Assembly (NCBI GenBank): GCA_036397015.1
Contig: DASWJT010000119.1
Span: 12,248 to 76,247, forward strand
DNA: 64,000 nt
Direction of reading: 5' to 3'
From: Thermoanaerobaculia bacterium
Lineage (GTDB): Bacteria > Acidobacteriota > Thermoanaerobaculia > Multivoradales > JAGPDF01
Position numbers and translations under genes: made by a program. Below the pieces are notes generated by a model, which saw only the letters and a list, made by a program, of their open reading frames with translations, searched no databases and had not been told where the DNA came from. This document shows, piece after piece, positions 1-64,000 of the stretch. Position 1 is the first letter of the stretch; each line of letters starts with the position of its first letter.

Positions 1-93
1 GGCCAGCAAAGCGAAGCCGGCGATCAGGCCCCAGCCGGCGCGGCGCGCTGGCGCCCGTCGCGTACGTCGAGAAGTTTCGAAGGTCCGCTGCAT
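1..93 (-). CDS. 5' end of a hypothetical membrane protein; gene continues beyond window start
   Basis: ATG near 93 on the minus strand opens MQRTFETSRRTRRAPARRAGWGLIAGFALLA, a basic N-terminus followed by a hydrophobic segment. Only ~31 codons are visible, so function cannot be assigned. Confidence 0.2.
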   Translation of the reverse strand, partial: MQRTFETSRRTRRAPARRAGWGLIAGFALLA

Positions 94-419
94 GATGTCG
101 GTCTCCTGGGTCGAAGGTAGGTTGAGGGCAACGACTCGGCGCTTGAGCGAACGCTCATCCGCAAAGCGGGTGCCAGGCGCGTCGCGGCTCCATGTCGTTT
201 CTGAAACCCTTACGAACACGTGACTTGCCCATGTATCCGGGAGCGTCGACGGCGGTCTTCGCCGTCTCTCCCGGCGGCAGCGGCCATACGCGCTATGTGC
301 GCTGCCATAGCCGCTACGGCCGGAGGCGACGGTCCGCGCGAAGGAGACGAGCGAGCGCGTTCGGCGCGACGAGAGGACGCGTTGCGCTCGCCGCCGGCTG
401 TAATATCCTCGCCGTCGCC

Positions 420-977
420 ATGCGATCTCCGTCGCGCTTCGACCCGCCAGCTCTCCCTTGTCGGCGCGCGTTCGCCCTCGGTCTCGCCTGCGGCGCGCTG
501 CTCTCGCTCGCGGGCGCCGCCGCCGCGCACGGCGAGCAGGCTCAGCCGGCGGCGGCCGCCTCGCCGCTCGTCCTCGAGGCGCTCGAGGTCGACCCGGCGC
601 AGCCGGGGACCGACACTCTCTGTCGCTTGCGCGTGCGCCTGCGCAACGGCGGCGACCGCGACGCCTCGGCGCTCGGCTTCGACGTGCGCATCAACGGCAC
701 CGAGCTCGCCGTCTACCGCAACCAGCTCTTCATGCAGCAGATCCCCGCCGGCGCGACGGAGACCGTCGCGCTCTACAACTTCTGGACGACCGAGACGCTG
801 CGACCGGCGCCGGCCGACGGCAAGCTGCGCCTCGAGGTCGCGCTGCGCGAGGCGCAGTGGTTCGCGATCGGCGACGAGGAGGGGGTCGAAGTGTGGCGCC
901 CGCTCGAGCCCGTGGCCGGACTGCCGGTGCGCGTCGAGCGCACGCTCGAGCTCGCGCGCGCCGCCGAGCCGCGCTGA
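420..977 (+). CDS. hypothetical secreted protein (signal peptide, beta-rich domain)
   Basis: Internal ATG of track ORF 192..977. The N-terminus MRSPSRFDPPALPCRRAFALGLACGALLSLAGAAAAHGE looks like a signal peptide. The remainder has non-shadow composition (W, F, Y, N and Q present). The 192..419 extension is Arg-rich junk. The gene sits 28 bp upstream of the next gene. Confidence 0.5.
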   Translation: MRSPSRFDPPALPCRRAFALGLACGALLSLAGAAAAHGEQAQPAAAASPLVLEALEVDPAQPGTDTLCRLRVRLRNGGDRDASALGFDVRINGTELAVYRNQLFMQQIPAGATETVALYNFWTTETLRPAPADGKLRLEVALREAQWFAIGDEEGVEVWRPLEPVAGLPVRVERTLELARAAEPR

Positions 978-1005
978 GGCGCGGTCCGCGGAGCCTCCCC
1001 GCGCC

Positions 1006-4000
1006 GTGCGGCGACTCCCGCTCTCCACCCTCCTCGCCTGCCTCTGCGCGAGCGTCCTCGCCGCGGCGGCGCTCGCGGCGCCCAATCCGATCGAGCTGCG
1101 CGACCGCGGCCTGGCGCTGCTCGAGAACGAGCAGCCCGGCGAGGCGGAGACCGTCTTCCGCGAGCTCGTCCGCCTGGTGCCGGGCGATCCGCTGGCGCCG
1201 GCCAATCTCGCCGTCGCCCTGCTGCGCCAGCAGAAGCTCGACGAAGCGCGTACGAGCGCCGAGAGCGCGCTGGCCGTGGCGCCGAACGATCCGGCAGTGC
1301 TCGCCGTCCACGCCGAGGTGCTGCGCTGGGCGGGCGACGCGCCCGCGGCGCTCGCCGCCGCCGCGCGCGCCGTGGCCGCGGCGCCCGACGTGCCGCGCCT
1401 GCACTTTCTGCTTCTCGATCTCGCCGCGATGGCACCCGGCCCGACGGGCGAGGAGGCCGCGGACGCCGCGCTCACGGCGCTCGCGCGGCTGCGGCCGGAC
1501 AACCTCTACGTCCTCCTGCGCGCCGGACGACGAGCGCTCGAGCGCGACGAGCGGGCCGCGGCCTCGCGCCGCTTCCTGCGCGTGCGCGAGCTCGTCGCGC
1601 AGGCTCCGCCGATCGCCGAGACGACGCTCGGCGCCGTGCTCGCCGCGCTCTCCGACGGCGAGCTCGAGCGGGCGCGCACCCAGGCCCTGCGGCTCGAGAA
1701 CGTGCTCAAGATCACGCCCGGCTATCGCCAGAGCCTCGCCGAGCTCACCATCGGCGTGCAGGGCACGCCGCTCGCGCGCTTCGCGAGCGAGCCGCCGCGC
1801 ACCGCCTTCGGCGCGCCGGTCGCGGTGCGCTTCGCGGGCCGCGCGCTCGACGCCCGGCCGACGCTCGGTCGCGCCCTGGTGGCCGCCGACTTCGACGGCG
1901 ACCAGCGGATCGACCTCGCCCGCCTGCGCGGCGACGGCGCCGGCTGTCTCGAGATCCGGCTCGCCGCGCGGCGGCTCGCGGCAGCGGACTGCCTGCCGGC
2001 GGCGAACGCCGTCGAGCTCGAGGGGCTCGACCTCGACAACGACGGCGCGCTCGACCTCCTCGCCTACGGGCCGACGGTCCTCCACCACTTCCGCGGCCGC
2101 GGCGACGGCGGCTTCCAGGCGGCCGGAGCCGAGAGCGGTCTCGCCGCGGGCGGAGCGGCCGCGCTCGCCGCGCTCGACGCCGACCTCGACGGCGACCTCG
2201 ACCTCGTCGTCGCCGGCGGGCGCGCCGGCTGGGAGCTCTACCGCAACGCGCTCGCCGGTCCCCTCGAGGCGGTCGGCGACCGCACGCTGCGCGGCGCTCC
2301 GGAGGGCGCCGTGCGCGACCTCCGGGCGAGCGATCTCGACCGCGACGGGGCGCTCGACCTCGTCGCCGTCACCGCCGGTGGCGTCGTCTGGCTGCGCAAC
2401 CGCTGGCAGGGCGAGCTCGCCGGCGAGGCGGCGCCGCTCGCCGCCGCGGCGGGCGCCGAGGCCGTCCTCGCCGCCGACCTCGGCCAGGACGGCATGCCCG
2501 AGCTGGTGCTCGCGGGCGAGCAGGGGATCGCGCTCCTGACTCGGCGCTCCGGGCGCTACGAAGCGGTCGCAAGGCCGCTGCCGGAGGCAGCCCGTCGCCC
2601 CTTCCGCGGCCTCATCGCGGCCGACTTCGACAACGACGGCCGGCTCGACCTGGCGGCGGCGGGCGCGGGCGGCATCGCCGCGCTCGCGCAGCGCGACGGC
2701 ACCTTCGCGAGCCTGGCGATCGCCGGCGCGCCGGCGGCGGCCGCTGCGCTCGCCGCCGCCGACCTCGACGGCGACGGCGATCTCGATCTCGTCGTCGGCG
2801 GCAGCGAAGGCCTCCACCTGCTCACCAACGAGGGCGGCCATCGCAACCGCCACCTGAGCGTCCGGCTGCGCGGCCTCGTGACCGGCTCGAGCAAGAACAA
2901 TCTCGACGGCCGTGGGGCGACGATCGAGCTCTTCGACGGCCACGCCTACCAGTTCCGCGAGGTCACCGGGCCGATCACCCACTTCGGGCTCGGGCAGCTC
3001 GACGCGGCCGAGGTCCTGCGCGTGGTGTGGACCAACGGCGTGCCGCAGAACCGCCTCGCGGTGGCCGGCAACCAGACGATCGTCGAGGAGCAGGTGCTCA
3101 AGGGGAGCTGCCCGTTCCTCTACGCCTGGACCGGCGAGCGCATCGAGTTCGTCACCGACCTGCTGTGGGGCGCTCCGCTCGGCCTGCCGGTCGCCCCCGG
3201 CCGCTGGGCCGACTCGCACCCCGAGGAGCTGGTGCGCGTCGAAGGCGCCGTGCCCCGCGACGGGCGCTACGAGCTGCGCGTCACCGAGGAGCTCTGGGAA
3301 GCGGCGCATTTCGACCTCGCGCGCCTGTGGCTGGTCGACGTGCCCGACGGCGTCGAGATCGCCTCCAACTTGCGCATCGTGCCGGGCGGCGCGAAGCTCG
3401 CGCCCGGCTGGCTCGCGAGCCGCGCCGTCCGCCCGCTCGCCGCCGCCTGGGACGGCGCCGGGCGCGAGGTGACCGCGCTCGTCGCCCGCCGCGACGAGCG
3501 CTACGCCGACGGTTTCCGGCCGAGCCGGTATCAGGGCCTCGCCGCCGAGCCGTGGCGCTTCACCTTCGATCTCGGCGAGGTTCCGACGGAGCCGGTCCGC
3601 CTTCACCTCGAGGGCTGGACCTTCCCGACCGACGCCAGCCTCAACCTGGCGATCGCCCAGCGCGACGATCTCGCGCCCGCGGCACCGCGGCTGGAGGTGG
3701 AGACCGCCGAGGGCTGGCGGCCGCTCGTCGCCGCGCTCGGCTTCCCGCCGGGCAAGACGAAGCGGATGATCGTCGATCTGCCGCCGCTACCGGCCGGTGC
3801 GCGCCGGCTGCGCATCGTCACCAACATGTGGATCTCGTGGGACCGCATCGCCTGGTCGACGGCGCCGGCCGACGGCGAGCCCCGTCTCGTCGCGCAGCTC
3901 GCGCCCGAGCGCGCCCGGCTCGCCTTCCGCGGCTTCTCGGAACTCGCGCGACGGGCGCCCAACGCGCCGCACCACTACGACTACTCGCGCCTGTCCCGCG

Positions 4001-4395
4001 AATCCCCCTGGCTGCCGCTGCCGGGGCGCTACACGCGCTACGGCGACGTGCGCGAGCTGCTGTTCGACGCCGACGACCGGCTGGTGCTGCTCGCCTCGGG
4101 CGACGAGCTCGAGCTCGCCTTCGACGCCTCGCACCTGCCGCCGCCGGCTCCCGGCTGGCGGCGCGAAGCCATGCTCGAGAGCCACGGCTGGGACAAGGAC
4201 GCCGACCGCAACACTTACGCCGGCACGACGCTCGAGCCGCTCCCCTTCCGCGCCATGAGCGGCTACCCGTTCGCCGCCGGCGAGAGCTATCCGGACACGC
4301 CGGCGTTGCGCGAGTACCGGGAGCGCTGGCTCACCCGCGAGATCGCTCCGGCGCCGCGCGGACGGCCGGCCGAAGCCGGAGGCGCCTCCCGCTAG
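1006..4395 (+). CDS. CRTAC1-family protein: signal peptide, TPR repeats, FG-GAP/VCBS repeats, ASPIC/UnbV domain and a ~450-aa C-terminal extension
   Basis: GTG at 1006 is in frame with the 220..4395 ORF and opens a signal peptide ([25 protein letters not shown]). TPR-like helices (LAVALLRQQKLDEARTSAESALAVAPNDP). Repeated FG-GAP motifs (ADFDGDQRIDL, LDLDNDGALDL, ADLDGDGDLDLVV). UnbV/ASPIC signature (GRGATIELFDGHAYQFREVTGPITHFGLGQLDAAEVLRVVWTNG). Confidence 0.75.
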   Translation: MRRLPLSTLLACLCASVLAAAALAAPNPIELRDRGLALLENEQPGEAETVFRELVRLVPGDPLAPANLAVALLRQQKLDEARTSAESALAVAPNDPAVLAVHAEVLRWAGDAPAALAAAARAVAAAPDVPRLHFLLLDLAAMAPGPTGEEAADAALTALARLRPDNLYVLLRAGRRALERDERAAASRRFLRVRELVAQAPPIAETTLGAVLAALSDGELERARTQALRLENVLKITPGYRQSLAELTIGVQGTPLARFASEPPRTAFGAPVAVRFAGRALDARPTLGRALVAADFDGDQRIDLARLRGDGAGCLEIRLAARRLAAADCLPAANAVELEGLDLDNDGALDLLAYGPTVLHHFRGRGDGGFQAAGAESGLAAGGAAALAALDADLDGDLDLVVAGGRAGWELYRNALAGPLEAVGDRTLRGAPEGAVRDLRASDLDRDGALDLVAVTAGGVVWLRNRWQGELAGEAAPLAAAAGAEAVLAADLGQDGMPELVLAGEQGIALLTRRSGRYEAVARPLPEAARRPFRGLIAADFDNDGRLDLAAAGAGGIAALAQRDGTFASLAIAGAPAAAAALAAADLDGDGDLDLVVGGSEGLHLLTNEGGHRNRHLSVRLRGLVTGSSKNNLDGRGATIELFDGHAYQFREVTGPITHFGLGQLDAAEVLRVVWTNGVPQNRLAVAGNQTIVEEQVLKGSCPFLYAWTGERIEFVTDLLWGAPLGLPVAPGRWADSHPEELVRVEGAVPRDGRYELRVTEELWEAAHFDLARLWLVDVPDGVEIASNLRIVPGGAKLAPGWLASRAVRPLAAAWDGAGREVTALVARRDERYADGFRPSRYQGLAAEPWRFTFDLGEVPTEPVRLHLEGWTFPTDASLNLAIAQRDDLAPAAPRLEVETAEGWRPLVAALGFPPGKTKRMIVDLPPLPAGARRLRIVTNMWISWDRIAWSTAPADGEPRLVAQLAPERARLAFRGFSELARRAPNAPHHYDYSRLSRESPWLPLPGRYTRYGDVRELLFDADDRLVLLASGDELELAFDASHLPPPAPGWRREAMLESHGWDKDADRNTYAGTTLEPLPFRAMSGYPFAAGESYPDTPALREYRERWLTREIAPAPRGRPAEAGGASR

Positions 4396-4398
4396 GCG

Positions 4399-6114
4399 CT
4401 ACGCGCCGGCACCCTCCGGCGTTTCCGCGGCACTCGGCGCCGCCGGCCGCGGGGCGTGGACCCGCACACGGCAATCCGCCGGCACGTCGCGCAGCTCGCT
4501 CCGCCGGCCGTCGGGCCAGCGCACGAGGAGCCGCTCCGCTCGCCCGGCGCCGCCGAGGCCGAAATGCAGCGTCGACTCGCCCTGCGACAGGTACGACGAG
4601 CCGGCGCGCGCCTCGCGCACCTGCCGGCGGCCCCCCGCTGCGAGCTCGACCCGCGACCCGATCGCGCCGCGATTCGGCGGCGGTGCGGCGAGATCGACGC
4701 GCAGGTAGCCGCCGCGTCCGGCGGACCGGTTCTCGTAGACCTCGACCTCGTCGTTCGAGTTGGTGATCGCGAGATCGAGGGTGCCGTCGCCAGAGAGGTC
4801 GCCCACCGCGAGGCCGCGGCTCGCGCGCACCGCGTCGAGACCGGCCGCCGCGACGACGGCGAAGCGCCCGTTGCCGAGGTTGCGCAGCACCTGATTCGGC
4901 TGCTTATAGGTCGTGCCGGTGCGCATCCCCTCGACGTTGTGGATGATGTGCCCGTTGGCGACGACGAGGTCGAGCCAGCCGTCGTCGTCGAGGTCGGCGA
5001 AAGCGACGCCGAACCCGACCATGGCGACCGAGGGATCCGCGATGCCGGCGAGGAAGCGGCAGTCGAAGAAGATCCCGAAGGCGCGGTTGCAATAGAGCGC
5101 GTTCGTCTGCCGGTCGAGGTGCGTGACCACGAGGTCGAAGCGGCCGTCGCCGTCGATGTCTCCCGCGTCGACACCCATCCCTGCCTCGGGCAGGCCGCTC
5201 GGGCCGAGCGCGTCGCCGGCGACGAGCGCGATCTCCTCGAACTCGCCGCCGCCGCGATTGCGGAAGTGGAAGTTCGGCGTCATGTCGTTGGCGACGTAGA
5301 GATCGACCCGGCCGTCGTCGTCGAGGTCGGAGGCGACGACGCCGAGGCCCTTGCCGCGCGCCGCGCCGAAGCCCCAGCGCGCGGTGGCGTCGGCGAAGCG
5401 GCCGCCGCCCGAGTTGCGGAAGACGTGGTCGGGAAGACCTTCGTACTGATCGGGATGGCAGTAGGAGCGCAGGCCGAGGTCGGCGCGCCCGCAGATCGGG
5501 TTGCGGTCGAAGGCGAAGTCGACGTAGTTCGTCACGTAGAGATCGAGCCAGCCGTCGCCGTCGAGGTCGGCGAACGCTGCCGACGCGCTCCACAGCGGAT
5601 CGTCGACGCCGCTCGTCGCCGAGACGTCCTCGAAGGTGCCGTCGCCGCGGTTGCGGAAGAGCTGATTCGGACCGAAGGCCGTGACGTAGAGATCGACGAA
5701 CCCGTCGGCGTCGACGTCCGCCGCCGCGGCTCCCATGCCGTAGCCCGAGACGGCGATGCCGGCGCGCGCGGTGACGTCGACGAACCGCCCGGCGCCCTCG
5801 TTGCGGTAGAGGCGCGAACCGGTCACTGGCCCCGAATATCCGGGCAGCGCGCCCGAATCGACGAGAAAGAGATCGTTGTCGCCGTCGCCGTCGTAGTCGA
5901 GCATGCCGACGCCCGCGCCCATCGTCTCGGGCATGTAGAACTCGCCCGAGCCGCCGTGCGTGTGCCGGAAGGCGAGGCCCCAGGCCGCCGCGACGTCGAC
6001 GAAGCGAATCGCCGCCGGCTCGGCGGCGACGGTCGCTGCCGCGGCGAGGAGCCCGGCGGCCGCCGAGCAGCGCCTCGCCACCGGTCGTCGCCGGCGGCCG
6101 CCGCCGGCGCTCAT
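4399..6114 (-). CDS. CRTAC1-family protein (FG-GAP/VCBS repeats + ASPIC/UnbV C-terminal domain), secreted
   Basis: ATG at 6114 (MSAGGGRRRRPVARRCSAAAGLLAAAATVAAEPAAIRFVDV) overlaps the stop of the upstream gene in an ATGA. Motifs: FG-GAP repeats and HGGSGEFYMPETMGAGVGMLDYDGDGDNDLFL. C-terminal ASPIC/UnbV region (YLRVDLAAPPPNRGAIGSRVELAAGGRRQVREARAGSSYLSQGESTLHFGLG). Stop TAG at 4399-4401 is convergent with the gene ending at 4395. Confidence 0.8.
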   Translation of the reverse strand: MSAGGGRRRRPVARRCSAAAGLLAAAATVAAEPAAIRFVDVAAAWGLAFRHTHGGSGEFYMPETMGAGVGMLDYDGDGDNDLFLVDSGALPGYSGPVTGSRLYRNEGAGRFVDVTARAGIAVSGYGMGAAAADVDADGFVDLYVTAFGPNQLFRNRGDGTFEDVSATSGVDDPLWSASAAFADLDGDGWLDLYVTNYVDFAFDRNPICGRADLGLRSYCHPDQYEGLPDHVFRNSGGGRFADATARWGFGAARGKGLGVVASDLDDDGRVDLYVANDMTPNFHFRNRGGGEFEEIALVAGDALGPSGLPEAGMGVDAGDIDGDGRFDLVVTHLDRQTNALYCNRAFGIFFDCRFLAGIADPSVAMVGFGVAFADLDDDGWLDLVVANGHIIHNVEGMRTGTTYKQPNQVLRNLGNGRFAVVAAAGLDAVRASRGLAVGDLSGDGTLDLAITNSNDEVEVYENRSAGRGGYLRVDLAAPPPNRGAIGSRVELAAGGRRQVREARAGSSYLSQGESTLHFGLGGAGRAERLLVRWPDGRRSELRDVPADCRVRVHAPRPAAPSAAETPEGAGA

Positions 6115-7766
6115 CGGCCGGACGGTTCCACTAGCGTCAGATATCGCCCGGCCGGCGGCGCGACGAATCGCTGCCGCCGACCCGATGGCCACAGCAGGTC
6201 GAGTGCCGCGGGCTCGGACGCCGGCAGCGCGAAGAGCAGCCGCCGCTCGCTCGACGACTGGTACGAGTCGCCGGCGACGACCCATCGCGTCTGGCGCCGC
6301 GACGGCGTGACGAGCTCGGCGCGAGCGCCGATCGCCTCGCGGTTGCCGCCGCGCCCGAGCAGGCGGGCGCCGATCCAGGCCCCCTCGGCGCCTTCGACGC
6401 GCACGAGCTGCAGCGGTCCGCCGTTGTTCGAGATCGCCAGATCGAGCGCGCCGTCGTTGTCGTAATCGCCGCCTGCCAGCCCGCGGCCGACGTGGGGCGT
6501 GGCGAACACCGGTCCGCACTCGACTCTGCGGAACCGGCCGTCCGGCGAGCCGAGCTGCAGCAGGTCGACCTGCGCATGGCTGACGCTGTCGCGCTGGGGC
6601 CGCGCGAAGATGTGGCCGTTGGCGACGTAGACGTCGAGCCAGCCGTCGCGATCGAAGTCGGCGGCGACGACGCCGAAGCCGAGGCGGTTGAACGACGGCG
6701 GGCCGAAACCCGACTCGGCGGAGACGTCGTCGAAGAGCAGGCCGCCGCGATTGCGGTAGAGCGTGTTGGTCTCGACGTCGAAGTTGGTCACCACGAGGTG
6801 CGGCCGGCCGTCGCCGAAGAAGTCGGCGGCGACGACGCCCATGCCGGCCTGGGCGTTGCCTTGACCGTCGACCGCGGCGCCGGAGGCGAGCGAGACGTCC
6901 TCGAACCGGCCGTCGCCGAGATTGTGGAAGACGAAGTTGGCGTTGAGGTCGTTGGCCACGTAGAGGTCGGGCCGCGCGTCGGCGTCGAGATCGACGAAGG
7001 CGACTCCGAGCCCGCGCGCGCGATCGCTCCCGAGCCCGGCCGCCGCCGTCGCGTCGGCGAATCCGGCGCCTCCCAGGTTGCGCAGCAGCACGTCGGGCGC
7101 ACCGTCGAAGAGCACGGGATGGCAGTAGCCGCGTTCGCCCGCATCCGGATCGCCGCAGTAGAGCGGTGCCTTCGGGTCGTAGTCGACGTAGCGCGCCACG
7201 TAGAGATCGAGCCAGCCGTCGCCGTCGGAGTCCGCGGCGGCCGCCGACGCGCTCCAGCCGTCGACCGCGAGGCCGAGCGCCTCGGTGACGTCGGCGAACC
7301 GGCCGTCGCCGAGGTTGCGCAGCAGCCGGTCGTGCCCGAAGTTCGCGAGATAGAGATCGGACATGCCGTCGCCGTCGTAGTCGACGGCGAGCACGCCCTG
7401 GCCGTAGCCGCGATCCCCGTTGCCGCTCGGCGCGGTCGCCTCCTCGAAAGTGCCGTCGCCGCGGTTGCGGAAGAGGCGATTGGCGGCTCGCGGGGCGGCG
7501 CTCGGTGGGAACGGCCCCGACTGCACGAAATAGAGGTCGAGCCAGCCGTCGGCGTCGTAGTCGAGCCAGGCGACGCCGGCACCCATCGTCTCCGGCAGGT
7601 GGAATTCGCCCGTCGCGCCGGTCTCGTGGCGGGCGGCGACGCCCGAGCGCTGCGCCACGTCGACCAGGCGCAGGCCGCCGCAATCGGCGGCGCTCTCCGC
7701 GGCAGCCGGGGCCGTCGAGAGCAGCGCGCCCGCGAGGAGAGCCCGCGCCGGAGGAATCACTGTCAC
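6111..7766 (-). CDS. CRTAC1-family protein (FG-GAP/VCBS + ASPIC/UnbV), secreted
   Basis: GTG start at 7766 overlaps the TGA of the upstream TPR gene (GTGA). Signal peptide MTVIPPARALLAGALLSTAPAAAESAADCGG. Motifs: HETGATGEFHLPETMGAGVAWLDYDADGWLDLYF. UnbV C-terminus (AWIGARLLGRGGNREAIGARAELVTPSRRQTRWVVAGDSYQSSSE). Confidence 0.8.
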   Translation of the reverse strand: MTVIPPARALLAGALLSTAPAAAESAADCGGLRLVDVAQRSGVAARHETGATGEFHLPETMGAGVAWLDYDADGWLDLYFVQSGPFPPSAAPRAANRLFRNRGDGTFEEATAPSGNGDRGYGQGVLAVDYDGDGMSDLYLANFGHDRLLRNLGDGRFADVTEALGLAVDGWSASAAAADSDGDGWLDLYVARYVDYDPKAPLYCGDPDAGERGYCHPVLFDGAPDVLLRNLGGAGFADATAAAGLGSDRARGLGVAFVDLDADARPDLYVANDLNANFVFHNLGDGRFEDVSLASGAAVDGQGNAQAGMGVVAADFFGDGRPHLVVTNFDVETNTLYRNRGGLLFDDVSAESGFGPPSFNRLGFGVVAADFDRDGWLDVYVANGHIFARPQRDSVSHAQVDLLQLGSPDGRFRRVECGPVFATPHVGRGLAGGDYDNDGALDLAISNNGGPLQLVRVEGAEGAWIGARLLGRGGNREAIGARAELVTPSRRQTRWVVAGDSYQSSSERRLLFALPASEPAALDLLWPSGRRQRFVAPPAGRYLTLVEPSGR

Positions 7767-8941
7767 CGCTCCTCCTCGACGGCAGCGCGCTGCCGGGCTT
7801 CCGCCAATCGCAGCTGGAGATCGTGGCGTTGGGGATCCCGCTCGACGGCGCGCTCGAGCGCCGCGACGGCGCCGGCCGCATCGCCGAGCCGGGCGCGAGC
7901 CTCGGCCAGGCCGACCAGCGACTCGGTGGAGAGGGCGAGGCCGGCGAAGTGCGCCGCGGCCTCGGCGTCACGCCCGGCGGCGAGCAGATTCCATCCGAAG
8001 TCGAGACCGGCGCGCTCGCGTCCCGCCTTCGCCTGGGCCTCCGCCTGCGTCGCCTGCAGGCGGGCGAAGCGCTCGAGCTCGGTGCGAGCCGATCGCTCGT
8101 CGCCGAGGCGGCGCAGCACGCGCCCCATGCCGTAGCGCGGCGCGGGCGACTCGGGCGCGAGAATCGCTGCCCGGCGATAGACGGAGAGCGCCTCGCCGAG
8201 GTCGCCGGAGCGTTCGAGCGCCAGGGCGTAGTCGACCTGCACGTCGACCGCACGCGGCGCCCGGCCCGCCGCCTCCCGCAGCAACGGCACGGCGTGCTCG
8301 GCGCGCCCCGCCCAAAGCTCCAGCCGGCCGAGCTGGTGCCGCGCGACCGGGTCGCCCGGCGCGAGCGTCACCGCCCTCTCCAGGCTGGCGCGCGCCGGCT
8401 CGATGCGACCGCTCTCCCAGAGCGCGAGACCGAGGTAGAGGTGCGGCGCCGCCGCGGTCGAGATCTCGGCGGCGCGAGCGAGCGGGGCGAGCGCGGCATC
8501 GAAGCGCTGCGCGAGCATCAGCGCGCGACCGAGGGCGAGCTGGGCGGCGGCCGACTCGGGGGCGAGGGCCGCCGCCTCTCCGGCGTAGCCGACGGCACGC
8601 TCTCCGGTCGAGCCGGCGGCGAGCTCGAGCAGGGCGGCGAGCGCCTCGCCGCGGCGGCCGAGCGCGGCGAGCGCCCGCGCCAGGCCGTGGCGCGCCTCGG
8701 CGAGGCGCGGCGCGGCGACGACGAGCTGCCGGAACTGCGCTTCGGCGGCGACGGCCCGGCCGGCAGCGAGCAGCTCCTCGGCCGCGCGCAGGCGCTCGCC
8801 GAGCTCGCTCTCCGCGCCGGGTGCCCGCGCCCCCGCAGCGAGAGTCGCGGCGGAGAGCTTCGCTCCGGGGCCCGCGGCGACGAGGAGCGCGAGCAGCGTG
8901 CCGCGTTGCGTGACGCGCCGGAGAGCGTTCAAGGCGGGCAT
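7763..8941 (-). CDS. TPR repeat protein with signal peptide
   Basis: ATG at 8941 (MPALNALRRVTQRGTLLALLVAAGPGAKLSAATLAAG). Repeated TPR-like helices (ALAPLARAAEISTAAAPHLYLGLALWESGRIEPARASLERAVTLAPGDPVARHQLGRL...). Only the C-terminal 392 aa of the long 7763..11191 ORF is credible. Confidence 0.7.
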   Translation of the reverse strand: MPALNALRRVTQRGTLLALLVAAGPGAKLSAATLAAGARAPGAESELGERLRAAEELLAAGRAVAAEAQFRQLVVAAPRLAEARHGLARALAALGRRGEALAALLELAAGSTGERAVGYAGEAAALAPESAAAQLALGRALMLAQRFDAALAPLARAAEISTAAAPHLYLGLALWESGRIEPARASLERAVTLAPGDPVARHQLGRLELWAGRAEHAVPLLREAAGRAPRAVDVQVDYALALERSGDLGEALSVYRRAAILAPESPAPRYGMGRVLRRLGDERSARTELERFARLQATQAEAQAKAGRERAGLDFGWNLLAAGRDAEAAAHFAGLALSTESLVGLAEARARLGDAAGAVAALERAVERDPQRHDLQLRLAEARQRAAVEEER

Positions 8942-8977
8942 TCTAGTCCGCGGCTCTGACGTTAGGATCCGCACGCA

Positions 8978-11164
8978 ATGAAGCTCCGGCTCGCCGTGCT
9001 CGTCGCCCTCGCGCTCGGAGCGGATGGCGCGCTCGCCGACGCCGACGCGGGCGGCGCGCGCGGCGCCGTGGCGCTCGCCGTCACGCCGCCCGACGAGGTG
9101 CGCGCCGAGCTCGCCGCCGTCTGCGAGCGGCAGCCCGACAGCGACGAGCCGTACACCTACCTCGGCCGCCGCGCGCTCGATCGCATCGAGGCCGCGGCGG
9201 CCGAGCTCGGTCTCGATGTCGCGGCCCGCCAACGGCTCCTGACGCAAGTCGCGCACGGCCACCTGCGATTGGGCGCGCTCGAGGTCGCCACGGAGCGCCT
9301 CCACGCGGCGCTCGCGCTCGCGGCGCCCGCGTCCGAATCGCACCGGCGCCTGCGCCGCGACCTCGCGCTCGTCGAGCTGCGCCGCGCCGAGCAGCGCAAC
9401 TGCGTCCTCCACCACGGCTCCGCCAGCTGCCTCTACCCGATCCGCCCCGGCGGGATCCACCTCGAGGCCGAGCCGGCGCGGCGCGCCGCCGCGCTCTACG
9501 AAGAGCTCCTGCGCGAGGATCCGCAGTCGGCGCAGACGCGCTGGCTGCTGCACCTGACGCGGACGTTGGCCGGCGAGCCCTCGGCGGAAGCGGCGCCGCC
9601 GCCCGACGTCGCCTTCCCGCTGTGGAGCGAGCGCGCCGCCGCCGCCGGCCTCGCGGCGTTCGACCTCGCGGGCGGCGCGGTGATCGACGACTTCGACGGC
9701 GACGGGCGGCTCGACGTCGTCACCTCGACGACCGACGCGTGCGACCACGCCAAGGCGTTCCGCAACCGCGGCGACGGCACCTTCGAGGACGTCTCCCGCG
9801 CCTGGGGCCTCGACGTCCAGTTGGGCGGCCTCAACCTCGTGCACGCCGATTTCGACAACGACGGCCGTCCCGATCTGTTGATCCTCCGCGGCGGCTGGCT
9901 CCACGAGGCGGGGAGCGTGCGCAACTCGCTGCTGCGCAACGATCTCGATCGCGCGAGCGGCAAGTTCGTCGACGTCACCCTCGCCGCCGGCCTCGCCTAC
10001 CCCGCCTACCCGACGCAGACCGCCGCGTGGGCCGACTACGACGGCGACGGCTGGCTCGACCTTTACGTCGGCAACGAGGCCGTGCGCACGGAGCAGAGCC
10101 CCTCGCAGCTCTTCCGCAACAATGGCGACGGCACCTTCACGAACGTCACCCTCGCCGCGGGCGTCGCCAACCTCGCCTACGCCAAGGGCGTCGCGTGGGG
10201 CGATTTCGACGACGACGGGCGGCCCGATCTCTACGTCTCGAACTTGGGCGCCGCCAACCGCCTCTACCGCAACCGCGGCGACGGCACCTTCGTCGACGTC
10301 GCGCGCGAGATGGGCGTCGAGGGTCCGCGGAAGAGCTTCGCCACCTGGTTCTTCGACTTCGACCAGGACGGCCGCCTCGACCTCTTCGTCTCCGATTACG
10401 GCACGCCCTACGAGCAGGTCTCGGCGAGCTACCTCGGCGTGCCGACGACGGGCGGACGGCCGGCGCTCTACCGCAACGAGGGCGGTCGCTTCCGCGACGT
10501 CGCCGCCGAGCGCGGCTTCGACCGGCCGCTGCTGCCGATGGGGGCCAACTACGGCGACCTCGACAACGACGGCTGGCTCGACGTCTACCTCGGCACGGGC
10601 GTCCCCGACCTCGAGGCGCTGATGCCGAACGTGATGTATCGCAACCTGCGCGGAGAGCGCTTCGAGGACGCCACCGCCGCCGGCGGCTTCGGCCACCTGC
10701 AGAAGGGGCACGGCATCGCCTTCGCCGACCTGAACGACGACGGGCAACAGGAGGTCTACGCCCAGATGGGCGGCTTCTTCCCGATCGACGCGTTCTACAA
10801 CGCCCTCTTCGTCGGACCCGGCCACGACAACGTCTGGCTGCAGCTCGAGCTCGTCGGCACACGCGCCAACCGCTCCGGGCTCGGGGCCCGCGTGACGGTC
10901 GAGCTCGAGACGCCCGCCGGCCGGCGCCGCGTCCACCATCTGGCGAGCACCGGCGGCTCCTTCGGCGGCTCGCCGCTGCGCTGCCAGATCGGACTGGGTG
11001 ACGCCACCGCGATCGCGGCGCTCGAGATCCGCTGGCCCGGCAGCGGGACGGTCGAGCGGATCTCCGGCGCCGAGCTCGACCGGCGCTATCGCCTCGTCGA
11101 AGGCAGCGGGCGGCTCGAAGCGCTGCCGCTCGCGCCGTTCGCCTGGCCGGAGCCCGTGCACTGA
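8978..11164 (+). CDS. CRTAC1-family protein (FG-GAP/VCBS + ASPIC/UnbV), secreted
   Basis: ATG at 8978 with signal peptide MKLRLAVLVALALGADGALADA. FG-GAP repeats (DDFDGDGRLDVV, ADFDNDGRPDLL, ADYDGDGWLDLYV, GDFDDDGRPDLYV, FDFDQDGRLDLFV, GDLDNDGWLDVYL). UnbV/ASPIC (HGIAFADLNDDGQQEVYAQMGG...NRSGLGARVTVELETPAGRRRVHHLASTGGSFGGSPLRCQIGLGDA). Confidence 0.8.
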   Translation: MKLRLAVLVALALGADGALADADAGGARGAVALAVTPPDEVRAELAAVCERQPDSDEPYTYLGRRALDRIEAAAAELGLDVAARQRLLTQVAHGHLRLGALEVATERLHAALALAAPASESHRRLRRDLALVELRRAEQRNCVLHHGSASCLYPIRPGGIHLEAEPARRAAALYEELLREDPQSAQTRWLLHLTRTLAGEPSAEAAPPPDVAFPLWSERAAAAGLAAFDLAGGAVIDDFDGDGRLDVVTSTTDACDHAKAFRNRGDGTFEDVSRAWGLDVQLGGLNLVHADFDNDGRPDLLILRGGWLHEAGSVRNSLLRNDLDRASGKFVDVTLAAGLAYPAYPTQTAAWADYDGDGWLDLYVGNEAVRTEQSPSQLFRNNGDGTFTNVTLAAGVANLAYAKGVAWGDFDDDGRPDLYVSNLGAANRLYRNRGDGTFVDVAREMGVEGPRKSFATWFFDFDQDGRLDLFVSDYGTPYEQVSASYLGVPTTGGRPALYRNEGGRFRDVAAERGFDRPLLPMGANYGDLDNDGWLDVYLGTGVPDLEALMPNVMYRNLRGERFEDATAAGGFGHLQKGHGIAFADLNDDGQQEVYAQMGGFFPIDAFYNALFVGPGHDNVWLQLELVGTRANRSGLGARVTVELETPAGRRRVHHLASTGGSFGGSPLRCQIGLGDATAIAALEIRWPGSGTVERISGAELDRRYRLVEGSGRLEALPLAPFAWPEPVH

Positions 11165-11211
11165 CCGGATAGGCTCGCGCTTCGACCGCATTCGTCGGAG
11201 GCCACCTCGCC

Positions 11212-12552
11212 ATGCGCTACTCGACCGTCGCCGATCTTCTCGACCTCACCCGCGAGGGCGAACGGGAGCTCGCCGGAGCTTCCGTCGCGGCGGCCCGCCG
11301 CCTGCTCTTCGCCGACGATCCGTGCGCGCTCGCCGAGCTCGCCGGCTCGTTCACCCTCGTCGCCCGCGAGGGCGAGCGCGTGCGGCTGGCGCGCAGCCTC
11401 GACCGCCCGCTACGCTACTTCCTGGCCAAGCAGCAGGCCGGGCCGCTCCTCGTCGTCGCCGACCGCATCGACGCGATCCGCGACGCCCTCGCCGCGCGCG
11501 GCCTCGACGGCCAGTTCCACCCCTCCTACACGCGCATGGTGCCGGCCCACCACGTCACCGAGATCCGCCTCGTCGGCTGCCCCGATCCCAATCCCACCCA
11601 CCGGCGCTTTTTCGATCCGCCGCGCGGCGTGCTGCCGGCCGACATCGACGTCATCGCTCGCCGCTACGTCGAGGCGCTCGCCGCCGAGATCCGCGCCTGG
11701 CTCGGGCGGATCCCGGCGCGCGAGCCGATCGGCGTCGCCTTCTCGGGCGGGCTCGACTCGGGCGCGGTGCTGCTCGCGCTGCACCACGAGCTCCTCGCCG
11801 CCGGCCAGAGCGCGGCGCGGCTCAAGGCGTTCACCCTCGCCGTCGACGGCGGCGGCGACGATCTCGCGCAGGCGCGCTCGTTCCTGCGCGCCGCCGATCT
11901 CGACTACCTGCACGAGGTGGTCGACATGCCGGCCGACGCCGTCGACCCGCTCGCCGCGGTCGAAGTGATCGAGGACTACAAGCCGCTCGACGTCGAGTGC
12001 GCGGCGATGGCTCTCGCCCTCTGCCGCGGCATCCGCGAGCGCGATCCCGAGTGGCGCCTGCTCGTCGACGGCGACGGCGGCGACGAGAACCTGAAGGACT
12101 ATCCGATCGAGGAGAATCCGGAGCTCACCATCCGCAGCGTCGTCTCGAACCGAATGCTCTACCAGGAGGGTTGGGGCGTCGAGGCGATCAAGCACTCGCT
12201 CACCTATTCGGGCGGCCTCGGCCGCGGCTGCGTGCGCACCTACGCACCGCTCCGGCACTTCGGCTTCACCGGCTTCAGCCCGTTCACGCGGCCGGCGCTC
12301 GTCGCCGTCGCCGAGGCGATCCCGTTCGACGAGCTCGCCGGCGGCTCGCACGAGGTGCTCTACGAGCTCAAGGGCGAGGTCCTCGTGCGCGGCGTCCGCC
12401 AGGTGCTCGGCCGCGAGCTGCCGCGCTTCCCGAAGCGGCGCTTCCAGCACGGCGCGCTCCCCGCCGAGCGCTTCGACGCCGCCTTCGCTGGCGCCGCGCA
12501 GCGCTACCGCGGCCACTTCCTCGCCCTCCACGAGGCGGCCCGAGGGGCGTGA
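11212..12552 (+). CDS. asparagine synthetase-like PP-loop ATP-dependent amide synthetase; N-terminal glutaminase domain degenerate, no Cys2
   Basis: ATG at 11212 with GGAG 11 nt upstream. PP-loop GVAFSGGLDSGAVLLALHHEL. AsnB synthetase-domain motifs (KAFTLAVDGGGDDLAQARSFLRAADLDYLHEV; LLVDGDGGDENLKDY, compare AsnB SGEGSDEIFGGY). The N-terminal ~170 aa resemble a vestigial Ntn glutaminase domain (GSFTLVAREGERVRLARSLDRPLRYF) but lack the nucleophile cysteine. This pattern matches beta-lactam synthetase and lasso cyclase-type AsnB homologs. Confidence 0.75.
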   Translation: MRYSTVADLLDLTREGERELAGASVAAARRLLFADDPCALAELAGSFTLVAREGERVRLARSLDRPLRYFLAKQQAGPLLVVADRIDAIRDALAARGLDGQFHPSYTRMVPAHHVTEIRLVGCPDPNPTHRRFFDPPRGVLPADIDVIARRYVEALAAEIRAWLGRIPAREPIGVAFSGGLDSGAVLLALHHELLAAGQSAARLKAFTLAVDGGGDDLAQARSFLRAADLDYLHEVVDMPADAVDPLAAVEVIEDYKPLDVECAAMALALCRGIRERDPEWRLLVDGDGGDENLKDYPIEENPELTIRSVVSNRMLYQEGWGVEAIKHSLTYSGGLGRGCVRTYAPLRHFGFTGFSPFTRPALVAVAEAIPFDELAGGSHEVLYELKGEVLVRGVRQVLGRELPRFPKRRFQHGALPAERFDAAFAGAAQRYRGHFLALHEAARGA

Positions 12553-13493
12553 CGGCGCCGCTCCCCGCACCCGCCGGCGCCGCCGACCGCACGCGCCCAC
12601 CCGACCCGTGGCACCTCGGCGGCTGGCTGCGCGAGGCGGAGCGCGAGCTCGACCGCGCGGCGCCGGCCGAGGCGCTCACCCTCTTCCTGGTCGGCGCGCG
12701 CTGCCCGTTCTCCTGCCTCTTCTGCGACCTCGCGGCGCAGACGATCCCGGGGCCGACGCCGCGCGGAGCGATCCCGGAGCAGGTCCGCCAGGGCCTCGCC
12801 GCCGCCGGCGCGCTGCCGCGCGGTGCGGCGATCAAGCTCTACAACGCCAGCAACTTCTTCGACGAGCGCGCCGTGCCGGCCGGCGACGACGCCGAGATTG
12901 CCGCGCTGGTTCGCGACTTCGCGCGCGTGACCGTCGAGTGCCATCCGCGCCTGGCGGGCGAGCGCTGCTTCCGCTTCGCCGAGCGCCTCGACGGTGGGCT
13001 CGAAGTGGCGATGGGCCTCGAGACGGCGGCGCCGGGAGCGCTCGCCCAGCTCGGCAAGGCGATGACCGCGGACGATTTCGCGCGCGCCGCCGGCGAGCTC
13101 CGCCGGCGCGGCATCGCGGTGCGCGCCTTCGTGCTGCTCGCGCCCCCTCTCGTGCCGGCCGGCGAGGCGGTCGACTGGGCGGCGCGATCGGTCGCGTTCG
13201 CCGTCGCCGCCGGCGCCGGGCGCGTGACCTTGATTCCGACCCGTGGCGGGCGCCCCGAGCTCGAGCGGCTGGCGCGGCGCGGCGAGTTCCGGCCGCCGAC
13301 GCTCGACGAGCTCGAGGCGGCGCTCGAGCGCACGGTCGAGACGGCCGGCGCCGTCGTCACCGCCGACCTCTGGGACGCGCCGCGTCTCTTCGCCGGCGCG
13401 CCGCGCGCCGAGGAGCGGCTCGCGCGCCTCCGCCGCATGGGTCTGGCCGGCCGGCGGGAGCCACCCCTGGCGACCGCTGTCGCGCCGGCCTGA
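12549..13493 (+). CDS. radical SAM domain protein (CxxxCxxC), ~314 aa, no SPASM-type C-terminal cysteines
   Basis: GTG at 12549 overlaps the TGA of the upstream gene (GTGA coupling). Canonical radical-SAM cluster motif GARCPFSCLFCDL (C-x3-C-x2-C). The remainder has alpha/beta-like composition (IKLYNASNFFDE, VECHPRLAGERCFRF). The upstream 10998..12548 part of the track ORF is a shadow of the asnB-like gene. Confidence 0.7.
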   Translation: MTAPLPAPAGAADRTRPPDPWHLGGWLREAERELDRAAPAEALTLFLVGARCPFSCLFCDLAAQTIPGPTPRGAIPEQVRQGLAAAGALPRGAAIKLYNASNFFDERAVPAGDDAEIAALVRDFARVTVECHPRLAGERCFRFAERLDGGLEVAMGLETAAPGALAQLGKAMTADDFARAAGELRRRGIAVRAFVLLAPPLVPAGEAVDWAARSVAFAVAAGAGRVTLIPTRGGRPELERLARRGEFRPPTLDELEAALERTVETAGAVVTADLWDAPRLFAGAPRAEERLARLRRMGLAGRREPPLATAVAPA

Positions 13494-13515
13494 CCGGCGG
13501 AGGAGCGACCTTACG

Positions 13516-15132
13516 GTGCGCATCCTCGTCGTCGGTTCCGGCTTCGCCGGCTCGATCCTCGCCCGCGTCCTCCACGCCCAGGGCCACGCGGTGACGCTCG
13601 TCGACCGCGCTCGCCACCCGCGCTTCGCCATCGGCGAGTCGTCGACGCCGCTCGCCGCGCTGGCGCTCGAGCGGCTCGCGGCGCGCTACGGCCTCGCCGA
13701 CCTCGCCGCGCTCGCCGCCTACGGCCGCTGGCTCCGCGAGCTGCCGCACCTGCGCCGCGGCTTGAAGCGCGGGTTCACCTTCTACGCCCACCGACCCGGC
13801 GAGAAGTGGACGAACGATCTCGACAACTCACGCCGGCTGCTCGTCGCGGCGAGCCCCGACGACGAGGTCGCCGACGTGCACTGGCTGCGCGCCGACGTCG
13901 ACGCCCATCTCGCCGCGCGCGCCGCCGCCGAGGGCATCGAGGTGCGCGAGGAGACCGCCGTCGCGGACCTCGCGCGGCAAGGCGAGGGCTGGCGCTGCGC
14001 GCTCGTTCGCGCCGGCTGCCGCGAGCGGTTGGAGATCGACTTGGTGCTCGACGCGAGCGGCGCCGGCGGCTTCCTCGGCACCGCCCTCGGCCTCGCCGCC
14101 GCGCCGCATCCGGCGATGCCGGCGACGTGGCTCGTCGGCGGGCACTTCTCCGGCGTCGGCGATTTCGCCGCGGCCGCAAGCGAGCGCGGCGCCGAGCTCG
14201 CTCCGGGCCCCTACCCGGACGAGCGCGCGGCGGTCCACCATCTGCTCGCCGAAGGGTGGCTCTATTTGTTGCCGTTCGACCACGGCGTGGTGAGCGCCGG
14301 CTTCGTGCTGCGCCACGACCGCACCGACGACGAGCTCGCGCGCCTCGCGGCGAGCCACCCCGCGCGTGCCTGGAACGCGCTGCTCGCCAGCTACCCGTCG
14401 CTCGAGGAACAGCTCGGCGGGGCGCGCTGCGAAGTCGGGATCTTTCACGTCACGCAACTGCAGCGGCGCTGGCGCCGCGCCGCCGGGACGGGCTGGGCGA
14501 TGCTGCCGTTCGCCTTCTGCTTCTGGAGCCCGCTCTTCTCGACCGGCATCGCCTGGAGCCTCGTCGGCGTCGAGCGGCTGGCGCGGCGGCTCGAGCCGTT
14601 CGCCTCGCCGCGCGCCGAGCCGGCGCCGGCGCGGCTCTTCGCCGACTACTCGCGGCGGCTCGGCGAGGAATCGGACCATCAGGCCGAGCTCCTCGCCGTC
14701 GCCTACGCGCTCACCGGCCGAGCCGCGCCGTTCTTCTCCTGGAGCCTGCTCTACTTCGCCGCCGCCAGCTTCGCCGAGGCCGAGCAGCGCCTCCTCGAGC
14801 CGCCGGCCGAGGGGTGGGCGTGGGGCGCGCGCGGCTTTCTCGGCGCGCGCGACCGCGTCCTGCGGCGCGCCGTCTCCGCGCTCGCGCCGCGGGCGCGCGT
14901 GCTCGCCGTCGGCGAGGGCGACGGAACCGCCTTCGCCGCCGCCGTGCGCGCCGCCATCGCTCCCCGCGACGTCGCCGGGCTCACGCTCTCCGGCCGCCGC
15001 AACCTCTACGCGGTCGAGGCCGGTTCGCTCCTCGCCGGTGCGGCGCGTCTCGGCCTCTCGCGCGCCGAGCTCGAGCGCCGCCTGCCGCGGCTGCGCTGGG
15101 CAGGGGCACTGCGGGCGCCGGTCGACGGCTGA
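13516..15132 (+). CDS. FAD-dependent oxidoreductase of the flavin-dependent halogenase / tryptophan-halogenase-like family
   Basis: GTG at 13516 with GGAGGAG ~10 nt upstream. N-terminal Rossmann motif VVGSGFAGSILA. FAIGESSTP resembles the GESxxP motif of flavin halogenases (CmlS/PltA-type). EGWLYLLPF only partly matches WxWxIP. Whether it halogenates cannot be decided from sequence. Confidence 0.7.
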   Translation: MRILVVGSGFAGSILARVLHAQGHAVTLVDRARHPRFAIGESSTPLAALALERLAARYGLADLAALAAYGRWLRELPHLRRGLKRGFTFYAHRPGEKWTNDLDNSRRLLVAASPDDEVADVHWLRADVDAHLAARAAAEGIEVREETAVADLARQGEGWRCALVRAGCRERLEIDLVLDASGAGGFLGTALGLAAAPHPAMPATWLVGGHFSGVGDFAAAASERGAELAPGPYPDERAAVHHLLAEGWLYLLPFDHGVVSAGFVLRHDRTDDELARLAASHPARAWNALLASYPSLEEQLGGARCEVGIFHVTQLQRRWRRAAGTGWAMLPFAFCFWSPLFSTGIAWSLVGVERLARRLEPFASPRAEPAPARLFADYSRRLGEESDHQAELLAVAYALTGRAAPFFSWSLLYFAAASFAEAEQRLLEPPAEGWAWGARGFLGARDRVLRRAVSALAPRARVLAVGEGDGTAFAAAVRAAIAPRDVAGLTLSGRRNLYAVEAGSLLAGAARLGLSRAELERRLPRLRWAGALRAPVDG

Positions 15133-15165
15133 CGGCGAATCGCGGCGGCGACGCGGCGAGAAGAA

Positions 15166-16890
15166 TCAGCGCGCCGCGGCGAGGAGCGCGCGCAGCCTGG
15201 CCGCGCCCTCCGCCACCGGCACGCGCAGCTTCTCGCGGTCGCGGCGCAGCGAAAGCTCGACCTCGCCCGCCGCGAACGACTTGCCGCCGACGACCGCGCG
15301 CACCGGGATGCCGACGAGGTCGGCGTCCTTGAACTTGACGCCGGGCCGCTCGTCGCGGTCGTCGAGCAGGACTTCGTGGCCGCCGGCCGAGAGCTCGCCG
15401 GCGAGCGCTTCGGCGGCGGCGAGCGAGGCGGCGTCGTTCGGCGTCAGCGCGATTACCAGCACTTCGAACGGCGCGAGAGGCAGCGGCCAGGCGATGCCGT
15501 CGGCGTCGTGGTTCTGCTCGATCGCCGCCGCCACCGTGCGGCCGATGCCGAGGCCGTAGCAGCCCATGGTCATCGGCAGGAGCGCGCCCGACTCGTCCGC
15601 GAAGGTGCACTGCATCGCCTCCGAGTACTTGCTGCCGAGCTTGAAGATGTGCCCCACCTCGATGCCGCGCGAGAGCGCCAGCGGCTCGCCGCACTGCGGA
15701 CACGGGTCGCCCTCGACCACCAGCACGAGATCGACGAAGCGCTCCGGCTCGGCGTCGCGATGCCAGTTCACGCCGCGCAGGTGCGCGTCGGTCTCGTTGG
15801 CGCCGCAGACGAAATTCGCCAGATGTTCCACGGACGGATCGGCCAGCAGGCGCTCCTGCCGGCGCAGCCCGACCGGCCCGGCGAACCCGGCGGCCGCGCC
15901 CGTCAGCTCGCGCACGCGCTCGTCGGGCGCCAGGCGCAGGTGAAGCGCCCCCGGCAGCGCGTTCGCCAACTTCACTTCGTTGATCTCGCGGTCGCCGCGC
16001 AGCGCCACGACGACGAGCTCCCCGCTGTCCGTCTCGTAGACGAGCGTCTTGACCAGCCTCGTCGGCGCCAAGCCGAGAAAGTCGGACACCTCGGCGATGG
16101 ACTTGCGGCCGGGAGTCGCCACCTTCTCGACCTCCTGCAGCGGATCGTCCGCGTCCACCGCCCACGGCCCACGTTCCGCCTTCTCCTGATTGGCGCCGTA
16201 GCCGCACGCCGGACAGCGCACGACGGCGCTCTCGCCGGTCGCCGCGGTGACCATGAACTCGTGCGACGAAGAGCCGCCGATCGTCCCCGTGTCGGCCTCG
16301 ACCATCGTGTAGTCGAGGCCGCAGGCGGCGAAGATCCGGCAGTAGGCCTCGCACATCGCCTCGTAGCCCTCGTCGAGGCTCGCCGCGGTGGCGTGAAAGG
16401 AATAGGCGTCCTTCATCAAGAACTCGCGGCCGCGCATGAGGCCGAAGCGCGGCCGGATCTCGTCGCGGAACTTGGTCTGGATCTGGTAGAGGTTGAACGG
16501 CAGCTGGCGATAGCTCTTGACGTCGCGGCGCACGAGGTCGGTGATCACCTCCTCGTGCGTCGGGCCGAAGCAGAAGTCGCGCTCGTGGCGGTCGCGGATG
16601 CGCAACAGCTCCTTGCCGTACTTCTGCCAGCGCCCCGACTCCTGCCACAGCTCCGCCGGCTGGATCGCCGGCATCGCCAGCTCGACGGCGCCGGCCGCGT
16701 CCATCTCGCGGCGCACGATGGCCATGAGCTTGCCGAGCGAGCGCCAGCCCGCCGGCAGATAGGTGTAGATGCCGGCGGCGACCTTGCGGATTAGGCCGGC
16801 GCGCACCATCAGCTGGTGCGAGACCACTTCGGCGTCGGCAGGTACCTCGCGCGTGGTGTGGAGGTAGAAGCGGCTCCAGCGCGTCGTCAT
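15166..16890 (-). CDS. proS: proline--tRNA ligase (bacterial type, with INS editing domain)
   Basis: ATG at 16890 ([36 protein letters not shown]). Class II aaRS motifs. Length 574 aa. Only the C-terminal part of track ORF 15166..18405 is real. Confidence 0.9.
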   Translation of the reverse strand: MTTRWSRFYLHTTREVPADAEVVSHQLMVRAGLIRKVAAGIYTYLPAGWRSLGKLMAIVRREMDAAGAVELAMPAIQPAELWQESGRWQKYGKELLRIRDRHERDFCFGPTHEEVITDLVRRDVKSYRQLPFNLYQIQTKFRDEIRPRFGLMRGREFLMKDAYSFHATAASLDEGYEAMCEAYCRIFAACGLDYTMVEADTGTIGGSSSHEFMVTAATGESAVVRCPACGYGANQEKAERGPWAVDADDPLQEVEKVATPGRKSIAEVSDFLGLAPTRLVKTLVYETDSGELVVVALRGDREINEVKLANALPGALHLRLAPDERVRELTGAAAGFAGPVGLRRQERLLADPSVEHLANFVCGANETDAHLRGVNWHRDAEPERFVDLVLVVEGDPCPQCGEPLALSRGIEVGHIFKLGSKYSEAMQCTFADESGALLPMTMGCYGLGIGRTVAAAIEQNHDADGIAWPLPLAPFEVLVIALTPNDAASLAAAEALAGELSAGGHEVLLDDRDERPGVKFKDADLVGIPVRAVVGGKSFAAGEVELSLRRDREKLRVPVAEGAARLRALLAAAR

Positions 16891-18773
16891 CGCGGCTTGC
16901 GCTGCACGCGCTCGAGCACGCGCGCCGAGTCCTTCATGCACTCCATCATGCGTTCTTCGAGAGCGCCGACGCGCGGCTCGAGGCTGCGCGCGCGCCCGAA
17001 GGCGTTGCGCGCGCGCTCCTCGTCGCCGGCGGCGAGGAGCGCCATGCCGAGGTGCGTCAGCGTCGTCGGCGAGGGCCCGAGCTCGTTCGAGCGCTCCAGG
17101 TAGTCGACCGCCTGGTCGAACTCCTTGCGCTTGTAGTGCACCCAGCCGAGCGCCGCGAGCGGGAACTGTTTGAGCTCGTCGGGGGCGAGCTCGAGCGAGC
17201 GGCGCGCGAAGTCGAGCGCCTCGTCGAGATCCTCCTCCATCTCGGCCAAGTTGTACGCCATCTCGTAGTAAGCGATGGTGTGGGTGAACGGCGACTCGCC
17301 GTCGGCAAGGAGCGCGCGGCCGATGCGGTTGCCCTCGCGAAAGTTGCCGGCGCTGCGCAGTGCCGCGATGAGCGCCGCCGAGGCCGTGGCGCGCAGCATC
17401 TCGCCCGGCGCCAGCTCGAGCACGCGGCGGGCCGTGCGCTCGAGCTCGTCGGTGCGGTCGAGCGACAGGCAGACGAGGGCGTACGACATGAGCAGCGTCG
17501 GATGGTCGGGCTCGAGCGCGAGCGCCTTGCGGAAGGCGCTCGCCGCCTTCTCGGCCCGGCCCGAGGCGACATGCTCCTCGGCGCGCGAGGCGAACCGCGC
17601 CGCCTCGCCCTCGACCTGCGGCAGGGGCATCGAATCGCTGCCGGAGAGGAAGCGCACCAGGTCCTGGTAGCGCAGGCGGCGCGGGTTGAGCCGCTGCGCC
17701 TCGCGGAAGGCGGCGAGCGCCTTGCGCCGCCACCGGCGGTCGAGATAGGCGAGGCCGAGCAGGTAGTGCGCCTCCTCGAGCGCCGGGTCGAGGCGCACCG
17801 CCTCGCGCAGGCGGCGGATCGAGTCGCCGACGCGGCCCATCTCGAAGTAGCAGTTGCCGAGCAGATAGAGCGCCTGCGGCACCGCATCGATCTCGACCGC
17901 GTGCTCGAGATAAACCGCGGCGCGGCCGAGCTCGCCGGTCGCCGCGTAGACGGCGCCGAGACTGAAGTGCGGCAGGAAGGCGTCGGGATAGACCTGCACG
18001 GCGCGCCGGAGCAGCGCCTCGGCGCCCGCGAAGTCGCCGCGCTCGTGGCGGATGACGCCCGAGAAGACGAGCGCCTCGAACTGGTCGGCGCGCTGCTCGA
18101 GCACGCGCTCGAAGTAGGTCAGAGCCTCGCCCTGCTCGCCCTCGTTGAACGCCGCCTCGCCCAGGTAGAGCGCCAGCTCGTAGTTCGAGCGGTCGAGCCG
18201 GAAGGCCTGCTCGAGGCTCTTCCGGGCGCGCTCGACGTCGAAGCCGAAGAGAGCGTACTCGGCGTCTTCCAGGTGGCTGAGGAACTCGTCGCGTCGGTCG
18301 CCGGCGTAGAGCGCCGCGATGCGCTCGCGCGCGCCGACGAAGCGCTCGCGCTTGTCGAGCGCCTTGAGCTGCGCCTCCATCTTGGTCTGCCAGAGGTCGC
18401 TCCACTCCTCGCGCACGAGCAGACGCCGCCGCTCGAGCAGCTCGCGCAGGGTGGCGAAGCCGGTCTGGCTGACGAGCAGGTTCTTCTCCTGCTTCTGCAC
18501 CGCGCCGAGCAGGCGGCCAACGGTCTCGGCGGTGCGCTTGACCGCCTCCTCGAGCAGCGAGACGCGCTCGAGCAGGTGCTCGTCGAGCGAGAAATCGGCC
18601 TCGCGCTCGCCGACCAGCTCGGCGCTCTCGTCGCCGACGGCTCCGGAGAGGACGAGCAGCTTCTGGTGGCAGCGCGCGCAGAGGTCGCGGTCAGCCGGAT
18701 TGGCGTGCCCGCAGGCCTGGCAGAGCACGCGGCCGCCGCCCGTGCCGCCGGCCTCAGCCCGCCGCGTAGACAT
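16887..18773 (-). CDS. TPR repeat protein with N-terminal zinc-ribbon (CxxC...CxxC)
   Basis: N-terminus has [19 protein letters not shown]. Multiple TPR motifs follow ([64 protein letters not shown]...). Stop overlaps the proS ATG (ATGA). Alternative GTG start at ~18728 would remove the 20-bp overlap with the upstream gene. Confidence 0.7.
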
Positions 18774-19611
18774 GGAACCCGCGGCCGCTCTTGCGGCCCA
18801 GCCAGCCGGCGTCCACCATCTTGACGAGCAGCGGGCACGGCCGATACTTGTCGTCGCCGAGCCCCTCGTGGAGCACGCGCAGAATGTCGAGGCAGACGTC
18901 GAGCCCGATCAGGTCGGCGAGCGCGAGCGGTCCCATCGGATGGTTCATGCCGAGCTTCATCACGTCGTCGATCGCGACCGCCTCGCCGACGCCCTCGTGG
19001 AGGCAGAAGATCGCCTCGTTGATCATCGGCATCAGCACGCGGTTCGAGACGAAGCCCGGTGCGTCGTTGACCTCGACCGGCGTCTTGCCCAGCGCCCGCG
19101 TGGTGGCGTCGACGACGTCGTAGACCGCCTGCGCCGTCTCGAGGCCGCGGATGATCTCGACCAGCTGCATGAGCGGCACCGGATTCATGAAGTGCATGCC
19201 GATGACACGCTCGGGACGCGAGGTGTGCGCCGCGAGCTTGGTGATCGAGATCGAGGAGGTGTTCGACGCCAGTACGGCGTCGGGGCCGAGCAGCCGGTCG
19301 AGCGCCGCGAGCACCTCGCGCTTGACCGCGAAGCGCTCGACCACCGCCTCGACCACGAGGTCGGCGCCGGCGAGCGCCGCGAGCTCGCCGCCGGTGACGA
19401 GCCGCGCCCGCGCGGCGTCGCGCGCCGCGGCGTCGAGCCGGCCCTTCGCCACCAGCCGCTCGAGGCTCTTCTCGATCGCCGCCCTCCCCCGGGCCAGGGC
19501 GCCGGCGTCGACGTCGACCATCACCGTGTCGAAGCCGGCGGCGGCGGCGACCTGCGCGATGCCGCTGCCCATCGTGCCGGCGCCGACGACGCCGATCGTG
19601 CGGATCTCCAT
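18754..19611 (-). CDS. hbd: 3-hydroxyacyl-CoA / 3-hydroxybutyryl-CoA dehydrogenase
   Basis: ATG at 19611 verified in DNA. NAD-binding [18 protein letters not shown] signature NTSSISI and [13 protein letters not shown]. Length 285 aa, as expected for short-chain HCDH. Confidence 0.9.
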
Positions 19612-19695
19612 CCTGCGCGCGACCTCCGCGGCCGAGACTATGGAGTCGCTGCGCGGAGGGTCAAGGCGATGCGCGCCGTCGCCGGCGCGCCGCGC

Positions 19696-20604
19696 TCACG
19701 CGAGCAGCTCTGCGGACAGCCACTCCTCGCGCTCGCGTCCGAAGCGTGTGCGCAGCGCGGCGCCGACGCCGACCAGCGTCACCGTCGACCACACCACGAC
19801 GCCGAGCCAGGGCACGAACTTGAGGGTGCCGAGCAGCGCGAGGCCGACGCAGGCTTCGTCGAGCATCGGCCGGCGGCGGCGGCGGCCGACGAGCGCCCGG
19901 CCCGCGGCGCGAAAGACCGCCACGCTGCCCCACAGCTTGGCGGCGAGCGCCGCGAGCACCGCGAGCGCGAGCAGCGGCAGGGCGAAGGCCGAGGGCAGCA
20001 GCGCCGCGAGCAAGAGCGCCGAGAGGAAGAGCGCCACGACCGCCGTGAGGCCGGTGGCGAAGCAGAGCCCCGGCGCGGCGCGCACTTCGGCGGAGGCGGC
20101 ACCGAGCCCGCGCCCGCTGGCGGCGACCAGGCCGATGGTGAGCAGCAGCCACGCCGCCATCAGGCCGAGCTTGGCGCCGACGACGATCGGCGACGTCGCG
20201 GCGAGGCCGAGGCTCGGTCCCTCGAGCAGCGTCAGCCAGGCGCGCGAGAAGGTGGGATAAGCGACGCTGCGGCCTTCGATGCGCGCGCCCGGCGCGGCAT
20301 GCAGCCTGCCGCCCAGCACCTGCACGTGGCCGCGCACCACGGCGGTCGCGGCGAGCTCAGCGTCACCGCCGAGCACAGTGACGTCGCCCGCCACCGTGCC
20401 GGTGATCCGCGCCGTGCCGTCGAGCGCGGTGACACCGGCGAGCGCCTCGCCGTCGACGACGGCGTCGCGCCCGACGGCGACGATCTGGTGACGGGCCACC
20501 GCGCCGCGCTCGAGGACGAGCGCCGGCGCGTCGGAGAGACCCGACGGGAGTGTCGGCGCCGCCGCCAGGGCGAGCGCCAAGCCGAGCGCTGGAAGCAACG
20601 TCAC
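19696..20604 (-). CDS. hypothetical membrane protein with periplasmic beta-helix / bactofilin-like repeat region; third gene of ECF sigma operon
   Basis: Signal-like N-terminus. Repetitive segment GTARITGTVAGDVTVLGGDAELAATAVVRGHVQVLGG reminiscent of DUF583/bactofilin-like repeats, followed by at least 3 predicted TM helices. Start overlaps the anti-sigma stop by 4 bp. Domain assignment is tentative. Confidence 0.5.
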   Translation of the reverse strand: MTLLPALGLALALAAAPTLPSGLSDAPALVLERGAVARHQIVAVGRDAVVDGEALAGVTALDGTARITGTVAGDVTVLGGDAELAATAVVRGHVQVLGGRLHAAPGARIEGRSVAYPTFSRAWLTLLEGPSLGLAATSPIVVGAKLGLMAAWLLLTIGLVAASGRGLGAASAEVRAAPGLCFATGLTAVVALFLSALLLAALLPSAFALPLLALAVLAALAAKLWGSVAVFRAAGRALVGRRRRRPMLDEACVGLALLGTLKFVPWLGVVVWSTVTLVGVGAALRTRFGREREEWLSAELLA

Positions 20605-21185
20605 GCCGAGAGCTTAGAACGGCTCGCAGCCGCCGCGGCGACGGAGCGCGAGCGGCGGCGGATCAGGCGGAAGAGCAGGTAGTTGGTGCCGACGGCGAGC
20701 GCGCCGGCCGCAGCCCAGTTGGCGGCCGAGTCGCCCAGCCACGCTCCGACCGCGCTGCCCAGCCCCTGCCACGAGGCCGAGGCGACGCCGCCGCCGGCGG
20801 CGATGGCCGCGCGCACGAGATCGGCGACGGCATAGAGCGCGGCGGCGGCGCCGCCCGCGGGCGCGAGCTCCGCGGCGCCGAAGCCGACGAGCGCCGCGCC
20901 GGCGCCGCCCACGGCGACGAGCAGGGCCACCGGCAGCGCCCAGGCGCGCGGCGCGCGCGCCTCCCAGGGTGCGGGCTCGAGCGCTGCCATCACCTCGCGT
21001 GCGAATCCGGCGCGCACGTCGACGCGCGCGGTGGCGAGGCGCGACGCGACCGCCGCGCCGCGCGCGAGCTCGGCGCGGCAGGCCGCGCATTCGGCGGCGT
21101 GCGCGTCGAGCTCGTCTTGCGCCGCGCCGTCGAGCACGCCGTCGGCCGCGAGGTCGATCCACTCTGCGTAGCGCTCGTCGTGCAT
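20601..21185 (-). CDS. anti-sigma factor (zf-HC2 / ZAS-type) with C-terminal TM region
   Basis: HxxxCxxC motif (DELDAHAAECAACRAE) in the N-terminal ~40 aa. Hydrophobic C-terminal half. Lies immediately downstream of the ECF sigma gene with a 21-bp gap. Confidence 0.65.
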   Translation of the reverse strand: MHDERYAEWIDLAADGVLDGAAQDELDAHAAECAACRAELARGAAVASRLATARVDVRAGFAREVMAALEPAPWEARAPRAWALPVALLVAVGGAGAALVGFGAAELAPAGGAAAALYAVADLVRAAIAAGGGVASASWQGLGSAVGAWLGDSAANWAAAGALAVGTNYLLFRLIRRRSRSVAAAAASRSKLSA

Positions 21186-21206
21186 CTCGCGCTCCCTCGT
21201 CGCTCC

Positions 21207-21770
21207 TCAGCTCGCCGGCGCGAGCAGCGCCTTGAGCATCTGGCGCGCCCGGAAGAGCTTGTTCTTCACCGTGCCGAGCGGCATTCCCTTCGCCTCCGCG
21301 ATCTCGTCGTAGGCGAGCTCACCGTAGTGCCGCAGCAGGATGAGCTCGCGGTACTCCCAGGGCAGCGCTTCGATCGCCGCCCGCACGCCGGCGTCGCGCT
21401 CGCCGTCGGCGAGCGCCAGATCCGCGGCCGGCGCATCGTCGACCAGCTCGACGCCGCGCTGGAGCTCGCCCTGGCCGTCCTCGTGGTCGCCGATCGGCAC
21501 CATGCGGAAGCGCCGCCGCCGGATCTGGTCGATGGCGGCGTTCTGCGCCACCCGGAACAACCAGGTCGAGAAGCGGTACTTCGGATCGAACCGGTCGAGC
21601 GCCTGATACACGCGAACGAAGACCTCCTGCGCCAGATCGTGGGCGTCGTCGAGATTGCGCACCAGGCGGAAGAGGTAGTTCACCAGCCGCGCCTGGTAGC
21701 GCTCCACGATCTCGGCGAAGCGCTCCCGGTCCCCGGCGAGGACCGCCTCCACGAGCTGTTCGTCCGTCAT
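21207..21770 (-). CDS. RNA polymerase ECF-type sigma-70 factor
   Basis: Sigma-2 region (LVNYLFRLVRNLDDAHDLAQEVFVRVYQALDRFD...FSTWLFRVAQNAAIDQIRRR). Sigma-4 HTH (ELILLRHYGELAYDEIAEAKGMPLGTVKNKLFRARQ). ATG at 21770 (MTDEQLVEAVLAGD). Alternative ATG at 21791 (MPHEPEAM...), 7 codons upstream, is possibly leaderless. Confidence 0.85.
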   Translation of the reverse strand: MTDEQLVEAVLAGDRERFAEIVERYQARLVNYLFRLVRNLDDAHDLAQEVFVRVYQALDRFDPKYRFSTWLFRVAQNAAIDQIRRRRFRMVPIGDHEDGQGELQRGVELVDDAPAADLALADGERDAGVRAAIEALPWEYRELILLRHYGELAYDEIAEAKGMPLGTVKNKLFRARQMLKALLAPAS

Positions 21771-21798
21771 GGCTTCCGGCTCGTGCGGCATGGCTGAG

Positions 21799-21825
21799 TA
21801 CGTGGCGGGGCCGTTTCGGGTTGCA
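21799..21825 (-). promoter_or_regulatory. candidate ECF-type promoter (TGCAAC-N17-CGTA) upstream of the ECF sigma gene
   Basis: Minus-strand sequence tgcaac-ccgaaacggccccgcca-cgtact lies 7-8 nt before the ATG at 21791. The AAC and CGT elements resemble ECF sigma -35/-10 motifs. The inferred TSS falls at or beside the ATG, which implies a leaderless transcript. Confidence 0.25.
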
Positions 21826-21921
21826 GCGGAGCGGTCCGGCGGTGCGGCGGCGGGTGCCCATGGGTGCCGCCGGACCGCGCCGGCGAGGCGCTCGACGAGC
21901 CTCGGGCGACGGCCGGGGATC

Positions 21922-23973
21922 CTACCGGAGCGGCGCCCAGGAGGCGTCGACCTCGCGGATCGCGAGGATGCGATCGCGCTGGCGCAGCCGGTCGAGGACC
22001 GTCTCGCCTTCGACGACGCGGCCGACGACGGTGAAGGCGCCGTCGAGGTGCGGCTGGGGCGCGAGGGCGACGAAGAACTGGCTGCCGCCGGTGTCGGGAC
22101 CCGAGAGCGCCATGCCGATCGCGCCGCGCTCGTAGCGCAGGCGATTGATCTCGTCGCGCAGCCGGTAGCCGGGGCCGCCCCAGCCGTCGCCACGCGGGTC
22201 GCCCCCCTGGGCCACGAAGTCGGGCACGACGCGATGAAACGGCGTGCCGTCGTAGAAACCGGCGGCGGCGAGCTGCACGAACGACAGGCAGGTGAGCGGC
22301 GCCTCGGCGCAGGCGAGCTCGAAGAGCAGGCGGCCGCGCTCGGTCTCGACCGCGAGCCGGCGCGGGCGCTCGGTCTGCCGCAGCACGTCGCGGTAGGCAG
22401 CGAGGTCGCGGCCGGTGGCGACCGCGCCGATCGCGGGCTGCGGCGCGCCGAGCTCGGCGAGGCCCGCGGCCGCCGCCCGGCGCACGAGCCAGTCGCCGTC
22501 CTCGCTCAGGCGGGCGAGCGCCTCGACGATTTCGGCGCGATCGGGCGCCGGCGGCGTCCGGCCGCGCGTCACCAGCACCCGGATGCCGGCCAGGCGGACG
22601 TCGTTCTGCGCGCCGTCGCGGCGGGCGCGATCGACGAGCTCGGCGACGCGCGCCGGCGCGAGCTCCGCCGCCTCGGCGAGGGCGTCGAGCGCCGAGGCCC
22701 GCACCGGCGCATCGGGGTCGGCGAGCGCGGCGAGGAGCGCCGCGCTCTCGCCGCGCCGCGCCAGCGCGTCGAGCGCGGCGATGCGCGTCGGCGGCTCGGC
22801 GTCGCGCGCGAGCTCGAGCACGAGCTCGCGATCGTTCGGCCCGCCCGCCGCTTCGGCGGCGCGCGCGCGCAGCCAGCGGTCGGCGCTTGCGGCGGCCTCG
22901 GCGAGGAGAGCCGGCGCATCGGCCACGCCGCCGGTCGCGAGCGCGACGAGCGCCAGCTCGCGCTCGCGCGGCTCGCCCTCGGCCCAGGCGCCGCGCAGCG
23001 CCGCCTCGAGCGCCGGGTGCGGCAGGAAGCGCCCCGCCGCCTCGAGCGCCGCGGCGCGGATCCCCGGCGCCGGATCGGCGACGAGCGCCGCGAGCCGGTC
23101 GCCCCAGGCGAGCGGCGGCAGCGCCTCGGCGCGCGCGAGCAGGGCGGAGCCGGCGCGCAGCGCCTGCACCCGCGGCGAGACGACCGGGTCGGCGACGAGC
23201 GGCAGCAGGCGCGCGAGGTCGTCGAGCGCGCCCACCTGTCCCAGGCCGCGCGCCGCGGCGGCGCGCACGGCCGGGTCGCGATCGGCGAGGAGACCGCGCA
23301 GGAGCGTCAGGCCCGCCGGCTGCGCCTCGCGGCCGAGGGCGTAAGCCGCGCCGCGGCGCACTTCGGGATCGCCGCTGCGCAGGAGGTCGGCGGCGGCGTC
23401 GACCGCCGCCGGCTCCCGGAAGCGGAAAAGATGCGGCGCGAGGCGCCGCGCGGCCGCCGCCGGGTCGAGCACGCCGAGCGCCCGGCGCACGTCGGCGAGC
23501 GGCGCGGCGAGCTTGCCGAGCGCCTCGACGGCGAGCGCGCCGAGCTCGGGATCGTCGTCGACCGCGGCGACGATCAGCGCGCGCGCCGCCTCGGCCGCGC
23601 CGAGCTCGCCGAGCGCGAACGCCGCCGCCCGGCGCACCTCCGCGTCGACGTCGACGAGCAGGCCCTGCAGCAGGCTGCGGGCGCGCCGGTCGCCGATCCG
23701 GCCGAGCGCCACGGCGAGCGCCCGCCGCACCTCGAGCGGACCGCCGAGCATCGCCTCGAGCGTCTGCGGCTCGTAGAGCCGCCGGTCGGCCAGCATGAGC
23801 AGGAGCGCGCGGCTCTCGAAGCTGGCGTCCACGGTCGTCTCCGGCGCCGCCGGCCGCGGCGCGCTCGCCGGCCGCGGCGGCGACGCGGTGGAGCAGCCTG
23901 CGGCGAGAGCGATCACCGCGAGGGCGAGAGCCGAGGCGAGGCGAGAGGCCGGGGGAACGATCACGCCCCGCAT
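21922..23973 (-). CDS. lipoprotein with HEAT / PBS-lyase-like repeats and C-terminal cyclophilin-type peptidyl-prolyl cis-trans isomerase domain
   Basis: ATG at 23973 with lipobox LAVIALAAGCSTA. Repeated (D/E)xxVRxxAAxALGxxG HEAT-like units. C-terminal cyclophilin signature (FHRVVPDFVAQGGDPRGDGWGGPGYRLRDEI...GAIGMALSGPDTGGSQFFV). The upstream 23974..28215 part of the 2097-aa track ORF is shadow. Confidence 0.8.
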   Translation of the reverse strand: MRGVIVPPASRLASALALAVIALAAGCSTASPPRPASAPRPAAPETTVDASFESRALLLMLADRRLYEPQTLEAMLGGPLEVRRALAVALGRIGDRRARSLLQGLLVDVDAEVRRAAAFALGELGAAEAARALIVAAVDDDPELGALAVEALGKLAAPLADVRRALGVLDPAAAARRLAPHLFRFREPAAVDAAADLLRSGDPEVRRGAAYALGREAQPAGLTLLRGLLADRDPAVRAAAARGLGQVGALDDLARLLPLVADPVVSPRVQALRAGSALLARAEALPPLAWGDRLAALVADPAPGIRAAALEAAGRFLPHPALEAALRGAWAEGEPRERELALVALATGGVADAPALLAEAAASADRWLRARAAEAAGGPNDRELVLELARDAEPPTRIAALDALARRGESAALLAALADPDAPVRASALDALAEAAELAPARVAELVDRARRDGAQNDVRLAGIRVLVTRGRTPPAPDRAEIVEALARLSEDGDWLVRRAAAAGLAELGAPQPAIGAVATGRDLAAYRDVLRQTERPRRLAVETERGRLLFELACAEAPLTCLSFVQLAAAGFYDGTPFHRVVPDFVAQGGDPRGDGWGGPGYRLRDEINRLRYERGAIGMALSGPDTGGSQFFVALAPQPHLDGAFTVVGRVVEGETVLDRLRQRDRILAIREVDASWAPLR

Positions 23974-24017
23974 CGTATCGCCGGCGCGCGCGCGCCCGCC
24001 GCTCGGCGCCCCGGCGC

Positions 24018-26105
24018 TCACCGCGGCGCGCCGGCGAGCGCAGGCTGCCGCCGGGTCGGATCCGGCGCCGGCGGCGCGAGGAGCTCGGCGGGCTTCACGC
24101 CGCCCCAGAGCCGCAGCACGGCGCACGGCGCGAACGGCGGCTCCCCGGCGCCGGCGGGCGCCGAGACGTCGCGCACGCGGACGTGACGGATGTGCGGCCC
24201 CCCCGGCGAGATCCCTTCGAGCAGCGCCCAGACGGGGTACTCGTAGCTCGCCTGGTTGGTGATCAGGCCGACGCGGTCGCAGCCAGCGGCGCGCAGCCGC
24301 GCCAGCAGCCCTCGCAGGTGCGGGCCCTCGCGGGGGCGGCCGGCGAAGAGCTGCCGGCTCGGCGGCGAGGTGAAAACGCTCTCGCCGCCAAAGAGCGGGC
24401 GGATCTCGTTGGCGAGGAGCGGCGGGGTCGCCGCCACCGCCAGCACGAGCGCCGCGGCGAGCGCCAGGCGCCTCGTCCGCCCGCCCGCCAGCGCGGTGCC
24501 GACCCACGGCGCCATCAAAACGAGCGCCGGCAGCAACAGGCGGGCGTTCGCCGTCTGCCAGCGAAAGAGGGCCGCGAAGAGGACGAAGCCCGACAACAGG
24601 CAGAGGAAGTAGGCGCGTCGCACCGCGCGCCACCGGCGCGCGGGCGCCGTCCAGGCGAGGCCGGCGGCGACAGCGAAGAGGAGCAGGTGCAGTGGCGCTC
24701 CGGCGCTGCTCTCGTGTCGCCAGCGGTCGGGCACACGGAACGGCTCGTCGGCGAAAGTCGTGATCGGACCGCGCCGCTCGAGCGCCAGGGCGGCGTGTAG
24801 CGCGCTCGTGGCGCCGGCGACGCTCCGATTCCATGCGTGCCAGGGGCCGGCGAGGAGCGACGCACTGTTGCGCAGGGCGTTCGACATCGTCGTCGCGGCG
24901 AGCGGCCCCGCACCGAGATAGCGCTCGAACTCCGGCGGCCCGAGCGGTTCGCCGAAGACCCGCGCGTTGCGCGAGGCGTGACCGGCGACGAGCGCCGCGG
25001 CGAAGAGCGCGGCGCCGGCGGCCGCCGCAACCAGCGGCGCGCTCGCGACGCCGCGGCGGCGCGCGCGCCGCAGTCGCGCGAGAGTGCACCAGAGGAGGAA
25101 GGGCAGGGCGACGGCCGCGCCGGTCGCCTTGGTCAACAGCAGGAGCCCCGCGGCGCCGCCGGCGAGCACGAGCGACGCCCCCCCGCCCCGGCGGCGCAGG
25201 CGCAGCCCGAGAAGCACGACGGCCACGGCCCAGAACGCCGCGACCTCGTCGGTCTGCGTGCTCGTCGCCTGCAGGATCGCCATCGGGATCGTCGCGGCGA
25301 CAAACGCCGCGACGAGGCGGCCCTGCCGCGCCGCGCCGAGCTCGGCGGCGATCGCCGACGAGCCGGCGACGGCGCCGACGAAGGCCAGCCACTGTACGAG
25401 GTTGGCGAGCGCGTCGCTCCCCACGAGCAGCCGCAGGTGGAGCACCACGAACTCGGCGAACGGCGGAAAGTAGATCTGCTTCAGATTGTGGGTGGCGAAG
25501 TGCGCGACGCTCGCCTGCTGCTGCCAGTGGCGGACGCGCGGGAGGTGGTAGAGCATCGAGTCGAAGTTGTTCGGGGTCGCCGCCAGCGCGACGAGCAGAG
25601 TGACCGCTAGGACGCAACCGACGAGCACGAGCAACAGGAGCTCGCGCCCCGCGGCGCGAAGCGGACGGGCGACAGAGGACGAGGTCTCGACAGCCGGTGC
25701 GGCCGCGCGCCGACCGACCGCGACCATCGCGAAGGCGGCGGCGCTCCAGCCGAGCGCGACCGGCAGGGGCCGGAGCGCCCCGAGCAGGCTCAGAGCTTCG
25801 GTCAGGCCGACGAGAGATGCGCCCCAGACGACGGCGCCGCCCGGCGCGGCGAAGCGCCAGCTCCAGCCGCGGCGCCGCAGCGCCCACATCGCGGCACCGA
25901 GGGCGAGGAGCGGCAGGAGAGCGAGGATCGCGCGCACGGAACGAGAGCCGCGCAGGGTGACGGAGGCCGGGGCCGGATCGGATCCGATCGGCGCCGCGCG
26001 CGGGCGGCGCGACTCTAGCCCGATCGGTCCACCACTCGCCGTCTCGCGCGCCACCCGGTCCGCGGCGAGGGCGAGGCGGGCGGCGATCGAGTAATCTCGC
26101 GGCAT
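24018..26105 (-). CDS. polytopic membrane protein, probable glycosyltransferase family 39 / ArnT-PMT-like
   Basis: >10 hydrophobic helices, non-shadow composition (W/F/Y/H/N-rich loops), ~695 aa, consistent with GT-C fold transferases. Start is uncertain. ATG at 26105 (MPRDYSIAARLALAADRVARETASGG) overlaps the divergent ccmA ATG in a CATG palindrome. GTG at 26054 is an alternative. Confidence 0.55.
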   Translation of the reverse strand: MPRDYSIAARLALAADRVARETASGGPIGLESRRPRAAPIGSDPAPASVTLRGSRSVRAILALLPLLALGAAMWALRRRGWSWRFAAPGGAVVWGASLVGLTEALSLLGALRPLPVALGWSAAAFAMVAVGRRAAAPAVETSSSVARPLRAAGRELLLLVLVGCVLAVTLLVALAATPNNFDSMLYHLPRVRHWQQQASVAHFATHNLKQIYFPPFAEFVVLHLRLLVGSDALANLVQWLAFVGAVAGSSAIAAELGAARQGRLVAAFVAATIPMAILQATSTQTDEVAAFWAVAVVLLGLRLRRRGGGASLVLAGGAAGLLLLTKATGAAVALPFLLWCTLARLRRARRRGVASAPLVAAAAGAALFAAALVAGHASRNARVFGEPLGPPEFERYLGAGPLAATTMSNALRNSASLLAGPWHAWNRSVAGATSALHAALALERRGPITTFADEPFRVPDRWRHESSAGAPLHLLLFAVAAGLAWTAPARRWRAVRRAYFLCLLSGFVLFAALFRWQTANARLLLPALVLMAPWVGTALAGGRTRRLALAAALVLAVAATPPLLANEIRPLFGGESVFTSPPSRQLFAGRPREGPHLRGLLARLRAAGCDRVGLITNQASYEYPVWALLEGISPGGPHIRHVRVRDVSAPAGAGEPPFAPCAVLRLWGGVKPAELLAPPAPDPTRRQPALAGAPR

Positions 26106-26718
26106 GATCGCGGCCTCGCTCCAATTCGCCGGCGTGTCGCGCCGGTTCGGACCGCTGCGCGCGCTGGTCGATGCGAGCGGCGAGGTCGCGGCGGGGGGCG
26201 TGCTCTCGGTGCGCGGGCCGAACGGATGCGGCAAATCGACGCTGCTGCGCTGCCTGGCCGGGCTGCTGCGGCCCGATCGCGGCACGATCGCGGCCCGCGA
26301 GGGGGGGCGCGAGCTTGCGAGCGACGAGCGCCGCTCGCGCGTCGGCTACGTCGCGCCCGACGTCGCCTTCTACGACGAGCTCTCGGGGAGGGAGAACCTC
26401 CGGCTCTACTCCCGGCTGCGCGGCCTCCCCCCCGGGCGCGGCGAGATCCTCCTCGAACGGCTCGGGCTCGCCGGCGAACGGCCGTTCCACGCCATGAGCT
26501 CGGGGATGCGGCAGCGGCTGCGCTGGGCATTCGCGCTGCTGCACGCGCCCGACATCCTCCTCCTCGACGAGCCGTTCCAGAACTTCGACGCGGCGGGCGA
26601 GCGGGCGGCGCGCGAGCTGCTCGCCGAGCGGCTCGCCGCCGGCGCGCTGGCGGTGGTGGCGAGCCCGTCCGACGTCGCGCTGCCGCGGGTGACCGGTGAG
26701 CTCCTCCTGGGCGGCTGA
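26104..26718 (+). CDS. ccmA: heme exporter ABC transporter ATP-binding protein CcmA
   Basis: Typical ABC N-terminus MIAASLQFAGVSRRFG. Walker A GPNGCGKST. ABC signature LSGRENL / SSGMRQRL. Walker B LLLDEP. Small size (204 aa) and position ahead of ccmB and ccmC. Confidence 0.8.
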   Translation: MIAASLQFAGVSRRFGPLRALVDASGEVAAGGVLSVRGPNGCGKSTLLRCLAGLLRPDRGTIAAREGGRELASDERRSRVGYVAPDVAFYDELSGRENLRLYSRLRGLPPGRGEILLERLGLAGERPFHAMSSGMRQRLRWAFALLHAPDILLLDEPFQNFDAAGERAARELLAERLAAGALAVVASPSDVALPRVTGELLLGG

Positions 26719-27373
26719 GGCGGCGGCGGTCTTCGTCAAGGACTGGCGCTGCGAGCTGCGCACCCGCCACGCGGTGGCGACGCTCGCCCTCTTCGCGCTC
26801 ACCACGCTCCTCGTCGCGAGCCTCGTCCTCGGCCCGATCGGCAACGACGCCGAGATGTCCCGCCGCGTCGTGCCCGTGCTCGTCTGGCTGATCGTGCTCT
26901 TCGCCGCCGCCGCCGGCCTGCCGCGCGCCTTCGTGCACGAGGAGGAGAGCCGCACGGCGATCGCGCTCCGGCTCGCCGCGCGGCCGTCGGCGGTCTTCGC
27001 CGGCAAGCTCGTCCACATCGCGACGCTGGTCGCCGCGATCGAGGCGATCGTCGCGCCGCTCGCCGTGGCGCTGTTCGACCTCCGCGTCGCCGCGGCGGCC
27101 GAGCTCGTGGCGGCGCTCGCCGCCGGCGGGCTGGCGATCGCCGCGGCGACGACGCTCCTCGCCGCCATCGTCGCCCAGGGGCGCGGCGCCTCGACGCTCT
27201 TCGCCGTGCTGGCGCTGCCCGTCCTGCTGCCGGCGCTCGCCCTCGCTGTGGCCGCGACACGCGTGGCGCTGACCGGCGTCGCCGAGGGCAACCTCCTCAC
27301 CCTGCTGCTCTTGTATGATGGCTCGGTCGTCGTCGCCGGTTTCCTGCTCTTCCCGGCGATCTGGAATCCGTGA
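26696..27373 (+). CDS. ccmB: heme exporter protein CcmB
   Basis: Six predicted TM helices. N-terminus FVKDWRCELRTRHAV matches the conserved CcmB FxRELR region. GTG at 26696 overlaps ccmA by 23 bp. A different start is possible. Confidence 0.8.
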   Translation: MSSSWAAEAAAVFVKDWRCELRTRHAVATLALFALTTLLVASLVLGPIGNDAEMSRRVVPVLVWLIVLFAAAAGLPRAFVHEEESRTAIALRLAARPSAVFAGKLVHIATLVAAIEAIVAPLAVALFDLRVAAAAELVAALAAGGLAIAAATTLLAAIVAQGRGASTLFAVLALPVLLPALALAVAATRVALTGVAEGNLLTLLLLYDGSVVVAGFLLFPAIWNP

Positions 27374-28035
27374 AGCGCCTCCTCGCACTCTCTCTCTGGC
27401 TGTGGATGGCGGTGGTGATCTGGGCCGCCTTCCACTGGGCGCCGCTCGCCGCCGGCTTCAAGGGCCAGTCGAGCCGCATCCTCTTTTTCCACGTCCCCGT
27501 CGCCTGGGTGTCGTTCGTCGCCTTCATGACCGCCGGCGTCGAGAGCGTCCGCTACCTCGCCGGCCGCCGCGATCCGCGCCACGACCGCTCGGCGGCGGCG
27601 GCAGTCGAGCTCGGGCAGGTCTTCGCCGTCCTCGCCACCGTCACCGGCGCGATCTGGGCGCGCATCATGTGGGGCTCCTACTGGAACTGGGACCCGCGGC
27701 AGAGCGCCATCGTCGTCACCATGCTCTACTACGCCGCCTATCTCGCGCTGCGCCAGGCGATCGCCGACGGTCCCTCGCGGGCCCGGCTCTCCGCCGCCTA
27801 TGCCGTCCTCGGGCTCGTCGTCTCGCCGTTCCTCTACTTCGTGCTGCCGCGGCTCGGCTTCTCGCTCCACCCCGAGCCGGTGATCAACGCCGCGGGCAAG
27901 CTGGAGGTCGAATCCCGCATGCTGGCGGTGCTCACAGCGAGCTCGCTCGGGTTCACGGTACTCTTCTACTGGCTGCATGCGCTCCGGCGCCGGCTGGGCG
28001 CCGTCGCCGCGCACCGCGACGAGGGAGTCGAGTAG
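27370..28035 (+). CDS. ccmC: heme exporter protein CcmC
   Basis: GTG start overlaps the ccmB TGA (GTGA). Tryptophan-rich WWD signature WGSYWNWDPRQ. Conserved histidines in flanking loops. Confidence 0.85.
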   Translation: MKRLLALSLWLWMAVVIWAAFHWAPLAAGFKGQSSRILFFHVPVAWVSFVAFMTAGVESVRYLAGRRDPRHDRSAAAAVELGQVFAVLATVTGAIWARIMWGSYWNWDPRQSAIVVTMLYYAAYLALRQAIADGPSRARLSAAYAVLGLVVSPFLYFVLPRLGFSLHPEPVINAAGKLEVESRMLAVLTASSLGFTVLFYWLHALRRRLGAVAAHRDEGVE

Positions 28036-28146
28036 ATGGGGGGACCAGAGTGGGTGACCGCCGTCAATCTGATCATTTGGACGGGGCTCGTCCTCTGGAT
28101 CTCGCGGCTCGACCGCAAGATCCGCGATTTGGAGCGGGAGCGATGA
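28036..28146 (+). CDS. ccmD: heme exporter protein CcmD (small single-TM protein, 36 aa), absent from ORF track
   Basis: ATG at 28036 lies immediately after the ccmC TAG. Translation MGGPEWVTAVNLIIWTGLVLWISRLDRKIRDLERER has one TM helix plus a basic tail, like CcmD. Its TGA overlaps the ccmE ATG (ATGA). It sits in the canonical ccmC-ccmD-ccmE slot. Confidence 0.5.
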   Translation: MGGPEWVTAVNLIIWTGLVLWISRLDRKIRDLERER

Positions 28147-28538
28147 CGCGCCGAGCCTGGACCGTTGTCGGCATCCTGTTGCTCGTCGGCTTCGCCGGTT
28201 TCGCCTTCGCCACATTCCGCACCACGCTGACGCCCTACGTCAGCTTCGCCGAGGCGCGCGCCGCGAGCCGCGTCGTGCAGGTCGCCGGCGCGCTCGAGAA
28301 GCAATCGACGCGCTACGACACCGAGGCCGAGGCGCTCTACTTCGCGCTGCTCGACGCCGAGACCGGTGCCACCCTGCCGGTGCGCTACCACGGCCTCAGG
28401 CCCGCCAACTTCGAAGACGCCATCTCGATCGTCGCCATCGGCAGCTGGGACGCCGGCGCGCAGGAGTTCCGCGCCGAGAAGCTGCTCGTCAAGTGCCCGT
28501 CGAAGTACCAGGGCGCCGAGGTCAAGACTTACTCATGA
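28143..28538 (+). CDS. ccmE: cytochrome c-type biogenesis heme chaperone CcmE, Cys-type (CxxxY) variant
   Basis: N-terminal TM anchor (WTVVGILLLVGFAGFAFA) followed by an OB-fold-like domain. C-terminal motif VKCPSKYQG is CxxxY in place of the usual HxxxY heme-binding histidine. This variant is described for Desulfovibrio and archaeal CcmE. ATGA overlaps with ccmD and ccmF. Confidence 0.8.
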   Translation: MTRRAWTVVGILLLVGFAGFAFATFRTTLTPYVSFAEARAASRVVQVAGALEKQSTRYDTEAEALYFALLDAETGATLPVRYHGLRPANFEDAISIVAIGSWDAGAQEFRAEKLLVKCPSKYQGAEVKTYS

Positions 28539-30799
28539 GCGGTCTCGCGAGTTACTACCTGCCCGGCGCCGTCGCCCTCTGGTGCGCCGTCGCCTTCGCG
28601 CTGGCCAGCCTGTGGGGCTATGCCGACCTCGCGCGCGGCGACGCCTCGGGGCGCGCGTTCGCGCGCCGCGCCTATCGCTTCTACGTGCTCGCCGTGGTGC
28701 TGGCGAGCTACGTCATGCTGCTCGCCCTCGCCCGCCGCGACTTCCGCATCGACTACGTCTTCCAGTACTCGGGTCTCGACCTGCCCTTCCGCTACCAGCT
28801 CGCCGCCTTCTGGGCGGGCCAGAAAGGGAGCTTCCTGATCTGGCTGCTGTGGGGGGCTCTCCTCGGCCTGCCGCTGCTCAAGGCGAGCGGCAAGCAGGAA
28901 GCGCCGGTCGTCGGCATTTACACCCTGGCCCAGCTCGGCATCCTGTTCATCCTCGTGCGCGAGAACCCGTTCCTCATGCTCGACCGCGCGCCGGCCGACG
29001 GCCAGGGCTTGAATCCCCTGCTCCAGGACAACTGGATGGTCATCCACCCGCCGATCATGTTCGTCGGCTACGCGCTCGCGGCGGTGCCGTTCGCCTTCGC
29101 CATGGCGGCGCTGCTCACCCGCGACACCTCGCAGTGGGCGGCGCGCGCCTTTCCGTGGGCGCTCTCGGGCTTCCTCGTCCTCGGCCTCGCCATCCTGCTC
29201 GGCGGCTACTGGGCCTACAAGACGCTCGGCTGGGGCGGCTACTGGGGCTGGGATCCGGTCGAGAACGCCTCGCTCATCCCGTGGCTCTTCGGCACCGCCC
29301 TGGTGCACGGGCTCTACCTCGAGCGCACGCGCCAGCGCTTCCGGCGCATCAATTTCGTGCTCGCCGCGCTCGTCTTCCTGTCGGTGCTCTACGGCACCTT
29401 CCTGACGCGCTCGGGTGTCCTCGCCGACTTCTCGGTGCACAGCTTCGTCGACCTCGGCATCTCGGGCTGGCTGATCGCGCTGATGGCCGCCTTCCTCGCG
29501 CTGTCGGCGTGGCTCCTCACCACGCGGCTGCGCTCGATCGAGACCCGACCCAACGAGGACCCGCCGCTCTCGCGCGGCACCTTCCTCATGCTTTCGGCGA
29601 CGACCCTCCTGGTCTCGGCAGTGGTGGTGACGATCGGCACCTCGTCGCCGATCTTGACCCGCTTTCGCGACCAGCCGGCGCAGGTCGGTCCCGACTTCTA
29701 CAATCGCGTCAACTTCCCGTTGGCACTGCTCGCCGCCTTCCTTCTCGCGCTCGTGCCGTACCTGACCTGGAGAGGCGAGACGCCGCCGCGCCAGCTGCTG
29801 CGCAAGATCGCGCCGGGCCTCGCCGTCGGCGTCGTCGCCCTCGGCGTCGCGCTCGCCCTCGGCGTCCACGCGCCGCTCGACCTCCTCTTCGTGCTGCTCG
29901 CGGCGACGGCGCTCGCCAACAACTTGCACAAATTCGTCGAGAAGTCGCGCGCCGGCGGTCTCGCCACCGGTGGCGGCTACCTGGCTCACGTCGGCGTCGG
30001 CATCCTCTTTCTCGGCATCCTCGCCTCCTCGGCCTACGACGCGAGCGTCAAGGTCACGCTCGAGCAGGGCAAGGCCGTGCAGACGGGGGACCTCACGCTC
30101 ACCTTCCAGCGCTTCCTCGGCCGCACGGGCGAGCTCAAGGAGCGCGCCGAGGTCGAGGTCGTGCGCGCCGACGGCTCGACGTGGATGGCGTACCCCAAGA
30201 TCTTCGTCAACGACCGCACGCGCCAGCTGATGATCAATCCGGCGATCCGCAGCGGCGTGTTCTCCGACCTCTATCTCTCGCCCCTCGAGTACGACCCGGG
30301 CGGCACGCCCGGCGGCGGCGCCCAGCTTCAGCTCGCCAAGGGAGACGAGGGGCGCGTCGGCGATGTCGCGGTGCGCTTCGTCGACTTCGACTTGGGTGAC
30401 CGCGGCGCGGCGCTCGCCAAGATGGCCGCCGGCGAGATGGTGACCATCCTCGCCCACCTCGAGGTGACGCGCGACGGCGTGACCGAGAGCGTCTCGCCCG
30501 CCTACCGCTTCAGCCAGGGCGGCCGCGCCGAGATGGTGCCGGCGGCGATCCCCGGCGGCGGTCGCGTCGCCGTGACGCGCCTGAACGCCGCCGCGGGCGA
30601 GGTCGAGCTCGCTCTCGACGGCCTCGGCCTCGCCGCCGCTCCCGCCCGCCTCTCGCTCGACATCACCCGCAAGCCGCTCGTGCAGCTCGTCTGGTGGGGG
30701 ATCTACGTCGTCATGATGGGCGGCATCCTCGCCACGATCGGCCGCGTGCGGCAGCTGCGCACGCTCGACGCGATCGCGGCGAGGACTCCGGCTCCCTGA
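28535..30799 (+). CDS. ccmF: cytochrome c-type biogenesis protein CcmF
   Basis: ATG at 28535 (MSGLASYYLPG) overlaps the ccmE stop (ATGA). WWD domain WGGYWGWDPVEN. ~15 TM helices. Length 754 aa. Confidence 0.85.
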   Translation: MSGLASYYLPGAVALWCAVAFALASLWGYADLARGDASGRAFARRAYRFYVLAVVLASYVMLLALARRDFRIDYVFQYSGLDLPFRYQLAAFWAGQKGSFLIWLLWGALLGLPLLKASGKQEAPVVGIYTLAQLGILFILVRENPFLMLDRAPADGQGLNPLLQDNWMVIHPPIMFVGYALAAVPFAFAMAALLTRDTSQWAARAFPWALSGFLVLGLAILLGGYWAYKTLGWGGYWGWDPVENASLIPWLFGTALVHGLYLERTRQRFRRINFVLAALVFLSVLYGTFLTRSGVLADFSVHSFVDLGISGWLIALMAAFLALSAWLLTTRLRSIETRPNEDPPLSRGTFLMLSATTLLVSAVVVTIGTSSPILTRFRDQPAQVGPDFYNRVNFPLALLAAFLLALVPYLTWRGETPPRQLLRKIAPGLAVGVVALGVALALGVHAPLDLLFVLLAATALANNLHKFVEKSRAGGLATGGGYLAHVGVGILFLGILASSAYDASVKVTLEQGKAVQTGDLTLTFQRFLGRTGELKERAEVEVVRADGSTWMAYPKIFVNDRTRQLMINPAIRSGVFSDLYLSPLEYDPGGTPGGGAQLQLAKGDEGRVGDVAVRFVDFDLGDRGAALAKMAAGEMVTILAHLEVTRDGVTESVSPAYRFSQGGRAEMVPAAIPGGGRVAVTRLNAAAGEVELALDGLGLAAAPARLSLDITRKPLVQLVWWGIYVVMMGGILATIGRVRQLRTLDAIAARTPAP

Positions 30800-32103
30800 G
30801 CGCTCCCGTCCACGTCGTCGGCGCCGGCCTCGCCGGCAGCGAGTGCGCCTGGCAGCTCGCGCGGCGCGGCGTGCCGGTCGTGCTGCACGAGATGCGCCCC
30901 GGACGCTCGACGCCGGCGCACGCGACGGACCGTTTCGCCGAGCTCGTCTGCTCGAACTCGCTCAGGAGCGACGACCCCACCCACGCCGCCGGCCTCTTGA
31001 AACGCGAGATGGAGGCGTTCGATTCGCTCGTCATCGCCGTCGCCCGCGAGCACGCGGTGCCCGCCGGCGGCGCGCTGGCCGTCGACCGCGAACGCTTCTC
31101 GGCGGCGATCACCGCGCGTCTCGAGGCGCTGGCCGGAGTCGAGATCCGCCGCCAGGAGGTCACCGTGCTGCCGGCGGGCGACGTCGTCCTCGCCACCGGC
31201 CCGCTCGGCTCGCCGGCGATCTCGGAGATCCTCGCCGCGCTCTGCGGCGGCGAGCACCTCTACTTCTACGATTCGATCGCCCCGATCGTCGACGGCGAGT
31301 CGCTCGACTTCTCGCCGATGTTCGCCGCCTCGCGCTACGGCAAGGGCGGCGGCGACGACTATTGGAACGCGCCGTTCGACCGCGACGGTTACCTCGCCTT
31401 CCACCGCGCCGTGGTCGAGGCCGAGGTCACGCCGCTGCACGAGTTCGAGCGCGACCTCTTCTTCGAGGGCTGTCTGCCGATCGAGGAGCTGGCGCGGCGC
31501 GGTGTCGAGACGCTGCGCTACGGCCCGATGAAGCCGGTCGGCCTGGTCGGCCGCGACGGCCGGCGGCCGTGGGCGGTGGTGCAGCTCCGGCGCGAGAGCC
31601 TCTCGCGCGAGCACTTCAACCTCGTCGGCTTCCAATCGCGCATGAAGTGGGGCGAGCAGCAGCGCGTCTTCCGCACCATCCCCGGCTTCGCCAACGCCGA
31701 GTTCCTGCGCCTGGGGCAGGTGCACCGCAACACCTTCGTCAACGCGCCGCGCTCGCTCGACGCGCTCTACCGGGTGCGGCGGGAGCCGCGAGTGAGGCTG
31801 GCCGGCCAGATCACCGGCGTCGAGGGCTACCTCGAGTCGGCGGCCACCGGGCTCGTCGTCGCCCTCTACCTCGGGCTCGAGCGGCGCGGCGAACGGCCGG
31901 CGCCGCTGCCCGCGTCCACCGCCCTGGGAGCGCTCGCCCGCCATCTCACCGAATCCGATCCCGATCGCTTCCAGCCGGCAAACGTCAACTACGGGCTCTT
32001 CCCGCCACTCGAGCCGGAGCCGAGGAAGCGGGAGCGCCGCGCCGCGCTCGCCGCGCGCGCGCTCGCCGACCTCGCCGCCTGGAGGGCCGCGTGCGCCGCC
32101 TGA
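30796..32103 (+). CDS. trmFO: methylenetetrahydrofolate--tRNA-(uracil54-C5)-methyltransferase TrmFO (Gid); start codon uncertain
   Basis: Conserved N-terminal FAD motif VHVVGAGLAGSECAW plus TrmFO-specific regions (ELVCSNSLRSD, FQPANVNYGLFPPL). No ATG, GTG or TTG lies in frame between the ccmF stop and the FAD motif. CTG at 30796 is the nearest candidate. The only in-frame ATG (30694) adds a 40-aa Arg-rich extension and overlaps ccmF by 106 bp. Confidence 0.8.
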   Translation: MSAPVHVVGAGLAGSECAWQLARRGVPVVLHEMRPGRSTPAHATDRFAELVCSNSLRSDDPTHAAGLLKREMEAFDSLVIAVAREHAVPAGGALAVDRERFSAAITARLEALAGVEIRRQEVTVLPAGDVVLATGPLGSPAISEILAALCGGEHLYFYDSIAPIVDGESLDFSPMFAASRYGKGGGDDYWNAPFDRDGYLAFHRAVVEAEVTPLHEFERDLFFEGCLPIEELARRGVETLRYGPMKPVGLVGRDGRRPWAVVQLRRESLSREHFNLVGFQSRMKWGEQQRVFRTIPGFANAEFLRLGQVHRNTFVNAPRSLDALYRVRREPRVRLAGQITGVEGYLESAATGLVVALYLGLERRGERPAPLPASTALGALARHLTESDPDRFQPANVNYGLFPPLEPEPRKRERRAALAARALADLAAWRAACAA

Positions 32104-33047
32104 TCGCCGGCTTCCTCGAGCACATCGCCCACGAGCGCGGCCTCTCGCCCCACACCGTGCGCGCCTACGGCGCCGATCTCGAGGCGTTCACCACCTTCCT
32201 CGCCCGTTACCAGGACCGCCCGGCCGAGTCGCTCTCTCCGGCCGACGTCGACCTGACGGCGCTGCGCGCCTTCCTCGCCGCGCTCTCCCAGCGCGGCCTC
32301 GCCAAGCGCAGCCAGGGCCGCGCCGTGGCGGCGCTGCGTGCGCTCTTCCGCTGGGCGGCGCGGGTCGGCGAGCTCGCGAGCGACCCCGCGGCTCGCCTGC
32401 GCACGCCGAAGGCGCCGCACACGCTCCCCGAGCACTTGCGCCCCGGCGAGATCGAGGCGCTGCTCGCGGCGCCCGCGGGCGACGGCTTCGCCGCCGTGCG
32501 CGACCGCGCCCTGCTCGAGCTGCTCTACGCCACCGGGCTGCGCGTCTCCGAGCTCGTCTCGCTCGACTGGCTCGAGGTCGACCTGGGCGAGCGTGCGCTG
32601 CGCGTCGTCGGCAAGGGCGGCAAGGAGCGCGAGGTGCCGTTCGGCCGCCCGGCGCAGGAGGCGCTGCGGCGCTGGCGCGAGATCGCCGCCATGCGCTTCG
32701 GGGCCGCCGCGCCAGGCGGCGACGCCGTCTTCCTCAACCGCCGCGGCGGCCGCTTGACCGACCGCTCGGTGCGCCGGATCCTCGACCGCGCCATGGCGGC
32801 GACCGCCCTTGCCCGTGGCGTCCATCCGCACACCCTGCGCCATAGCTTCGCGACGCACCTGCTCGAGCGCGGCGCCGACTTGCGCGCGATCCAGGAGCTC
32901 CTCGGCCACGCCTCGCTGTCGACCACGCAGCGCTACACCCACGTCGACATCGACCACCTGCTCGCGGTGCACCGCGACGCCCACCCGCGCGCGCGCGGCG
33001 AGCCGGGAGACGGACCGACCCCCGGCGCGGGCGGCAAGCCGCGATGA
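32091..33047 (+). CDS. xerC: tyrosine recombinase XerC/XerD family
   Basis: GTG at 32091. N-terminal SAM-like domain (FLEHIAHERGLSPHTVRAYGADLEAF). Catalytic R...HxxR...Y residues (LRHSFATHLLERGADLRAIQELLGHASLSTTQRYTHV). The trmFO-xerC-hslVU order matches the classic gid-codV-clpQY arrangement, which is why I give the symbol xerC. Confidence 0.8.
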   Translation: MRRLIAGFLEHIAHERGLSPHTVRAYGADLEAFTTFLARYQDRPAESLSPADVDLTALRAFLAALSQRGLAKRSQGRAVAALRALFRWAARVGELASDPAARLRTPKAPHTLPEHLRPGEIEALLAAPAGDGFAAVRDRALLELLYATGLRVSELVSLDWLEVDLGERALRVVGKGGKEREVPFGRPAQEALRRWREIAAMRFGAAAPGGDAVFLNRRGGRLTDRSVRRILDRAMAATALARGVHPHTLRHSFATHLLERGADLRAIQELLGHASLSTTQRYTHVDIDHLLAVHRDAHPRARGEPGDGPTPGAGGKPR

Positions 33048-33925
33048 GCACCGACGTCGCCCTGGTCACCTGCCGCGACCTGCCCGAGCTCGATCCCGAC
33101 GACCGACCGCTCGCCGCCGCGCTCTTCGAACGCGGCCTGGCGGTCGAGATCGTCGCCTGGGACGATCCCGCCTTCGACTGGAGCGCGACGCGCCTCGCCG
33201 TGCTGCGCAATTCCTGGGACTACTTCCACCGAATCGACGAGTTCCTCGCCTGGGCTGCGCGCGTCGAGCGGTTCACCCGGCTCGAGAACCCGCTCGCGGT
33301 CGTGCGCTGGAACCTGCACAAAGGCTATCTCGTCGAGCTCGCCGCGCGCGGTGCGCCGGTGGTGCCGACCGCGCTCGTGCGCCGCGGCGAGCGTTTCGAC
33401 CTCGCCCGCCGCGCCGCGGCCGGCGGCTGGCGCCGGATCGTGATCAAGCCGGCCGTGTCGGCGGATTCGTGGGAGACCCACGTCGTCGCGGCGGAGGAGC
33501 TGGCCGCGGCGCAGGCGCACCTCGATCGTCTGGCAGCCGAGCGCGACGTGCTGGTGCAACCGTTTCTCGACGCCGTCGAGAGCGACGGCGAGCGCTGCCT
33601 GGTCTTCCTCGACGGCAGCTACTCGCACGCCGTGCGCAAGAATCCGATCACGCGCGGCGGGCGGTGGACGGGCCTGCCCGAAGGGACGCCGGTCGCAGCG
33701 GCGCCCGACGAGCTCGCCGCCGCCGAGCGGGTGCTCGCCGCCGCCGGGCTCGGCCCGCTGCTCTACGCGCGGGTCGACCTCGTGCGCGGCGCCGCGGACG
33801 ATCCCCTCCTGCTCGAGCTCGAGCTCGCCGAACCGACCCTCTTCCTCGCCGACGCGCCCGCCGGGCTCTCGCGCCTGGCCGACGCCGTCGCCCGCCGCGC
33901 CGTCCCTTCGCGCGCAGCGGACTGA
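33044..33925 (+). CDS. ATP-grasp domain protein (RimK / glutathione-synthetase-like)
   Basis: ATGA overlap with the xerC stop. ATP-grasp-like segments (RRIVIKPAVSADSWETHVV, VLVQPFLDAVESDGERCLVFLDG). Size (293 aa) matches RimK-like ligases. Substrate is unknown. Confidence 0.6.
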   Translation: MSTDVALVTCRDLPELDPDDRPLAAALFERGLAVEIVAWDDPAFDWSATRLAVLRNSWDYFHRIDEFLAWAARVERFTRLENPLAVVRWNLHKGYLVELAARGAPVVPTALVRRGERFDLARRAAAGGWRRIVIKPAVSADSWETHVVAAEELAAAQAHLDRLAAERDVLVQPFLDAVESDGERCLVFLDGSYSHAVRKNPITRGGRWTGLPEGTPVAAAPDELAAAERVLAAAGLGPLLYARVDLVRGAADDPLLLELELAEPTLFLADAPAGLSRLADAVARRAVPSRAAD

Positions 33926-33986
33926 TCCCTCGCGCCGGCGCAGGGCTGCTGCTACTCTCGAGGCTCGAACCCGGAAGGAGGAGCGC

Positions 33987-35564
33987 ATGGCTCGGGAGCC
34001 GGCATCGCCGGCGCTACCGGCCCGCGACGAGGGTCCAGGAGGCAGCGCGGCGTTCTTCGCGCAGGCGTTCGAGGACGCCCCGGTGGCGATCGTCGTCGCG
34101 CAGGACGGCCGCCTGGTCATCGCCAATCGCGCCACCGAGCGGATCGCGGGTCGCCCGCGCTCGCTGCTCGTCGCCCGTCCCTTCCTCGAGCTCGTCCATC
34201 CCGAAGACGCCGCGGTGCTCGTCGAGCGCTACGCCCGCCGGCTGGCCGGCGAGACGATGGACTCGCACTACACCTTCCGCGTCGTCGATCCCGAGGGCGG
34301 CGTGCGCTGGCTCGACGCCGAGTCGCGCCGCATCGACTGGCAGGGGAGGCCGGCGGTGCTCTCCTACCTCTTCGACGTCACCGGGCGCGAGCGCGAGCGG
34401 CGCGAGGCAGCGCAGCTCTCGCGCCTGCTCGAGCGCGTCGCCCAGGTCTCGCCCTACTTCATCTTCGTCTACGACTACGAGCTCGGGCGCGACGTCTACA
34501 TCAACCGGCCGGTGCCGCAGGCGCTCGGCTACAGCGAAGAGGAGGCGGCGGTGCTCGCCCCCTATCCGTTCGAGAAGCTCTGCCACCCGGACGATTACGC
34601 CCGCGCCATGGAGCGCGACACGCGCTGGCGCGACGTGCCCGAGGGCTCGGTCGACGCGGTCGAGTTCCGCATGCGCAACCGCGCCGGCGACTGGCGCTGG
34701 TTCCACAGCCTCAACACCCCGTTCTTGCGCGACGACCGCGGTCAGGTGCGCCAGATGCTCGGCGTCTCGATCGACATCACCGAGATCCGCCGGAGCGAGG
34801 AGGCACTGCGCCACAGCGAGAAGCTCGAAGGCATCGGCCTGCTCGCCGGCGGCCTGGCACACGACTTCGGCAACCTGCTGACTCCGGTGCTCGGCCACGC
34901 CGAGCTCCTACTGCGCAAGCTCGGCGCCGAGCGCTCGCTGCGCTCGCACGCCGAGGCGATCCAGCACGCCGCGGCGCGCGCCGCCGAGCTCGTCGAGCAG
35001 CTGCTCGTCGTCTCCGGACGCGGCGAGTTCGAGCCGCGCGCGGTCGAGCTCGACGCGTTGGTGGTCGAGGTCGCCGCCATGCTCGAGCCGATGATGCCGC
35101 CGGACATCGCGCTCTCGACCGAGCTCGCGCCGGAGCTGCCGCCGGTGGCCGGCGATCCACTGCAGCTCCGTCAGGTGATCCTCAACCTGGTCGGCAACGC
35201 CAGCGACGCCCTCGCCGGGCGCGGCGGCTCGATCGTCGTGCGCGCCCTGCCGGTGGAGGTCGACGAAGCGCTCGCCTCGGTGCTCGAGCTGCGCGAGCGC
35301 TTCGCCCCCGGACCGGCCGTGCTGCTCGAGGTGGAGGACGACGGCCCCGGCATGGACGAGCCGACGCGCGCGCGGTTGCTCGAGCCGTTCTTCACCACCA
35401 AGCCGAAGGGCCGTGGCCTCGGCCTCGCCTCGGTGGTCGGCATCGTGCGCCGGCATCGCGGCGGCCTGGCGGTCGACTCGAAGCCCGGCCGCGGCACCAT
35501 TTTCCGCATCCTGCTGCCGCTCGCCCAGGCGCCGGTCGAGACGGCGCGCTCCGGCGCCTCCTGA
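33987..35564 (+). CDS. PAS domain-containing sensor histidine kinase (cytoplasmic, two PAS + HisKA + HATPase_c)
   Basis: Two PAS-like segments (VAIVVAQDGRLVIANRATERIAG; YINRPVPQALGYSEEE). H-box LAGGLAHDFGNLLTPV. N, G1 and G2 boxes (LNLVGNASDA, EDDGPGMD, GRGLGLA). No TM segment. Confidence 0.8.
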   Translation: MAREPASPALPARDEGPGGSAAFFAQAFEDAPVAIVVAQDGRLVIANRATERIAGRPRSLLVARPFLELVHPEDAAVLVERYARRLAGETMDSHYTFRVVDPEGGVRWLDAESRRIDWQGRPAVLSYLFDVTGRERERREAAQLSRLLERVAQVSPYFIFVYDYELGRDVYINRPVPQALGYSEEEAAVLAPYPFEKLCHPDDYARAMERDTRWRDVPEGSVDAVEFRMRNRAGDWRWFHSLNTPFLRDDRGQVRQMLGVSIDITEIRRSEEALRHSEKLEGIGLLAGGLAHDFGNLLTPVLGHAELLLRKLGAERSLRSHAEAIQHAAARAAELVEQLLVVSGRGEFEPRAVELDALVVEVAAMLEPMMPPDIALSTELAPELPPVAGDPLQLRQVILNLVGNASDALAGRGGSIVVRALPVEVDEALASVLELRERFAPGPAVLLEVEDDGPGMDEPTRARLLEPFFTTKPKGRGLGLASVVGIVRRHRGGLAVDSKPGRGTIFRILLPLAQAPVETARSGAS

Positions 35565-35613
35565 GCCTTCGCCGGCGGCGGCCGGCCGCGGCGCCGTTGA
35601 TAGGATCCGGCGC

Positions 35614-36150
35614 ATGCCGGCCTCCCACTCGACGACGGTGCTCCTCGTGCGCCGCGACGGCCGCGTGGCGATGGCCGCCGACGGCCAGGTGACCCTCGGT
35701 ACCGCCGTCGTCAAGCAGACGGCCGCCAAGGTGCGCCGCGCCGGCAAGGGGCGGGTCCTGGTCGGCTTCGCCGGCGGCGCCGCCGACGGCCTGGCGCTCT
35801 TCGCCCGCTTCGAGACCAAGCTCGAGGAGTCGAACCAGAACCTCGAGCGCGCCGTCGTCGAGCTCGCCAAGGACTGGCGCACCGACCGCGCCATGCGCCA
35901 GCTCGAGGCGGTGATGCTGGTCGCCGACGCCGAGCGCAGCTACCTCGTCTCCGGCCAGGGCGACTTGATCCAGCCCGACGAGGACGGCCTGCTCGCCGTC
36001 GGCTCGGGCGGCAATTTCGCCCTCGCCGCGGCGCGCGCGCTGGTTCGTCACACCGCGCTGCCGGCGCGCGAGCTGGCGACCGAGGCGATGCACGTCGCCG
36101 CCGAGCTCTGCATCTACACCAACGATCGCTTGACGGTCGAGGAGCTGTGA
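35614..36150 (+). CDS. hslV: ATP-dependent protease subunit HslV
   Basis: Near-identical spacing to E. coli HslV ([56 protein letters not shown]). The catalytic Thr is preceded by 6 residues (MPASHS), which implies a short propeptide or a misplaced start. Confidence 0.85.
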
Positions 36151-36154
36151 GGCG

Positions 36155-37517
<1,363 letters not shown>

Positions 37518-37528
<11 letters not shown>

Positions 37529-38579
37529 CCGCTCCCGTCTCGCCGCCGGTGTCGCCCTCGCGCTCGCGCTCGTCGCCGCCTGCGGCAAGCAGGGCGACCC
37601 GCAGCCGCGGCCGCGCAACATCCCGCAGCCGGCGAACAATCTCGAGCTGCGGCTGCGTGGCGACCGCGTGCTCGTCTCGTTCGCCTACCCCGCTGCCACC
37701 GTCGCCGGTCTGCCGCTCGACGGGCTCGAGTCGGCGACCGTCTACGAGGTCGTGCAGCCGCTCGCCGCGGGCGCCGCGCCGCCGGCGCTCGCGGCGGCCG
37801 ATCTCGATGTCGCCGCGCGGCCCGTGCTCGAGCTCGCCGGCCGCGACCTCGCCGACGCCGTCGTCGGCGGCCGCATCTTGGCGGAGGTCGCGTTGCCTGC
37901 GGGCGCCGTCGGCGCCGCCGAAGCGCGCGTCTACGCCGCGCGCACGAAGGCGTTGCGGGGCGAGCTCTCGCCGTGGTCGAACGCGGTCGCCCTGCACCCG
38001 ATCGCCGCGCCGGCCGCCCCCGCCGACCTCGAGGTCGAGGCGAGGAAGGACGGCGTCGCGCTGCGCTGGACGCCGGTAGCCGGCGGTCTCGGCTCGGTCG
38101 TGCTGCGCCGCGAGGCAGTCGAGCCGCGCTGGAGCCCGCCGCTCGCCACGTTGCGGCCGGAGACGGGCGAGTTTCTCGACCGCGGGGCGCTCTACGGCTC
38201 GCGCTACGTCTACACCGTGCTGACACTCGGCGCCGTGTCGCCGCCGGTCGAGAGCGCGCCACGCGTCGAGCGCGAGGTCGACCACCGCGACATCTTCGCC
38301 CCCGAGTCGCCGAGCGGTCTGCGCGGCCTCGTCGCCGGCGGCCGCGTGCGCCTGATCTGGGACGCTTCGCCCGACATCGACGTCGCCGGCTACGTCGTCG
38401 AGCGCTCCGCCGACGGCGGCGAGTACGCGCGGCTGACCTCGGCGCCGCTCGCCGGGCTCGAGTACGCCGACGCCGCGCCGCCCGCCGGCGCCGCCCGGCT
38501 CGCCTACCGCGTCGTCGCCGTCGACCGCGCCGGCAACGCCGCGCCGCCGACCTCACCGGTCGAGCTCGACGCGCCGTGA
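37518..38579 (+). CDS. lipoprotein with fibronectin type III domains
   Basis: ATG at 37518 overlaps the end of hslU by 11 bp. Lipobox [10 protein letters not shown]. Two Fn3-like units (RWTPVAGG...; [28 protein letters not shown]...[12 protein letters not shown]). Confidence 0.55.
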
Positions 38580-39421
38580 CGCGGTTGCGCGCCGTCTCGG
38601 GCGGCGGCAACGACTTCCTGGCGCTCGTCGAGCCCGCGCGCGACCCCGCCGCCGGGGAGATCGCCGCCTGGTGCGCACGCGGCCTGTCGCTCGGCGCCGA
38701 CGGCGTCTTTACGCTGCGCCGCGCCGGCGACGGGCGAGTCGCGATGCGCTACTGGAACGCCGACGGCCGCGAGGCGGCGCTCTGCGTCAACGGCACGCGC
38801 TGCGCCGCCCGGCTCGCCTTCGCGCTGGGCTGGGTCGACGGCGCGGTGACCATCGAGACCGGCGCCGGCGCGATCGTCGCCCGCCCCGCCGGTGCGACCG
38901 CGATCGCCCTCGAGCTCTCGCCGCCCGCCGCGCCGCCCGCGCTCCGCACGCTCGTCGCCGCGGCGGGCGACGTCGAAGGCTGGTTCGTCGACGTCGGCGT
39001 GCCGCACTTCGTCGTGCCCTGGCCGCGCTCGCTCGCCGATTGCCCGGTCGCCGGGCTCGGCCGCGAGCTGCGACGGCACGGCGCCTTCGCTCCGGCGGGC
39101 AGCAACGTCGATTTCGTGCGCTTCCCCGCACGGCACCGGCTCGAGATCCGCTCCTACGAGCGTGGCGTCGAGGCCGAGACCCTCGCCTGCGGCACCGGCG
39201 TGCTCGCGGCAGTGGCCACCGGCCTCGCCCTCGGGCGGCTCGCGCTGCCGGTCGCGGCGCTGACGCGCGGCGGTTTCGAGCTCGCGGTCGCCGGCGAGGC
39301 CGACGGCGCTCGCATCCGCCGCTGGGAGCTCGCGGGCGACGCACGACTGCTCGGCGAGATCGAGCTCGGCGCCGACGCCGGCCTGCCGCCGCCGGCCCCG
39401 CCGCGCTGGTCGGAGGGATGA
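38576..39421 (+). CDS. dapF: diaminopimelate epimerase
   Basis: GTG overlaps the upstream TGA (GTGA). Motifs VSGGGNDFL and CVNGTRC, plus a second active-site Cys (ETLACGTG). Length 281 aa. Confidence 0.85.
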   Translation: MTRLRAVSGGGNDFLALVEPARDPAAGEIAAWCARGLSLGADGVFTLRRAGDGRVAMRYWNADGREAALCVNGTRCAARLAFALGWVDGAVTIETGAGAIVARPAGATAIALELSPPAAPPALRTLVAAAGDVEGWFVDVGVPHFVVPWPRSLADCPVAGLGRELRRHGAFAPAGSNVDFVRFPARHRLEIRSYERGVEAETLACGTGVLAAVATGLALGRLALPVAALTRGGFELAVAGEADGARIRRWELAGDARLLGEIELGADAGLPPPAPPRWSEG

Positions 39422-40758
39422 TGGGGCGACGCGCCCTGCGCCGCGCCGGGTGGGCGCTCGTCGCGCTCGCGGCGCTCGTCGCGCTGCGCATCGCGCTCGG
39501 CAAGTCGCTCGGCGACCGGGTCGCCGCCCGCGAACGCGCCCGCTTCGAGCGCGAGGTGGGATCCCTCGATCCATCCCGCCTCGCGTCTCCCGAAGTGCCC
39601 GCGAGTAAGAATGCCGTGCCGGCGATCAACCGTGGCGTGACCGCGCTCGCTCTCGCGGCGGACGAGCGCGCGCGGCTCGGCAGCTTCGAGCGGGGCGAGA
39701 CCGTCTCGACGCGAGAGCTCGAGGCGTTCGACGACTGGCTCGCCGGAAGCGACGCGGCGCTCGAAATTCTCGCCTCGGCGGCGGGCCGGCCGCGCTCGAG
39801 CTTCGGCCCACGCCGGGAGCTTTTTCATGGCGGGCACCTCGACGCGACGCGCTGGCTCGCCGCTTCGCGACTCAGCGCCGCCGACGGCGAACGGGGGCTC
39901 GCCCGGGGCGAGGCGCGACGGGTCGAGCGCTCCCTCGGCACGCTCCGTGGACTGGTGATCGCCCTACGCCGCGAGCCGCTGCCGACCTTCGCGCTGCTCG
40001 GCGACGCGATCGAAGTCCGCCATCTCGCGCTGCTGCAAATGGGCCTGCGCCAGGGTAAGTACGGACAGCTCTTGCGCACCGCGCGCGAGCAGTTGGAGTC
40101 CCTGGCCGAGCTCCCGGGCGCCGCGGAGATTGCCTTCGGAGAAGCCGTCTACGGCCACGAAATGTTGCGCCGCGAGATGCCGGCCGCGCGCCGGCCCACC
40201 TCCCTCCGCGAGCGGTTCGAGGCGCTCCTCTGGCCGTGGAGCCCAGCGCACGTCGAAGCCGGCTATCTCGAGGGGTGGCGAGAGCTGCACGCCCTCGCGC
40301 AGCGGCCTCAGACACAGTGGTCGGCCGTGGAACTCCGTTTCGGCGCGCGACACTCCCAGCTCCGTCGCTGGATCGATCCGACGGTGCCCTTCGAAGCCGT
40401 GAAATCGATCCTGATGCCGAACCTGCTCGAGATCGTGCGCCGGCTTCAGCTTCTCCGCTCGAGCGAGCAGCTGGCGCGGCTCGCGGTCGAGACCGCGCTC
40501 CGAGGGCTCGAAACCGGCGCGCCGGCGGCCACCTCCGCGGCTCTTCCCGGCAGCGAGACGCCGGACGCCGCCACCGGCTCTCCCCCAACCTACACCGTCG
40601 GCACCGACGGGATCGCCGTGGTCGAGCTCGCCGCCGCTCGCGCGCTGGTCGAGTCGACATGGCGAGCCGCCGCGCCCCCGCAGCGGCACCTCCACGAGCG
40701 CCGTGCCCGCCTCCTGCGCTGGGAGGTCGCACCACCCGCCCGCGGAGCGCTGAGGTAG
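39418..40758 (+). CDS. hypothetical protein with N-terminal TM / signal anchor
   Basis: ATGA overlap with dapF. N-terminus MMGRRALRRAGWALVALAALVAL. The remainder has normal composition (W, F, H, Y, Q), with no recognisable family. Ends 13 bp before tyrS. Confidence 0.5.
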   Translation: MMGRRALRRAGWALVALAALVALRIALGKSLGDRVAARERARFEREVGSLDPSRLASPEVPASKNAVPAINRGVTALALAADERARLGSFERGETVSTRELEAFDDWLAGSDAALEILASAAGRPRSSFGPRRELFHGGHLDATRWLAASRLSAADGERGLARGEARRVERSLGTLRGLVIALRREPLPTFALLGDAIEVRHLALLQMGLRQGKYGQLLRTAREQLESLAELPGAAEIAFGEAVYGHEMLRREMPAARRPTSLRERFEALLWPWSPAHVEAGYLEGWRELHALAQRPQTQWSAVELRFGARHSQLRRWIDPTVPFEAVKSILMPNLLEIVRRLQLLRSSEQLARLAVETALRGLETGAPAATSAALPGSETPDAATGSPPTYTVGTDGIAVVELAAARALVESTWRAAAPPQRHLHERRARLLRWEVAPPARGALR

Positions 40759-40771
40759 GCTGCGCCGCCAG

Positions 40772-42055
40772 ATGCCGCCGTCGTTTCCGCCCGTCGACGA
40801 GCAGCTCGCGCTCCTCCGCCGCGGCGCCGTCGACCTCGTCTCGGAGGACGACCTGCGCCGCAAGCTCGAGCGCTCGCTGGCCACCGGCGAGCCGCTCGCG
40901 GTCAAGGCCGGCTTCGATCCGTCGTCTCCCGACCTCCACCTCGGCCACACCGTGCTGCTGCGCAAGATGGCGCACTTCCAGCGCCTCGGCCACCGCGTGA
41001 TTTTCCTCGTCGGCGATTTCACGGGCCTGATCGGCGACCCGTCCGGCCGCAAGGCGACGCGGCCGCAGCTCACCCGCGAGGAGCTCGCCCGAAACGCCGA
41101 GACCTACGCGCGGCAGGTCTTCAAGCTCCTCGACCGCGAGGCGACGGTCGTGCGCTACAACTCGGAGTGGCTGGCGCCGATGGGAGCCGAGGGATTGATC
41201 CGCCTCGCCGGCCGCTGGACGCTGGCGCGCATGATGGAGCGCGACGACTTCCGCTCGCGCTGGCAGGCGCACGAGCCGATCTCGATCCACGAGCTGCTCT
41301 ATCCGCTGGTCCAGGGCAAGGACTCGGTCGAGATGGCGAAGCGCCCCGACGTTGGCTGCGACGTCGAGCTCGGCGGCCACGACCAGATCTTCAACCTCCT
41401 CGTTGGCCGCGACCTGATGCGGGAGGAGGGGCTCGAGCCGCAGGTCTGCCTGACGGTGCCGCTCCTCGTCGGGCTCGACGGCCACGAGAAGATGTCGAAA
41501 TCGCTCGGCAACGCGATCGCCGTCGAAGACCCGCCGCGCGAGATCTACGGCAAGACGATGTCGATCCCCGACGCGCTGATGTGGGAGTGGCTGCTCCTGC
41601 TCACCGACACGCCCGCCGAAGAGATCGCCCGGCAGAAGGCCGACGTCGGCAAAGGCGACCTGCATCCAATGAAGGTGAAGAAGGCGCTGGCACGGGCGCT
41701 GGTGGAGCAATTTCACGACCGCGCCGCCGCCACCGAGGCCGAAGCCGAGTTCGAGCGCGTCTTCGCCGCCAAGGGCCTCCCGGACGAAGTTCCGTTCGTG
41801 GAAGAATCCGATACCGATTCCAACGTGCTGTGGTTGCTTCGATTCCACAGCCTCGTTCCCTCCATCAACGAGGCCCGAAGGCTCCTCAGGCAGGGAGCCA
41901 TCGCCCTGGATGGTGAAGTCATCGGTCGGGACTTCGAGCGATCGACTCTCCCAGCGCGCGCGGAGCCCTATGTCCTTCGCGTCGGCAAGCGGCGTTTTCT
42001 GAGAGTTCGCGTCTACAAGACTTCTTCCCCGCCCGCCGCTGCGACTTCGAAGTAG
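40772..42055 (+). CDS. tyrS: tyrosine--tRNA ligase
   Basis: HIGH motif (PDLHLGHTV). KMSKS motif (EKMSKSLGN). C-terminal S4-like domain. Length 427 aa. Confidence 0.9.
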   Translation: MPPSFPPVDEQLALLRRGAVDLVSEDDLRRKLERSLATGEPLAVKAGFDPSSPDLHLGHTVLLRKMAHFQRLGHRVIFLVGDFTGLIGDPSGRKATRPQLTREELARNAETYARQVFKLLDREATVVRYNSEWLAPMGAEGLIRLAGRWTLARMMERDDFRSRWQAHEPISIHELLYPLVQGKDSVEMAKRPDVGCDVELGGHDQIFNLLVGRDLMREEGLEPQVCLTVPLLVGLDGHEKMSKSLGNAIAVEDPPREIYGKTMSIPDALMWEWLLLLTDTPAEEIARQKADVGKGDLHPMKVKKALARALVEQFHDRAAATEAEAEFERVFAAKGLPDEVPFVEESDTDSNVLWLLRFHSLVPSINEARRLLRQGAIALDGEVIGRDFERSTLPARAEPYVLRVGKRRFLRVRVYKTSSPPAAATSK

Positions 42056-42131
42056 CGTCGGGCACGGCGACCGGCGAATCGACCTCCCTAAACAGAAGGC
42101 CTTCGTTGTTCTTGAACCTGCGCAGCCCACC

Positions 42132-42153
42132 CCGCCGCGCGGTAGCGCGGCGG
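42132..42153 (+). terminator. candidate transcription terminator hairpin downstream of tyrS
   Basis: Perfect 9-bp GC stem CCGCCGCGC-GGTA-GCGCGGCGG, 77 bp after the tyrS stop. No U-tract follows, which is common in high-GC genomes. Tentative. Confidence 0.3.
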
Positions 42154-42216
42154 ACGGAGCGGCGGTAGCCTGGAGCCGTCGGCACCGGCGCCGGCGGCGA
42201 AGACGAGGAGGCTGCC

Positions 42217-42705
42217 ATGCGAGACCTGGTCGCGCGCGACGTCATGAATCCCGACGTGCTCACCGTCCGCGACGAGATGAGCGTCACGGATCTCGCCGAG
42301 TTCCTGACCGACAACGAGATCTCCGGCGCCCCGGTCGAGGACGCCGAGGGCCGGCTCATCGGCGTCGTCTCGCTGACCGACGTCGCCGCCGCCTTTACCG
42401 GGCGGCGCGACCAGGCGGTGCTCGACCACCCCGAGCCCGACTTCTACCTGCGCAACTGGGAGGAGAAGTTCAACGCCGAGGACCTCGCCGGCCTGCGCGT
42501 CGCCGATTCCGAGGCCACCGTCGGCGAGATCATGACGCCGTCGATCTTCGCGGTCGAGGAGGAGATGCCGATCTCGAGAGTCGCCGAGAAGATGATCCAC
42601 TCCCACATCCACCGCCTGCTCGTCACCCGCGAGCGCAAGGTGGTCGGCATCCTCACCACCTCGGATTTGCTCGGGCTGCTCGTCGACACCGACGGCGCCG
42701 CCTGA
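42217..42705 (+). CDS. CBS domain pair protein
   Basis: Two CBS motifs (DVMNPDVLTVRDEMSVTDLAEFL...ISGAPVED; IMTPSIFAVEEEMPISRVAEKMIHSHIHRLLV...VVGILTTSDLL). GAGGAG RBS 8 nt upstream of the ATG. Confidence 0.75.
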   Translation: MRDLVARDVMNPDVLTVRDEMSVTDLAEFLTDNEISGAPVEDAEGRLIGVVSLTDVAAAFTGRRDQAVLDHPEPDFYLRNWEEKFNAEDLAGLRVADSEATVGEIMTPSIFAVEEEMPISRVAEKMIHSHIHRLLVTRERKVVGILTTSDLLGLLVDTDGAA

Positions 42706-42726
42706 GGCGCCGCTGCCGCGGCTTGA

Positions 42727-44334
<1,608 letters not shown>

Positions 44335-44367
44335 CCGGCCGAGCCGCGTCGAGCGACGCGCCCGCGG

Positions 44368-45954
44368 CTACCCGCCCGGTTCGGACCGCCGCGGAGCGGT
44401 CTCCGCCGCGCCGGACGTCGGCCTGCGGGCGCCGTCGTCCGCGCGCATTTCGTACTCGAAGAGGCGGACGCCGCGGTGCTCGCGCACGGCCACGCGGCGA
44501 AGACCGGGGCGCTGGTCGAGCGCCGCGAGCGCCCGGGCGAGATCTCCTCGCCAGTCGAGATCCTCGACGACGAAGAAGCGCCTGATCCCACGGTCGAGGG
44601 CCCAATCGATACGGCGGAGGTCGCTGTCGGAGACGGCGACCGAGTCGAGCGCGCCGATCCGGCGCAGGTGGTAGCGGAGCGCCAGCGTCCGCGAGACGCC
44701 GATCGCGAGCACCGGGTACTCGGGCGAGCTCTTCGCCGCCAGCTCGGCCGCCGCCGCGCGCCAGTCGGCGTTCTGCTTGTAGACCGTCCAGCGCTCATCC
44801 TCGACGTACCAGCCGACGTACGCCGCGGCCGCGAGAGCGAGCCAGAGCGCCGCGGCGACCTGCCGCGCCCGCGGCCGGGCGAACGACCGCGCCCCCCACG
44901 CCGCGAGCAGCGCGTAGAACGGCAGCGCCCAGAAGGCGTAGCGCTCGATGTAGAGGTGGCGGTAGCCGGCGAGGCTGAGCGCCCAGAGCGCCGCCGGTAG
45001 GGCGACGAGGCAGCCGACGAGCAGGCGCTGGCGAGCGCCGCCGGCGAGCGCGCGGCGGATGCCGAGCGCGAGCACGACCGCCGCCGCGATCTGCACGGCG
45101 ACCAGTCCCGGCCGCGCGGCGAGCGCCGCGAAGGAGGCACGGTACGGGTTCGTCGGCCAGAGCGTGTTGCCGTGCGCGCACCATTGGCCGAAAAACATCC
45201 ACCCCTCGAAAGCGTCGAACTCGCGCAGGAAGCCCTGCCCGGCGCGCAAGTTGCCAGAGGATCGTTTCGCCATCACCAGGGCGACCGCCGCGAGCCCGGC
45301 GAGCGCGTGCGCAGCGAGCAGGCGCCGGCGCGCCGGCGGCGGCGCCGAGAGCGCGAGGAGCGCGAGCGGCACGACCGCCACGATCGCCAGGTAGTGGGTG
45401 AAGAAGGCGGCCGCGAGCGCGGCGGCGGCGAGGCCCGCCGCGGCCCAGGTCGGAGAGCGATCCGCGCAGCGCGCCGCGAGGAGCGCCGCGGCGACGACGA
45501 GGAGCGCGAGCAGCGCGTACGGCGTCGCCTCCTGCGAATACCAGACGTGGGCGGGCGCGAGACAGAGCCAGGCGGCGGCGAGCCGTGCCGTCGGCACGTC
45601 GATCCACCGCCGCGCGAGCTCGTAGGTGAGCACGATCGAGCCGAGGCCGAAGAGGAGCGACGGCAGCCGCACGACGACCTCGTGGTCGCCGACGAGCGCT
45701 ACCCAGCCGAAGAGCAGCAGACGGTAGAGCGGCGCCGCCATCGACCGCAGCAGCGAGTCGAGGATCTCCTGCCAAGTCGCGAAGCGCTCGTGCGTCGAGT
45801 AGAAGACCTCGTCGTACCAGAGACTTTCGCCGAAGCGCGGCAGGCGCGCCGCGAGTGCCAGGGCGACGAGCAGGAGGCGATCGGTGCGCGGGTCGCCGGC
45901 GCCGCGGGACGTCGCGCCGGCGGCCGGCTCCGAGGGCTCTCGAGCTTTGAGCAT
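44368..45954 (-). CDS. glycosyltransferase family 39 / ArnT-PMT-like polytopic membrane protein
   Basis: ~12 TM helices. N-terminal region [13 protein letters not shown] resembles the GT39 DE-loop. Aromatic-rich loops. Length 528 aa. Confidence 0.65.
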
Positions 45955-46036
45955 CGACGAAAGCCCATGCTACGCGAGTCGACGCCCTTCTCCTCCTCGA
46001 CGCGCTTCGCCGGCCGCGTCTAGACTCTCTTCGCCC

Positions 46037-46717
46037 ATGACGCCCGATCGCGCGGCTCCCTCCGACGGGGGCGACGGAGGCTGGGCGGGCGCCGCCACGC
46101 GGCTCCACCTGCTCGGCACCGGGCTCCTCGCCGAGGAGCTCTTTGCGCTCGCCCTCCACGCCGGCATCGAGGTCGCGGCCTTCGTCGAGAATCTCGATCG
46201 CGACAAGGCGGGGGGAGCGCTGTGCGGGCGTCCGATCGTCTGGGTCGACGACCTGCCACCGGGGTCGGCCTGCGTCTGCGCCCTCTCGACCACCCGCCGC
46301 GAGCGCTACGTCGAACAGGTGCGCGACCGCGCGCGCTTCGTGCGCCTCGTCCATCCGAGCGCGCTGATCCTGCCCGGCGGTGAGCTCGGCGCCGGCACCG
46401 TGGTCTCGACCGGCGTCCTCGTCGGCAGCAACACGCGCCTCGGCGCGCACGTCTTCGTCAACCGCGGCGTGGCCATCGGCCACCACACGACGATCGGTGA
46501 TCTGGTGACGCTGCAGCCGCGCGCCAACGTGGCGGGGGTGGTGACGGTCGGCGATCGCGCCTGGATCGGCATGGGCGCCATCGTCACCGAGCGGCGGTCG
46601 ATCGGCGCGGGCGCCGTCGTCGCCGCCGGCGCGGTGGTGCTCGCAGACGTGCCGGAGCGCTGTCTGGTCGCCGGCGTGCCCGCCACGGTGCGCCAGCGCG
46701 ACATCGAGCCGCGCTGA
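46037..46717 (+). CDS. sugar O-/N-acetyltransferase, NeuD/PglD-like (left-handed beta-helix hexapeptide repeats)
   Basis: ATG at 46037. N-terminal Rossmann-like sugar-nucleotide-binding part (LHLLGTGLLAEELFALALHAGIEVAAFVENLD). C-terminal hexapeptide repeats (VFVNRGVAIGHHTTIGDLVTLQPRANVAGVVTVGDRAWIGMGAIV). Confidence 0.75.
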   Translation: MTPDRAAPSDGGDGGWAGAATRLHLLGTGLLAEELFALALHAGIEVAAFVENLDRDKAGGALCGRPIVWVDDLPPGSACVCALSTTRRERYVEQVRDRARFVRLVHPSALILPGGELGAGTVVSTGVLVGSNTRLGAHVFVNRGVAIGHHTTIGDLVTLQPRANVAGVVTVGDRAWIGMGAIVTERRSIGAGAVVAAGAVVLADVPERCLVAGVPATVRQRDIEPR

Positions 46718-46736
46718 GCGCGCCGGCCGTCCGGCC

Positions 46737-47897
46737 TCACCACAGGCCGTTACGCACGCCTTGCCAGTAGTAGAAGAGCCCGGAGCCGAGATGCAGCGCG
46801 AGGAGCGCGGCGAGCCCCCCGTTGGCCGCCGCGCGCCAGCCGCGCCAGCTCTCGCGGCGCGCCGCGACGTGGACGAAGAGCTCGACCGAGAGCAGGAAGA
46901 CGACGTAGATCGCCAGGTAGCGCCCCCAGCTCCAGTTGCCCGCATAGCCCTCGCCGCGCAGGTAGAGCAGCGCGTACTGGGCGAACGCCACCGCGAAGAC
47001 CGCCCAGGCGTAGAAGTGCTCTGGGCGCCGCCGCACCTCGCGCCAGTGGACGGCAGCGAGCAGCGCCGGGAAGGCGAGCGAGCGCGCGATCGAGAGCGGG
47101 ATGTCGGCCGAGTACACGCGCCAGGCGCGCCAGGGCCCGACCACGATCGTGCCGAGGCTGTCGGAGGTCAGGAACTGCCAGGCGAGCACGGCGGCGGGCG
47201 CCGCCGCGATCGCCGCCGTGCGCAGCGCGATCCGCCCCAACCGGAGACCTCCGCGTCGACCCCGCCAGACCTCGAGCGCCGGCAGGACCGGCAGCCAGGC
47301 GGCGACGTAGCTCGGCTTGACGAAGCACTGCAGCGCCGCGAGCAGCGACGTCGAGACGGCTCGGCCGCGCCACGACGCGACGAAGAGGGCGAGCACCAAC
47401 GGGAAGACGACGACCGTCGTCGGGTTGTGGAAGATCAGCCCCGACATCTGACCCAGGTGAACCGCAGAGTGGGCGCTCCGCAAGGGGTGGCGGGCGGCGA
47501 AGGTGATCGGCGCGAGGAAGAGCAGCGCGGCAGCCACCGCCGCAGCCCGCGCCGGCGCCATCTCGCGCCCCAGCCAGCGCGCCGAGAGCACCGCCTTGGC
47601 CGCCGTCGCCGCCGTGGCTAGGAGGATTGCCGCCGACGCCAAGTCGCGCGGGGGAGCCCACAGACGCGAGAGCGCCAGAACGAGCAACTCGAAGCCGAAG
47701 CGCTCGGAGTGGGCGGCGCGGGCGCGCTCCATCTCCCGGGCGAACCGGAGGTGGCCGCCGAAGTCGCTCGGCCCCGCGACCATGCGCTCGAAGAGCGGCC
47801 AGAACAGGCACGCGACGCCGAGCGCCAGAGCAGCGAGGGCCACGGCCCGGCGCCGGGAATCGGCAGCGGGGCCCGCACGAGGGACGAGATGCGCCAT
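46737..47897 (-). CDS. polytopic membrane protein (~10 TM helices), function unknown
   Basis: Hydrophobic, W/F/Y-rich composition that is not shadow-like. No recognisable motif. Located inside the glycan-modification island. Confidence 0.5.
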   Translation of the reverse strand: MAHLVPRAGPAADSRRRAVALAALALGVACLFWPLFERMVAGPSDFGGHLRFAREMERARAAHSERFGFELLVLALSRLWAPPRDLASAAILLATAATAAKAVLSARWLGREMAPARAAAVAAALLFLAPITFAARHPLRSAHSAVHLGQMSGLIFHNPTTVVVFPLVLALFVASWRGRAVSTSLLAALQCFVKPSYVAAWLPVLPALEVWRGRRGGLRLGRIALRTAAIAAAPAAVLAWQFLTSDSLGTIVVGPWRAWRVYSADIPLSIARSLAFPALLAAVHWREVRRRPEHFYAWAVFAVAFAQYALLYLRGEGYAGNWSWGRYLAIYVVFLLSVELFVHVAARRESWRGWRAAANGGLAALLALHLGSGLFYYWQGVRNGLW

Positions 47898-48052
47898 TCG
47901 CCAGGATCTCGCGGCCGATCCTACCGCCCGCGGCGGCCACGCCCCGGACGCCGTCGCCGCGATAGCATCCGCCGTCGACTCGGGAAGGCATCGCGTTCCT
48001 GCCGGGCGCCACGGCCTGCCGCCGCCCGCACCGAGCGCAGAGAGGAAGCGTC

Positions 48053-48886
48053 GTGAGCCGCAGCCTGCACGGCAAGTTCGTCCTCAACGTCTGCCTCACC
48101 GGCATGGTCGGGCGGAAGCGGCACAACCCCCATCTGCCGATGACGGTCGAGGAGATCACGCGCGACGCCGAGGAGTGCATCCGCCTCGGCGCCTCGATCG
48201 TCCACGTCCACGCGCGCGACGACGACGAGGAGCCGGACTGGCGGCCGGAGACCTACGAGCGCATCGTGCGGGCGATCCGCGCCGTGTCGGCCGACGTTCT
48301 CGTCTGCGTCTCGACGAGCGGCCGCAAGGTGACCGACGTCGAGCGCCGCGCCGCCTGCCTCGACATCGACCCCCGCCCCGACATGGCGTCGCTCACCCTC
48401 GGCTCGCTCAACTTCCTGCGCGAGGGCGTGGTCAACAGCCCCGAGACGGTGCGCGCCCTCGCCGCGCGCATGGCCGAGCGCGGCATCCTGCCCGAGCTCG
48501 AGATCTTCGACCTCGGCATGGCGCGGGCGGCGGCGCGCCTCGTCGACGAGGGCGTCGTTCGCCGCCCGGCCTACGCCAACATCCTGCTCGGCAACGTCGG
48601 CACCGCCAGCACGACGCCGGCCGACCTGGCGGCGATCCTCGGCCACCTGCCGCACGACCTCGTGCGTTCGCTCGCCGGCATCGGCGGCGAGCAGCTGCGC
48701 GCCAACCTGCTCGGCCTGCTCTACTGCCACGGCGTGCGCGTCGGGCTCGAGGACAATCTCTTCCTCGACGCCGCGAAGACGCCAGCGACCAACCGCCAGC
48801 TCGTCGAGCGCGTCGTGCGCCTCGCCGCGGAGCTCGGGCTCGTACCCGCCTCGGGCGCCGAAGTGCGCGCCGCGCTCGCGCTGTGA
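48053..48886 (+). CDS. BKACE family enzyme (3-keto-5-aminohexanoate cleavage enzyme-like, DUF849)
   Basis: GTG at 48053. N-terminal KFVLNVCLTGMVGRKRHNPHLPMTVEEI and metal-ligand histidines (IVHVHARD) are characteristic of Kce/BKACE TIM-barrel enzymes. Length 277 aa. Confidence 0.75.
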   Translation: MSRSLHGKFVLNVCLTGMVGRKRHNPHLPMTVEEITRDAEECIRLGASIVHVHARDDDEEPDWRPETYERIVRAIRAVSADVLVCVSTSGRKVTDVERRAACLDIDPRPDMASLTLGSLNFLREGVVNSPETVRALAARMAERGILPELEIFDLGMARAAARLVDEGVVRRPAYANILLGNVGTASTTPADLAAILGHLPHDLVRSLAGIGGEQLRANLLGLLYCHGVRVGLEDNLFLDAAKTPATNRQLVERVVRLAAELGLVPASGAEVRAALAL

Positions 48887-50007
48887 GGGACCGCCCGCCG
48901 GACACCTCCGTTCCGCTGCACCGACCGTGGATCGGCGACGCCGAGCGCCAGGCTCTGGCGCGCGTTCTGGCGCGCGGCGAGCTCGCCGGCAACGGCGAGG
49001 AGTGTCGCGAGCTCGAGTCGGAGCTCGGCCGTCGGCTCGCGGTGTCCCATGCCCTCGCCGTCTCTTCGGCGACGCACGCGCTCGAGATCGCCATGCACCT
49101 GCTCGATCTCGCCGGCGGCGAGGTCGTGCTGCCTTCGTTCACCTTCCCGTCGGTGGGCAACGCCGTGGTGCGCGCCGGCGGGCGGCCGGTCTTCTGCGAG
49201 GTCCGCGAGCCGGACCTCAACATCGACCTCGACCACGCCCTCTCGCTCGTCGGGCCGCGCACCCGCGCGCTCGTCGTCACCCATTACGCCGGGCATCCGG
49301 TCGACCCGGCGGCGAGCCCGGTGCCGGTAGTGGAGGACGCCGCCCACGCCCTCGGCAGCCGGCTCGGCGGCCGCTCCTGCGGCACCCTCGGCCGCTTCGG
49401 CTGCCTGAGCTTCCACGCCACCAAGAACGTCGTCGCCGGGGAGGGCGGCGCGCTGCTCGTGTCCGATCCCGGGGCGGCGCGCGCGGCGCGCATCTTCCGC
49501 GAGAAAGGCACCAACCGCGACGAGTTCCTCGCCGGGGAGGTCGCCTTCTACAGTTGGGTCGGCCTCGGCAGCTCGCTGGTCCTGCCCGAGCTCGGCGCCG
49601 CGCTCGCGCGCGCTCAGCTGGCGCGGCTCGACGACATCACCCGCCGTCGGCGCGCGGTCGCTGCGCGCTACGAAGCCGGCCTCGGCGAGCTCGAGCGCCG
49701 CGGCGAGCTGCGCGTCGTGCGCTGCGTCGAGGGCGAGAGCTGCCACCACGTCTTCGCCGTCCTCGTCGCGCCGGAGCGGCGGGCGCGCCTGCTCGCCCGC
49801 CTGCGCCAGCTCGGCGTCGGCGCCGCCTCGCACTTCGTGCCGCTGCACGCCTCGCCGTTCGGGCGCGCGGTCGGGCGCGCGCCGGCGCTGCCGCGCACCG
49901 AGCGGCTCGCCGCCTCGCTCGTCCGCCTGCCGATCTTCCCGACGCTCGCCGAGGCGGAGCAGGAGCGGGTGATCGACGCCGTGGAGAGCGCGTGCCGCAC
50001 GAGCTGA
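48883..50007 (+). CDS. DegT/DnrJ/EryC1/StrS family sugar aminotransferase (PLP-dependent)
   Basis: GTGA overlap with the upstream gene. Motifs PWIGDAERQALARVLARGELAGNGEE, VVLPSFTFPSVGNAVVRAGGRPVFCEV and LSFHATKNVVAGEGG (PLP lysine). Confidence 0.85.
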   Translation: MRDRPPDTSVPLHRPWIGDAERQALARVLARGELAGNGEECRELESELGRRLAVSHALAVSSATHALEIAMHLLDLAGGEVVLPSFTFPSVGNAVVRAGGRPVFCEVREPDLNIDLDHALSLVGPRTRALVVTHYAGHPVDPAASPVPVVEDAAHALGSRLGGRSCGTLGRFGCLSFHATKNVVAGEGGALLVSDPGAARAARIFREKGTNRDEFLAGEVAFYSWVGLGSSLVLPELGAALARAQLARLDDITRRRRAVAARYEAGLGELERRGELRVVRCVEGESCHHVFAVLVAPERRARLLARLRQLGVGAASHFVPLHASPFGRAVGRAPALPRTERLAASLVRLPIFPTLAEAEQERVIDAVESACRTS

Positions 50008-50702
50008 GCGCCGGCGAATCGCTCTCGATCGTCCTGCCCGTCTATCGCAACCGCGAGCAGCTGCCGGAGCTGCTCGCGCGGCTCGAGACGATGCTGACGG
50101 GAACCGGTCTCGCCTGGGAGATCGTCTGCGTCGAGGACGGCGGCGGCGACGGCTCCCGCGAATGGCTGGCCGAGCGGGCGGCGAGCGACGAGCGCCTGGT
50201 GCTGGTCGCCAACCCCCGCAACCTCGGCCAGCACGCCGCGATCGTGCGCGGCCTCCGGGCGGCGCGCGGGGGCCGCGTCGTGGTCATGGACGCCGACTTG
50301 CAGGACGCGCCGGAGGACGTGCCCACGCTGCTCGCCGCGTGGCGACCCGGCCTCGGCGCCGTCTTCGCCCGTCGCTCCACCGCCTACCAGCCGGCGCTGC
50401 GCGACTGGACGGGGCGGCAGTTCAAGCGCCTCGTTCGCCGTCTCGTCGGGCCGGGGCTGCCGGTGGGCGTCGGCACCTTCGTCCTCCTCGGCGCCGAAGC
50501 GCGCGAGCGCATCGCGGCGCGAGACGAGGCGCGGCCGTACCTGCCGCTCGCGATCGTGCGCACCGGCCTGCTGGTCGAAAGCGTCGCGATCGAGAAACGC
50601 GGGCGCAGCGCGCGGCGATCCGCGTACAGCGCGCTCGCCCGCCTCCGCCTCGCCTGGCAGGCGTTACGGGCGGCTCTCGGCTGGCGCCTCGGACGACCCT
50701 AG
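49992..50702 (+). CDS. glycosyltransferase family 2, polyprenol-phosphate sugar transferase type (ArnC/DPM1-like)
   Basis: N-terminal LSIVLPVYRNREQLPEL...EIVCVEDGGGDGS...VANPRNLGQHAAIVRGL...VVMDADLQDAPED (DxD) is typical of ArnC-like GT2. GTG start overlaps DegT by 16 bp. Confidence 0.8.
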   Translation: MPHELSAGESLSIVLPVYRNREQLPELLARLETMLTGTGLAWEIVCVEDGGGDGSREWLAERAASDERLVLVANPRNLGQHAAIVRGLRAARGGRVVVMDADLQDAPEDVPTLLAAWRPGLGAVFARRSTAYQPALRDWTGRQFKRLVRRLVGPGLPVGVGTFVLLGAEARERIAARDEARPYLPLAIVRTGLLVESVAIEKRGRSARRSAYSALARLRLAWQALRAALGWRLGRP

Positions 50703-51241
50703 GGCGACGCCGCTGGGCCGCGCTCTGCGCTCGGCTCGGGGAATCGCGCGAGCCGGTAGAAGGGACGCTCGTCGGCGAGTACCTCGAATCGGCCGGGAGG
50801 TTCGTCGGCGGGCAGGAGCGCGAGCTCGATCGGCAGCCGGTGCCGCCGGCGCAGGCCGTCGCGGCGCACGAGCGACGTCGAGTAGCGGATCGGCCGTCCG
50901 TCCGCCGTCCGCACCGGCATCATCAGGCGGACGGCCTGCCGCTCGTGGAAGAAGCGCGACGAGTAAGCGAGGTGGACGGTGCCGCCCGGCGCCACGGCGA
51001 GGTGCTCGGCGAGGCGGCTCCACGCCTCCCGCTCGGCGGCCACGAGCATCAGCAGGACCATGGCGTAGAACGCCGGCGCCAGCACGCGGTGGCCGCGCCA
51101 GTCGAAGGCGTCGTAGAGGAGGAGGACGGCCGCGAGGTGCGCGCCGCCGACGAGCCCGCCGGCGACGAGCAGCCGGTCGCGGCGAGCTCGGCGCTCATGC
51201 CACCGGGTGTCGCTCGTCGCGCGGCCGCTCGCCCGCCGCAC
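50699..51241 (-). CDS. hypothetical protein (one TM segment plus soluble domain)
   Basis: Non-shadow composition in the C-terminal part (SSRFFHERQAVRLMMPVRTADGRPIRYSTSLV). Its N-terminal 15 codons overlap the upstream gene, so the true start may be internal. Tail-to-tail 4-bp overlap with the GT2 gene. Confidence 0.35.
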   Translation of the reverse strand: MRRASGRATSDTRWHERRARRDRLLVAGGLVGGAHLAAVLLLYDAFDWRGHRVLAPAFYAMVLLMLVAAEREAWSRLAEHLAVAPGGTVHLAYSSRFFHERQAVRLMMPVRTADGRPIRYSTSLVRRDGLRRRHRLPIELALLPADEPPGRFEVLADERPFYRLARFPEPSAERGPAASP

Positions 51242-52256
51242 CCGCCGCCGCGCGCCGATCGGCCGCCAGCAGCAGCGAGCCGATCATGAGATTGGGCCCG
51301 TAGGCGACGGCGTGGCTGACCAGCGCGTACGCCGTCGCCGTCGCGAGCGGCACGCCGAGCAGCGTGCCGAGGGCGAGCTGCACCGCGGCGTGGTACGAGC
51401 CGACCGCCGCCGGAACGGGAACCAGGGCGCCGAGCACGGCGAGAAAGAGGAGAGGCGCCACGGCCAGCGCCGGCAGCTCGAGCCCGAAGGCGCGAAACAG
51501 GCACCAGTGGCCGGCGCAGACCACTCCCCAGAGCAGCGCCGACTGGCCCCCGGCGATGGCGAGCGCACCCTCGGTGCGGATGCCGGTGACGCCTGCGGCG
51601 AAGGCGCGGGCGCCGTCCAGCAGGCGCGCGCGGACGGTGCCCTGCGGAGCGCCGAGCCGAGCGCCGAGCGCGGCGCGCAGCGGGGGGGCCGCCGCCGCGG
51701 CGACGACGAGCGCGCCGAGCGCGGCGACCACGATCGAGAGCAAGCGCGATGCGCGCTGGAGATCGGCCCGCAGCTCGGCGCCGGCGGGCGAGGCGGCGCT
51801 CGGGGCGCCGAGACCGAGATAGACCGCAAGCAAGCCGAGGAGGCAGGCGAGATCCAGCAGCCGCTCGAGCAGCTGCGCCCCGAAGGCGAAGCTGCGGTCG
51901 ATCGGGTGACGACGTCCGAGCAGCCAGGGCCGCGCCAGCTCGCCGAGCCGGGCCGGGAGCACGACGAGCGCCACCCAGCCCGCGTAAGTGGCCGCGACGG
52001 CGGCGCCGAGCGGGACCTCGCCGCGCCGTCGGATCAGCGCGTGCCAGCGCCAGCCGCGCGCTGCGAGCGCCGCCGTCTGGAACAGCGCCGCCAGGGCGAC
52101 CCAGCGCCAGCGGGCGTCGCCGAGCTCTGCGACCACCGTCGCCGCGTCGACGCGGCGGAAGAACCAGGCGAGCAGAGCGCCCGCCAGCAGCAGGCCGAAC
52201 AGCAGCGCGCGCCCGCTGCTCCGAGCGGCGCCGGGCGCCGTCGATCCCGAGAGCAT
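51195..52256 (-). CDS. flippase-like / lysylphosphatidylglycerol-synthase-TM-domain (UPF0104, MprF N-terminal-like) membrane protein
   Basis: 8 predicted TM helices. N-terminus ALLFGLLLAGALLAWFFRRVDAATVVAEL is typical of this family. Start placed at the internal ATG (MLSGST...). The track ORF begins with TTG 12 codons upstream. Confidence 0.55.
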   Translation of the reverse strand: MLSGSTAPGAARSSGRALLFGLLLAGALLAWFFRRVDAATVVAELGDARWRWVALAALFQTAALAARGWRWHALIRRRGEVPLGAAVAATYAGWVALVVLPARLGELARPWLLGRRHPIDRSFAFGAQLLERLLDLACLLGLLAVYLGLGAPSAASPAGAELRADLQRASRLLSIVVAALGALVVAAAAAPPLRAALGARLGAPQGTVRARLLDGARAFAAGVTGIRTEGALAIAGGQSALLWGVVCAGHWCLFRAFGLELPALAVAPLLFLAVLGALVPVPAAVGSYHAAVQLALGTLLGVPLATATAYALVSHAVAYGPNLMIGSLLLAADRRAAAGAAGERPRDERHPVA

Positions 52257-52292
52257 CGCTGCATCCTGCTGTACGCCGCGCCGGCGCTGCAA

Positions 52293-52733
52293 CTACGCGG
52301 CGCCGCCGCGAGGCCGCCGCGCGGCGAGGGCGACGAGCGCACAGAGCCGGGCCTCGGTGAGCGAGAAGCGGTAGCCGCGCAGGTCGACCGTCGCCTCCGC
52401 GGCGAAATCACTCTCGACCGCGGCGCGCACCCGCGCCCGGAAGCGCTCGTCGCCGAGACCGGTCGCGGGCCACGGCCCGAGGAGCTCGTCGAGAGCTCGC
52501 CAGACCGCCTCCGGGTCGAAGCCGGCAGTGGCGGCGAGGTGCTCCTCGCCGAGCCTGGCCGCCGAATCGAGGAAGCGCTCGTCGATCCAGAAGCGCGCCT
52601 CGCGCCTGCGGAAACGGCGCCCGCCGACGGCGGCCCACCACCCGCCGGCGACCGCCACGCCGCCGGCAGCGGCGAGCGCCGCGGCGAGCAGCCGTCGCCG
52701 CGTCGGCCCGGCGCGGGTCGTCGGCGCCGTCAC
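52293..52733 (-). CDS. Tat-signal small subunit associated with GMC oxidoreductase (gluconate 2-dehydrogenase gamma-subunit-like)
   Basis: GTG start overlaps the TGA of the GMC gene (GTGA). Twin-arginine motif TRRRLLAAALAAAGGVAVAGG. The rest has real-protein composition (FWIDERFLDSAARLGEEH...). The remainder of track ORF 52293..53972 is shadow of the GMC gene. Confidence 0.5.
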   Translation of the reverse strand: MTAPTTRAGPTRRRLLAAALAAAGGVAVAGGWWAAVGGRRFRRREARFWIDERFLDSAARLGEEHLAATAGFDPEAVWRALDELLGPWPATGLGDERFRARVRAAVESDFAAEATVDLRGYRFSLTEARLCALVALAARRPRGGAA

Positions 52734-54277
52734 GGCAGGCGCGCCTCGAGGTGTTCGGCGAGGCGCAGCGCGAGCGCCACGATCGTCAGCGTCGGGTTGA
52801 CGTAGCCGCTCGCCGGAAACACCGAGCTGCCGGCGATCCACAGGTTGTCGACGCCGTGCACGCGGCAGTCGCGATCGACGACGCCCCGCGCCGGATCGTC
52901 GGACATCCGCGTCGTGCCGAGATGGTGCGCCGCGCCGCGCCACGGGATCTCGCCGTCGAATCCGGGCGCCGTCCACGCGCTCGGCGCGACGCGGCCGATC
53001 GAGAAGCGGCCGAGCTCGTGCACCAGGGCGCGCGCGGCGGCGGCGAGCGTGCGGCGGAACTCCGCGCCGAGCCGCAGGTCGAGCACGAGCCGGCGGCAGC
53101 CGAGCGCGTCCCGCTCCTCGCCGAGCGTCACTCGGCAAGCCGGATCCGGCGCCATCTCCTGCATCGAGTCGAGCCGAGCGCGCTTCATCGCCGGCAGCCC
53201 GCCCGGCCGGCGCGACCCGCTCTCGTCGATCTCGTTCGTCAGCCACGGCAGCAGCCGCGCGGCGTCGGCGACGAAACGCCGCGTCCCGTCGCGCTGCCTG
53301 CGGTCGAGGTCCCAGACCGGCTCGCCCGCCGGGGCGAGCTCGATGCCGAATTGCTGCAGCCGCTCCCGCGTCACGAGCTCGGCGGACGGGCAGAGGTCGG
53401 GCAAGAGCACGGGCGAGCCGGCGATCGGCCCGGCCACGCGCGCCAGCGATTCCGCGAAGCCGAAGACCTGCGCGACCTCGACCACCGGATGCTCCTGGAA
53501 GCAGCGGCCGACCTGGTCGTGCCGGTTGCCGAGCCCGCGCGGCTCGACGCGGTTCGAGAGCAGGAGCAGCCGCGGGTTCTCGAGGCCGCCGCAGGCGAGG
53601 ACGAAGGCGCGCGCGGCGACCGTCGCGCGCCGGCCGCCGAGCGTCCGCACGACGAGCTCGCGCACGTGCCCGCCGCCCGGCTCGGCGACGAGCTCCGTCG
53701 CGTTGGCGTGCAGCACGACGCGCACCGACCGCGAGGCGGCGAGCTCGTCCCGATAGTGCGTCCCGAAGCGCCGCGGGCCCGCGGCGCGCCGCTGGCGGTA
53801 ACGCAGCTCCAGCCGGTGCGCGCCGCCGGGCGGCATCGGGTCGCGGCGGAAGAGCGCCGGATCGCCCGCCGGATTCCGCGGCCACGCCGAGCCGCCGCAG
53901 ATCTCGAGCGCCTCGGCGTAGCGCGAGGCGACCTCCTCCCGGGCGATCGGCCAACCCGGATACGCCTGCCACGGGCGCGCTGCGAAGTCGACCTCGCCGA
54001 GAACTCCCATCTCCCCGGTCCAGTGCACCGAGGTGCCGCCGAAGACGCGCTGGCGCGGCAAGCGGAGGTCGAAGTAGCGCTCGCCGCGCACCTCGCCGCG
54101 GTTGAGCTCCTGGGCGTCGGCCTCGAGCTCGAGCCCGCCGCTCTCGAGCACGAGGACCTGCCGCGGGCCGGCCGTGAAACGCCGTGCCAGCGCGATTCCC
54201 GCCGGGCCGCCGCCGATGATGCAGAGATCGGCGCGCAGGTGGCTCTGGTCTGCGAGCTCCCGCAGGTCGAGGATCAC
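52730..54277 (-). CDS. GMC family oxidoreductase (FAD-dependent, choline/glucose dehydrogenase-like)
   Basis: FAD motif DLCIIGGGPAG. Conserved GMC C-terminal active-site region (GAAHHLGTTRMSDDPARGVVD...NLWIAGSSVFPASGYVNPTLTIVALALR). GTG at 54277 is preferred. The ATG at 54334 adds an Arg-rich 19-aa extension. Confidence 0.8.
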   Translation of the reverse strand: MILDLRELADQSHLRADLCIIGGGPAGIALARRFTAGPRQVLVLESGGLELEADAQELNRGEVRGERYFDLRLPRQRVFGGTSVHWTGEMGVLGEVDFAARPWQAYPGWPIAREEVASRYAEALEICGGSAWPRNPAGDPALFRRDPMPPGGAHRLELRYRQRRAAGPRRFGTHYRDELAASRSVRVVLHANATELVAEPGGGHVRELVVRTLGGRRATVAARAFVLACGGLENPRLLLLSNRVEPRGLGNRHDQVGRCFQEHPVVEVAQVFGFAESLARVAGPIAGSPVLLPDLCPSAELVTRERLQQFGIELAPAGEPVWDLDRRQRDGTRRFVADAARLLPWLTNEIDESGSRRPGGLPAMKRARLDSMQEMAPDPACRVTLGEERDALGCRRLVLDLRLGAEFRRTLAAAARALVHELGRFSIGRVAPSAWTAPGFDGEIPWRGAAHHLGTTRMSDDPARGVVDRDCRVHGVDNLWIAGSSVFPASGYVNPTLTIVALALRLAEHLEARLP

Positions 54278-54344
54278 GCCGGCACCGCGCCGTGGTCGCC
54301 GGCGGCGACGGGCCGCGCGGCGCGAGGCACCCACGCGCCGGTGC

Positions 54345-55955
54345 TCACCTCGGGCCTTCCGCGGGGCCTCTTCCGGACGCCGCCGGCGGCGACGCGCGGC
54401 GATAGACCACCAGCTCGGGACTGATCTTGTCGAGGTTCGTCCTCGCCCTGCCGTGTCGCGACAGCCGCGCCGGGATGCGGCCGGCGTCGCGATGGGCCTC
54501 GATGTAGCCCGCGGCTCGCAGCACGCGCGCCCAGCGCAGCGATCGGCTCCATGCCGCCTCCGCGACGAGGTGCCGCGGAGCCCAACGGCGAAGCTCGCGC
54601 GCGAAGTAGGGCGGTTCTCCGAGCCCGACCTGCCGGCCGGCGAGCGCTGCCCAGTCGTGCTTGCCCAGCACCCAGGTCGTCGGTGCCGAGCCGCCGTCGC
54701 GCGCGATCCACTCGCGAATCGTAACTCGCGAGTCGAAGCGCAGCCGCAGGTCGAGCTCCGCGGCGCGTGTGCCGGAGTAGACGAGGATCGCCACGAGCGC
54801 GGCGCCGACGAGCCACCCGCGGCGCCGCAAGCGGGCGAGGAGGTCGTCGGCGCCCTCGCCCGCGAGCAGGACCGCCGAGAGCGCGATCGGCAGCAGGAAC
54901 CGGTCGTAAGCGCGCGGCAGCGCGAGCCACATGAAGAGCGCGTAGCCGATCGCCGCTGGCAGGTGGAATCCGTGTCGCCGCCGCCGCTCGCCGTCGCGCG
55001 CGATGGCCAGGAGACCCCACAACGCGAGTCCGATCGCCGGCAGGCCGAGGACGAACTCGAGATTGACCCCGGCCTGCCAGGCCTGCGCCAGCTTGCCCGC
55101 GACGCTCGCCTCGAATTCGGGGGCGAGTCGCGCCACCTCGCGGAGGGCCGCGAAATGGCCGCGGACTCCCTCCGGATTGAACGGCACGTTGAGGACGTAG
55201 AGGTAGACGGCCAGCGAGCTCGCGCCCGCCGCCAGCAGGCCCCGCCCGCCGAGCTCGCGCAGCGCGGTCCACCGCGCGGGCTGGAGCCCCGCGAGGCCCT
55301 CGTGCAGCGGCAGCAAAGCGCCGGCCGCGCAGACGGCGTAGACCGCCGCCTGGTCCTTGGTGGCCGCGGCGAGCGCCGCCAGCGCGCCCGCGCCCACCAG
55401 CGCGACGGCGCTCCCCTCGTCGAGAGCGCGCGCGAGGAGGGCGAGCGCGAGGACGAGCCACATCAGGTAGAGCGATTCGACGTTCCCCGTCTTGGCGTAG
55501 TAGGTCACCGTCGGGCTCGCCGCCCAGAGCAGCGCCGCGACCGCCGTGCCCCAGCCGAGCCCGATTCGCCGGCCGAGGGCGAGGAGCCCGAGGACCGTCA
55601 CGACGGTCGCCGCCACCGAGAGCGTCCGCGTCGCCAGCGCGTGACGCCGAAAGGTCGGCGCCGGCGCCGGCGAAGCGCCGGGGAGCGCGTCGCTCGCCGC
55701 CTGGCTCGCCGCCGCGGCGTAGAACATGAGCGGCGGATAGTAGTCGTGCCAGCCGTTCGCGAACCGCGCCTGTCGAGCGGCAGCGACGCGCCGGGGCGAA
55801 ATCTCGTCGGGCGCGACGCTGCGCTGGCCGACGATCCCCCAGTCGAGGGCGAACGCGAAGTGCGTCGCGCCGACGAGCACGATGGCCGTGGCTGCTCGCC
55901 TCCGCGACTTCGAGCCCAGATCCACTGTCGTCCCTCCGCCCGACCGGCCGCCCAT
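54345..55955 (-). CDS. polytopic membrane protein, possible GT39/GT-C-like glycosyltransferase
   Basis: ATG at 55955 (MGGRSGGGTTVDLGSKSRRRAATAIVLVGATHFAF). Motif HDYYPPLMFY plus ~11 TM helices. The upstream 55956..56261 extension is low-complexity. Its in-frame ATG at 56051 would overlap the divergent ATG at 56050. Confidence 0.5.
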   Translation of the reverse strand: MGGRSGGGTTVDLGSKSRRRAATAIVLVGATHFAFALDWGIVGQRSVAPDEISPRRVAAARQARFANGWHDYYPPLMFYAAAASQAASDALPGASPAPAPTFRRHALATRTLSVAATVVTVLGLLALGRRIGLGWGTAVAALLWAASPTVTYYAKTGNVESLYLMWLVLALALLARALDEGSAVALVGAGALAALAAATKDQAAVYAVCAAGALLPLHEGLAGLQPARWTALRELGGRGLLAAGASSLAVYLYVLNVPFNPEGVRGHFAALREVARLAPEFEASVAGKLAQAWQAGVNLEFVLGLPAIGLALWGLLAIARDGERRRRHGFHLPAAIGYALFMWLALPRAYDRFLLPIALSAVLLAGEGADDLLARLRRRGWLVGAALVAILVYSGTRAAELDLRLRFDSRVTIREWIARDGGSAPTTWVLGKHDWAALAGRQVGLGEPPYFARELRRWAPRHLVAEAAWSRSLRWARVLRAAGYIEAHRDAGRIPARLSRHGRARTNLDKISPELVVYRRASPPAASGRGPAEGPR

Positions 55956-56049
55956 TATCCCGCTCCGCTCACGCCGGCGACGGGACGCCGGCCGCCGCCG
56001 GGCCGCCTCGCGGGCTTTGCTGTCCGAGCGCTTCTGAGAGGATGCCGTC

Positions 56050-57093
56050 ATGCGCCGATCGACATTTTCCCTCGCCCTCGCGCTCCTCGCGCTGCCGCCC
56101 GCTGCCGGCGCCGCCGCCACTCTCGTGGTCGCCAACAAGGCGGAGGCGACGGTCTCGCTCGTCGATCTCGCGCCCGGCACGGTCGTCGCCACGCTGCCGA
56201 CCGGCGACGGGCCGCACGAGGTCGGCGTCTCGTCCGACGGCCGCTTCGCGCTCGTCGCCAACTACGGCACGGGCGCAGCGCCGGGCTCGTCGCTGACGCT
56301 CGTCGACGTCGCCGCCGCGCGCGTCGTGCGCACGATCGATCTCGGCGAGTACCGGCGGCCGCACGGCGTCGCGTGGCTCGACGCGCGTCGGGCGCTCGTT
56401 ACCGCCGAGGCGAACCGGGCGCTCCTCGAAGTGGACGTCGAGACGGGAGCCGTCCTGCGCGCCGTGGCGACCGGTCAGGAGGTCTCGCACATGGTGGTCG
56501 CGACGACCGACGGCGCCCGCGCCTTCGTTGCCAACATCGGCTCGGGCTCGATCACCGCGATCGACCTCGCGCGCGGCGAGAAGCTCGCCGACGTCGCGAC
56601 CGGCGATGGCGCCGAGGGAATCGCCCTCGCCCGCGGCGACCGCGAGCTGTGGGTGACCAACCGCGGCGCCGACACCGTCACCGTCATCGACGCCGCCAGC
56701 CTCGAGCGGCTCGCCGAGATCGCCTCGCCCGGCTTTCCGATCCGCGCCGCCGCCACGCCGCTCGGTACCGTGCTCGTCACCCACGCGCGCGGCGGCCACC
56801 TCGCCGTCTACTCGCTCGCCGAGCGCGCCGAGGCCGGCCGCGCGAGCTTCGACTTGGCCGCGCTCGGGGGCGAGGGGCGCCTCTTCGGCAACCGCTTCGG
56901 CGCGAGCTCCGTGCCGATCGGCGTCGTCGTCTCGGCCGACGGCGCCCTGGCCTACGTCGCCCACGCCAACGCCGACGCCGTCACCGAGGTCGACCTCGCG
57001 ACGCTGCGCGTGACCCGCACCCTGCGCGCCGGCAAGGAGCCCGACGGCATGGGCTGGACGGCGGTCGAGGTCGCAGCCGCCGCACGCCCCTAG
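56050..57093 (+). CDS. YVTN-family beta-propeller repeat protein, secreted
   Basis: Signal peptide MRRSTFSLALALLALPPAAGAAA. Repeated ~40-aa units with VANKAEATVSLVDL, PHEVGVSSDGRFALVANYG, AFVANIGSGSITAIDL, ELWVTNRGADTVTVID and YVAHANADAVTEVDL (YVTN/PQQ-like propeller blades). Confidence 0.75.
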   Translation: MRRSTFSLALALLALPPAAGAAATLVVANKAEATVSLVDLAPGTVVATLPTGDGPHEVGVSSDGRFALVANYGTGAAPGSSLTLVDVAAARVVRTIDLGEYRRPHGVAWLDARRALVTAEANRALLEVDVETGAVLRAVATGQEVSHMVVATTDGARAFVANIGSGSITAIDLARGEKLADVATGDGAEGIALARGDRELWVTNRGADTVTVIDAASLERLAEIASPGFPIRAAATPLGTVLVTHARGGHLAVYSLAERAEAGRASFDLAALGGEGRLFGNRFGASSVPIGVVVSADGALAYVAHANADAVTEVDLATLRVTRTLRAGKEPDGMGWTAVEVAAAARP

Positions 57094-57264
57094 CCGGCGC
57101 CGCACGCCCAGCCTCCGCCCGACCCCCTATGCGGCCGGCCGGCGCCTTGGGTAGAGTTCTGTCGCTTCCCCTGCCGGCGATCCTCGCGGCGCGCCCGAAG
57201 CGACGTCTGGGCGCGGCGACTCCCGCGCAGCGCCCCGGAAGCGCACTCTCGAAGGAGGCCGACC

Positions 57265-59703
57265 ATGGCCGTCTCCCGCCTCTCCCTCTCCGCCGGCTGG
57301 CGGATCGCCCTCACCTGCTTCTTGCTGCTGCTCGCCGCGCTGCCGGCGACGGCGCAGGAATCGGAGCCGGAGCCGGCCGAGTCGGCCGCGCCCGCCGACG
57401 AGGCGGCCGACGAGCCGGGCGACGAGCTCGCCACCTTCGGCGAGACGATCAGCGTCGGCAGCCGCTCGGCCGAGCGCTCGCGCACCGACACGCCGGTGCC
57501 GGTCGATCTGCTGCCGATCGAGGAGCTCGCCGACTCGAGCGGCCAGCTCGACCTCGGCCAGCTGCTGCAGTTCGTGGCGCCGTCGTTCAACTCGAACCGG
57601 CAGTCGGGCTCCGACGGCAGCGACCACGTCGACGCCGCGATCCTGCGCGGACTCGGCCCCGACCAGGTGCTGGTGCTCGTCAACGGCAAGCGCCGCCACA
57701 CCAGCTCGCTCGTCTATCTCTTCGGCTCGCGCGCGCGCGGCAACGTCGGCACCGATCTCAACACCATCCCGGTGGCCGCCATCGAGCGCATCGAGATCCT
57801 TCGCGACGGCGCCGCGGCGCAGTACGGCTCCGACGCCATCGCCGGTGTCATCAACATCGTGCTGCGCGAATCGCGGGGGCTCGACGTCACGCTCGCGGCC
57901 GGCGCTTACACCTATGGCGACGGCGAGACCGGCCAGGTGGCGGTGAACTACGGCATGGAGGTGGGCCGCGGCGGCGTGCTCAACCTGACCGGCGAGTTCC
58001 TGAGCCGCGCCGAGACCGACCGCTCGACGCCGGACGAGCCGCGCACGATCGGCGACGCCGACACCGAGAACACGACGCTGTTCTTCAATCTCGACGTGCC
58101 CGCCGGTGACGGCGCCGCCTTCTACGGCCACGGCGGGTACAACCAGCGCGACGGCCTCGCCGGCGCCTGGTACCGCGGCGGCATCGGCTCGGACGACATC
58201 CCCTCGCGCAACTCGGCGGCAATGTACCCGGACGGCTTCGTCCCCGACATCGGCACCGACATCGAGGATCTCTCGGCGGCCTTCGGCTACCGCCGCCTCG
58301 TCGGCGACTGGTCGCTCGACGTCAGCACCACCTACGGCTCGAACCGCATGGAGTACCTGATCAGCCACACGCTCAACGCCTCGATCGCGACGCTCAACGC
58401 CGGCATCTCGCCGACTTCGTTCGACGCCGGCGGATTCGAGTTCGCGCAGCACACGACCAACCTCGACCTGTCGCGGCTCTTCAGCGACCGGCTGCACGGC
58501 GTCGGCGTCGCCGCCGGGCTCGAGTACCGCCGCGAGACCTACGAGATCTTCGCCGGCGAGCCCGGCTCCTTCGCCGATTTCGACGGTGGCGGCGGCGGCA
58601 ACGCGGGCTCGCAGGGCTTCCCCGGCTTCCAGCCGGTCGACGAGGTCGACGCCGACCGCGACAGTGTCGCTGCCTACGTCGACGTCGAGCTGCAGGCCAG
58701 CGAGCGCTTCCTCGTCACCCTCGCCGCGCGCGGCGAGGACTACAGCGACTTCGGCTCGACCCTCGACGGCAAGGTCTCGATCGGCTACCGCCTGGACGAG
58801 GTCAACCTGCGCGGTTCCGCTTCCACCGGCTTCCGCGCCCCCTCGCTCCACCAGCGCTACTTCAGCTCGACCTTCACCGACTTCATCGCCGGCGAGGCGG
58901 CCGACGTCAAGCTGGCGCCGAACGAGAGCCTGCTGGCACGCCTGGTCGGCATCCCGAAGCTCAAGGAGGAGACGTCCGAGAACGTTTCGCTCGGCTTCAC
59001 CTGGGTGCCGCGCGGCGACGTCGACGTGACCTTCGACGTCTACCAGATCGACATCGACGACCGCATCGTCCTGACCGGCGGCTTCACTACCGACGACCCG
59101 GACATCGGCGACCTGATCGCCGCCGAGAACCTCTCCGAAGCGCGCTTCTTCACCAACGCCATCGACACTCGCACGCAGGGCGTCGACCTCACCGTCAGCC
59201 ACCGGCGCACGGCCTGGGGCGGCAGCCTGAACGGCTTCCTGGCCGCGAACTACAACGAGACCGAGGTGCGCGAAGTCAACACCGCGCCCGGCCTCGCCGG
59301 CAAGGAGGAGGTCTACTTCAGCACCCGCGAGCGCCTCTTCGTCGAGGGCTCGGCGCCGGAGTGGAAGGGCGTGCTCGGCGCCGACTTCCAGCGCGGCAAG
59401 TGGTCGGCCGGCGGCCGCGTCAACTACTTCGGCGAGGTCGTCTCCGGCATCTGGTCGCAGCTCGACGATCCGACGCTCCCCGGCCAGCGCTACTCGCCGC
59501 GCACCACGCTCGACCTCTCCTTCGGCTACGACCTGACCGACGACATCCGCTTCACCGTCGGCGGCACCAACGTCTTCGACGCCGAGCCGAGCGAGCAGGA
59601 CCCGAACGAGACCGAGAACGGGGCCCTGTGGGAGAACGTCCAGATGGGCATCAACGGCGCGTTCTACTTCGCGCGCATGAGCTTCCGGGTGCCGGGAAGC
59701 TGA
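57265..59703 (+). CDS. TonB-dependent outer-membrane receptor
   Basis: Signal peptide, then a plug domain (DTPVPVDLLPIEEL, ILRGLGPDQVLVLVNGKRRH, IERIEILRDGAAAQYGSDAIAGVINIV), then a long beta-barrel region rich in alternating aromatic and Gly residues. GGAGG RBS 8 nt upstream. No riboswitch recognisable in the 170-bp leader. Confidence 0.8.
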   Translation: MAVSRLSLSAGWRIALTCFLLLLAALPATAQESEPEPAESAAPADEAADEPGDELATFGETISVGSRSAERSRTDTPVPVDLLPIEELADSSGQLDLGQLLQFVAPSFNSNRQSGSDGSDHVDAAILRGLGPDQVLVLVNGKRRHTSSLVYLFGSRARGNVGTDLNTIPVAAIERIEILRDGAAAQYGSDAIAGVINIVLRESRGLDVTLAAGAYTYGDGETGQVAVNYGMEVGRGGVLNLTGEFLSRAETDRSTPDEPRTIGDADTENTTLFFNLDVPAGDGAAFYGHGGYNQRDGLAGAWYRGGIGSDDIPSRNSAAMYPDGFVPDIGTDIEDLSAAFGYRRLVGDWSLDVSTTYGSNRMEYLISHTLNASIATLNAGISPTSFDAGGFEFAQHTTNLDLSRLFSDRLHGVGVAAGLEYRRETYEIFAGEPGSFADFDGGGGGNAGSQGFPGFQPVDEVDADRDSVAAYVDVELQASERFLVTLAARGEDYSDFGSTLDGKVSIGYRLDEVNLRGSASTGFRAPSLHQRYFSSTFTDFIAGEAADVKLAPNESLLARLVGIPKLKEETSENVSLGFTWVPRGDVDVTFDVYQIDIDDRIVLTGGFTTDDPDIGDLIAAENLSEARFFTNAIDTRTQGVDLTVSHRRTAWGGSLNGFLAANYNETEVREVNTAPGLAGKEEVYFSTRERLFVEGSAPEWKGVLGADFQRGKWSAGGRVNYFGEVVSGIWSQLDDPTLPGQRYSPRTTLDLSFGYDLTDDIRFTVGGTNVFDAEPSEQDPNETENGALWENVQMGINGAFYFARMSFRVPGS

Positions 59704-59782
59704 CGCACGCTCCGCGCGGTGCGGCCGGCGGCGCTGCGTCCGCCGGCCGCGCGCGCGGCGGGTAGCGGGCTAGAATCGCCGC

Positions 59783-61003
59783 ATGCCTCCGACCGTCTCG
59801 CCGCGCGGCCGCGCCATGCCGGCGTCGCCGATTCGCAAGCTGGCGCCGCTCGCCGACGCCGCCAAGCGGCGTGGCATCCGCGTCTACCACCTCAACATCG
59901 GCCAGCCGGACCTCGAGACGCCCGCAGCGCTGCGCGCCAAGCTCGCCGAGGCGCCGCCGGTGCTCGCCTACACCCCCTCGGGCGGCACCCCCGAGTACCT
60001 CGCGGCGCTCTCGGTCTACTACCGCAACCTCGGATTCGAGCTCGGCCCCGGCGAGCTCGTCGCCACCACCGCCGGCAGCGAGGCGCTGCTCTTCGCCCTT
60101 TTCGCCGCCACCTCCGACGGCGACGACGCGCTCGTCTGCGAGCCGTACTACACGAACTACAACTCCTACGCGACGCTCGCCGGCGTGCGGCTCGTGCCGC
60201 TCACCACCCGCGGCGAGGACGGCTTCCACCTGCCGCCGCGCGCCGCCTGGGAGGCGGCGGTCACGCCGCGCACGAAGCTCGTCTTGCTGTGCAATCCGAA
60301 CAACCCGACGGGGACGGTCTACACGCGCGAGGAGCTCGAGATGGTGGGCGAGTTCTGCCGCGACCACGGCCTCTTCCTCGTCGCCGACGAGGTCTACCGC
60401 GAGCTCGTCTACGACGGCCGCCGAGCGGTGTCGGCGCTCGAGCTCGCCGGCATGGAGGAGCACGTCGTCGTCGTCGACAGCCTGTCGAAGCGTTTCAGCG
60501 CCTGCGGCATCCGCCTCGGCTGCCTGGTGACGCGCAACCCGGAGGTCCACCAGGTCTGCCTGCGCATGGCGCAGGGGCGGCTCTCGCCGCCGGGCCTGGC
60601 GCAGCTCCTCGCCACCGGCATCCCCGAGCTCGGACCCGACTACTACGCCGGGATGGCCGCCGAGTACGAGCGGCGGCGCGACGTCCTCTTCGATCGTCTG
60701 AGCAGGATCCCGGGCGTCCTCCTGCGCAAGCCCGAGGGCGCCTTCTACGTCGTCGCCCGCCTGCCGGTCGACGACGCCGAGGAGCTCGCCCGCTTCCTCC
60801 TCGCCGAGTTCTCGCACGGCGGCGCGACGGTGATGGTCGCCCCGGCGGCCGGCTTCTACGCCACGCCCGGCCTCGGCCGCGACGAGGTGCGCATCGCCTA
60901 CGTGCTCAAGAGCGAGGATCTCCTCGCCGCGATCGACGTCTTCGCCGCCGGTCTCGCCGCGTACCGCGAGGCGCGCGGTCTCGTCGGCACAGCGGCCGGC
61001 TGA
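59783..61003 (+). CDS. pyridoxal-phosphate-dependent aminotransferase, class I/II (aspartate/aromatic aminotransferase-like)
   Basis: Motifs LLCNPNNPTGTVY, LFLVADEVYRELVYDG and SLSKRFSACGIRLG (PLP-lysine region). Alternative start ATG at 59816 (MPASPIRKL). Confidence 0.85.
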   Translation: MPPTVSPRGRAMPASPIRKLAPLADAAKRRGIRVYHLNIGQPDLETPAALRAKLAEAPPVLAYTPSGGTPEYLAALSVYYRNLGFELGPGELVATTAGSEALLFALFAATSDGDDALVCEPYYTNYNSYATLAGVRLVPLTTRGEDGFHLPPRAAWEAAVTPRTKLVLLCNPNNPTGTVYTREELEMVGEFCRDHGLFLVADEVYRELVYDGRRAVSALELAGMEEHVVVVDSLSKRFSACGIRLGCLVTRNPEVHQVCLRMAQGRLSPPGLAQLLATGIPELGPDYYAGMAAEYERRRDVLFDRLSRIPGVLLRKPEGAFYVVARLPVDDAEELARFLLAEFSHGGATVMVAPAAGFYATPGLGRDEVRIAYVLKSEDLLAAIDVFAAGLAAYREARGLVGTAAG

Positions 61004-61018
61004 GCGCCGACGGCGCCC

Positions 61019-62077
61019 GTGTCCGCCGCTCACCGCCTCCTCCTCTACGGCGCCAACGGTTACACCGGCGAGCTCGTCGCCCGCGAGGCCGTGCGGCGCG
61101 GCCTGGCGCCGATTCTCGCCGGACGGCGCGCCGACGCGCTCGCCGCGCTCGCGCGCGAGCTCGGCCTGCCGGCGCGCGACTTCGCGCTCGACGATCCCGC
61201 GGCGCTCGCCGCGGGCCTCGACGGCGCTGCCGTCGTCCTCCACTGCGCCGGGCCGTTCTCGCGCACTTCGCGGCCGATGGTCGACGCCTGCCTCGCCCGC
61301 CGCGTCCACTATCTCGACATCACCGGCGAGATCGACGTCTACGAGTCGATCTACCGCCGCGACGAGGAGGCGCGGCGCTCGGGAGTCGGCTTGGTGCCCG
61401 GCGTCGGCTTCGACGTCGTGCCCTCCGACGCGCTCGCGGCGCGGCTCGCCGCGGCGCTGCCCAGCGCCGTCGAGCTCGACCTCGCCTTCACCACCGACCG
61501 CGGCAGCGCCAGCCGCGGCACCCTGGTAACGATGCTCGAGCGCCTGCCCGCCGCCGGCTGCGTGCGGCGCGGCGGCAAGCTCGTGCCGGTACCGCTGGCC
61601 GACGCCGCCCTGGAGGTCGACTTCCCCGGGCTCGGGCGGCGCAGCGTGGTGACGATCCCGTGGGGCGATCTGGCCTCGGCGTGGCGCACGAGCGGGATCC
61701 CGAACTTGCGCACCTTCGTCGGCGCCTCGCCGCTCTCGATCCGCCGCCTGCGGCGATTGCGGCTGCTCCTGCCGCTCGTCGGCTGGCGCCCGATCAAACG
61801 CCTCCTGCAGGCCATCGTGCGACACCGTGTGACCGGACCCGACGAGGCGACTCGGCGCACGGCGCGCGCCTTCCTCTGGGGTCGCGCCCGGGACGCGGAA
61901 GGCCGCGAGGCGACCGCCTCGCTCTCGGTGCCCGAGGGCTACGCCTTCACCGCCGTGGCCGCCGCCGAGGCGGCGCGGCGGGCGCTCGCCGGCGAGCTCG
62001 CGCCGGGCGCGTGGACACCGACTCGAGCCTTCGGCCCGGCGCTCGTCGATTCGGTCGCCGGCGTGCGCTGGGATTAG
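61019..62077 (+). CDS. saccharopine dehydrogenase NADP-binding domain protein / trans-acting enoyl-reductase-like
   Basis: GTG at 61019. N-terminal Rossmann LLYGANGYTGELVAREAVRRGLAPILAGRR. The remainder is typical of the Sdr-like saccharopine-dehydrogenase family (~350 aa). Confidence 0.8.
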   Translation: MSAAHRLLLYGANGYTGELVAREAVRRGLAPILAGRRADALAALARELGLPARDFALDDPAALAAGLDGAAVVLHCAGPFSRTSRPMVDACLARRVHYLDITGEIDVYESIYRRDEEARRSGVGLVPGVGFDVVPSDALAARLAAALPSAVELDLAFTTDRGSASRGTLVTMLERLPAAGCVRRGGKLVPVPLADAALEVDFPGLGRRSVVTIPWGDLASAWRTSGIPNLRTFVGASPLSIRRLRRLRLLLPLVGWRPIKRLLQAIVRHRVTGPDEATRRTARAFLWGRARDAEGREATASLSVPEGYAFTAVAAAEAARRALAGELAPGAWTPTRAFGPALVDSVAGVRWD

Positions 62078-62084
62078 CCGCCGC

Positions 62085-63809
62085 TCATCTCCCTTCCACC
62101 GTCCGAGCCCGGCGCAGGTGGAGCGCGGCCGCGGCGTGGTGGGCGCGCAGGACAGTGGCCGTCGGCCGAAAGCCGGGCACCGTGCCGCCCGGCGGCTCGG
62201 CGAGAGCGTCCCTGTCCCACGCCACGATCCACAGCCGACTCGGGCTCGGCGCGGCGAGTTGTCGCCAGCGCCGCCGCAGCGCGAACTGGTGGTGCGCATC
62301 GCCGAAGTAGTAGAGCAGCGGCGGATCGCGGTAGCTCGAATCGAGGAGCACGAGATCTTCGGGAGCGAGGTGGTGCGCGAGCTCCCGCGCCAGGCCGGCG
62401 TAGTCGCGCGGCGTCGCTTGGGCGCGCCGGTAGTGGGCCAGCGAGGCGACCGAGACCGCGAGCAGAGCGACCGAGACGACTGCCGGCAGCCACGGACGCC
62501 GGCCGCACGCCCGTGCGCCGACGGCGACGAGCAGCAGGAGGTAGGGCAGGAAGACGACCGTGCCGCGGTCGACCAGAGCCCCGTGGAAGCGCGACACCGC
62601 GACCATGAGCAGAAGTGGAGCGACCGCGAGCACGGCGACCAGACCTCGCGCGTCGTCGGCGGCGTCCGTTCCTGTCGCCGTCAGGCGGCGCGGTGCCGCC
62701 GTGCGGACGAGGAGGACGCCGGTCACCGCGGCGAGGCCGAGCGGCAGCAGGGCGCAGGCGACGACCGCCGGGCGCACCGGGCCAGCCATCGCGGCCCAGC
62801 TCACGAAGCGCCAGACGGCGAACATCGATGCGAGCGCGAGCGCCGCGAGACCGGCGAAGATGACCCGGCCCGGGCGCGCGGCGAGAAACTCCACCTCTCG
62901 TCCGGCTTCCATCGCCGGCTGCGACGGTCGCGCGAGCGCGAGGAGCAGGAGCGCGAGCGTCCCGGCCGCGAGCCAAGTCGCGGGCACCGGCGCCGCCGGT
63001 GCCGCTCCCCAGAACGGCAGCCGAGTCGAGAACGCGTGGCCGAGCGCGAAATAGCCCCAGGGGCTCTGCTGGAACTCATTCACCGTCGCCGTCCGGTGCA
63101 GCAGCTGGGCGACGACCGGCACCGCGGCGATCAGGGCGCAGGCGAGCGCCGGCACGGCGGCGGGCACCGCTCGCCGGCGCAGCCCGCGCCAGGCGATCCA
63201 CAGCGCCTGCGCGGCGATCGCCGGCCAGGCGTAGAGCTGCGTCCACAGCGCCGCCGCCGTGGTCAGGCCATAGCCCCAGGCGAGCGCCGGCCGCGGCGCC
63301 TCGCGCAGGCGCACGAGCAGCAGCGTCGAGGCGAGGACGAGGAAGCTCGTCGGCACGTACATGCGGGCGAGCTGGCTCCAGTAGACATGCAGGCCGCTCA
63401 GCGCCACGAGCCCGCCGGCGAGCAGCGCCGTCCGCCGGTCGCCGGCGCGCAGGGCGAGGCGGTAGACGAGCGCGACCGACGCTGCCCCGAGCAGCGCCGA
63501 GGGAAGCCGCAGCGCCACGAGCCCATGGCCGAAGAGGCCGGTCCAGGCGAGCATGAAGGCGAAGTAGAGCGGCGGATGGCCGTCGGTGCGCATCCCCTCG
63601 ACGACGCCGCCGAGGTCGGTGCGCCGCGCGTTCGGGTGCACCCACTCCGGCATCGGCACGCCGGCGATGTAATTTTCCGGGTGGCCGAAGCTGCGCTCGC
63701 CGAGGCCGTCGAGCCGGACGAACAGGGCGGCGAGCGCGAGGGCGAAGGCGAGCGCGCTGGCGCGACGATCGACCTTCCCCAGGCGACGGCATACGGCGGC
63801 GAGGCTCAC
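62085..63809 (-). CDS. glycosyltransferase family 39 protein (ArnT / PMT_2-like)
   Basis: Motif RTDGHPPLYFAFMLAWTGLFGHG...ALRLPSALLGAASVALVYRLA is the hallmark N-terminal region of GT39. ~12 TM helices. GTG at 63809 (VSLAAVCRRLGKVDRRASALAFALAL) is preferred over the ATG at 63965, which adds a 52-aa Arg-rich shadow-like extension. Confidence 0.7.
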   Translation of the reverse strand: MSLAAVCRRLGKVDRRASALAFALALAALFVRLDGLGERSFGHPENYIAGVPMPEWVHPNARRTDLGGVVEGMRTDGHPPLYFAFMLAWTGLFGHGLVALRLPSALLGAASVALVYRLALRAGDRRTALLAGGLVALSGLHVYWSQLARMYVPTSFLVLASTLLLVRLREAPRPALAWGYGLTTAAALWTQLYAWPAIAAQALWIAWRGLRRRAVPAAVPALACALIAAVPVVAQLLHRTATVNEFQQSPWGYFALGHAFSTRLPFWGAAPAAPVPATWLAAGTLALLLLALARPSQPAMEAGREVEFLAARPGRVIFAGLAALALASMFAVWRFVSWAAMAGPVRPAVVACALLPLGLAAVTGVLLVRTAAPRRLTATGTDAADDARGLVAVLAVAPLLLMVAVSRFHGALVDRGTVVFLPYLLLLVAVGARACGRRPWLPAVVSVALLAVSVASLAHYRRAQATPRDYAGLARELAHHLAPEDLVLLDSSYRDPPLLYYFGDAHHQFALRRRWRQLAAPSPSRLWIVAWDRDALAEPPGGTVPGFRPTATVLRAHHAAAALHLRRARTVEGR

Positions 63810-64000
63810 TCCGCTCTGTTTCCTCCGCCTGTCATCGCTTCGTCCACTCCGCTCCGCAATCCGATCACGCCGGCGCGTGCGAGCTCGGCGATCTCCGCGT
63901 CGTCGAGGCCGAGCCGCTCGGCGAGGACGGCACGGGTGTCGGCGCCGAGCTCGCCGCCCGCCCACTCCTCGCGCGCCGGCGTGCGCGAGAGCTTCGGCCC

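Follow-up and report, generated by a model that had tools for sequence, protein, structure and literature searches.

The window, a 64,000-nucleotide stretch of a contig from a Thermoanaerobaculia bacterium with a GC content of ~75%, contains six genes between positions 420 and 11164, named here g0 to g4 and gT. In order, these are g0 (420–977, plus strand, 185 aa), g1 (1006–4395, plus strand, 1129 aa), g2 (4399–6114, minus strand, 571 aa), g3 (6111–7766, minus strand, 551 aa, GTG start), gT (7763–8941, minus strand, 392 aa), which encodes a TPR protein, and g4 (8978–11164, plus strand, 728 aa). Because of the high GC content, long ORFs are present in all six frames of the window. The frames read in the initial annotation are exactly recovered for all six genes by a codon-position GC profile and a log-odds gene caller, including that of the small protein ahead of the array, the start of which is also backed by an alignment of homologues (A2). 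The frames of g1, g2, g3, gT, and g4 are further backed by Pfam matches. Both of the overlaps initially annotated are present in the sequence: the start of g2 and the stop of g3 share ATGA (6111–6114), joining two propeller genes, and the start of g3 and the stop of gT share GTGA (7763–7766), joining one of them to the TPR gene. Four contigs from other metagenome assemblies (L087, L088, L101, and L131) carry the sequence at 97–100% identity, and the gene order g0-g1-g2-g3-gT-g4 is kept in a more distant locus, L083, at 67–75% (about 70%) amino acid identity. An exact-sequence look-up with g1 returned no contig, and tblastn over the rest of the window finds no additional CRTAC1-like copy. Over positions 1–15500, a consensus scan yields zero promoters, and a terminator scan yields two terminator-like sites, whereas shuffled sequence gives more. 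The cluster is real and conserved; it does not represent a new type of system, and its proteins fall into a known family as ordinary members.

The products of g1 to g4 all contain an FG-GAP/VCBS propeller, with Pfam matches to FG-GAP_3 (PF13517) at 4.4e-36 for g1, 1.1e-47 for g2, 6e-43 for g3, and 3.2e-49 for g4. In g2, g3, and g4, the propeller is followed by a UnbV_ASPIC domain (PF07593; 70.0, 54.7, and 46.6 bits, respectively, with a gathering score of 23.4 bits). Of the original assignment of both domains to all four genes, the propeller part holds throughout and the UnbV part holds for these three; g1 scores 21.2 bits, below the gathering score, in a partial match to profile positions 31–67 only. 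The UnbV assignment of g1 would therefore rest on its relatives and on profile evidence rather than on its own sub-threshold score: many g1 homologues carry PF07593, the g1 orthologue in L083 has a UnbV match (unmarked), and the g1 profile A1 aligns to residues 267–482 of the solved human CRTAC1 structure (PDB 9ETN, chain 9etn_A) at 2.5e-15. The same structure is matched by g2 at 3.2e-18 and by g1 at 7.8e-8 and, together with the Pfam domains, it supports the annotated placement in the CRTAC1 family. Regularly spaced Dx[DN]xDG-like motifs, seven per propeller, form putative calcium-binding loops in all four proteins, the canonical motifs numbering five in g1, six in g2, five in g3, and seven in g4 and degenerate ones completing the seven in each. 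All six proteins begin with a basic and then hydrophobic N-terminal segment with an Ala-rich end, and signal peptides on all six are plausible. No catalytic family is matched in any of the six in Pfam or NCBIfam. The function of bacterial CRTAC1-family proteins was described as essentially unknown, in agreement with our literature search, which found no functional study of bacterial UnbV/CRTAC1 proteins and no usable work on FG-GAP esterases or enediyne E4.

The initial annotation regarded the four propeller genes as an array of diverged paralogs and suggested a lineage-specific expansion. The divergence is evident, with pairwise identities of 31–47%: g2 and g3 are 47% identical, and g4 shares ~33% with each of them. 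Since its identity to the other propellers is only ~31% and extends over the repeat segments only, g1 is not a close paralog; it belongs to a separate long-form family (~1,100–1,300 aa), all members of which carry the same C-terminal module as g1, and is not a fourth copy. The expansion itself is contradicted by a neighbor-joining tree, in which g2 and g3 each sit in their own clade and, together with a third clade, represent old paralogs that each have their orthologues in Holophagales and in further Thermoanaerobaculia, and by the recurrence of the whole gene order in L083.

The g1 protein adopts a modular layout comprising a signal-like N terminus, a TPR block (residues ~33–200) that was annotated from the start and is found by Pfam, a seven-bladed FG-GAP propeller (residues ~290–640) with seven motif positions between residues 295 and 586, a UnbV-like sandwich (residues ~640–695), and a C-terminal module of 435 aa (residues 695–1129; 3088–4392, plus strand). 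Orthologues with the same full architecture are present at 77 genome loci, with a median length of 1124 aa. The C-terminal module was thought to be unique to this paralog; it has 300+ homologues, and it recurs in 3,240 cluster representatives at 50% identity (E ≤ 1e-3), 1,111 of them at E ≤ 1e-30, nearly always at the extreme C terminus of proteins of 1,100–1,300 aa. No Pfam family matches it, even at E 10, and it has no sequence relative in the PDB. The structure prediction that had been suggested for this region gives a high-confidence AF2 model (pLDDT 89.9, pTM 0.90), in which the module is predicted to be all-β and to comprise about three sandwich or jelly-roll domains. Foldseek searches of the PDB return only domain-level jelly-roll resemblances (E ≥ 3e-3), namely to the CBM32 domain 4a42, an Eph ligand-binding domain, and APC10. 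The module contains invariant acidic and aromatic residues.

In the g2 protein, a signal-like N terminus precedes a seven-bladed FG-GAP propeller and a UnbV domain, and a Cys-x10-Cys-His-Pro loop separates blades 3 and 4 of the propeller; the L083 orthologue of g2 is 75% identical. Homologues of g3 number 7,954 at E ≤ 1e-20, and they are named “CRTAC1 family protein” by NCBI and, in several cases, “enediyne biosynthesis protein E4” by JGI. As annotated, a TPR partner is coupled to the propeller genes: gT, which shares the GTGA overlap with g3, is a strong Pfam TPR protein (TPR_19, 75.9 bits, 3e-21; TPR_14, 72.1 bits, 1.5e-20; TPR_8, 60.1 bits; TPR_2, 56.2 bits). gT is the first gene of the gT-g3-g2 operon, and its product would be exported and the cognate partner of g3-type propellers. 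In L156, L157, L158, L083, L117, L036, and L041, the g3 homologue is directly preceded by a TPR gene of ~370 aa, and all three unfused g3-type neighbourhoods sampled have a TPR gene in this upstream position. In three database proteins (P0481, P0495, and P0496), a TPR region is fused to a g3-like propeller, and in P0481 and P0496 this region shares 42–45% identity with residues 137–316 of gT. The existence of these natural fusion proteins argues for a physical interaction between TPR protein and propeller. Of 13 loci with g2-type genes, 11 have a TPR gene of ~500 aa alongside. The main result beyond the initial annotation is that every propeller type has a TPR or helical partner: gT for g3, the block in cis for g1, and the N-terminal domain for g4.

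The g4 gene is divergent from gT across a gap of 36 nt, and the divergent arrangement of gT-g3 and g4 is also observed in L083 and L117. Its product has a signal-like N terminus, a helical N-domain (residues ~26–237), a seven-bladed propeller with seven canonical calcium motifs (residues 238–592), and a UnbV domain (residues 634–704). The conserved N-domain of ~230 aa (8978–9688, plus strand) is absent from the initial description of the locus. It carries the motif LRLGE-x-NC-x3-H-x3-SC-x-P ... H ... RWLLN-x4-MT-x-G, and, in an alignment of 31 sequences (A3), Cys117 and Cys126 are nearly invariant and Glu113, Asn116, Pro129, and Trp164 are invariant. Pfam provides only a weak TPR_14 match (E 0.54), and hhalign comparisons with gT and with the g1 TPR block give low probabilities (7.7% and 1.4%, respectively). 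The plus-strand reading of this domain is backed by an excess of substitutions at third codon positions relative to L083 and by conservation of full-length g4 homologues in loci of 33–56% GC. Two minus-strand candidates were rejected as antisense shadows: the ORF at 7763–11191, against which the third-codon-position substitutions favour g4, and a gene upstream of gT, suggested by the match of the L083 protein p394 to positions 10078–9020. The genes that follow g4 (Asn-synthase-like, radical-SAM-like, and FAD) were also rejected as members of the system, because they adjoin the g4 gene in a same-species contig but in 0 of ~60 other loci with g4 homologues.

The small g0 protein, encoded 28 nt ahead of g1, comprises an N-terminal signal-like segment and one Ig-like/CARDB-like β-sandwich. 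Its 273 homologues, all unnamed, are from Thermoanaerobaculia/Acidobacteriota. The match to Pfam CARDB (PF07705) reaches 16.9 bits, below the gathering score of 22.7, and three of the listed homologues carry this family. The AF2 model (pLDDT 85.9) is a β-sandwich, for which Foldseek returns the CARDB domain 2kl6 and GH3 FnIII-like domains at E values of 5e-4 to 6e-3. Given the sub-threshold score and these fold matches, g0 is described as Ig-like, and its membership in CARDB is unproven. Of 80 g1 loci, 14 have a g0 gene adjoining CRTAC1-like genes, as do L082 and L083; in three more distant genomes (L084–L086), the two are not linked.

The surroundings of the array in the window are housekeeping in character (proS, ccm, hslVU, and tyrS). 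The window contains no sulfatase, cytochrome, or adjacent transporter at the array and no glycoside hydrolase or lyase neighbours. Neither a TonB-dependent or SusC/D transporter nor glycan-active enzymes, which would mark a polysaccharide-utilisation-type locus, lie beside the array, the sole TonB-dependent receptor of the window being located 46 kb away. In related loci, the neighbours differ. A TonB-dependent receptor and neighbours of glycan-active type occur in L155, sulfatase-TPR fusions are found near TPR/propeller genes in L082, L155, L156, and L157 (an association seen in only 7 of 158 loci), and relatives also contain TPR fusions to phosphodiesterases.

We tentatively favour, with a confidence that falls a little short of even, a model in which the exported CRTAC1/UnbV propellers are TPR-organised, non-catalytic ligand-binding modules that capture extracytoplasmic polymers. 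The locus would be part of the core chromosome of its high-GC host, a bacterium of the Thermoanaerobaculia (Acidobacteriota), and we infer that its products are exported by the Sec route. Each seven-bladed FG-GAP propeller would be rigidified by calcium in the Dx[DN]xDG loops and backed by the UnbV β-sandwich. Our guess is that the propellers bind ligands without catalysis, as in integrin α subunits and the PVL/PLL propeller lectins, and the assignment of polymers as the ligand class is likewise a guess. A dedicated helical-repeat adaptor would contact each propeller and bring it together with further exported proteins: gT, whose translation is coupled to that of g3 and g2, would serve these two, g1 would carry its TPR block in cis, and g4 would use its own conserved helical N-domain. 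The three predicted C-terminal β-sandwiches of g1, one of which is carbohydrate-binding-jelly-roll-like, would probably extend polymer or glycan binding, and g0 would act as an Ig-like accessory subunit, operonic with g1 at this locus. Because relatives of these genes cluster with TPR-fused sulfatases and phosphodiesterases, with a TonB-dependent receptor, and with a pentahaem cytochrome-TPR gene, the assemblies probably present polymeric substrates to TPR-tagged enzymes.

An unlikely alternative is that the proteins are envelope-maintenance scaffolds, in which a periplasmic propeller and a TPR protein, instead of capturing substrates, have a structural or assembly function in the cell envelope. 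Orthologues of g1 behave like single-copy core genes in Thermoanaerobaculia and are mostly solitary, lying in most genomes beside housekeeping genes such as polA (DNA polymerase I adjoins the g1 orthologue in 30 of 80 loci), and both the housekeeping context in the window and the strong TPR-propeller coupling, by analogy to TolB/CpoB and BamB/BamD, would suit such a role. A substrate-oriented toolkit is the better fit to the several diverged paralogs per genome and to the fusion of TPR regions with sulfatases, phosphodiesterases, and cytochromes in relatives, and NCBIfam shows no similarity to TolB, BamB, or their partners. It is also improbable that the propellers themselves act enzymatically on extracellular polymers, for example in a lyase-, hydrolase-, or esterase-like manner, with a catalytic role for their calcium sites. 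β-Propeller polysaccharide lyases are known, FG-GAP segments of the g1 profile match a solved “secreted esterase” (8w20) at 8.5e-5, related clusters contain sulfatase-TPR genes and a TonB-dependent receptor, and the conserved acidic and aromatic residues of the C-terminal module could be read in this way. Against catalysis are the lack of any catalytic Pfam or NCBIfam match in the six proteins, the absence of neighbouring glycoside hydrolase or lyase genes in the window, and the nature of CRTAC1, the only full-length solved relative, which is a non-enzymatic matrix protein.

A redox-linked module, in which the propellers partner periplasmic multihaem cytochromes for electron transfer or substrate positioning, is highly improbable. 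In L082 and L083, a gene for a membrane-anchored pentahaem cytochrome-TPR protein overlaps a CRTAC1-like gene, the pair recurs in L038 and L072, and a CRTAC1-family gene lies between homologues of hydrazine-synthase-like subunits in non-anammox taxa (PMC12758564). However, the partner of the cytochrome-TPR gene belongs in 4 of 4 loci to the third propeller clade, which is separate from those of g2 and g3 in the neighbor-joining tree, none of the window proteins contains a CXXCH motif, and no cytochrome gene is adjacent in the window; the 31 visible residues of the gene start at the left window edge do not match the cytochrome-TPR protein of L082 and L083. A secondary-metabolite role like that of the enediyne E4/UNBV proteins is effectively refuted: the JGI name on several g3 homologues, which is an orthology-transfer artefact, and the origin of “UnbV” in the Pfam name, which goes back to the enediyne UNBV protein, are set against the absence from the window of any PKSE-size gene (the largest called gene apart from g1 encodes 812 aa) and of KS, AT, and thioesterase matches among the genes scanned with Pfam, that is, most called genes of the window, except 20550–21797, 61019–62077, and 62085–63809. 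Refuted outright is the view that the genes are shadow ORFs of high-GC DNA or products of assembly duplication: although long ORFs fill all six frames and the L083 gene calls do include one antisense shadow, the calls are backed by codon-position GC, strong Pfam matches, homologues in the thousands, and the substitution pattern by codon position, the paralogs at 31–47% identity are not near-identical copies, and independent assemblies repeat the sequence.

Few exported protein families in Acidobacteriota, Planctomycetota, and other abundant bacteria of soils and seas are as expanded as the CRTAC1/UnbV propellers, which have no known function. The array by itself is ordinary, and the locus alone leaves this situation unchanged. 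Comparison with related loci does provide three handles that, if followed up, could make a “hypothetical” family a testable system: the near-obligatory pairing of TPR protein and propeller, with its natural fusion proteins; the large all-β C-terminal module, which is predicted with high confidence, lies outside any curated family, and is definable as a new domain family; and the recurrent clustering in relatives with TPR-fused sulfatases and a cytochrome, which suggests targets for tests. Neither the pairing nor the 435-aa module appears to be described in the literature searched. In a bolder and distinctly unlikely reading, Acidobacteriota, and perhaps Planctomycetota, might possess a modular, cellulosome-like docking system outside the cytoplasm in which each propeller has a cognate TPR adaptor and recruits TPR-tagged sulfatases, phosphodiesterases, and a membrane-anchored pentahaem cytochrome, so that sulfated or otherwise recalcitrant polymers are captured and processed, with the 435-aa module constituting a new carbohydrate-binding or catalytic family.

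Several known systems share parts of this architecture. TolB/CpoB and BamB/BamD are periplasmic propeller plus TPR pairs and, by analogy, resemble the locus in encoding an apparently exported β-propeller together with an apparently exported TPR protein; TolB and BamB have no sequence relationship to the present proteins in NCBIfam, and their propellers are neither of the FG-GAP nor of the calcium-loop type. Enediyne E4/UNBV proteins have the FG-GAP and UnbV architecture in common with g2, g3, and g4. The enediyne cassette consists of PKSE with the E3, E5, and E10 genes, and no such PKS cassette is present in the window; to our knowledge, the biochemical role of E4 itself is not established. 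The N-terminal domain of integrin α and the PVL and PLL lectins, the latter matched by FG-GAP segments of the g1 profile at 6e-8 to 7e-5, share the seven blades and the Dx[DN]xDG calcium loops. Unlike integrin α, the proteins described here have no thigh/calf or transmembrane parts, and the UnbV domain and TPR partners are absent from both integrin α and the lectins. Vertebrate CRTAC1 (9ETN) shares an FG-GAP propeller followed by UnbV_ASPIC, an N-terminal signal peptide (signal-like here), and calcium-binding loops, which are putative here. Human CRTAC1 contains a calcium-binding EGF domain and an O-glycosylated tail (PMC10477339), whereas the bacterial proteins have neither the EGF domain (no EGF match in Pfam) nor the tail and instead have TPR partners or fusions, to which the long form adds the 435-aa C-terminal module. 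The bacterial families with the product names “CRTAC1 family protein” and “ASPIC/UnbV domain protein” in Acidobacteriota and Planctomycetota have the same architecture and differ in nothing essential, and the locus is one more instance of them.

The genes at the left end of the window encode proteins of the bacterial CRTAC1/ASPIC-UnbV family, an assignment of the propellers about which we have very little doubt. NCBI already labels close homologues “CRTAC1 family protein”. Analysis confirmed what the initial annotation had observed here and partly supported its interpretation. The main points of note are a rule by which TPR proteins and propellers are paired and a large C-terminal module that lacks a curated family.

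The whole window is ~75% GC, and ORFs longer than 100 aa are therefore present in all six frames. Frames were chosen by the codon-position GC profile together with a simple log-odds gene caller, which picked the same frames as before: the small exported-type protein g0 (420–977, plus strand), the long-form CRTAC1-like protein g1 (1006–4395, plus), the short-form CRTAC1-like proteins g2 (4399–6114, minus) and g3 (6111–7766, minus), the TPR protein gT encoded upstream of g3 (7763–8941, minus), and g4, a CRTAC1-like protein with its own N-domain (8978–11164, plus). The ATGA overlap of the g3 stop with the g2 start and the GTGA overlap of the gT stop with the g3 start, both claimed earlier, were also seen. 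A minus-strand ORF at 7763–11191 (1142 aa) is composed of gT followed by sequence antisense to g4, a shadow of that gene. L083, a related contig with ~70% amino-acid identity to the window, has a minus-strand “gene” call of 394 aa (18285–19469) that matches window positions 10078–9020 with 50% identity; the shadow was miscalled because the true g4 orthologue, on the plus strand of L083, carries frameshifts. Substitutions between the window and L083 peak at plus-strand third codon positions, both in the FG-GAP region (0.29 versus 0.12–0.13) and in the N-terminal 230 codons of g4 (0.39 versus 0.26–0.28), and full-length g4 homologues with the conserved N-domain are also found in loci of 33–56% GC. 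The coordinates of g4 thus stand, and the minus-strand 394-aa gene opposite it was rejected. An assembly artefact is given virtually no weight as an explanation of the locus, since contigs with 97–100% identity are present in other metagenome assemblies (L087, L088, L101, and L131).

In Pfam searches, FG-GAP_3 matches g1–g4 at 4e-36 to 3e-49. The UnbV/ASPIC domain, initially assigned to all four, scores above the Pfam gathering score in g2, g3, and g4 but is partial in g1 (21.2 versus 23.4 bits). TPR families are detected at the N terminus of g1, with strong TPR matches in gT; in NCBIfam, none of these proteins is modelled, apart from generic TPR similarity. Each propeller contains seven evenly spaced Dx[DN]xDG-type motifs, the canonical form accounting for five in g1, six in g2, five in g3, and seven in g4. 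This spacing fits what would be seven-bladed, calcium-loaded propellers. The N termini of all six proteins are basic and then hydrophobic, from which we infer that the proteins are exported.

The propeller genes are diverged, as first described, and are not recent duplicates. By BLASTP, g2 and g3 share 47% identity over their full length, g4 is ~33% identical to both, and g1 shows ~31% identity to the other propellers in repeat-sized segments only; DNA identity among these genes is at most 70%. A neighbour-joining tree of the window propellers and homologues from 158 fetched loci resolves three clades, containing g2, g3 (together with Holophagales sequences), and a third type that is absent from the window. 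L083 (JGI) holds one orthologue per gene (g1, 73% identity; g2, 75%; g3, 71%; gT, 60%; g4, 67%) in the same order, g0-g1-g2-g3-gT-g4, and the related contig L082 shows the same order as far as the contig end. The duplications are thus older than these lineages, and the “lineage-specific expansion” proposed for the array is the wrong description.

The most consistent feature of these clusters is the TPR partner. In all the unfused neighbourhoods inspected (L156, L157, L158, L083, L117, L036, and L041), the g3 homologue has a ~370-aa TPR gene immediately upstream, and the two often overlap by 1–4 nt; a ~500-aa TPR gene accompanies g2-type genes in 11 of 13 loci. Genes of the third propeller clade are preceded in four of four loci by a gene for a membrane-anchored protein of ~950 aa (947–954) that carries five CXXCH haem motifs and ends in a TPR domain. 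This gene and the 625-aa CRTAC1-like gene share a stop/start overlap, as in L083 (7019–9883 and 5139–7022, minus strand) and L082 (6975–9818 and 5104–6978); the pair is also found in L038 and L072. At the left edge of the window, a gene start leaving the window (1–95, minus strand; MQRTFETSRRTRRAPARRAGWGLIAGFALLA) is signal- or TM-like and, in its 31 visible residues, shows no likeness to the cytochrome-TPR protein at that position in L082 and L083. The TPR block of g1 is supplied in cis. Preceding the propeller of g4 is a conserved N-domain of its own, marked by two near-invariant cysteines and by the motif LRLGE-x-NC-x3-H-x3-SC-x-P...RWLLN...MT-x-G; Pfam and hhalign comparisons established no tie between this domain and TPR. 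In three g3 homologues, P0481, P0495, and P0496 (808–841 aa), TPR repeats and propeller are found in one protein, and in P0481 and P0496 the TPR portion is 42–45% identical to gT residues 137–316 (BLASTP). These natural fusions provide a Rosetta-stone argument for physical interaction, and contact between TPR protein and propeller is, on balance, probable.

g1 is a member of a different, widespread protein family. Its C-terminal module, the last 435 aa, has more than 300 homologues in a word-indexed search, mostly from Thermoanaerobaculia (60–70% identity) with some from Planctomycetes (~43%). An exhaustive phmmer search against 1.84 billion cluster representatives returned 3,240 matches at E ≤ 1e-3, of which 1,111 reach E ≤ 1e-30; almost all of the matched proteins are 1,100–1,300 aa long and have the module at their very end. 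GTDB species genomes contain at least 587 confirmed relatives. The full TPR-propeller-UnbV-C-terminal module architecture is kept in 77 g1 loci (median 1124 aa); in most of these, the g1 orthologue stands alone among housekeeping genes, and DNA polymerase I adjoins it in 30. The module has no match in Pfam, even at an E of 10, and no sequence relative in the PDB. An AlphaFold2 model built from a 44-sequence alignment (pLDDT 89.9, pTM 0.90) confidently predicts an all-β module of roughly three sandwich domains. “Unknown fold” was a fair remark on this extension, but it is not peculiar to g1, being the module of a large family.

The 185-aa g0 belongs to an unnamed family of ~170–190-aa proteins from Thermoanaerobaculia and Acidobacteriota (273 matches). 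The structure model of g0 (pLDDT 85.9) shows one Ig-like sandwich, similar to CARDB and to FnIII-like domains found in GH3 enzymes; the CARDB score is below the Pfam threshold. g0 is operonic with g1 in the window, L082, and L083 (gap of 28–29 nt), follows a g3-type gene in the Holophagales loci L036 and L041, and is divergent from a g2-type gene in ~10 other loci; in three more distant genomes its neighbours are unrelated. g0 is plausibly an accessory subunit, with an association that is not universal.

Downstream of the array, three plus-strand genes (11212–15132), the first 47 nt past g4, encode a 446-aa Asn-synthase-like ATP-pyrophosphatase, a radical-SAM-like relative of the archaeosine enzyme RaSEA (TIGR01210 at 2e-19, below cutoff), and a 538-aa FAD-dependent halogenase/monooxygenase-like protein. 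Together they could make up a small modification pathway. They also lie beside g4 in one contig from the same species, and not beyond that species. Core chromosomal genes make up the remainder of the window: proS, an ECF sigma factor, the ccm operon, trmFO, xerC/D, hslVU, dapF, tyrS, and thiC. Glycan or lipid modification genes likewise lie in this part, in an envelope cluster at 44368–55880 with two PMT_2/ArnT-like transferases, a GT2, a DegT-type aminotransferase, an LPG_synthase_TM protein, a BKACE enzyme, and a GMC oxidoreductase. The cytochrome c maturation operon (ccmA, ccmB, ccmC, ccmE, and ccmF; 26104–30799, plus strand) lies ~15 kb away and probably has no connection with the array. 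A YNCE/cytochrome-d1-like β-propeller gene is followed by a TonB-dependent receptor gene (56125–59703, plus), the receptor 46 kb from the array, and an unusual 636-aa fusion of HEAT repeats and a cyclophilin-type peptidyl-prolyl isomerase is encoded at 21922–23832 (minus).

Literature searches found no functional study of bacterial CRTAC1/UnbV proteins. The paralog families studied in Candidatus Solibacter usitatus include an ASPIC/UnbV domain protein (PMC3174227), and one paper records a CRTAC1-family gene between hydrazine-synthase-like genes (PMC12758564). Sulfatase-TPR and phosphodiesterase-TPR fusions of 700–830 aa are found in related loci, grouped with CRTAC1-like and TPR genes: L155 (5744–7900 and 10500–12608), L156 (17282–21760), L157 (12109–14268), and L082 (1383–3665). 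The L155 cluster, alone among the related clusters, also has a CarboxypepD_reg-Plug TonB-dependent receptor. Sulfatase-TPR genes are present in 7 of the 158 loci and absent from the window. Our tentative reading, placed a little short of an even chance, is that the exported propellers would be calcium-stabilised ligand-binding platforms, each organised by a cognate TPR adaptor, to which the long form would contribute additional CBM-like sandwiches, and that these assemblies may offer extracytoplasmic polymers to TPR-tagged enzymes. That the ligand is a glycan or polymer is doubtful. By analogy with TolB/CpoB or BamB/BamD, the proteins could instead serve in envelope scaffolding, which we consider unlikely, as we do, to the same degree, a catalytic role for the propellers. 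A cytochrome-linked redox role is more improbable still. JGI calls homologues “enediyne biosynthesis protein E4”; this reflects annotation transfer rather than function, since no polyketide synthase was detected among the window genes scanned, and a role in enediyne-type biosynthesis is scarcely credible.

Vertebrate CRTAC1 (9ETN) has the propeller-UnbV core in common with the window proteins; its EGF domain and tail are both absent from them. Integrin α domains and the PVL/PLL lectins function as ligand-binding platforms in the way proposed here, and the FG-GAP profile detects PVL/PLL at 6e-8 to 7e-5.

Follow-up and report, generated by a model that had tools for sequence, protein, structure and literature searches.

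The window analysed here is a stretch of 64,000 nucleotides corresponding to a Thermoanaerobaculia MAG of 75% GC, the host being an uncultured acidobacterium. A first, sequence-only reading had placed six genes of a glycan-modification island at 44368–50702, and codon-position GC, which backed exactly these genes and their strands, together with the family assignments bore this out. The described translational coupling of the last three genes was equally real, with a 4-nt GTGA at 48883–48886 serving as both BKACE stop and DegT start, and with a 16-nt overlap between the DegT and GT2 genes at 49992–50007. The longest ORF of the NeuD-type gene begins at 45884; the 226-aa form from 46037 agrees with its orthologue at the related locus L156. 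The genes in and beyond this range are:

44368–45954, minus strand: PMT_2 GT-C membrane glycosyltransferase (ArnT/PMT-like), 528 aa (PF13231, 50.4 bits)
46037–46717, plus strand: left-handed beta-helix N-acyltransferase of the NeuD/PglD/PerB/VioB family, 226 aa (TIGR03570, 152.5 bits)
46737–47897, minus strand: multi-pass membrane protein, probable GT-C fold, 386 aa, or 368 aa from 47843 (AF2 and Foldseek)
48053–48886, plus strand: BKACE-family TIM-barrel Zn enzyme, 277 aa (PF05853, 264.5 bits, full length)
48883–50007, plus strand: DegT/WecE-type PLP sugar aminotransferase, 374 aa (PF01041, 270.9 bits)
49992–50702, plus strand: short polyisoprenyl-phosphate-type GT2, 236 aa (PF00535, 83 bits)
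50699–51241, minus strand: 180-aa ORF with hydrophobic segments (coding-frame GC3 signal)
51195–52292, minus strand: LPG_synthase_TM (MprF flippase-domain-like) membrane protein, 365 aa (PF03706, 136 bits)
52730–54277, minus strand: GMC-family FAD oxidoreductase, 515 aa (GMC_oxred_C, 83.9 bits)
54345–55925, minus strand: second PMT_2 GT-C membrane protein, 526 aa (PF13231, 40.4 bits)

The right-hand limit at 50702 proved too narrow. The structure matches of the GT2, the modelled GT-C fold (both described below) and the LPG_synthase_TM gene just outside the range indicate that the functional unit reaches at least to that gene, which is kept in convergent orientation beside GT2 or BKACE in L001, L002, L083/84, L156 and L159. 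The 180-aa ORF had no family match in Pfam or NCBIfam even at E ≤ 5, was not conserved among relatives and was missing from L156. Membership of the GMC oxidoreductase and of the second PMT_2 protein is possible but uncertain. NCBIfam matches to the former were weak and involved C-terminal residues only, and a search of L002 did not find a homologue; a similar spot is occupied by an FAD amine oxidase/DAO in L001, next to GT2 and LPG_synthase_TM, and in L155, next to GT2. The second PMT_2 protein gave a 33% tblastn match to the L001 PMT, which likewise flanks an oxidase, LPG_synthase_TM, GT2 and BKACE.

Strong matches of the GT2 among solved structures were limited to GtrB (5ekp), ArnC (9bhc, 8vxh and 9hwj) and DPMS (5mlz). 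It has the catalytic domain of polyisoprenyl-phosphate glycosyltransferases but not their C-terminal membrane helices. Short soluble GT2s such as PpgS require a membrane partner, and the LPG_synthase_TM protein (41.9 against a cutoff of 43.2 for the TIGR00374 flippase-like domain) is a candidate for either a flippase or such a partner. The PMT_2 protein at 44368–45954 had no sequence match among solved structures, but is presumed to be the final transferase using the lipid-linked sugar; L156 carries an orthologue at the same position, which is taken by PMT, DUF2142 or DUF2079 proteins in L160, L001, L083 and L002. Pfam and NCBIfam searches gave no family for the membrane protein at 46737–47897, for which just 10 homologues turned up among 5.8 billion proteins; an orthologue sits between the acyltransferase and BKACE genes in L156. 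Its AF2 model (pLDDT 82) nevertheless suggests that it is probably a GT-C fold glycosyltransferase, as the top Foldseek matches were all GT-C enzymes (AftA, STT3, ALG9, ArnT and EmbB; probability ~1, TM 0.45–0.51).

Since the GT2 is surrounded by two or three GT-C proteins and a membrane protein resembling a flippase, the island appears to encode a three-component periplasmic glycosylation system of the Arn/Gtr type. Known three-component systems, such as GtrA/GtrB/GtrC, CsbB/GtcA/YfhO and the mycobacterial PpgS/Rv3632/Rv3779, likewise combine a GT-C transferase and a polyprenyl-phosphate GT2 with a membrane protein that is small or resembles a flippase, all encoded together. Unlike these systems, the island has no GtrA-family flippase, carries several GT-C genes (one without family) and apparently has its donor sugar tailored in-cluster by the aminotransferase, the acyltransferase and the BKACE.

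The Arn-like logic that had been read from the sequence held at the system level (GT2, flippase-like protein, GT-C enzymes and a DegT near WecE and ArnB), but no Arn equivalog score was reached. ArnC (PRK10714) matched the GT2 with 88 bits against a cutoff of 529, over the N-terminal half only, and the ArnB equivalog scored 185 against 631 on the DegT protein. Since no gene reached the ArnB, ArnC or Kce equivalog cutoff, identification as an Arn locus was rejected. The order of steps in the proposed pathway would nonetheless resemble that of Arn (PmrHFIJKLM: ArnB, ArnA, ArnC, ArnD, ArnE/F and ArnT; lipid A Ara4N), running from DegT transamination over N-acylation, ArnC-type GT2 loading on polyprenyl phosphate and flipping to GT-C transfer. 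In contrast to Arn, the island lacks ArnA, the ArnD deformylase and ArnE/F, has a beta-helix acyltransferase and a BKACE in place of the folate-dependent formyltransferase, and uses a GT2 without membrane helices and a flippase candidate from an MprF-type family. The DegT protein is also nearer to WecE than to ArnB: its best solved relatives were WecE (6blg and 4piw), followed by TlmJ and ArnB, and its best NCBIfam match was dTDP-4-amino-4,6-dideoxygalactose transaminase (315.8 against a cutoff of 375). No gene for producing an NDP-4-keto sugar was present in the island.

The acyltransferase aligned to positions 2–201 of the 202 of TIGR03570, just below the cutoff (160.8). Its best solved relatives were PerB (4ea7), VioB (7txp), the PglB acetyltransferase domain (4m98), WeeI (4m9c) and PglD. 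With the nucleotide-sugar 4-amino N-acetyltransferases PerB, VioB, PglD and WeeI it shares the two-domain beta-helix family and the catalytic His, which is retained. Those enzymes, however, are acetyl-CoA users without a BKACE partner, whereas here it is the pairing that is conserved.

The BKACE itself falls in a large clade without a solved or characterised member. It branches apart from all solved members of the family, being only 31–34% identical to any of them, and its AF2 model (pLDDT 92) superimposed on both Kce and 3no5 with a TM of 0.90. Comparison with the characterised Kce active site revealed that H51, H53, E233, E150, R229 and D234 are conserved, so that the Zn ligands (H-x-H plus Glu), the catalytic Glu (E171 in PdKce; PMC11961710) and the Arg are all kept, while the clade has a pocket signature of its own (N12, M18, S89, T115, N176, N181 and A185). 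From these residues and the Kce-like fold, the enzyme looks active. The PF05853 family as a whole (Kce, PdKce/BKACE15, dehydrocarnitine and 3-oxoadipate cleavage enzymes) has the same TIM barrel, zinc site, catalytic Glu and Arg, and the family chemistry to be expected of the window enzyme would be the conversion of a beta-keto acid and acetyl-CoA into an acyl-CoA and acetoacetate.

The public annotation as '3-keto-5-aminohexanoate cleavage protein', and the Kce equivalog being the best NCBIfam match, could suggest that a catabolic enzyme, as in lysine fermentation or carnitine metabolism, stands in a glycan locus by chance. The Kce score, however, was 228 against a cutoff of 382, and the position of Glu14, a residue of known role in Kce, is Val in the window enzyme. 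Moreover, the window contains no lysine-fermentation genes, and the gene context is kept across phyla with translational coupling. The enzyme is thus no orthologue of Kce and, unlike the catabolic BKACEs, stands in a biosynthetic context beside acyltransferases; a catabolic role is strongly disfavoured and hardly credible.

The nearest relatives of the window locus, with BKACEs 57–79% identical, have the six gene orders below; L002, L156, L083 and L160 are independent metagenome contigs.

L156: PMT_2 / acyltransferase / GT-C-like / BKACE / GT2 / LPG_synthase_TM
L002: acyltransferase / BKACE / DegT / GT2 / x / LPG_synthase_TM
L083: DUF2142 / acyltransferase / BKACE / GT2 / LPG_synthase_TM
L160: acyltransferase / BKACE / GT2 / PMT
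L085: GT2 / BKACE facing acyltransferase / DegT
L162: BKACE facing DegT and a GT2-PglD-type fusion

The GT2 gene thus comes after BKACE or DegT in L002, L083, L156 and L160. We further counted 111 related BKACE loci flanked on each side by 900 nt or more; as these were gathered via BKACE sequence patterns, with near-duplicates among them, they do not represent independent events. A beta-helix acyltransferase of the PerB/VioB/PglD type lay within 400 nt of BKACE in 68 of the 111, on the same strand in 64 of these 68 and often with 4-nt overlaps. Six loci had an adjoining GNAT instead, 35 had no adjoining acyltransferase, and DegT was also present within 3 kb in 35 of the 111. Acyltransferases reached a density of 0.277 per kb beside BKACE, ~23 times the 0.0123 per kb of the rest of these loci, and the acyltransferase-linked loci span more than 12 phyla. 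This density, and the recurrence of the arrangement in L002, L156, L083 and L160, confirm that the grouping of the island genes is more than chance. A fortuitous insertion of BKACE was therefore not borne out, the enzyme being no chance neighbour in the glycan cluster. Its tie to the sugar aminotransferase, which had seemed the unexpected feature, stands as coupling in the window, but the conserved and tightest partner is the NeuD/PglD-type acyltransferase and not DegT, which is absent from L156, L083 and L160, three of the nearest relatives.

That two unrelated acyl-CoA-dependent folds, beta-helix and GNAT, partner one BKACE clade points to a CoA thioester as the shared link. With the corrections given above, the initial interpretation is supported as a whole, an unusually acylated amino sugar being the best fit among the alternatives it had offered. 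We give about even chances to the island being a three-component lipid-carrier glycosylation system for an N-acylated amino sugar, with the BKACE as its dedicated acyl-donor supplier. DegT would convert an NDP-4-keto sugar, supplied from elsewhere in the genome, into an NDP-4-amino sugar, while the BKACE, using a small beta-keto acid and acetyl-CoA, would release acetoacetate and furnish a scarce acyl-CoA (R-CO-SCoA) for amino-sugar N-acylation. The PerB/VioB/PglD-type acyltransferase would then move the acyl group from R-CO-SCoA to the sugar 4-amino group, the short ArnC/GtrB-like GT2 would load the N-acyl sugar on polyprenyl phosphate, and LPG_synthase_TM would flip the lipid-linked sugar or tie the GT2 to the membrane. 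On the periplasmic side, PMT_2 and the GT-C-like protein modelled here may, as GT-C enzymes, transfer the sugar to an envelope acceptor. We infer the direction of the BKACE reaction and the use of its CoA product as acyltransferase donor, as well as the carrier lipid, the flipping step and the acceptor. Our leading guesses for the donor are formyl-CoA, from malonate semialdehyde, or oxalyl-CoA, from oxaloacetate, since both precursors are ordinary metabolites and the cassette has no precursor-supply genes; formation of formyl-CoA from malonate semialdehyde is documented for one BKACE (PMC11961710). The pairing suggests an undescribed acyl-donor route for decorating cell-surface amino sugars, and our literature search found no paper linking BKACE to sugar N-acylation.

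Several points speak against this scheme. An opposite-strand gene separates acyltransferase and BKACE in the window, whereas in relatives the acyltransferase gene stands directly upstream; the island also has no source of an NDP-4-keto sugar, and DegT is missing from L156, L083 and L160. Where canonical BKACEs have a Tyr presumed to be important, the window enzyme has Phe, as does the non-cleaving BsfD described below, although 3no5, 3chv and 3fa5 have Phe there too. Moreover, 35 of the 111 loci have no adjoining acyltransferase, and the ribA / BKACE / methyltransferase / GGT clusters of L004, L006, L157 and L158 have the same active-site signature and no CoA-dependent acyltransferase, so that the product is perhaps not used solely as acyl-CoA donor. 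The BKACE might thus yield a reactive non-CoA product (a 1,3-dicarbonyl) or acetoacetate for several pathways (amino sugar, flavin/pteridine analogue and small amines), with the acyltransferase plainly N-acetylating. This would suit the occurrence of one signature in three unrelated contexts, and the BKACE-linked acyltransferases, when compared, had only generic family residues in common, with no specialised acyl pocket visible. It would also parallel BsfD, which forms a diketone that disturbs the chemistry of lumazine synthase (PMC12871164). We nevertheless hold it to be unlikely, as it leaves unexplained why two acyl-CoA-dependent folds are the dominant, often translationally coupled neighbours, and a free diketone has no obvious role in nucleotide-sugar pathways.

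BsfD, from flavophos biosynthesis (PDB 9zsc; preprint PMC12871164), likewise places a BKACE fold in biosynthesis rather than catabolism, and performs acetyl transfer and decarboxylation instead of cleavage. By this precedent, the BKACE might act after the acyltransferase, C-acetylating (with acetyl-CoA) and decarboxylating a sugar N-malonylated from malonyl-CoA to give an N-acetoacetyl sugar, from which the common N-3-hydroxybutanoyl group could derive. Tight translational coupling of acyltransferase and BKACE would suit consecutive steps, and the window clade, like BsfD, has Phe instead of the canonical Tyr (Tyr145/173), while one of its Arg residues aligns with Arg91 of BsfD. Both residues, however, also occur in 3no5, 3chv and 3fa5 and are not diagnostic, and BsfD has a ~20-residue loop insertion and a phosphonate substrate and lies outside the clade of the window BKACE. 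As the cassette has no conserved ketoreductase, the same signature occurs in sugar-free flavin-type and GNAT contexts, and a nucleotide sugar is far bigger than known BKACE substrates, we consider this order of steps decidedly unlikely.

Type I operons, found in Beta- and Gammaproteobacteria, contain the Ara4N pathway enzymes, and in L054 and L008 run ugd / GT1_4-like / acyltransferase / BKACE / DegT / UDP-4-keto-pentose synthase (the synthase scoring 527–597 bits against a cutoff of 294). Ugd, synthase and DegT match the sugar part of Arn, and acyltransferase plus BKACE stand at the step of the ArnA formyltransferase domain. As UDP-glucose dehydrogenase and the UDP-GlcA 4-oxidase/decarboxylase adjoin BKACE and DegT in these operons, the sugar itself could be the beta-keto acid, the BKACE extending or remodelling the chain of a UDP-4-keto-hexuronate before transamination. 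We regard this, and with it the earlier idea of a chain-extended sugar, as very improbable: neither ugd nor the decarboxylase occurs in the window or its nearest relatives, although the BKACE signature there is the same, a 4-keto-hexuronate is normally an enzyme-bound intermediate, and canonical cleavage would break up the sugar ring. The SDR association (about 9 loci) is also much weaker than the acyltransferase link.

A likeness to acyl-donor supply by the BKACE is offered by the flagellin viosamine island of Pseudomonas syringae (VioA, VioB, VioS and VioR), in which a small module provides a non-acetyl group, 3-hydroxybutanoyl, to a VioB-type acyltransferase acting on a DegT-made 4-amino sugar. 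There the acyl group is built via KAS III, a ketoreductase and a carrier protein, whereas here a single BKACE would suffice, starting from a beta-keto acid and acetyl-CoA.

The GC content of the window is about 75%, because of which plain ORF lists were full of spurious frames; genes were called from the codon-position GC pattern. This pattern bore out the six genes of the glycan-modification island on the strands on which they had first been described. The sequence-only reading had confined the island to 44368-50702, an extent that proved correct for the six genes but not for the end at 50702, beyond which minus-strand genes, including that of an LPG_synthase_TM protein, extend the island.

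Genes called in and around the island (window coordinates, strand; model scores against cutoffs)
44368-45954 (-), PMT_2 GT-C membrane protein, by Pfam
46037-46717 (+), acyltransferase of the NeuD/PglB/VioB family (TIGR03570; 152.5 bits against a cutoff of 160.8, model positions 2-201 of 202)
46737-47897 (-), membrane protein of no Pfam or NCBIfam family, whose model matches GT-C structures
48053-48886 (+), BKACE, a beta-keto-acid cleavage enzyme (PF05853 / DUF849; 264.5 bits against 24.8)
48883-50007 (+), DegT sugar aminotransferase (best NCBIfam match WecE-type dTDP-4-amino-4,6-dideoxygalactose transaminase, 316 against 375)
49992-50702 (+), GT2 glycosyltransferase, 236 aa (ArnC model 88 against 529, N-terminal half)
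50699-51241 (-), 180-aa ORF without family match
51195-52292 (-), LPG_synthase_TM protein, like the MprF flippase domain (TIGR00374, 41.9 against 43.2)
52293-52658 (-), 121-aa ORF without family match
52730-54277 (-), GMC oxidoreductase, FAD type
54345-55925 (-), second PMT_2 GT-C protein, by Pfam
62085-63809 (-), third PMT_2 GT-C protein, by Pfam

The overlaps behind the proposed translational coupling were confirmed: the motif GTGA holds both the stop codon of the BKACE gene and the start codon of DegT, and the end of DegT shares 16 nt with GT2. Rfam, promoter and terminator scans of the island yielded nothing relevant except the TPP riboswitch of thiC (RF00059, 42755-42859 (+), 59.8 bits against a gathering threshold of 54.3), which lies directly 5' of that gene (42847-44334) in an ordinary arrangement.

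Residues 8-277 of the BKACE match positions 1-274 of the 274 in PF05853, and its AF2 model (pLDDT 92.3) was paired by Foldseek with the characterised Kce (2y7e, TM 0.90, rmsd 2.1) and with the solved family member 3no5 (TM 0.91), at only 31-34% sequence identity to either. The active-site comparison with Kce that had been suggested earlier revealed that the Zn ligands (H51, H53 and E233), the catalytic Glu (E150) and an Arg (R229) are kept, and that all five are invariant in 123 members of the clade. E150 aligns with Kce E143 and PdKce E171, and R229 with R226 and R254, respectively; the roles of these residues come from work on PdKce and on BsfD, the BKACE-fold enzyme of flavophos biosynthesis (PMC11961710, PMC12871164), and replacement of PdKce E171 abolishes activity (PMC11961710). 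The clade further carries a signature that sets it apart from every solved member (N12, M18, S89, T115, N176, N/S181 and A185), and the five solved BKACEs included in a neighbour-joining tree all fell outside the large clade to which the window protein and the loci linked to acyltransferases belong. Judged by its profile match, modelled fold and aligned catalytic residues, the window BKACE is a true family member that lies outside every characterised subfamily. Its sequence is 100% identical to that of a protein in an NCBI 'Thermoanaerobaculia bacterium' MAG.

This BKACE is not a Kce, because it missed the cutoff of the Kce equivalog NF052387 (228.1 bits against 382) and carries a Val (Val19) at the position of Kce Glu14, the residue that Bellinzoni et al. 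reportedly described in 2011 as the acidic ligand of the substrate amino group. Across the clade this position is Val, Ile or Leu. Genes for lysine fermentation (aminomutases, 3,5-diaminohexanoate dehydrogenase) were not found among the 50 window genes or in the related loci. At another active-site position, Phe152 of the window protein, invariant in the clade, aligns with Kce Tyr145 and PdKce Tyr173, where the flavophos preprint describes Tyr as universal in canonical BKACEs and Phe in BsfD (PMC12871164). Phe152 was considered as a sign of BsfD-type chemistry and then dropped; it is given little weight because the solved members 3no5, 3chv and 3fa5 also carry Phe.

The nearest relatives of the island, with BKACEs of 57-79% identity, were obtained from exact-protein look-ups and lie on independent metagenome contigs.

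Gene order at the nearest related loci (AT, NeuD/PglD/PerB/VioB-type beta-helix N-acyltransferase)
L156: PMT_2 / AT / GT-C-like / BKACE / GT2 / LPG_synthase_TM, the window order minus DegT
L002: AT / BKACE / DegT / GT2 / x / LPG_synthase_TM, with a BKACE-DegT overlap of 4 nt as in the window
L083 and L084: DUF2142 / AT / BKACE / GT2 / LPG_synthase_TM
L160: AT / BKACE / GT2 facing PMT
L085: GT2 / BKACE facing AT / DegT
L162: BKACE facing DegT plus a fusion of GT2 and PglD-type acyltransferase
L001: PMT / amine oxidase / LPG_synthase_TM / GT2 facing BKACE

The fusion at L162 (10002-11468) is a 488-aa protein of GT2, PglD_N and hexapeptide acyltransferase parts, encoded between two DegT genes and convergent with the BKACE. 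DegT is absent from L156, L083 and L160, and is therefore not an obligatory partner. The sequence-only reading had coupled the BKACE to DegT; the overlap of the two genes is real, but the conserved partner turned out to be the acyltransferase and not DegT. Placement of the BKACE in unrelated contexts, which would have spoken against a shared function, was not seen among these near relatives.

The association was followed more widely by scanning one genome per species, which gave 80 loci with a BKACE 38-53% identical to the query, and by a metagenome scan, which added 67 loci with few close relatives among them. Neighbours were scored with HMMs built from the neighbour genes themselves, at the 111 loci where the BKACE had 900 nt or more of flanking sequence on each side. 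A beta-helix acyltransferase lay within 400 nt of the BKACE in 68 of these 111 loci (51 upstream, 17 downstream), counts that include near-duplicate contigs and come from loci picked by BKACE patterns, and that thus denote a strong association rather than a number of independent events. The acyltransferase was on the BKACE's strand in 64 of the 68 linked loci, frequently with 4-nt start/stop overlaps, and a GNAT acetyltransferase took its place in a further six of the 111. Within the same loci, acyltransferase density was 0.277 per kb adjoining the BKACE as opposed to 0.0123 per kb elsewhere. DegT was also present within 3 kb in 35 of the 68 acyltransferase-linked loci, and other genes that recurred nearby encode an SDR and glycosyltransferases from several families. 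Acyltransferase-linked loci are spread over Acidobacteriota, Gemmatimonadota, Actinomycetota, Planctomycetota, Verrucomicrobiota, KSB1, Nitrospinota, Desulfobacterota, Bacteroidota, Chlorobiota, Firmicutes, Melainabacteria, and Beta- and Gammaproteobacteria. We hold with high confidence that the BKACE is functionally tied to N-acyltransferases. The readings of the BKACE as a chance neighbour or as a catabolic Kce were rejected, given the conserved context and the failed tests of Kce membership.

The top solved relatives of the window acyltransferase are PerB and VioB. Its His149 aligns with PerB His141 (mutated in 4eaa; His125 in PglD) and is invariant in 38 BKACE-linked acyltransferases, in which only generic residues of the PerB/VioB family are conserved, speaking neither for nor against a special donor. 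A specialised acyl pocket was accordingly dropped as an argument.

BKACEs convert a beta-keto acid and acetyl-CoA to a new acyl-CoA and acetoacetate (R-CO-CH2-COO- + acetyl-CoA -> R-CO-SCoA + acetoacetate; PMC12871164). Since the dominant neighbours belong to two unrelated folds of acyl-CoA-dependent acyltransferases, the simplest link between the two activities is a CoA thioester. The BKACE would then make an acyl donor that the cell has from no other source, and the acyltransferase would use it; we give roughly even chances to the BKACE supplying the acyltransferases' acyl-CoA. We expect the beta-keto acid that it uses to be an ordinary metabolite, because the cassette holds no conserved gene for precursor supply.

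The same active-site signature was also found in BKACEs without a CoA acyltransferase, in clusters of the order ribA / BKACE / SAM-methyltransferase / gamma-glutamyltransferase. These contexts leave room for two other readings, in which the BKACE would make a diketone, as BsfD does, or would act on an N-malonyl group. The acyl-CoA supply reading draws on the acyltransferases of the linked loci. With one signature recurring in differing gene contexts, several pathways are served by a single enzyme with a single pocket, which fits a small, generally useful BKACE product.

The conserved ribA clusters were located on Salmonella enterica plasmid pRSE21 (L157, 6431-9295; NZ_CP034710.1), on a Streptomyces camelliae plasmid (L158, 1-7700; NZ_CP115301.1) and at L004 and L006, with Phenylobacterium and Streptantibioticus among the hosts. 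They carry riboflavin synthase as well, and rosB adjoins in Streptomyces. Spanning Gammaproteobacteria, Alphaproteobacteria and Actinomycetota, they resemble a gene cluster for a flavin or pteridine analogue that has not been described. The signature also recurs in BKACE / GNAT / methyltransferase units away from glycan loci. In a subclade of the BKACE clade, a GNAT stands in for the beta-helix acyltransferase (L062, 9956-11489; L029, 6128-8526; L055, 608-2957; all outside glycan clusters); a SAM methyltransferase often comes after this GNAT, which in one case adjoins a PLP decarboxylase. The methyltransferases of the non-glycan loci are only distantly related, so that no single BKACE-methyltransferase pair can be defined. 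At L087 (8263-10822) and L161 (6264-8822), the AT / BKACE pair follows a zinc alcohol dehydrogenase, a PF04199 cyclase/formamidase-like gene and a molybdenum hydroxylase, and no sugar genes were found near the pair at these two loci.

In Proteobacteria, the AT / BKACE pair is part of an arrangement that we refer to as the Type I operon. The order GT1_4-like / AT / BKACE / DegT was found in Pseudoduganella, Methylobacter, Hydrogenophaga and Ramlibacter, and two loci (L054 and L008) carry two extra genes, giving ugd / GT1_4-like / AT / BKACE / DegT / SDR. This operon of Beta- and Gammaproteobacteria (L054, 6514-12955; L008, 7722-13044; also L079 and L051) encodes a GT1_4-like protein of 518 aa, and its SDR is a UDP-4-keto-pentose synthase. 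On the UDP-glucose 6-dehydrogenase model its Ugd reached 590 bits, which falls short of the equivalog cutoff of 757 bits and exceeds the cutoff of the nucleotide-sugar dehydrogenase subfamily. The enzymes of the Type I operon are those of the Ara4N pathway, but without the formyltransferase, and the acyltransferase and BKACE would together perform the N-acylation step of ArnA's formyltransferase domain.

The idea of formyl-CoA arises because the Type I operon puts the two genes at that very step. PdKce converts malonate semialdehyde to formyl-CoA (PMC11961710), and oxaloacetate would yield oxalyl-CoA in a reaction related to that of the distant structural relative ObcA; formyl (from malonate semialdehyde) and oxalyl (from oxaloacetate) are accordingly our guesses for the acyl group. 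We think it rather improbable that the clade as a whole is a folate-independent source of one- or two-carbon acyl-CoA for sugar N-formylation or N-oxalylation, substituting for the ArnA domain in Proteobacteria and feeding the plasmid-borne flavin- or pteridine-analogue clusters.

The earlier description of the island as Arn-like holds for its working logic in outline, for which the Type I operon is the best backing, but not for orthology to ArnB and ArnC. The window DegT scored 185 against a cutoff of 631 on the ArnB model PRK11658, and the GT2 scored 88 against 529 on the ArnC model PRK10714, covering only positions 7-152 of 316. Moreover, the families of ArnA (formyltransferase plus UDP-GlcA decarboxylase), the deformylase ArnD and ArnE/F were not found in the window. 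PMT_2 proteins are present as candidates for an ArnT-type GT-C transferase; a match in sequence to the solved ArnT was not found. Compared with the Arn pathway, the island shares the logic while failing both ortholog tests and lacking ArnA, ArnD and ArnE/F.

The strong solved relatives of the GT2 (E < 1e-14) are exclusively GtrB, ArnC and DPMS, all polyisoprenyl-phosphate glycosyltransferases, and sequence similarity thus indicates that its catalytic domain is homologous to theirs; with 236 aa, it is without their membrane helices. The membrane protein at 46737-47897 has only ten homologues in a large protein collection. Modelled together with these (pLDDT 82), it matched exclusively GT-C structures at the top of the list (AftA, STT3, ALG9, ArnT and EmbB; probability about 1, with modest TM values of 0.45-0.51), and on the strength of this model it is probably a GT-C protein. 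Apart from it, three membrane proteins of the PMT_2 GT-C type are encoded inside a 20-kb part of the window. No GtrA- or EamA-type flippase was found in the island, where the LPG_synthase_TM protein (51195-52292) is present instead. A GT2 predicted to act on polyprenyl phosphate, a membrane protein resembling flippases, and GT-C transferases together make up the anatomy of a three-component lipid-carrier-dependent glycosylation system, and presumably the island works like the Gtr, CsbB-YfhO and PpgS systems. Its donor sugar would be tailored by the aminotransferase, the N-acyltransferase and the BKACE. An oxidoreductase of the FAD type (GMC, amine oxidase or DAO) lies near the GT2, LPG_synthase_TM and GT-C genes in the window (52730-54277 (-)), at L001 (6471-7901) and at the related locus L155 (6247-7461); this enzyme may oxidise the sugar, which would account for the island having no enzyme that forms a 4-keto sugar.

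To our knowledge, BKACEs have come almost solely from catabolism (lysine fermentation, carnitine, aromatic degradation), together with one recent phosphonate antibiotic pathway. No paper tying BKACE, DUF849 or Kce to sugar aminotransferases, NeuD-type acyltransferases or glycan loci was found in a search that left most subscription journals outside, so that an earlier description is possible, and the NetSyn preprint, which treats BKACE contexts, names no acetyltransferase or aminotransferase among the neighbours. The glycosylation logic is already known, and the acyl-donor module appears to be undescribed. A phylum-spanning BKACE clade wired to amino-sugar N-acyltransferases would be a new biosynthetic role for the family and would reveal how a special acyl donor for glycans of the cell surface can be made without ATP. 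It would also predict N-acyl envelope decorations in the poorly studied Acidobacteriota, Gemmatimonadota and Planctomycetota, and would correct the public label '3-keto-5-aminohexanoate cleavage protein' on clade members.

Elsewhere in the window, a TonB-dependent receptor agrees with a Gram-negative host. Four large FG-GAP / ASPIC (UnbV) repeat proteins, one of them with TPR repeats, are encoded in series at 1006-11164, and are followed at 11212-15132 (+) by asparagine-synthase-like, weak radical-SAM and FAD halogenase-like genes in one direction, which may represent a small cassette for modification or for a natural product. Finally, a 639-aa gene with good coding signal and no Pfam match occupies 24018-25937 (-), where the AT skew is unusually high (0.31).
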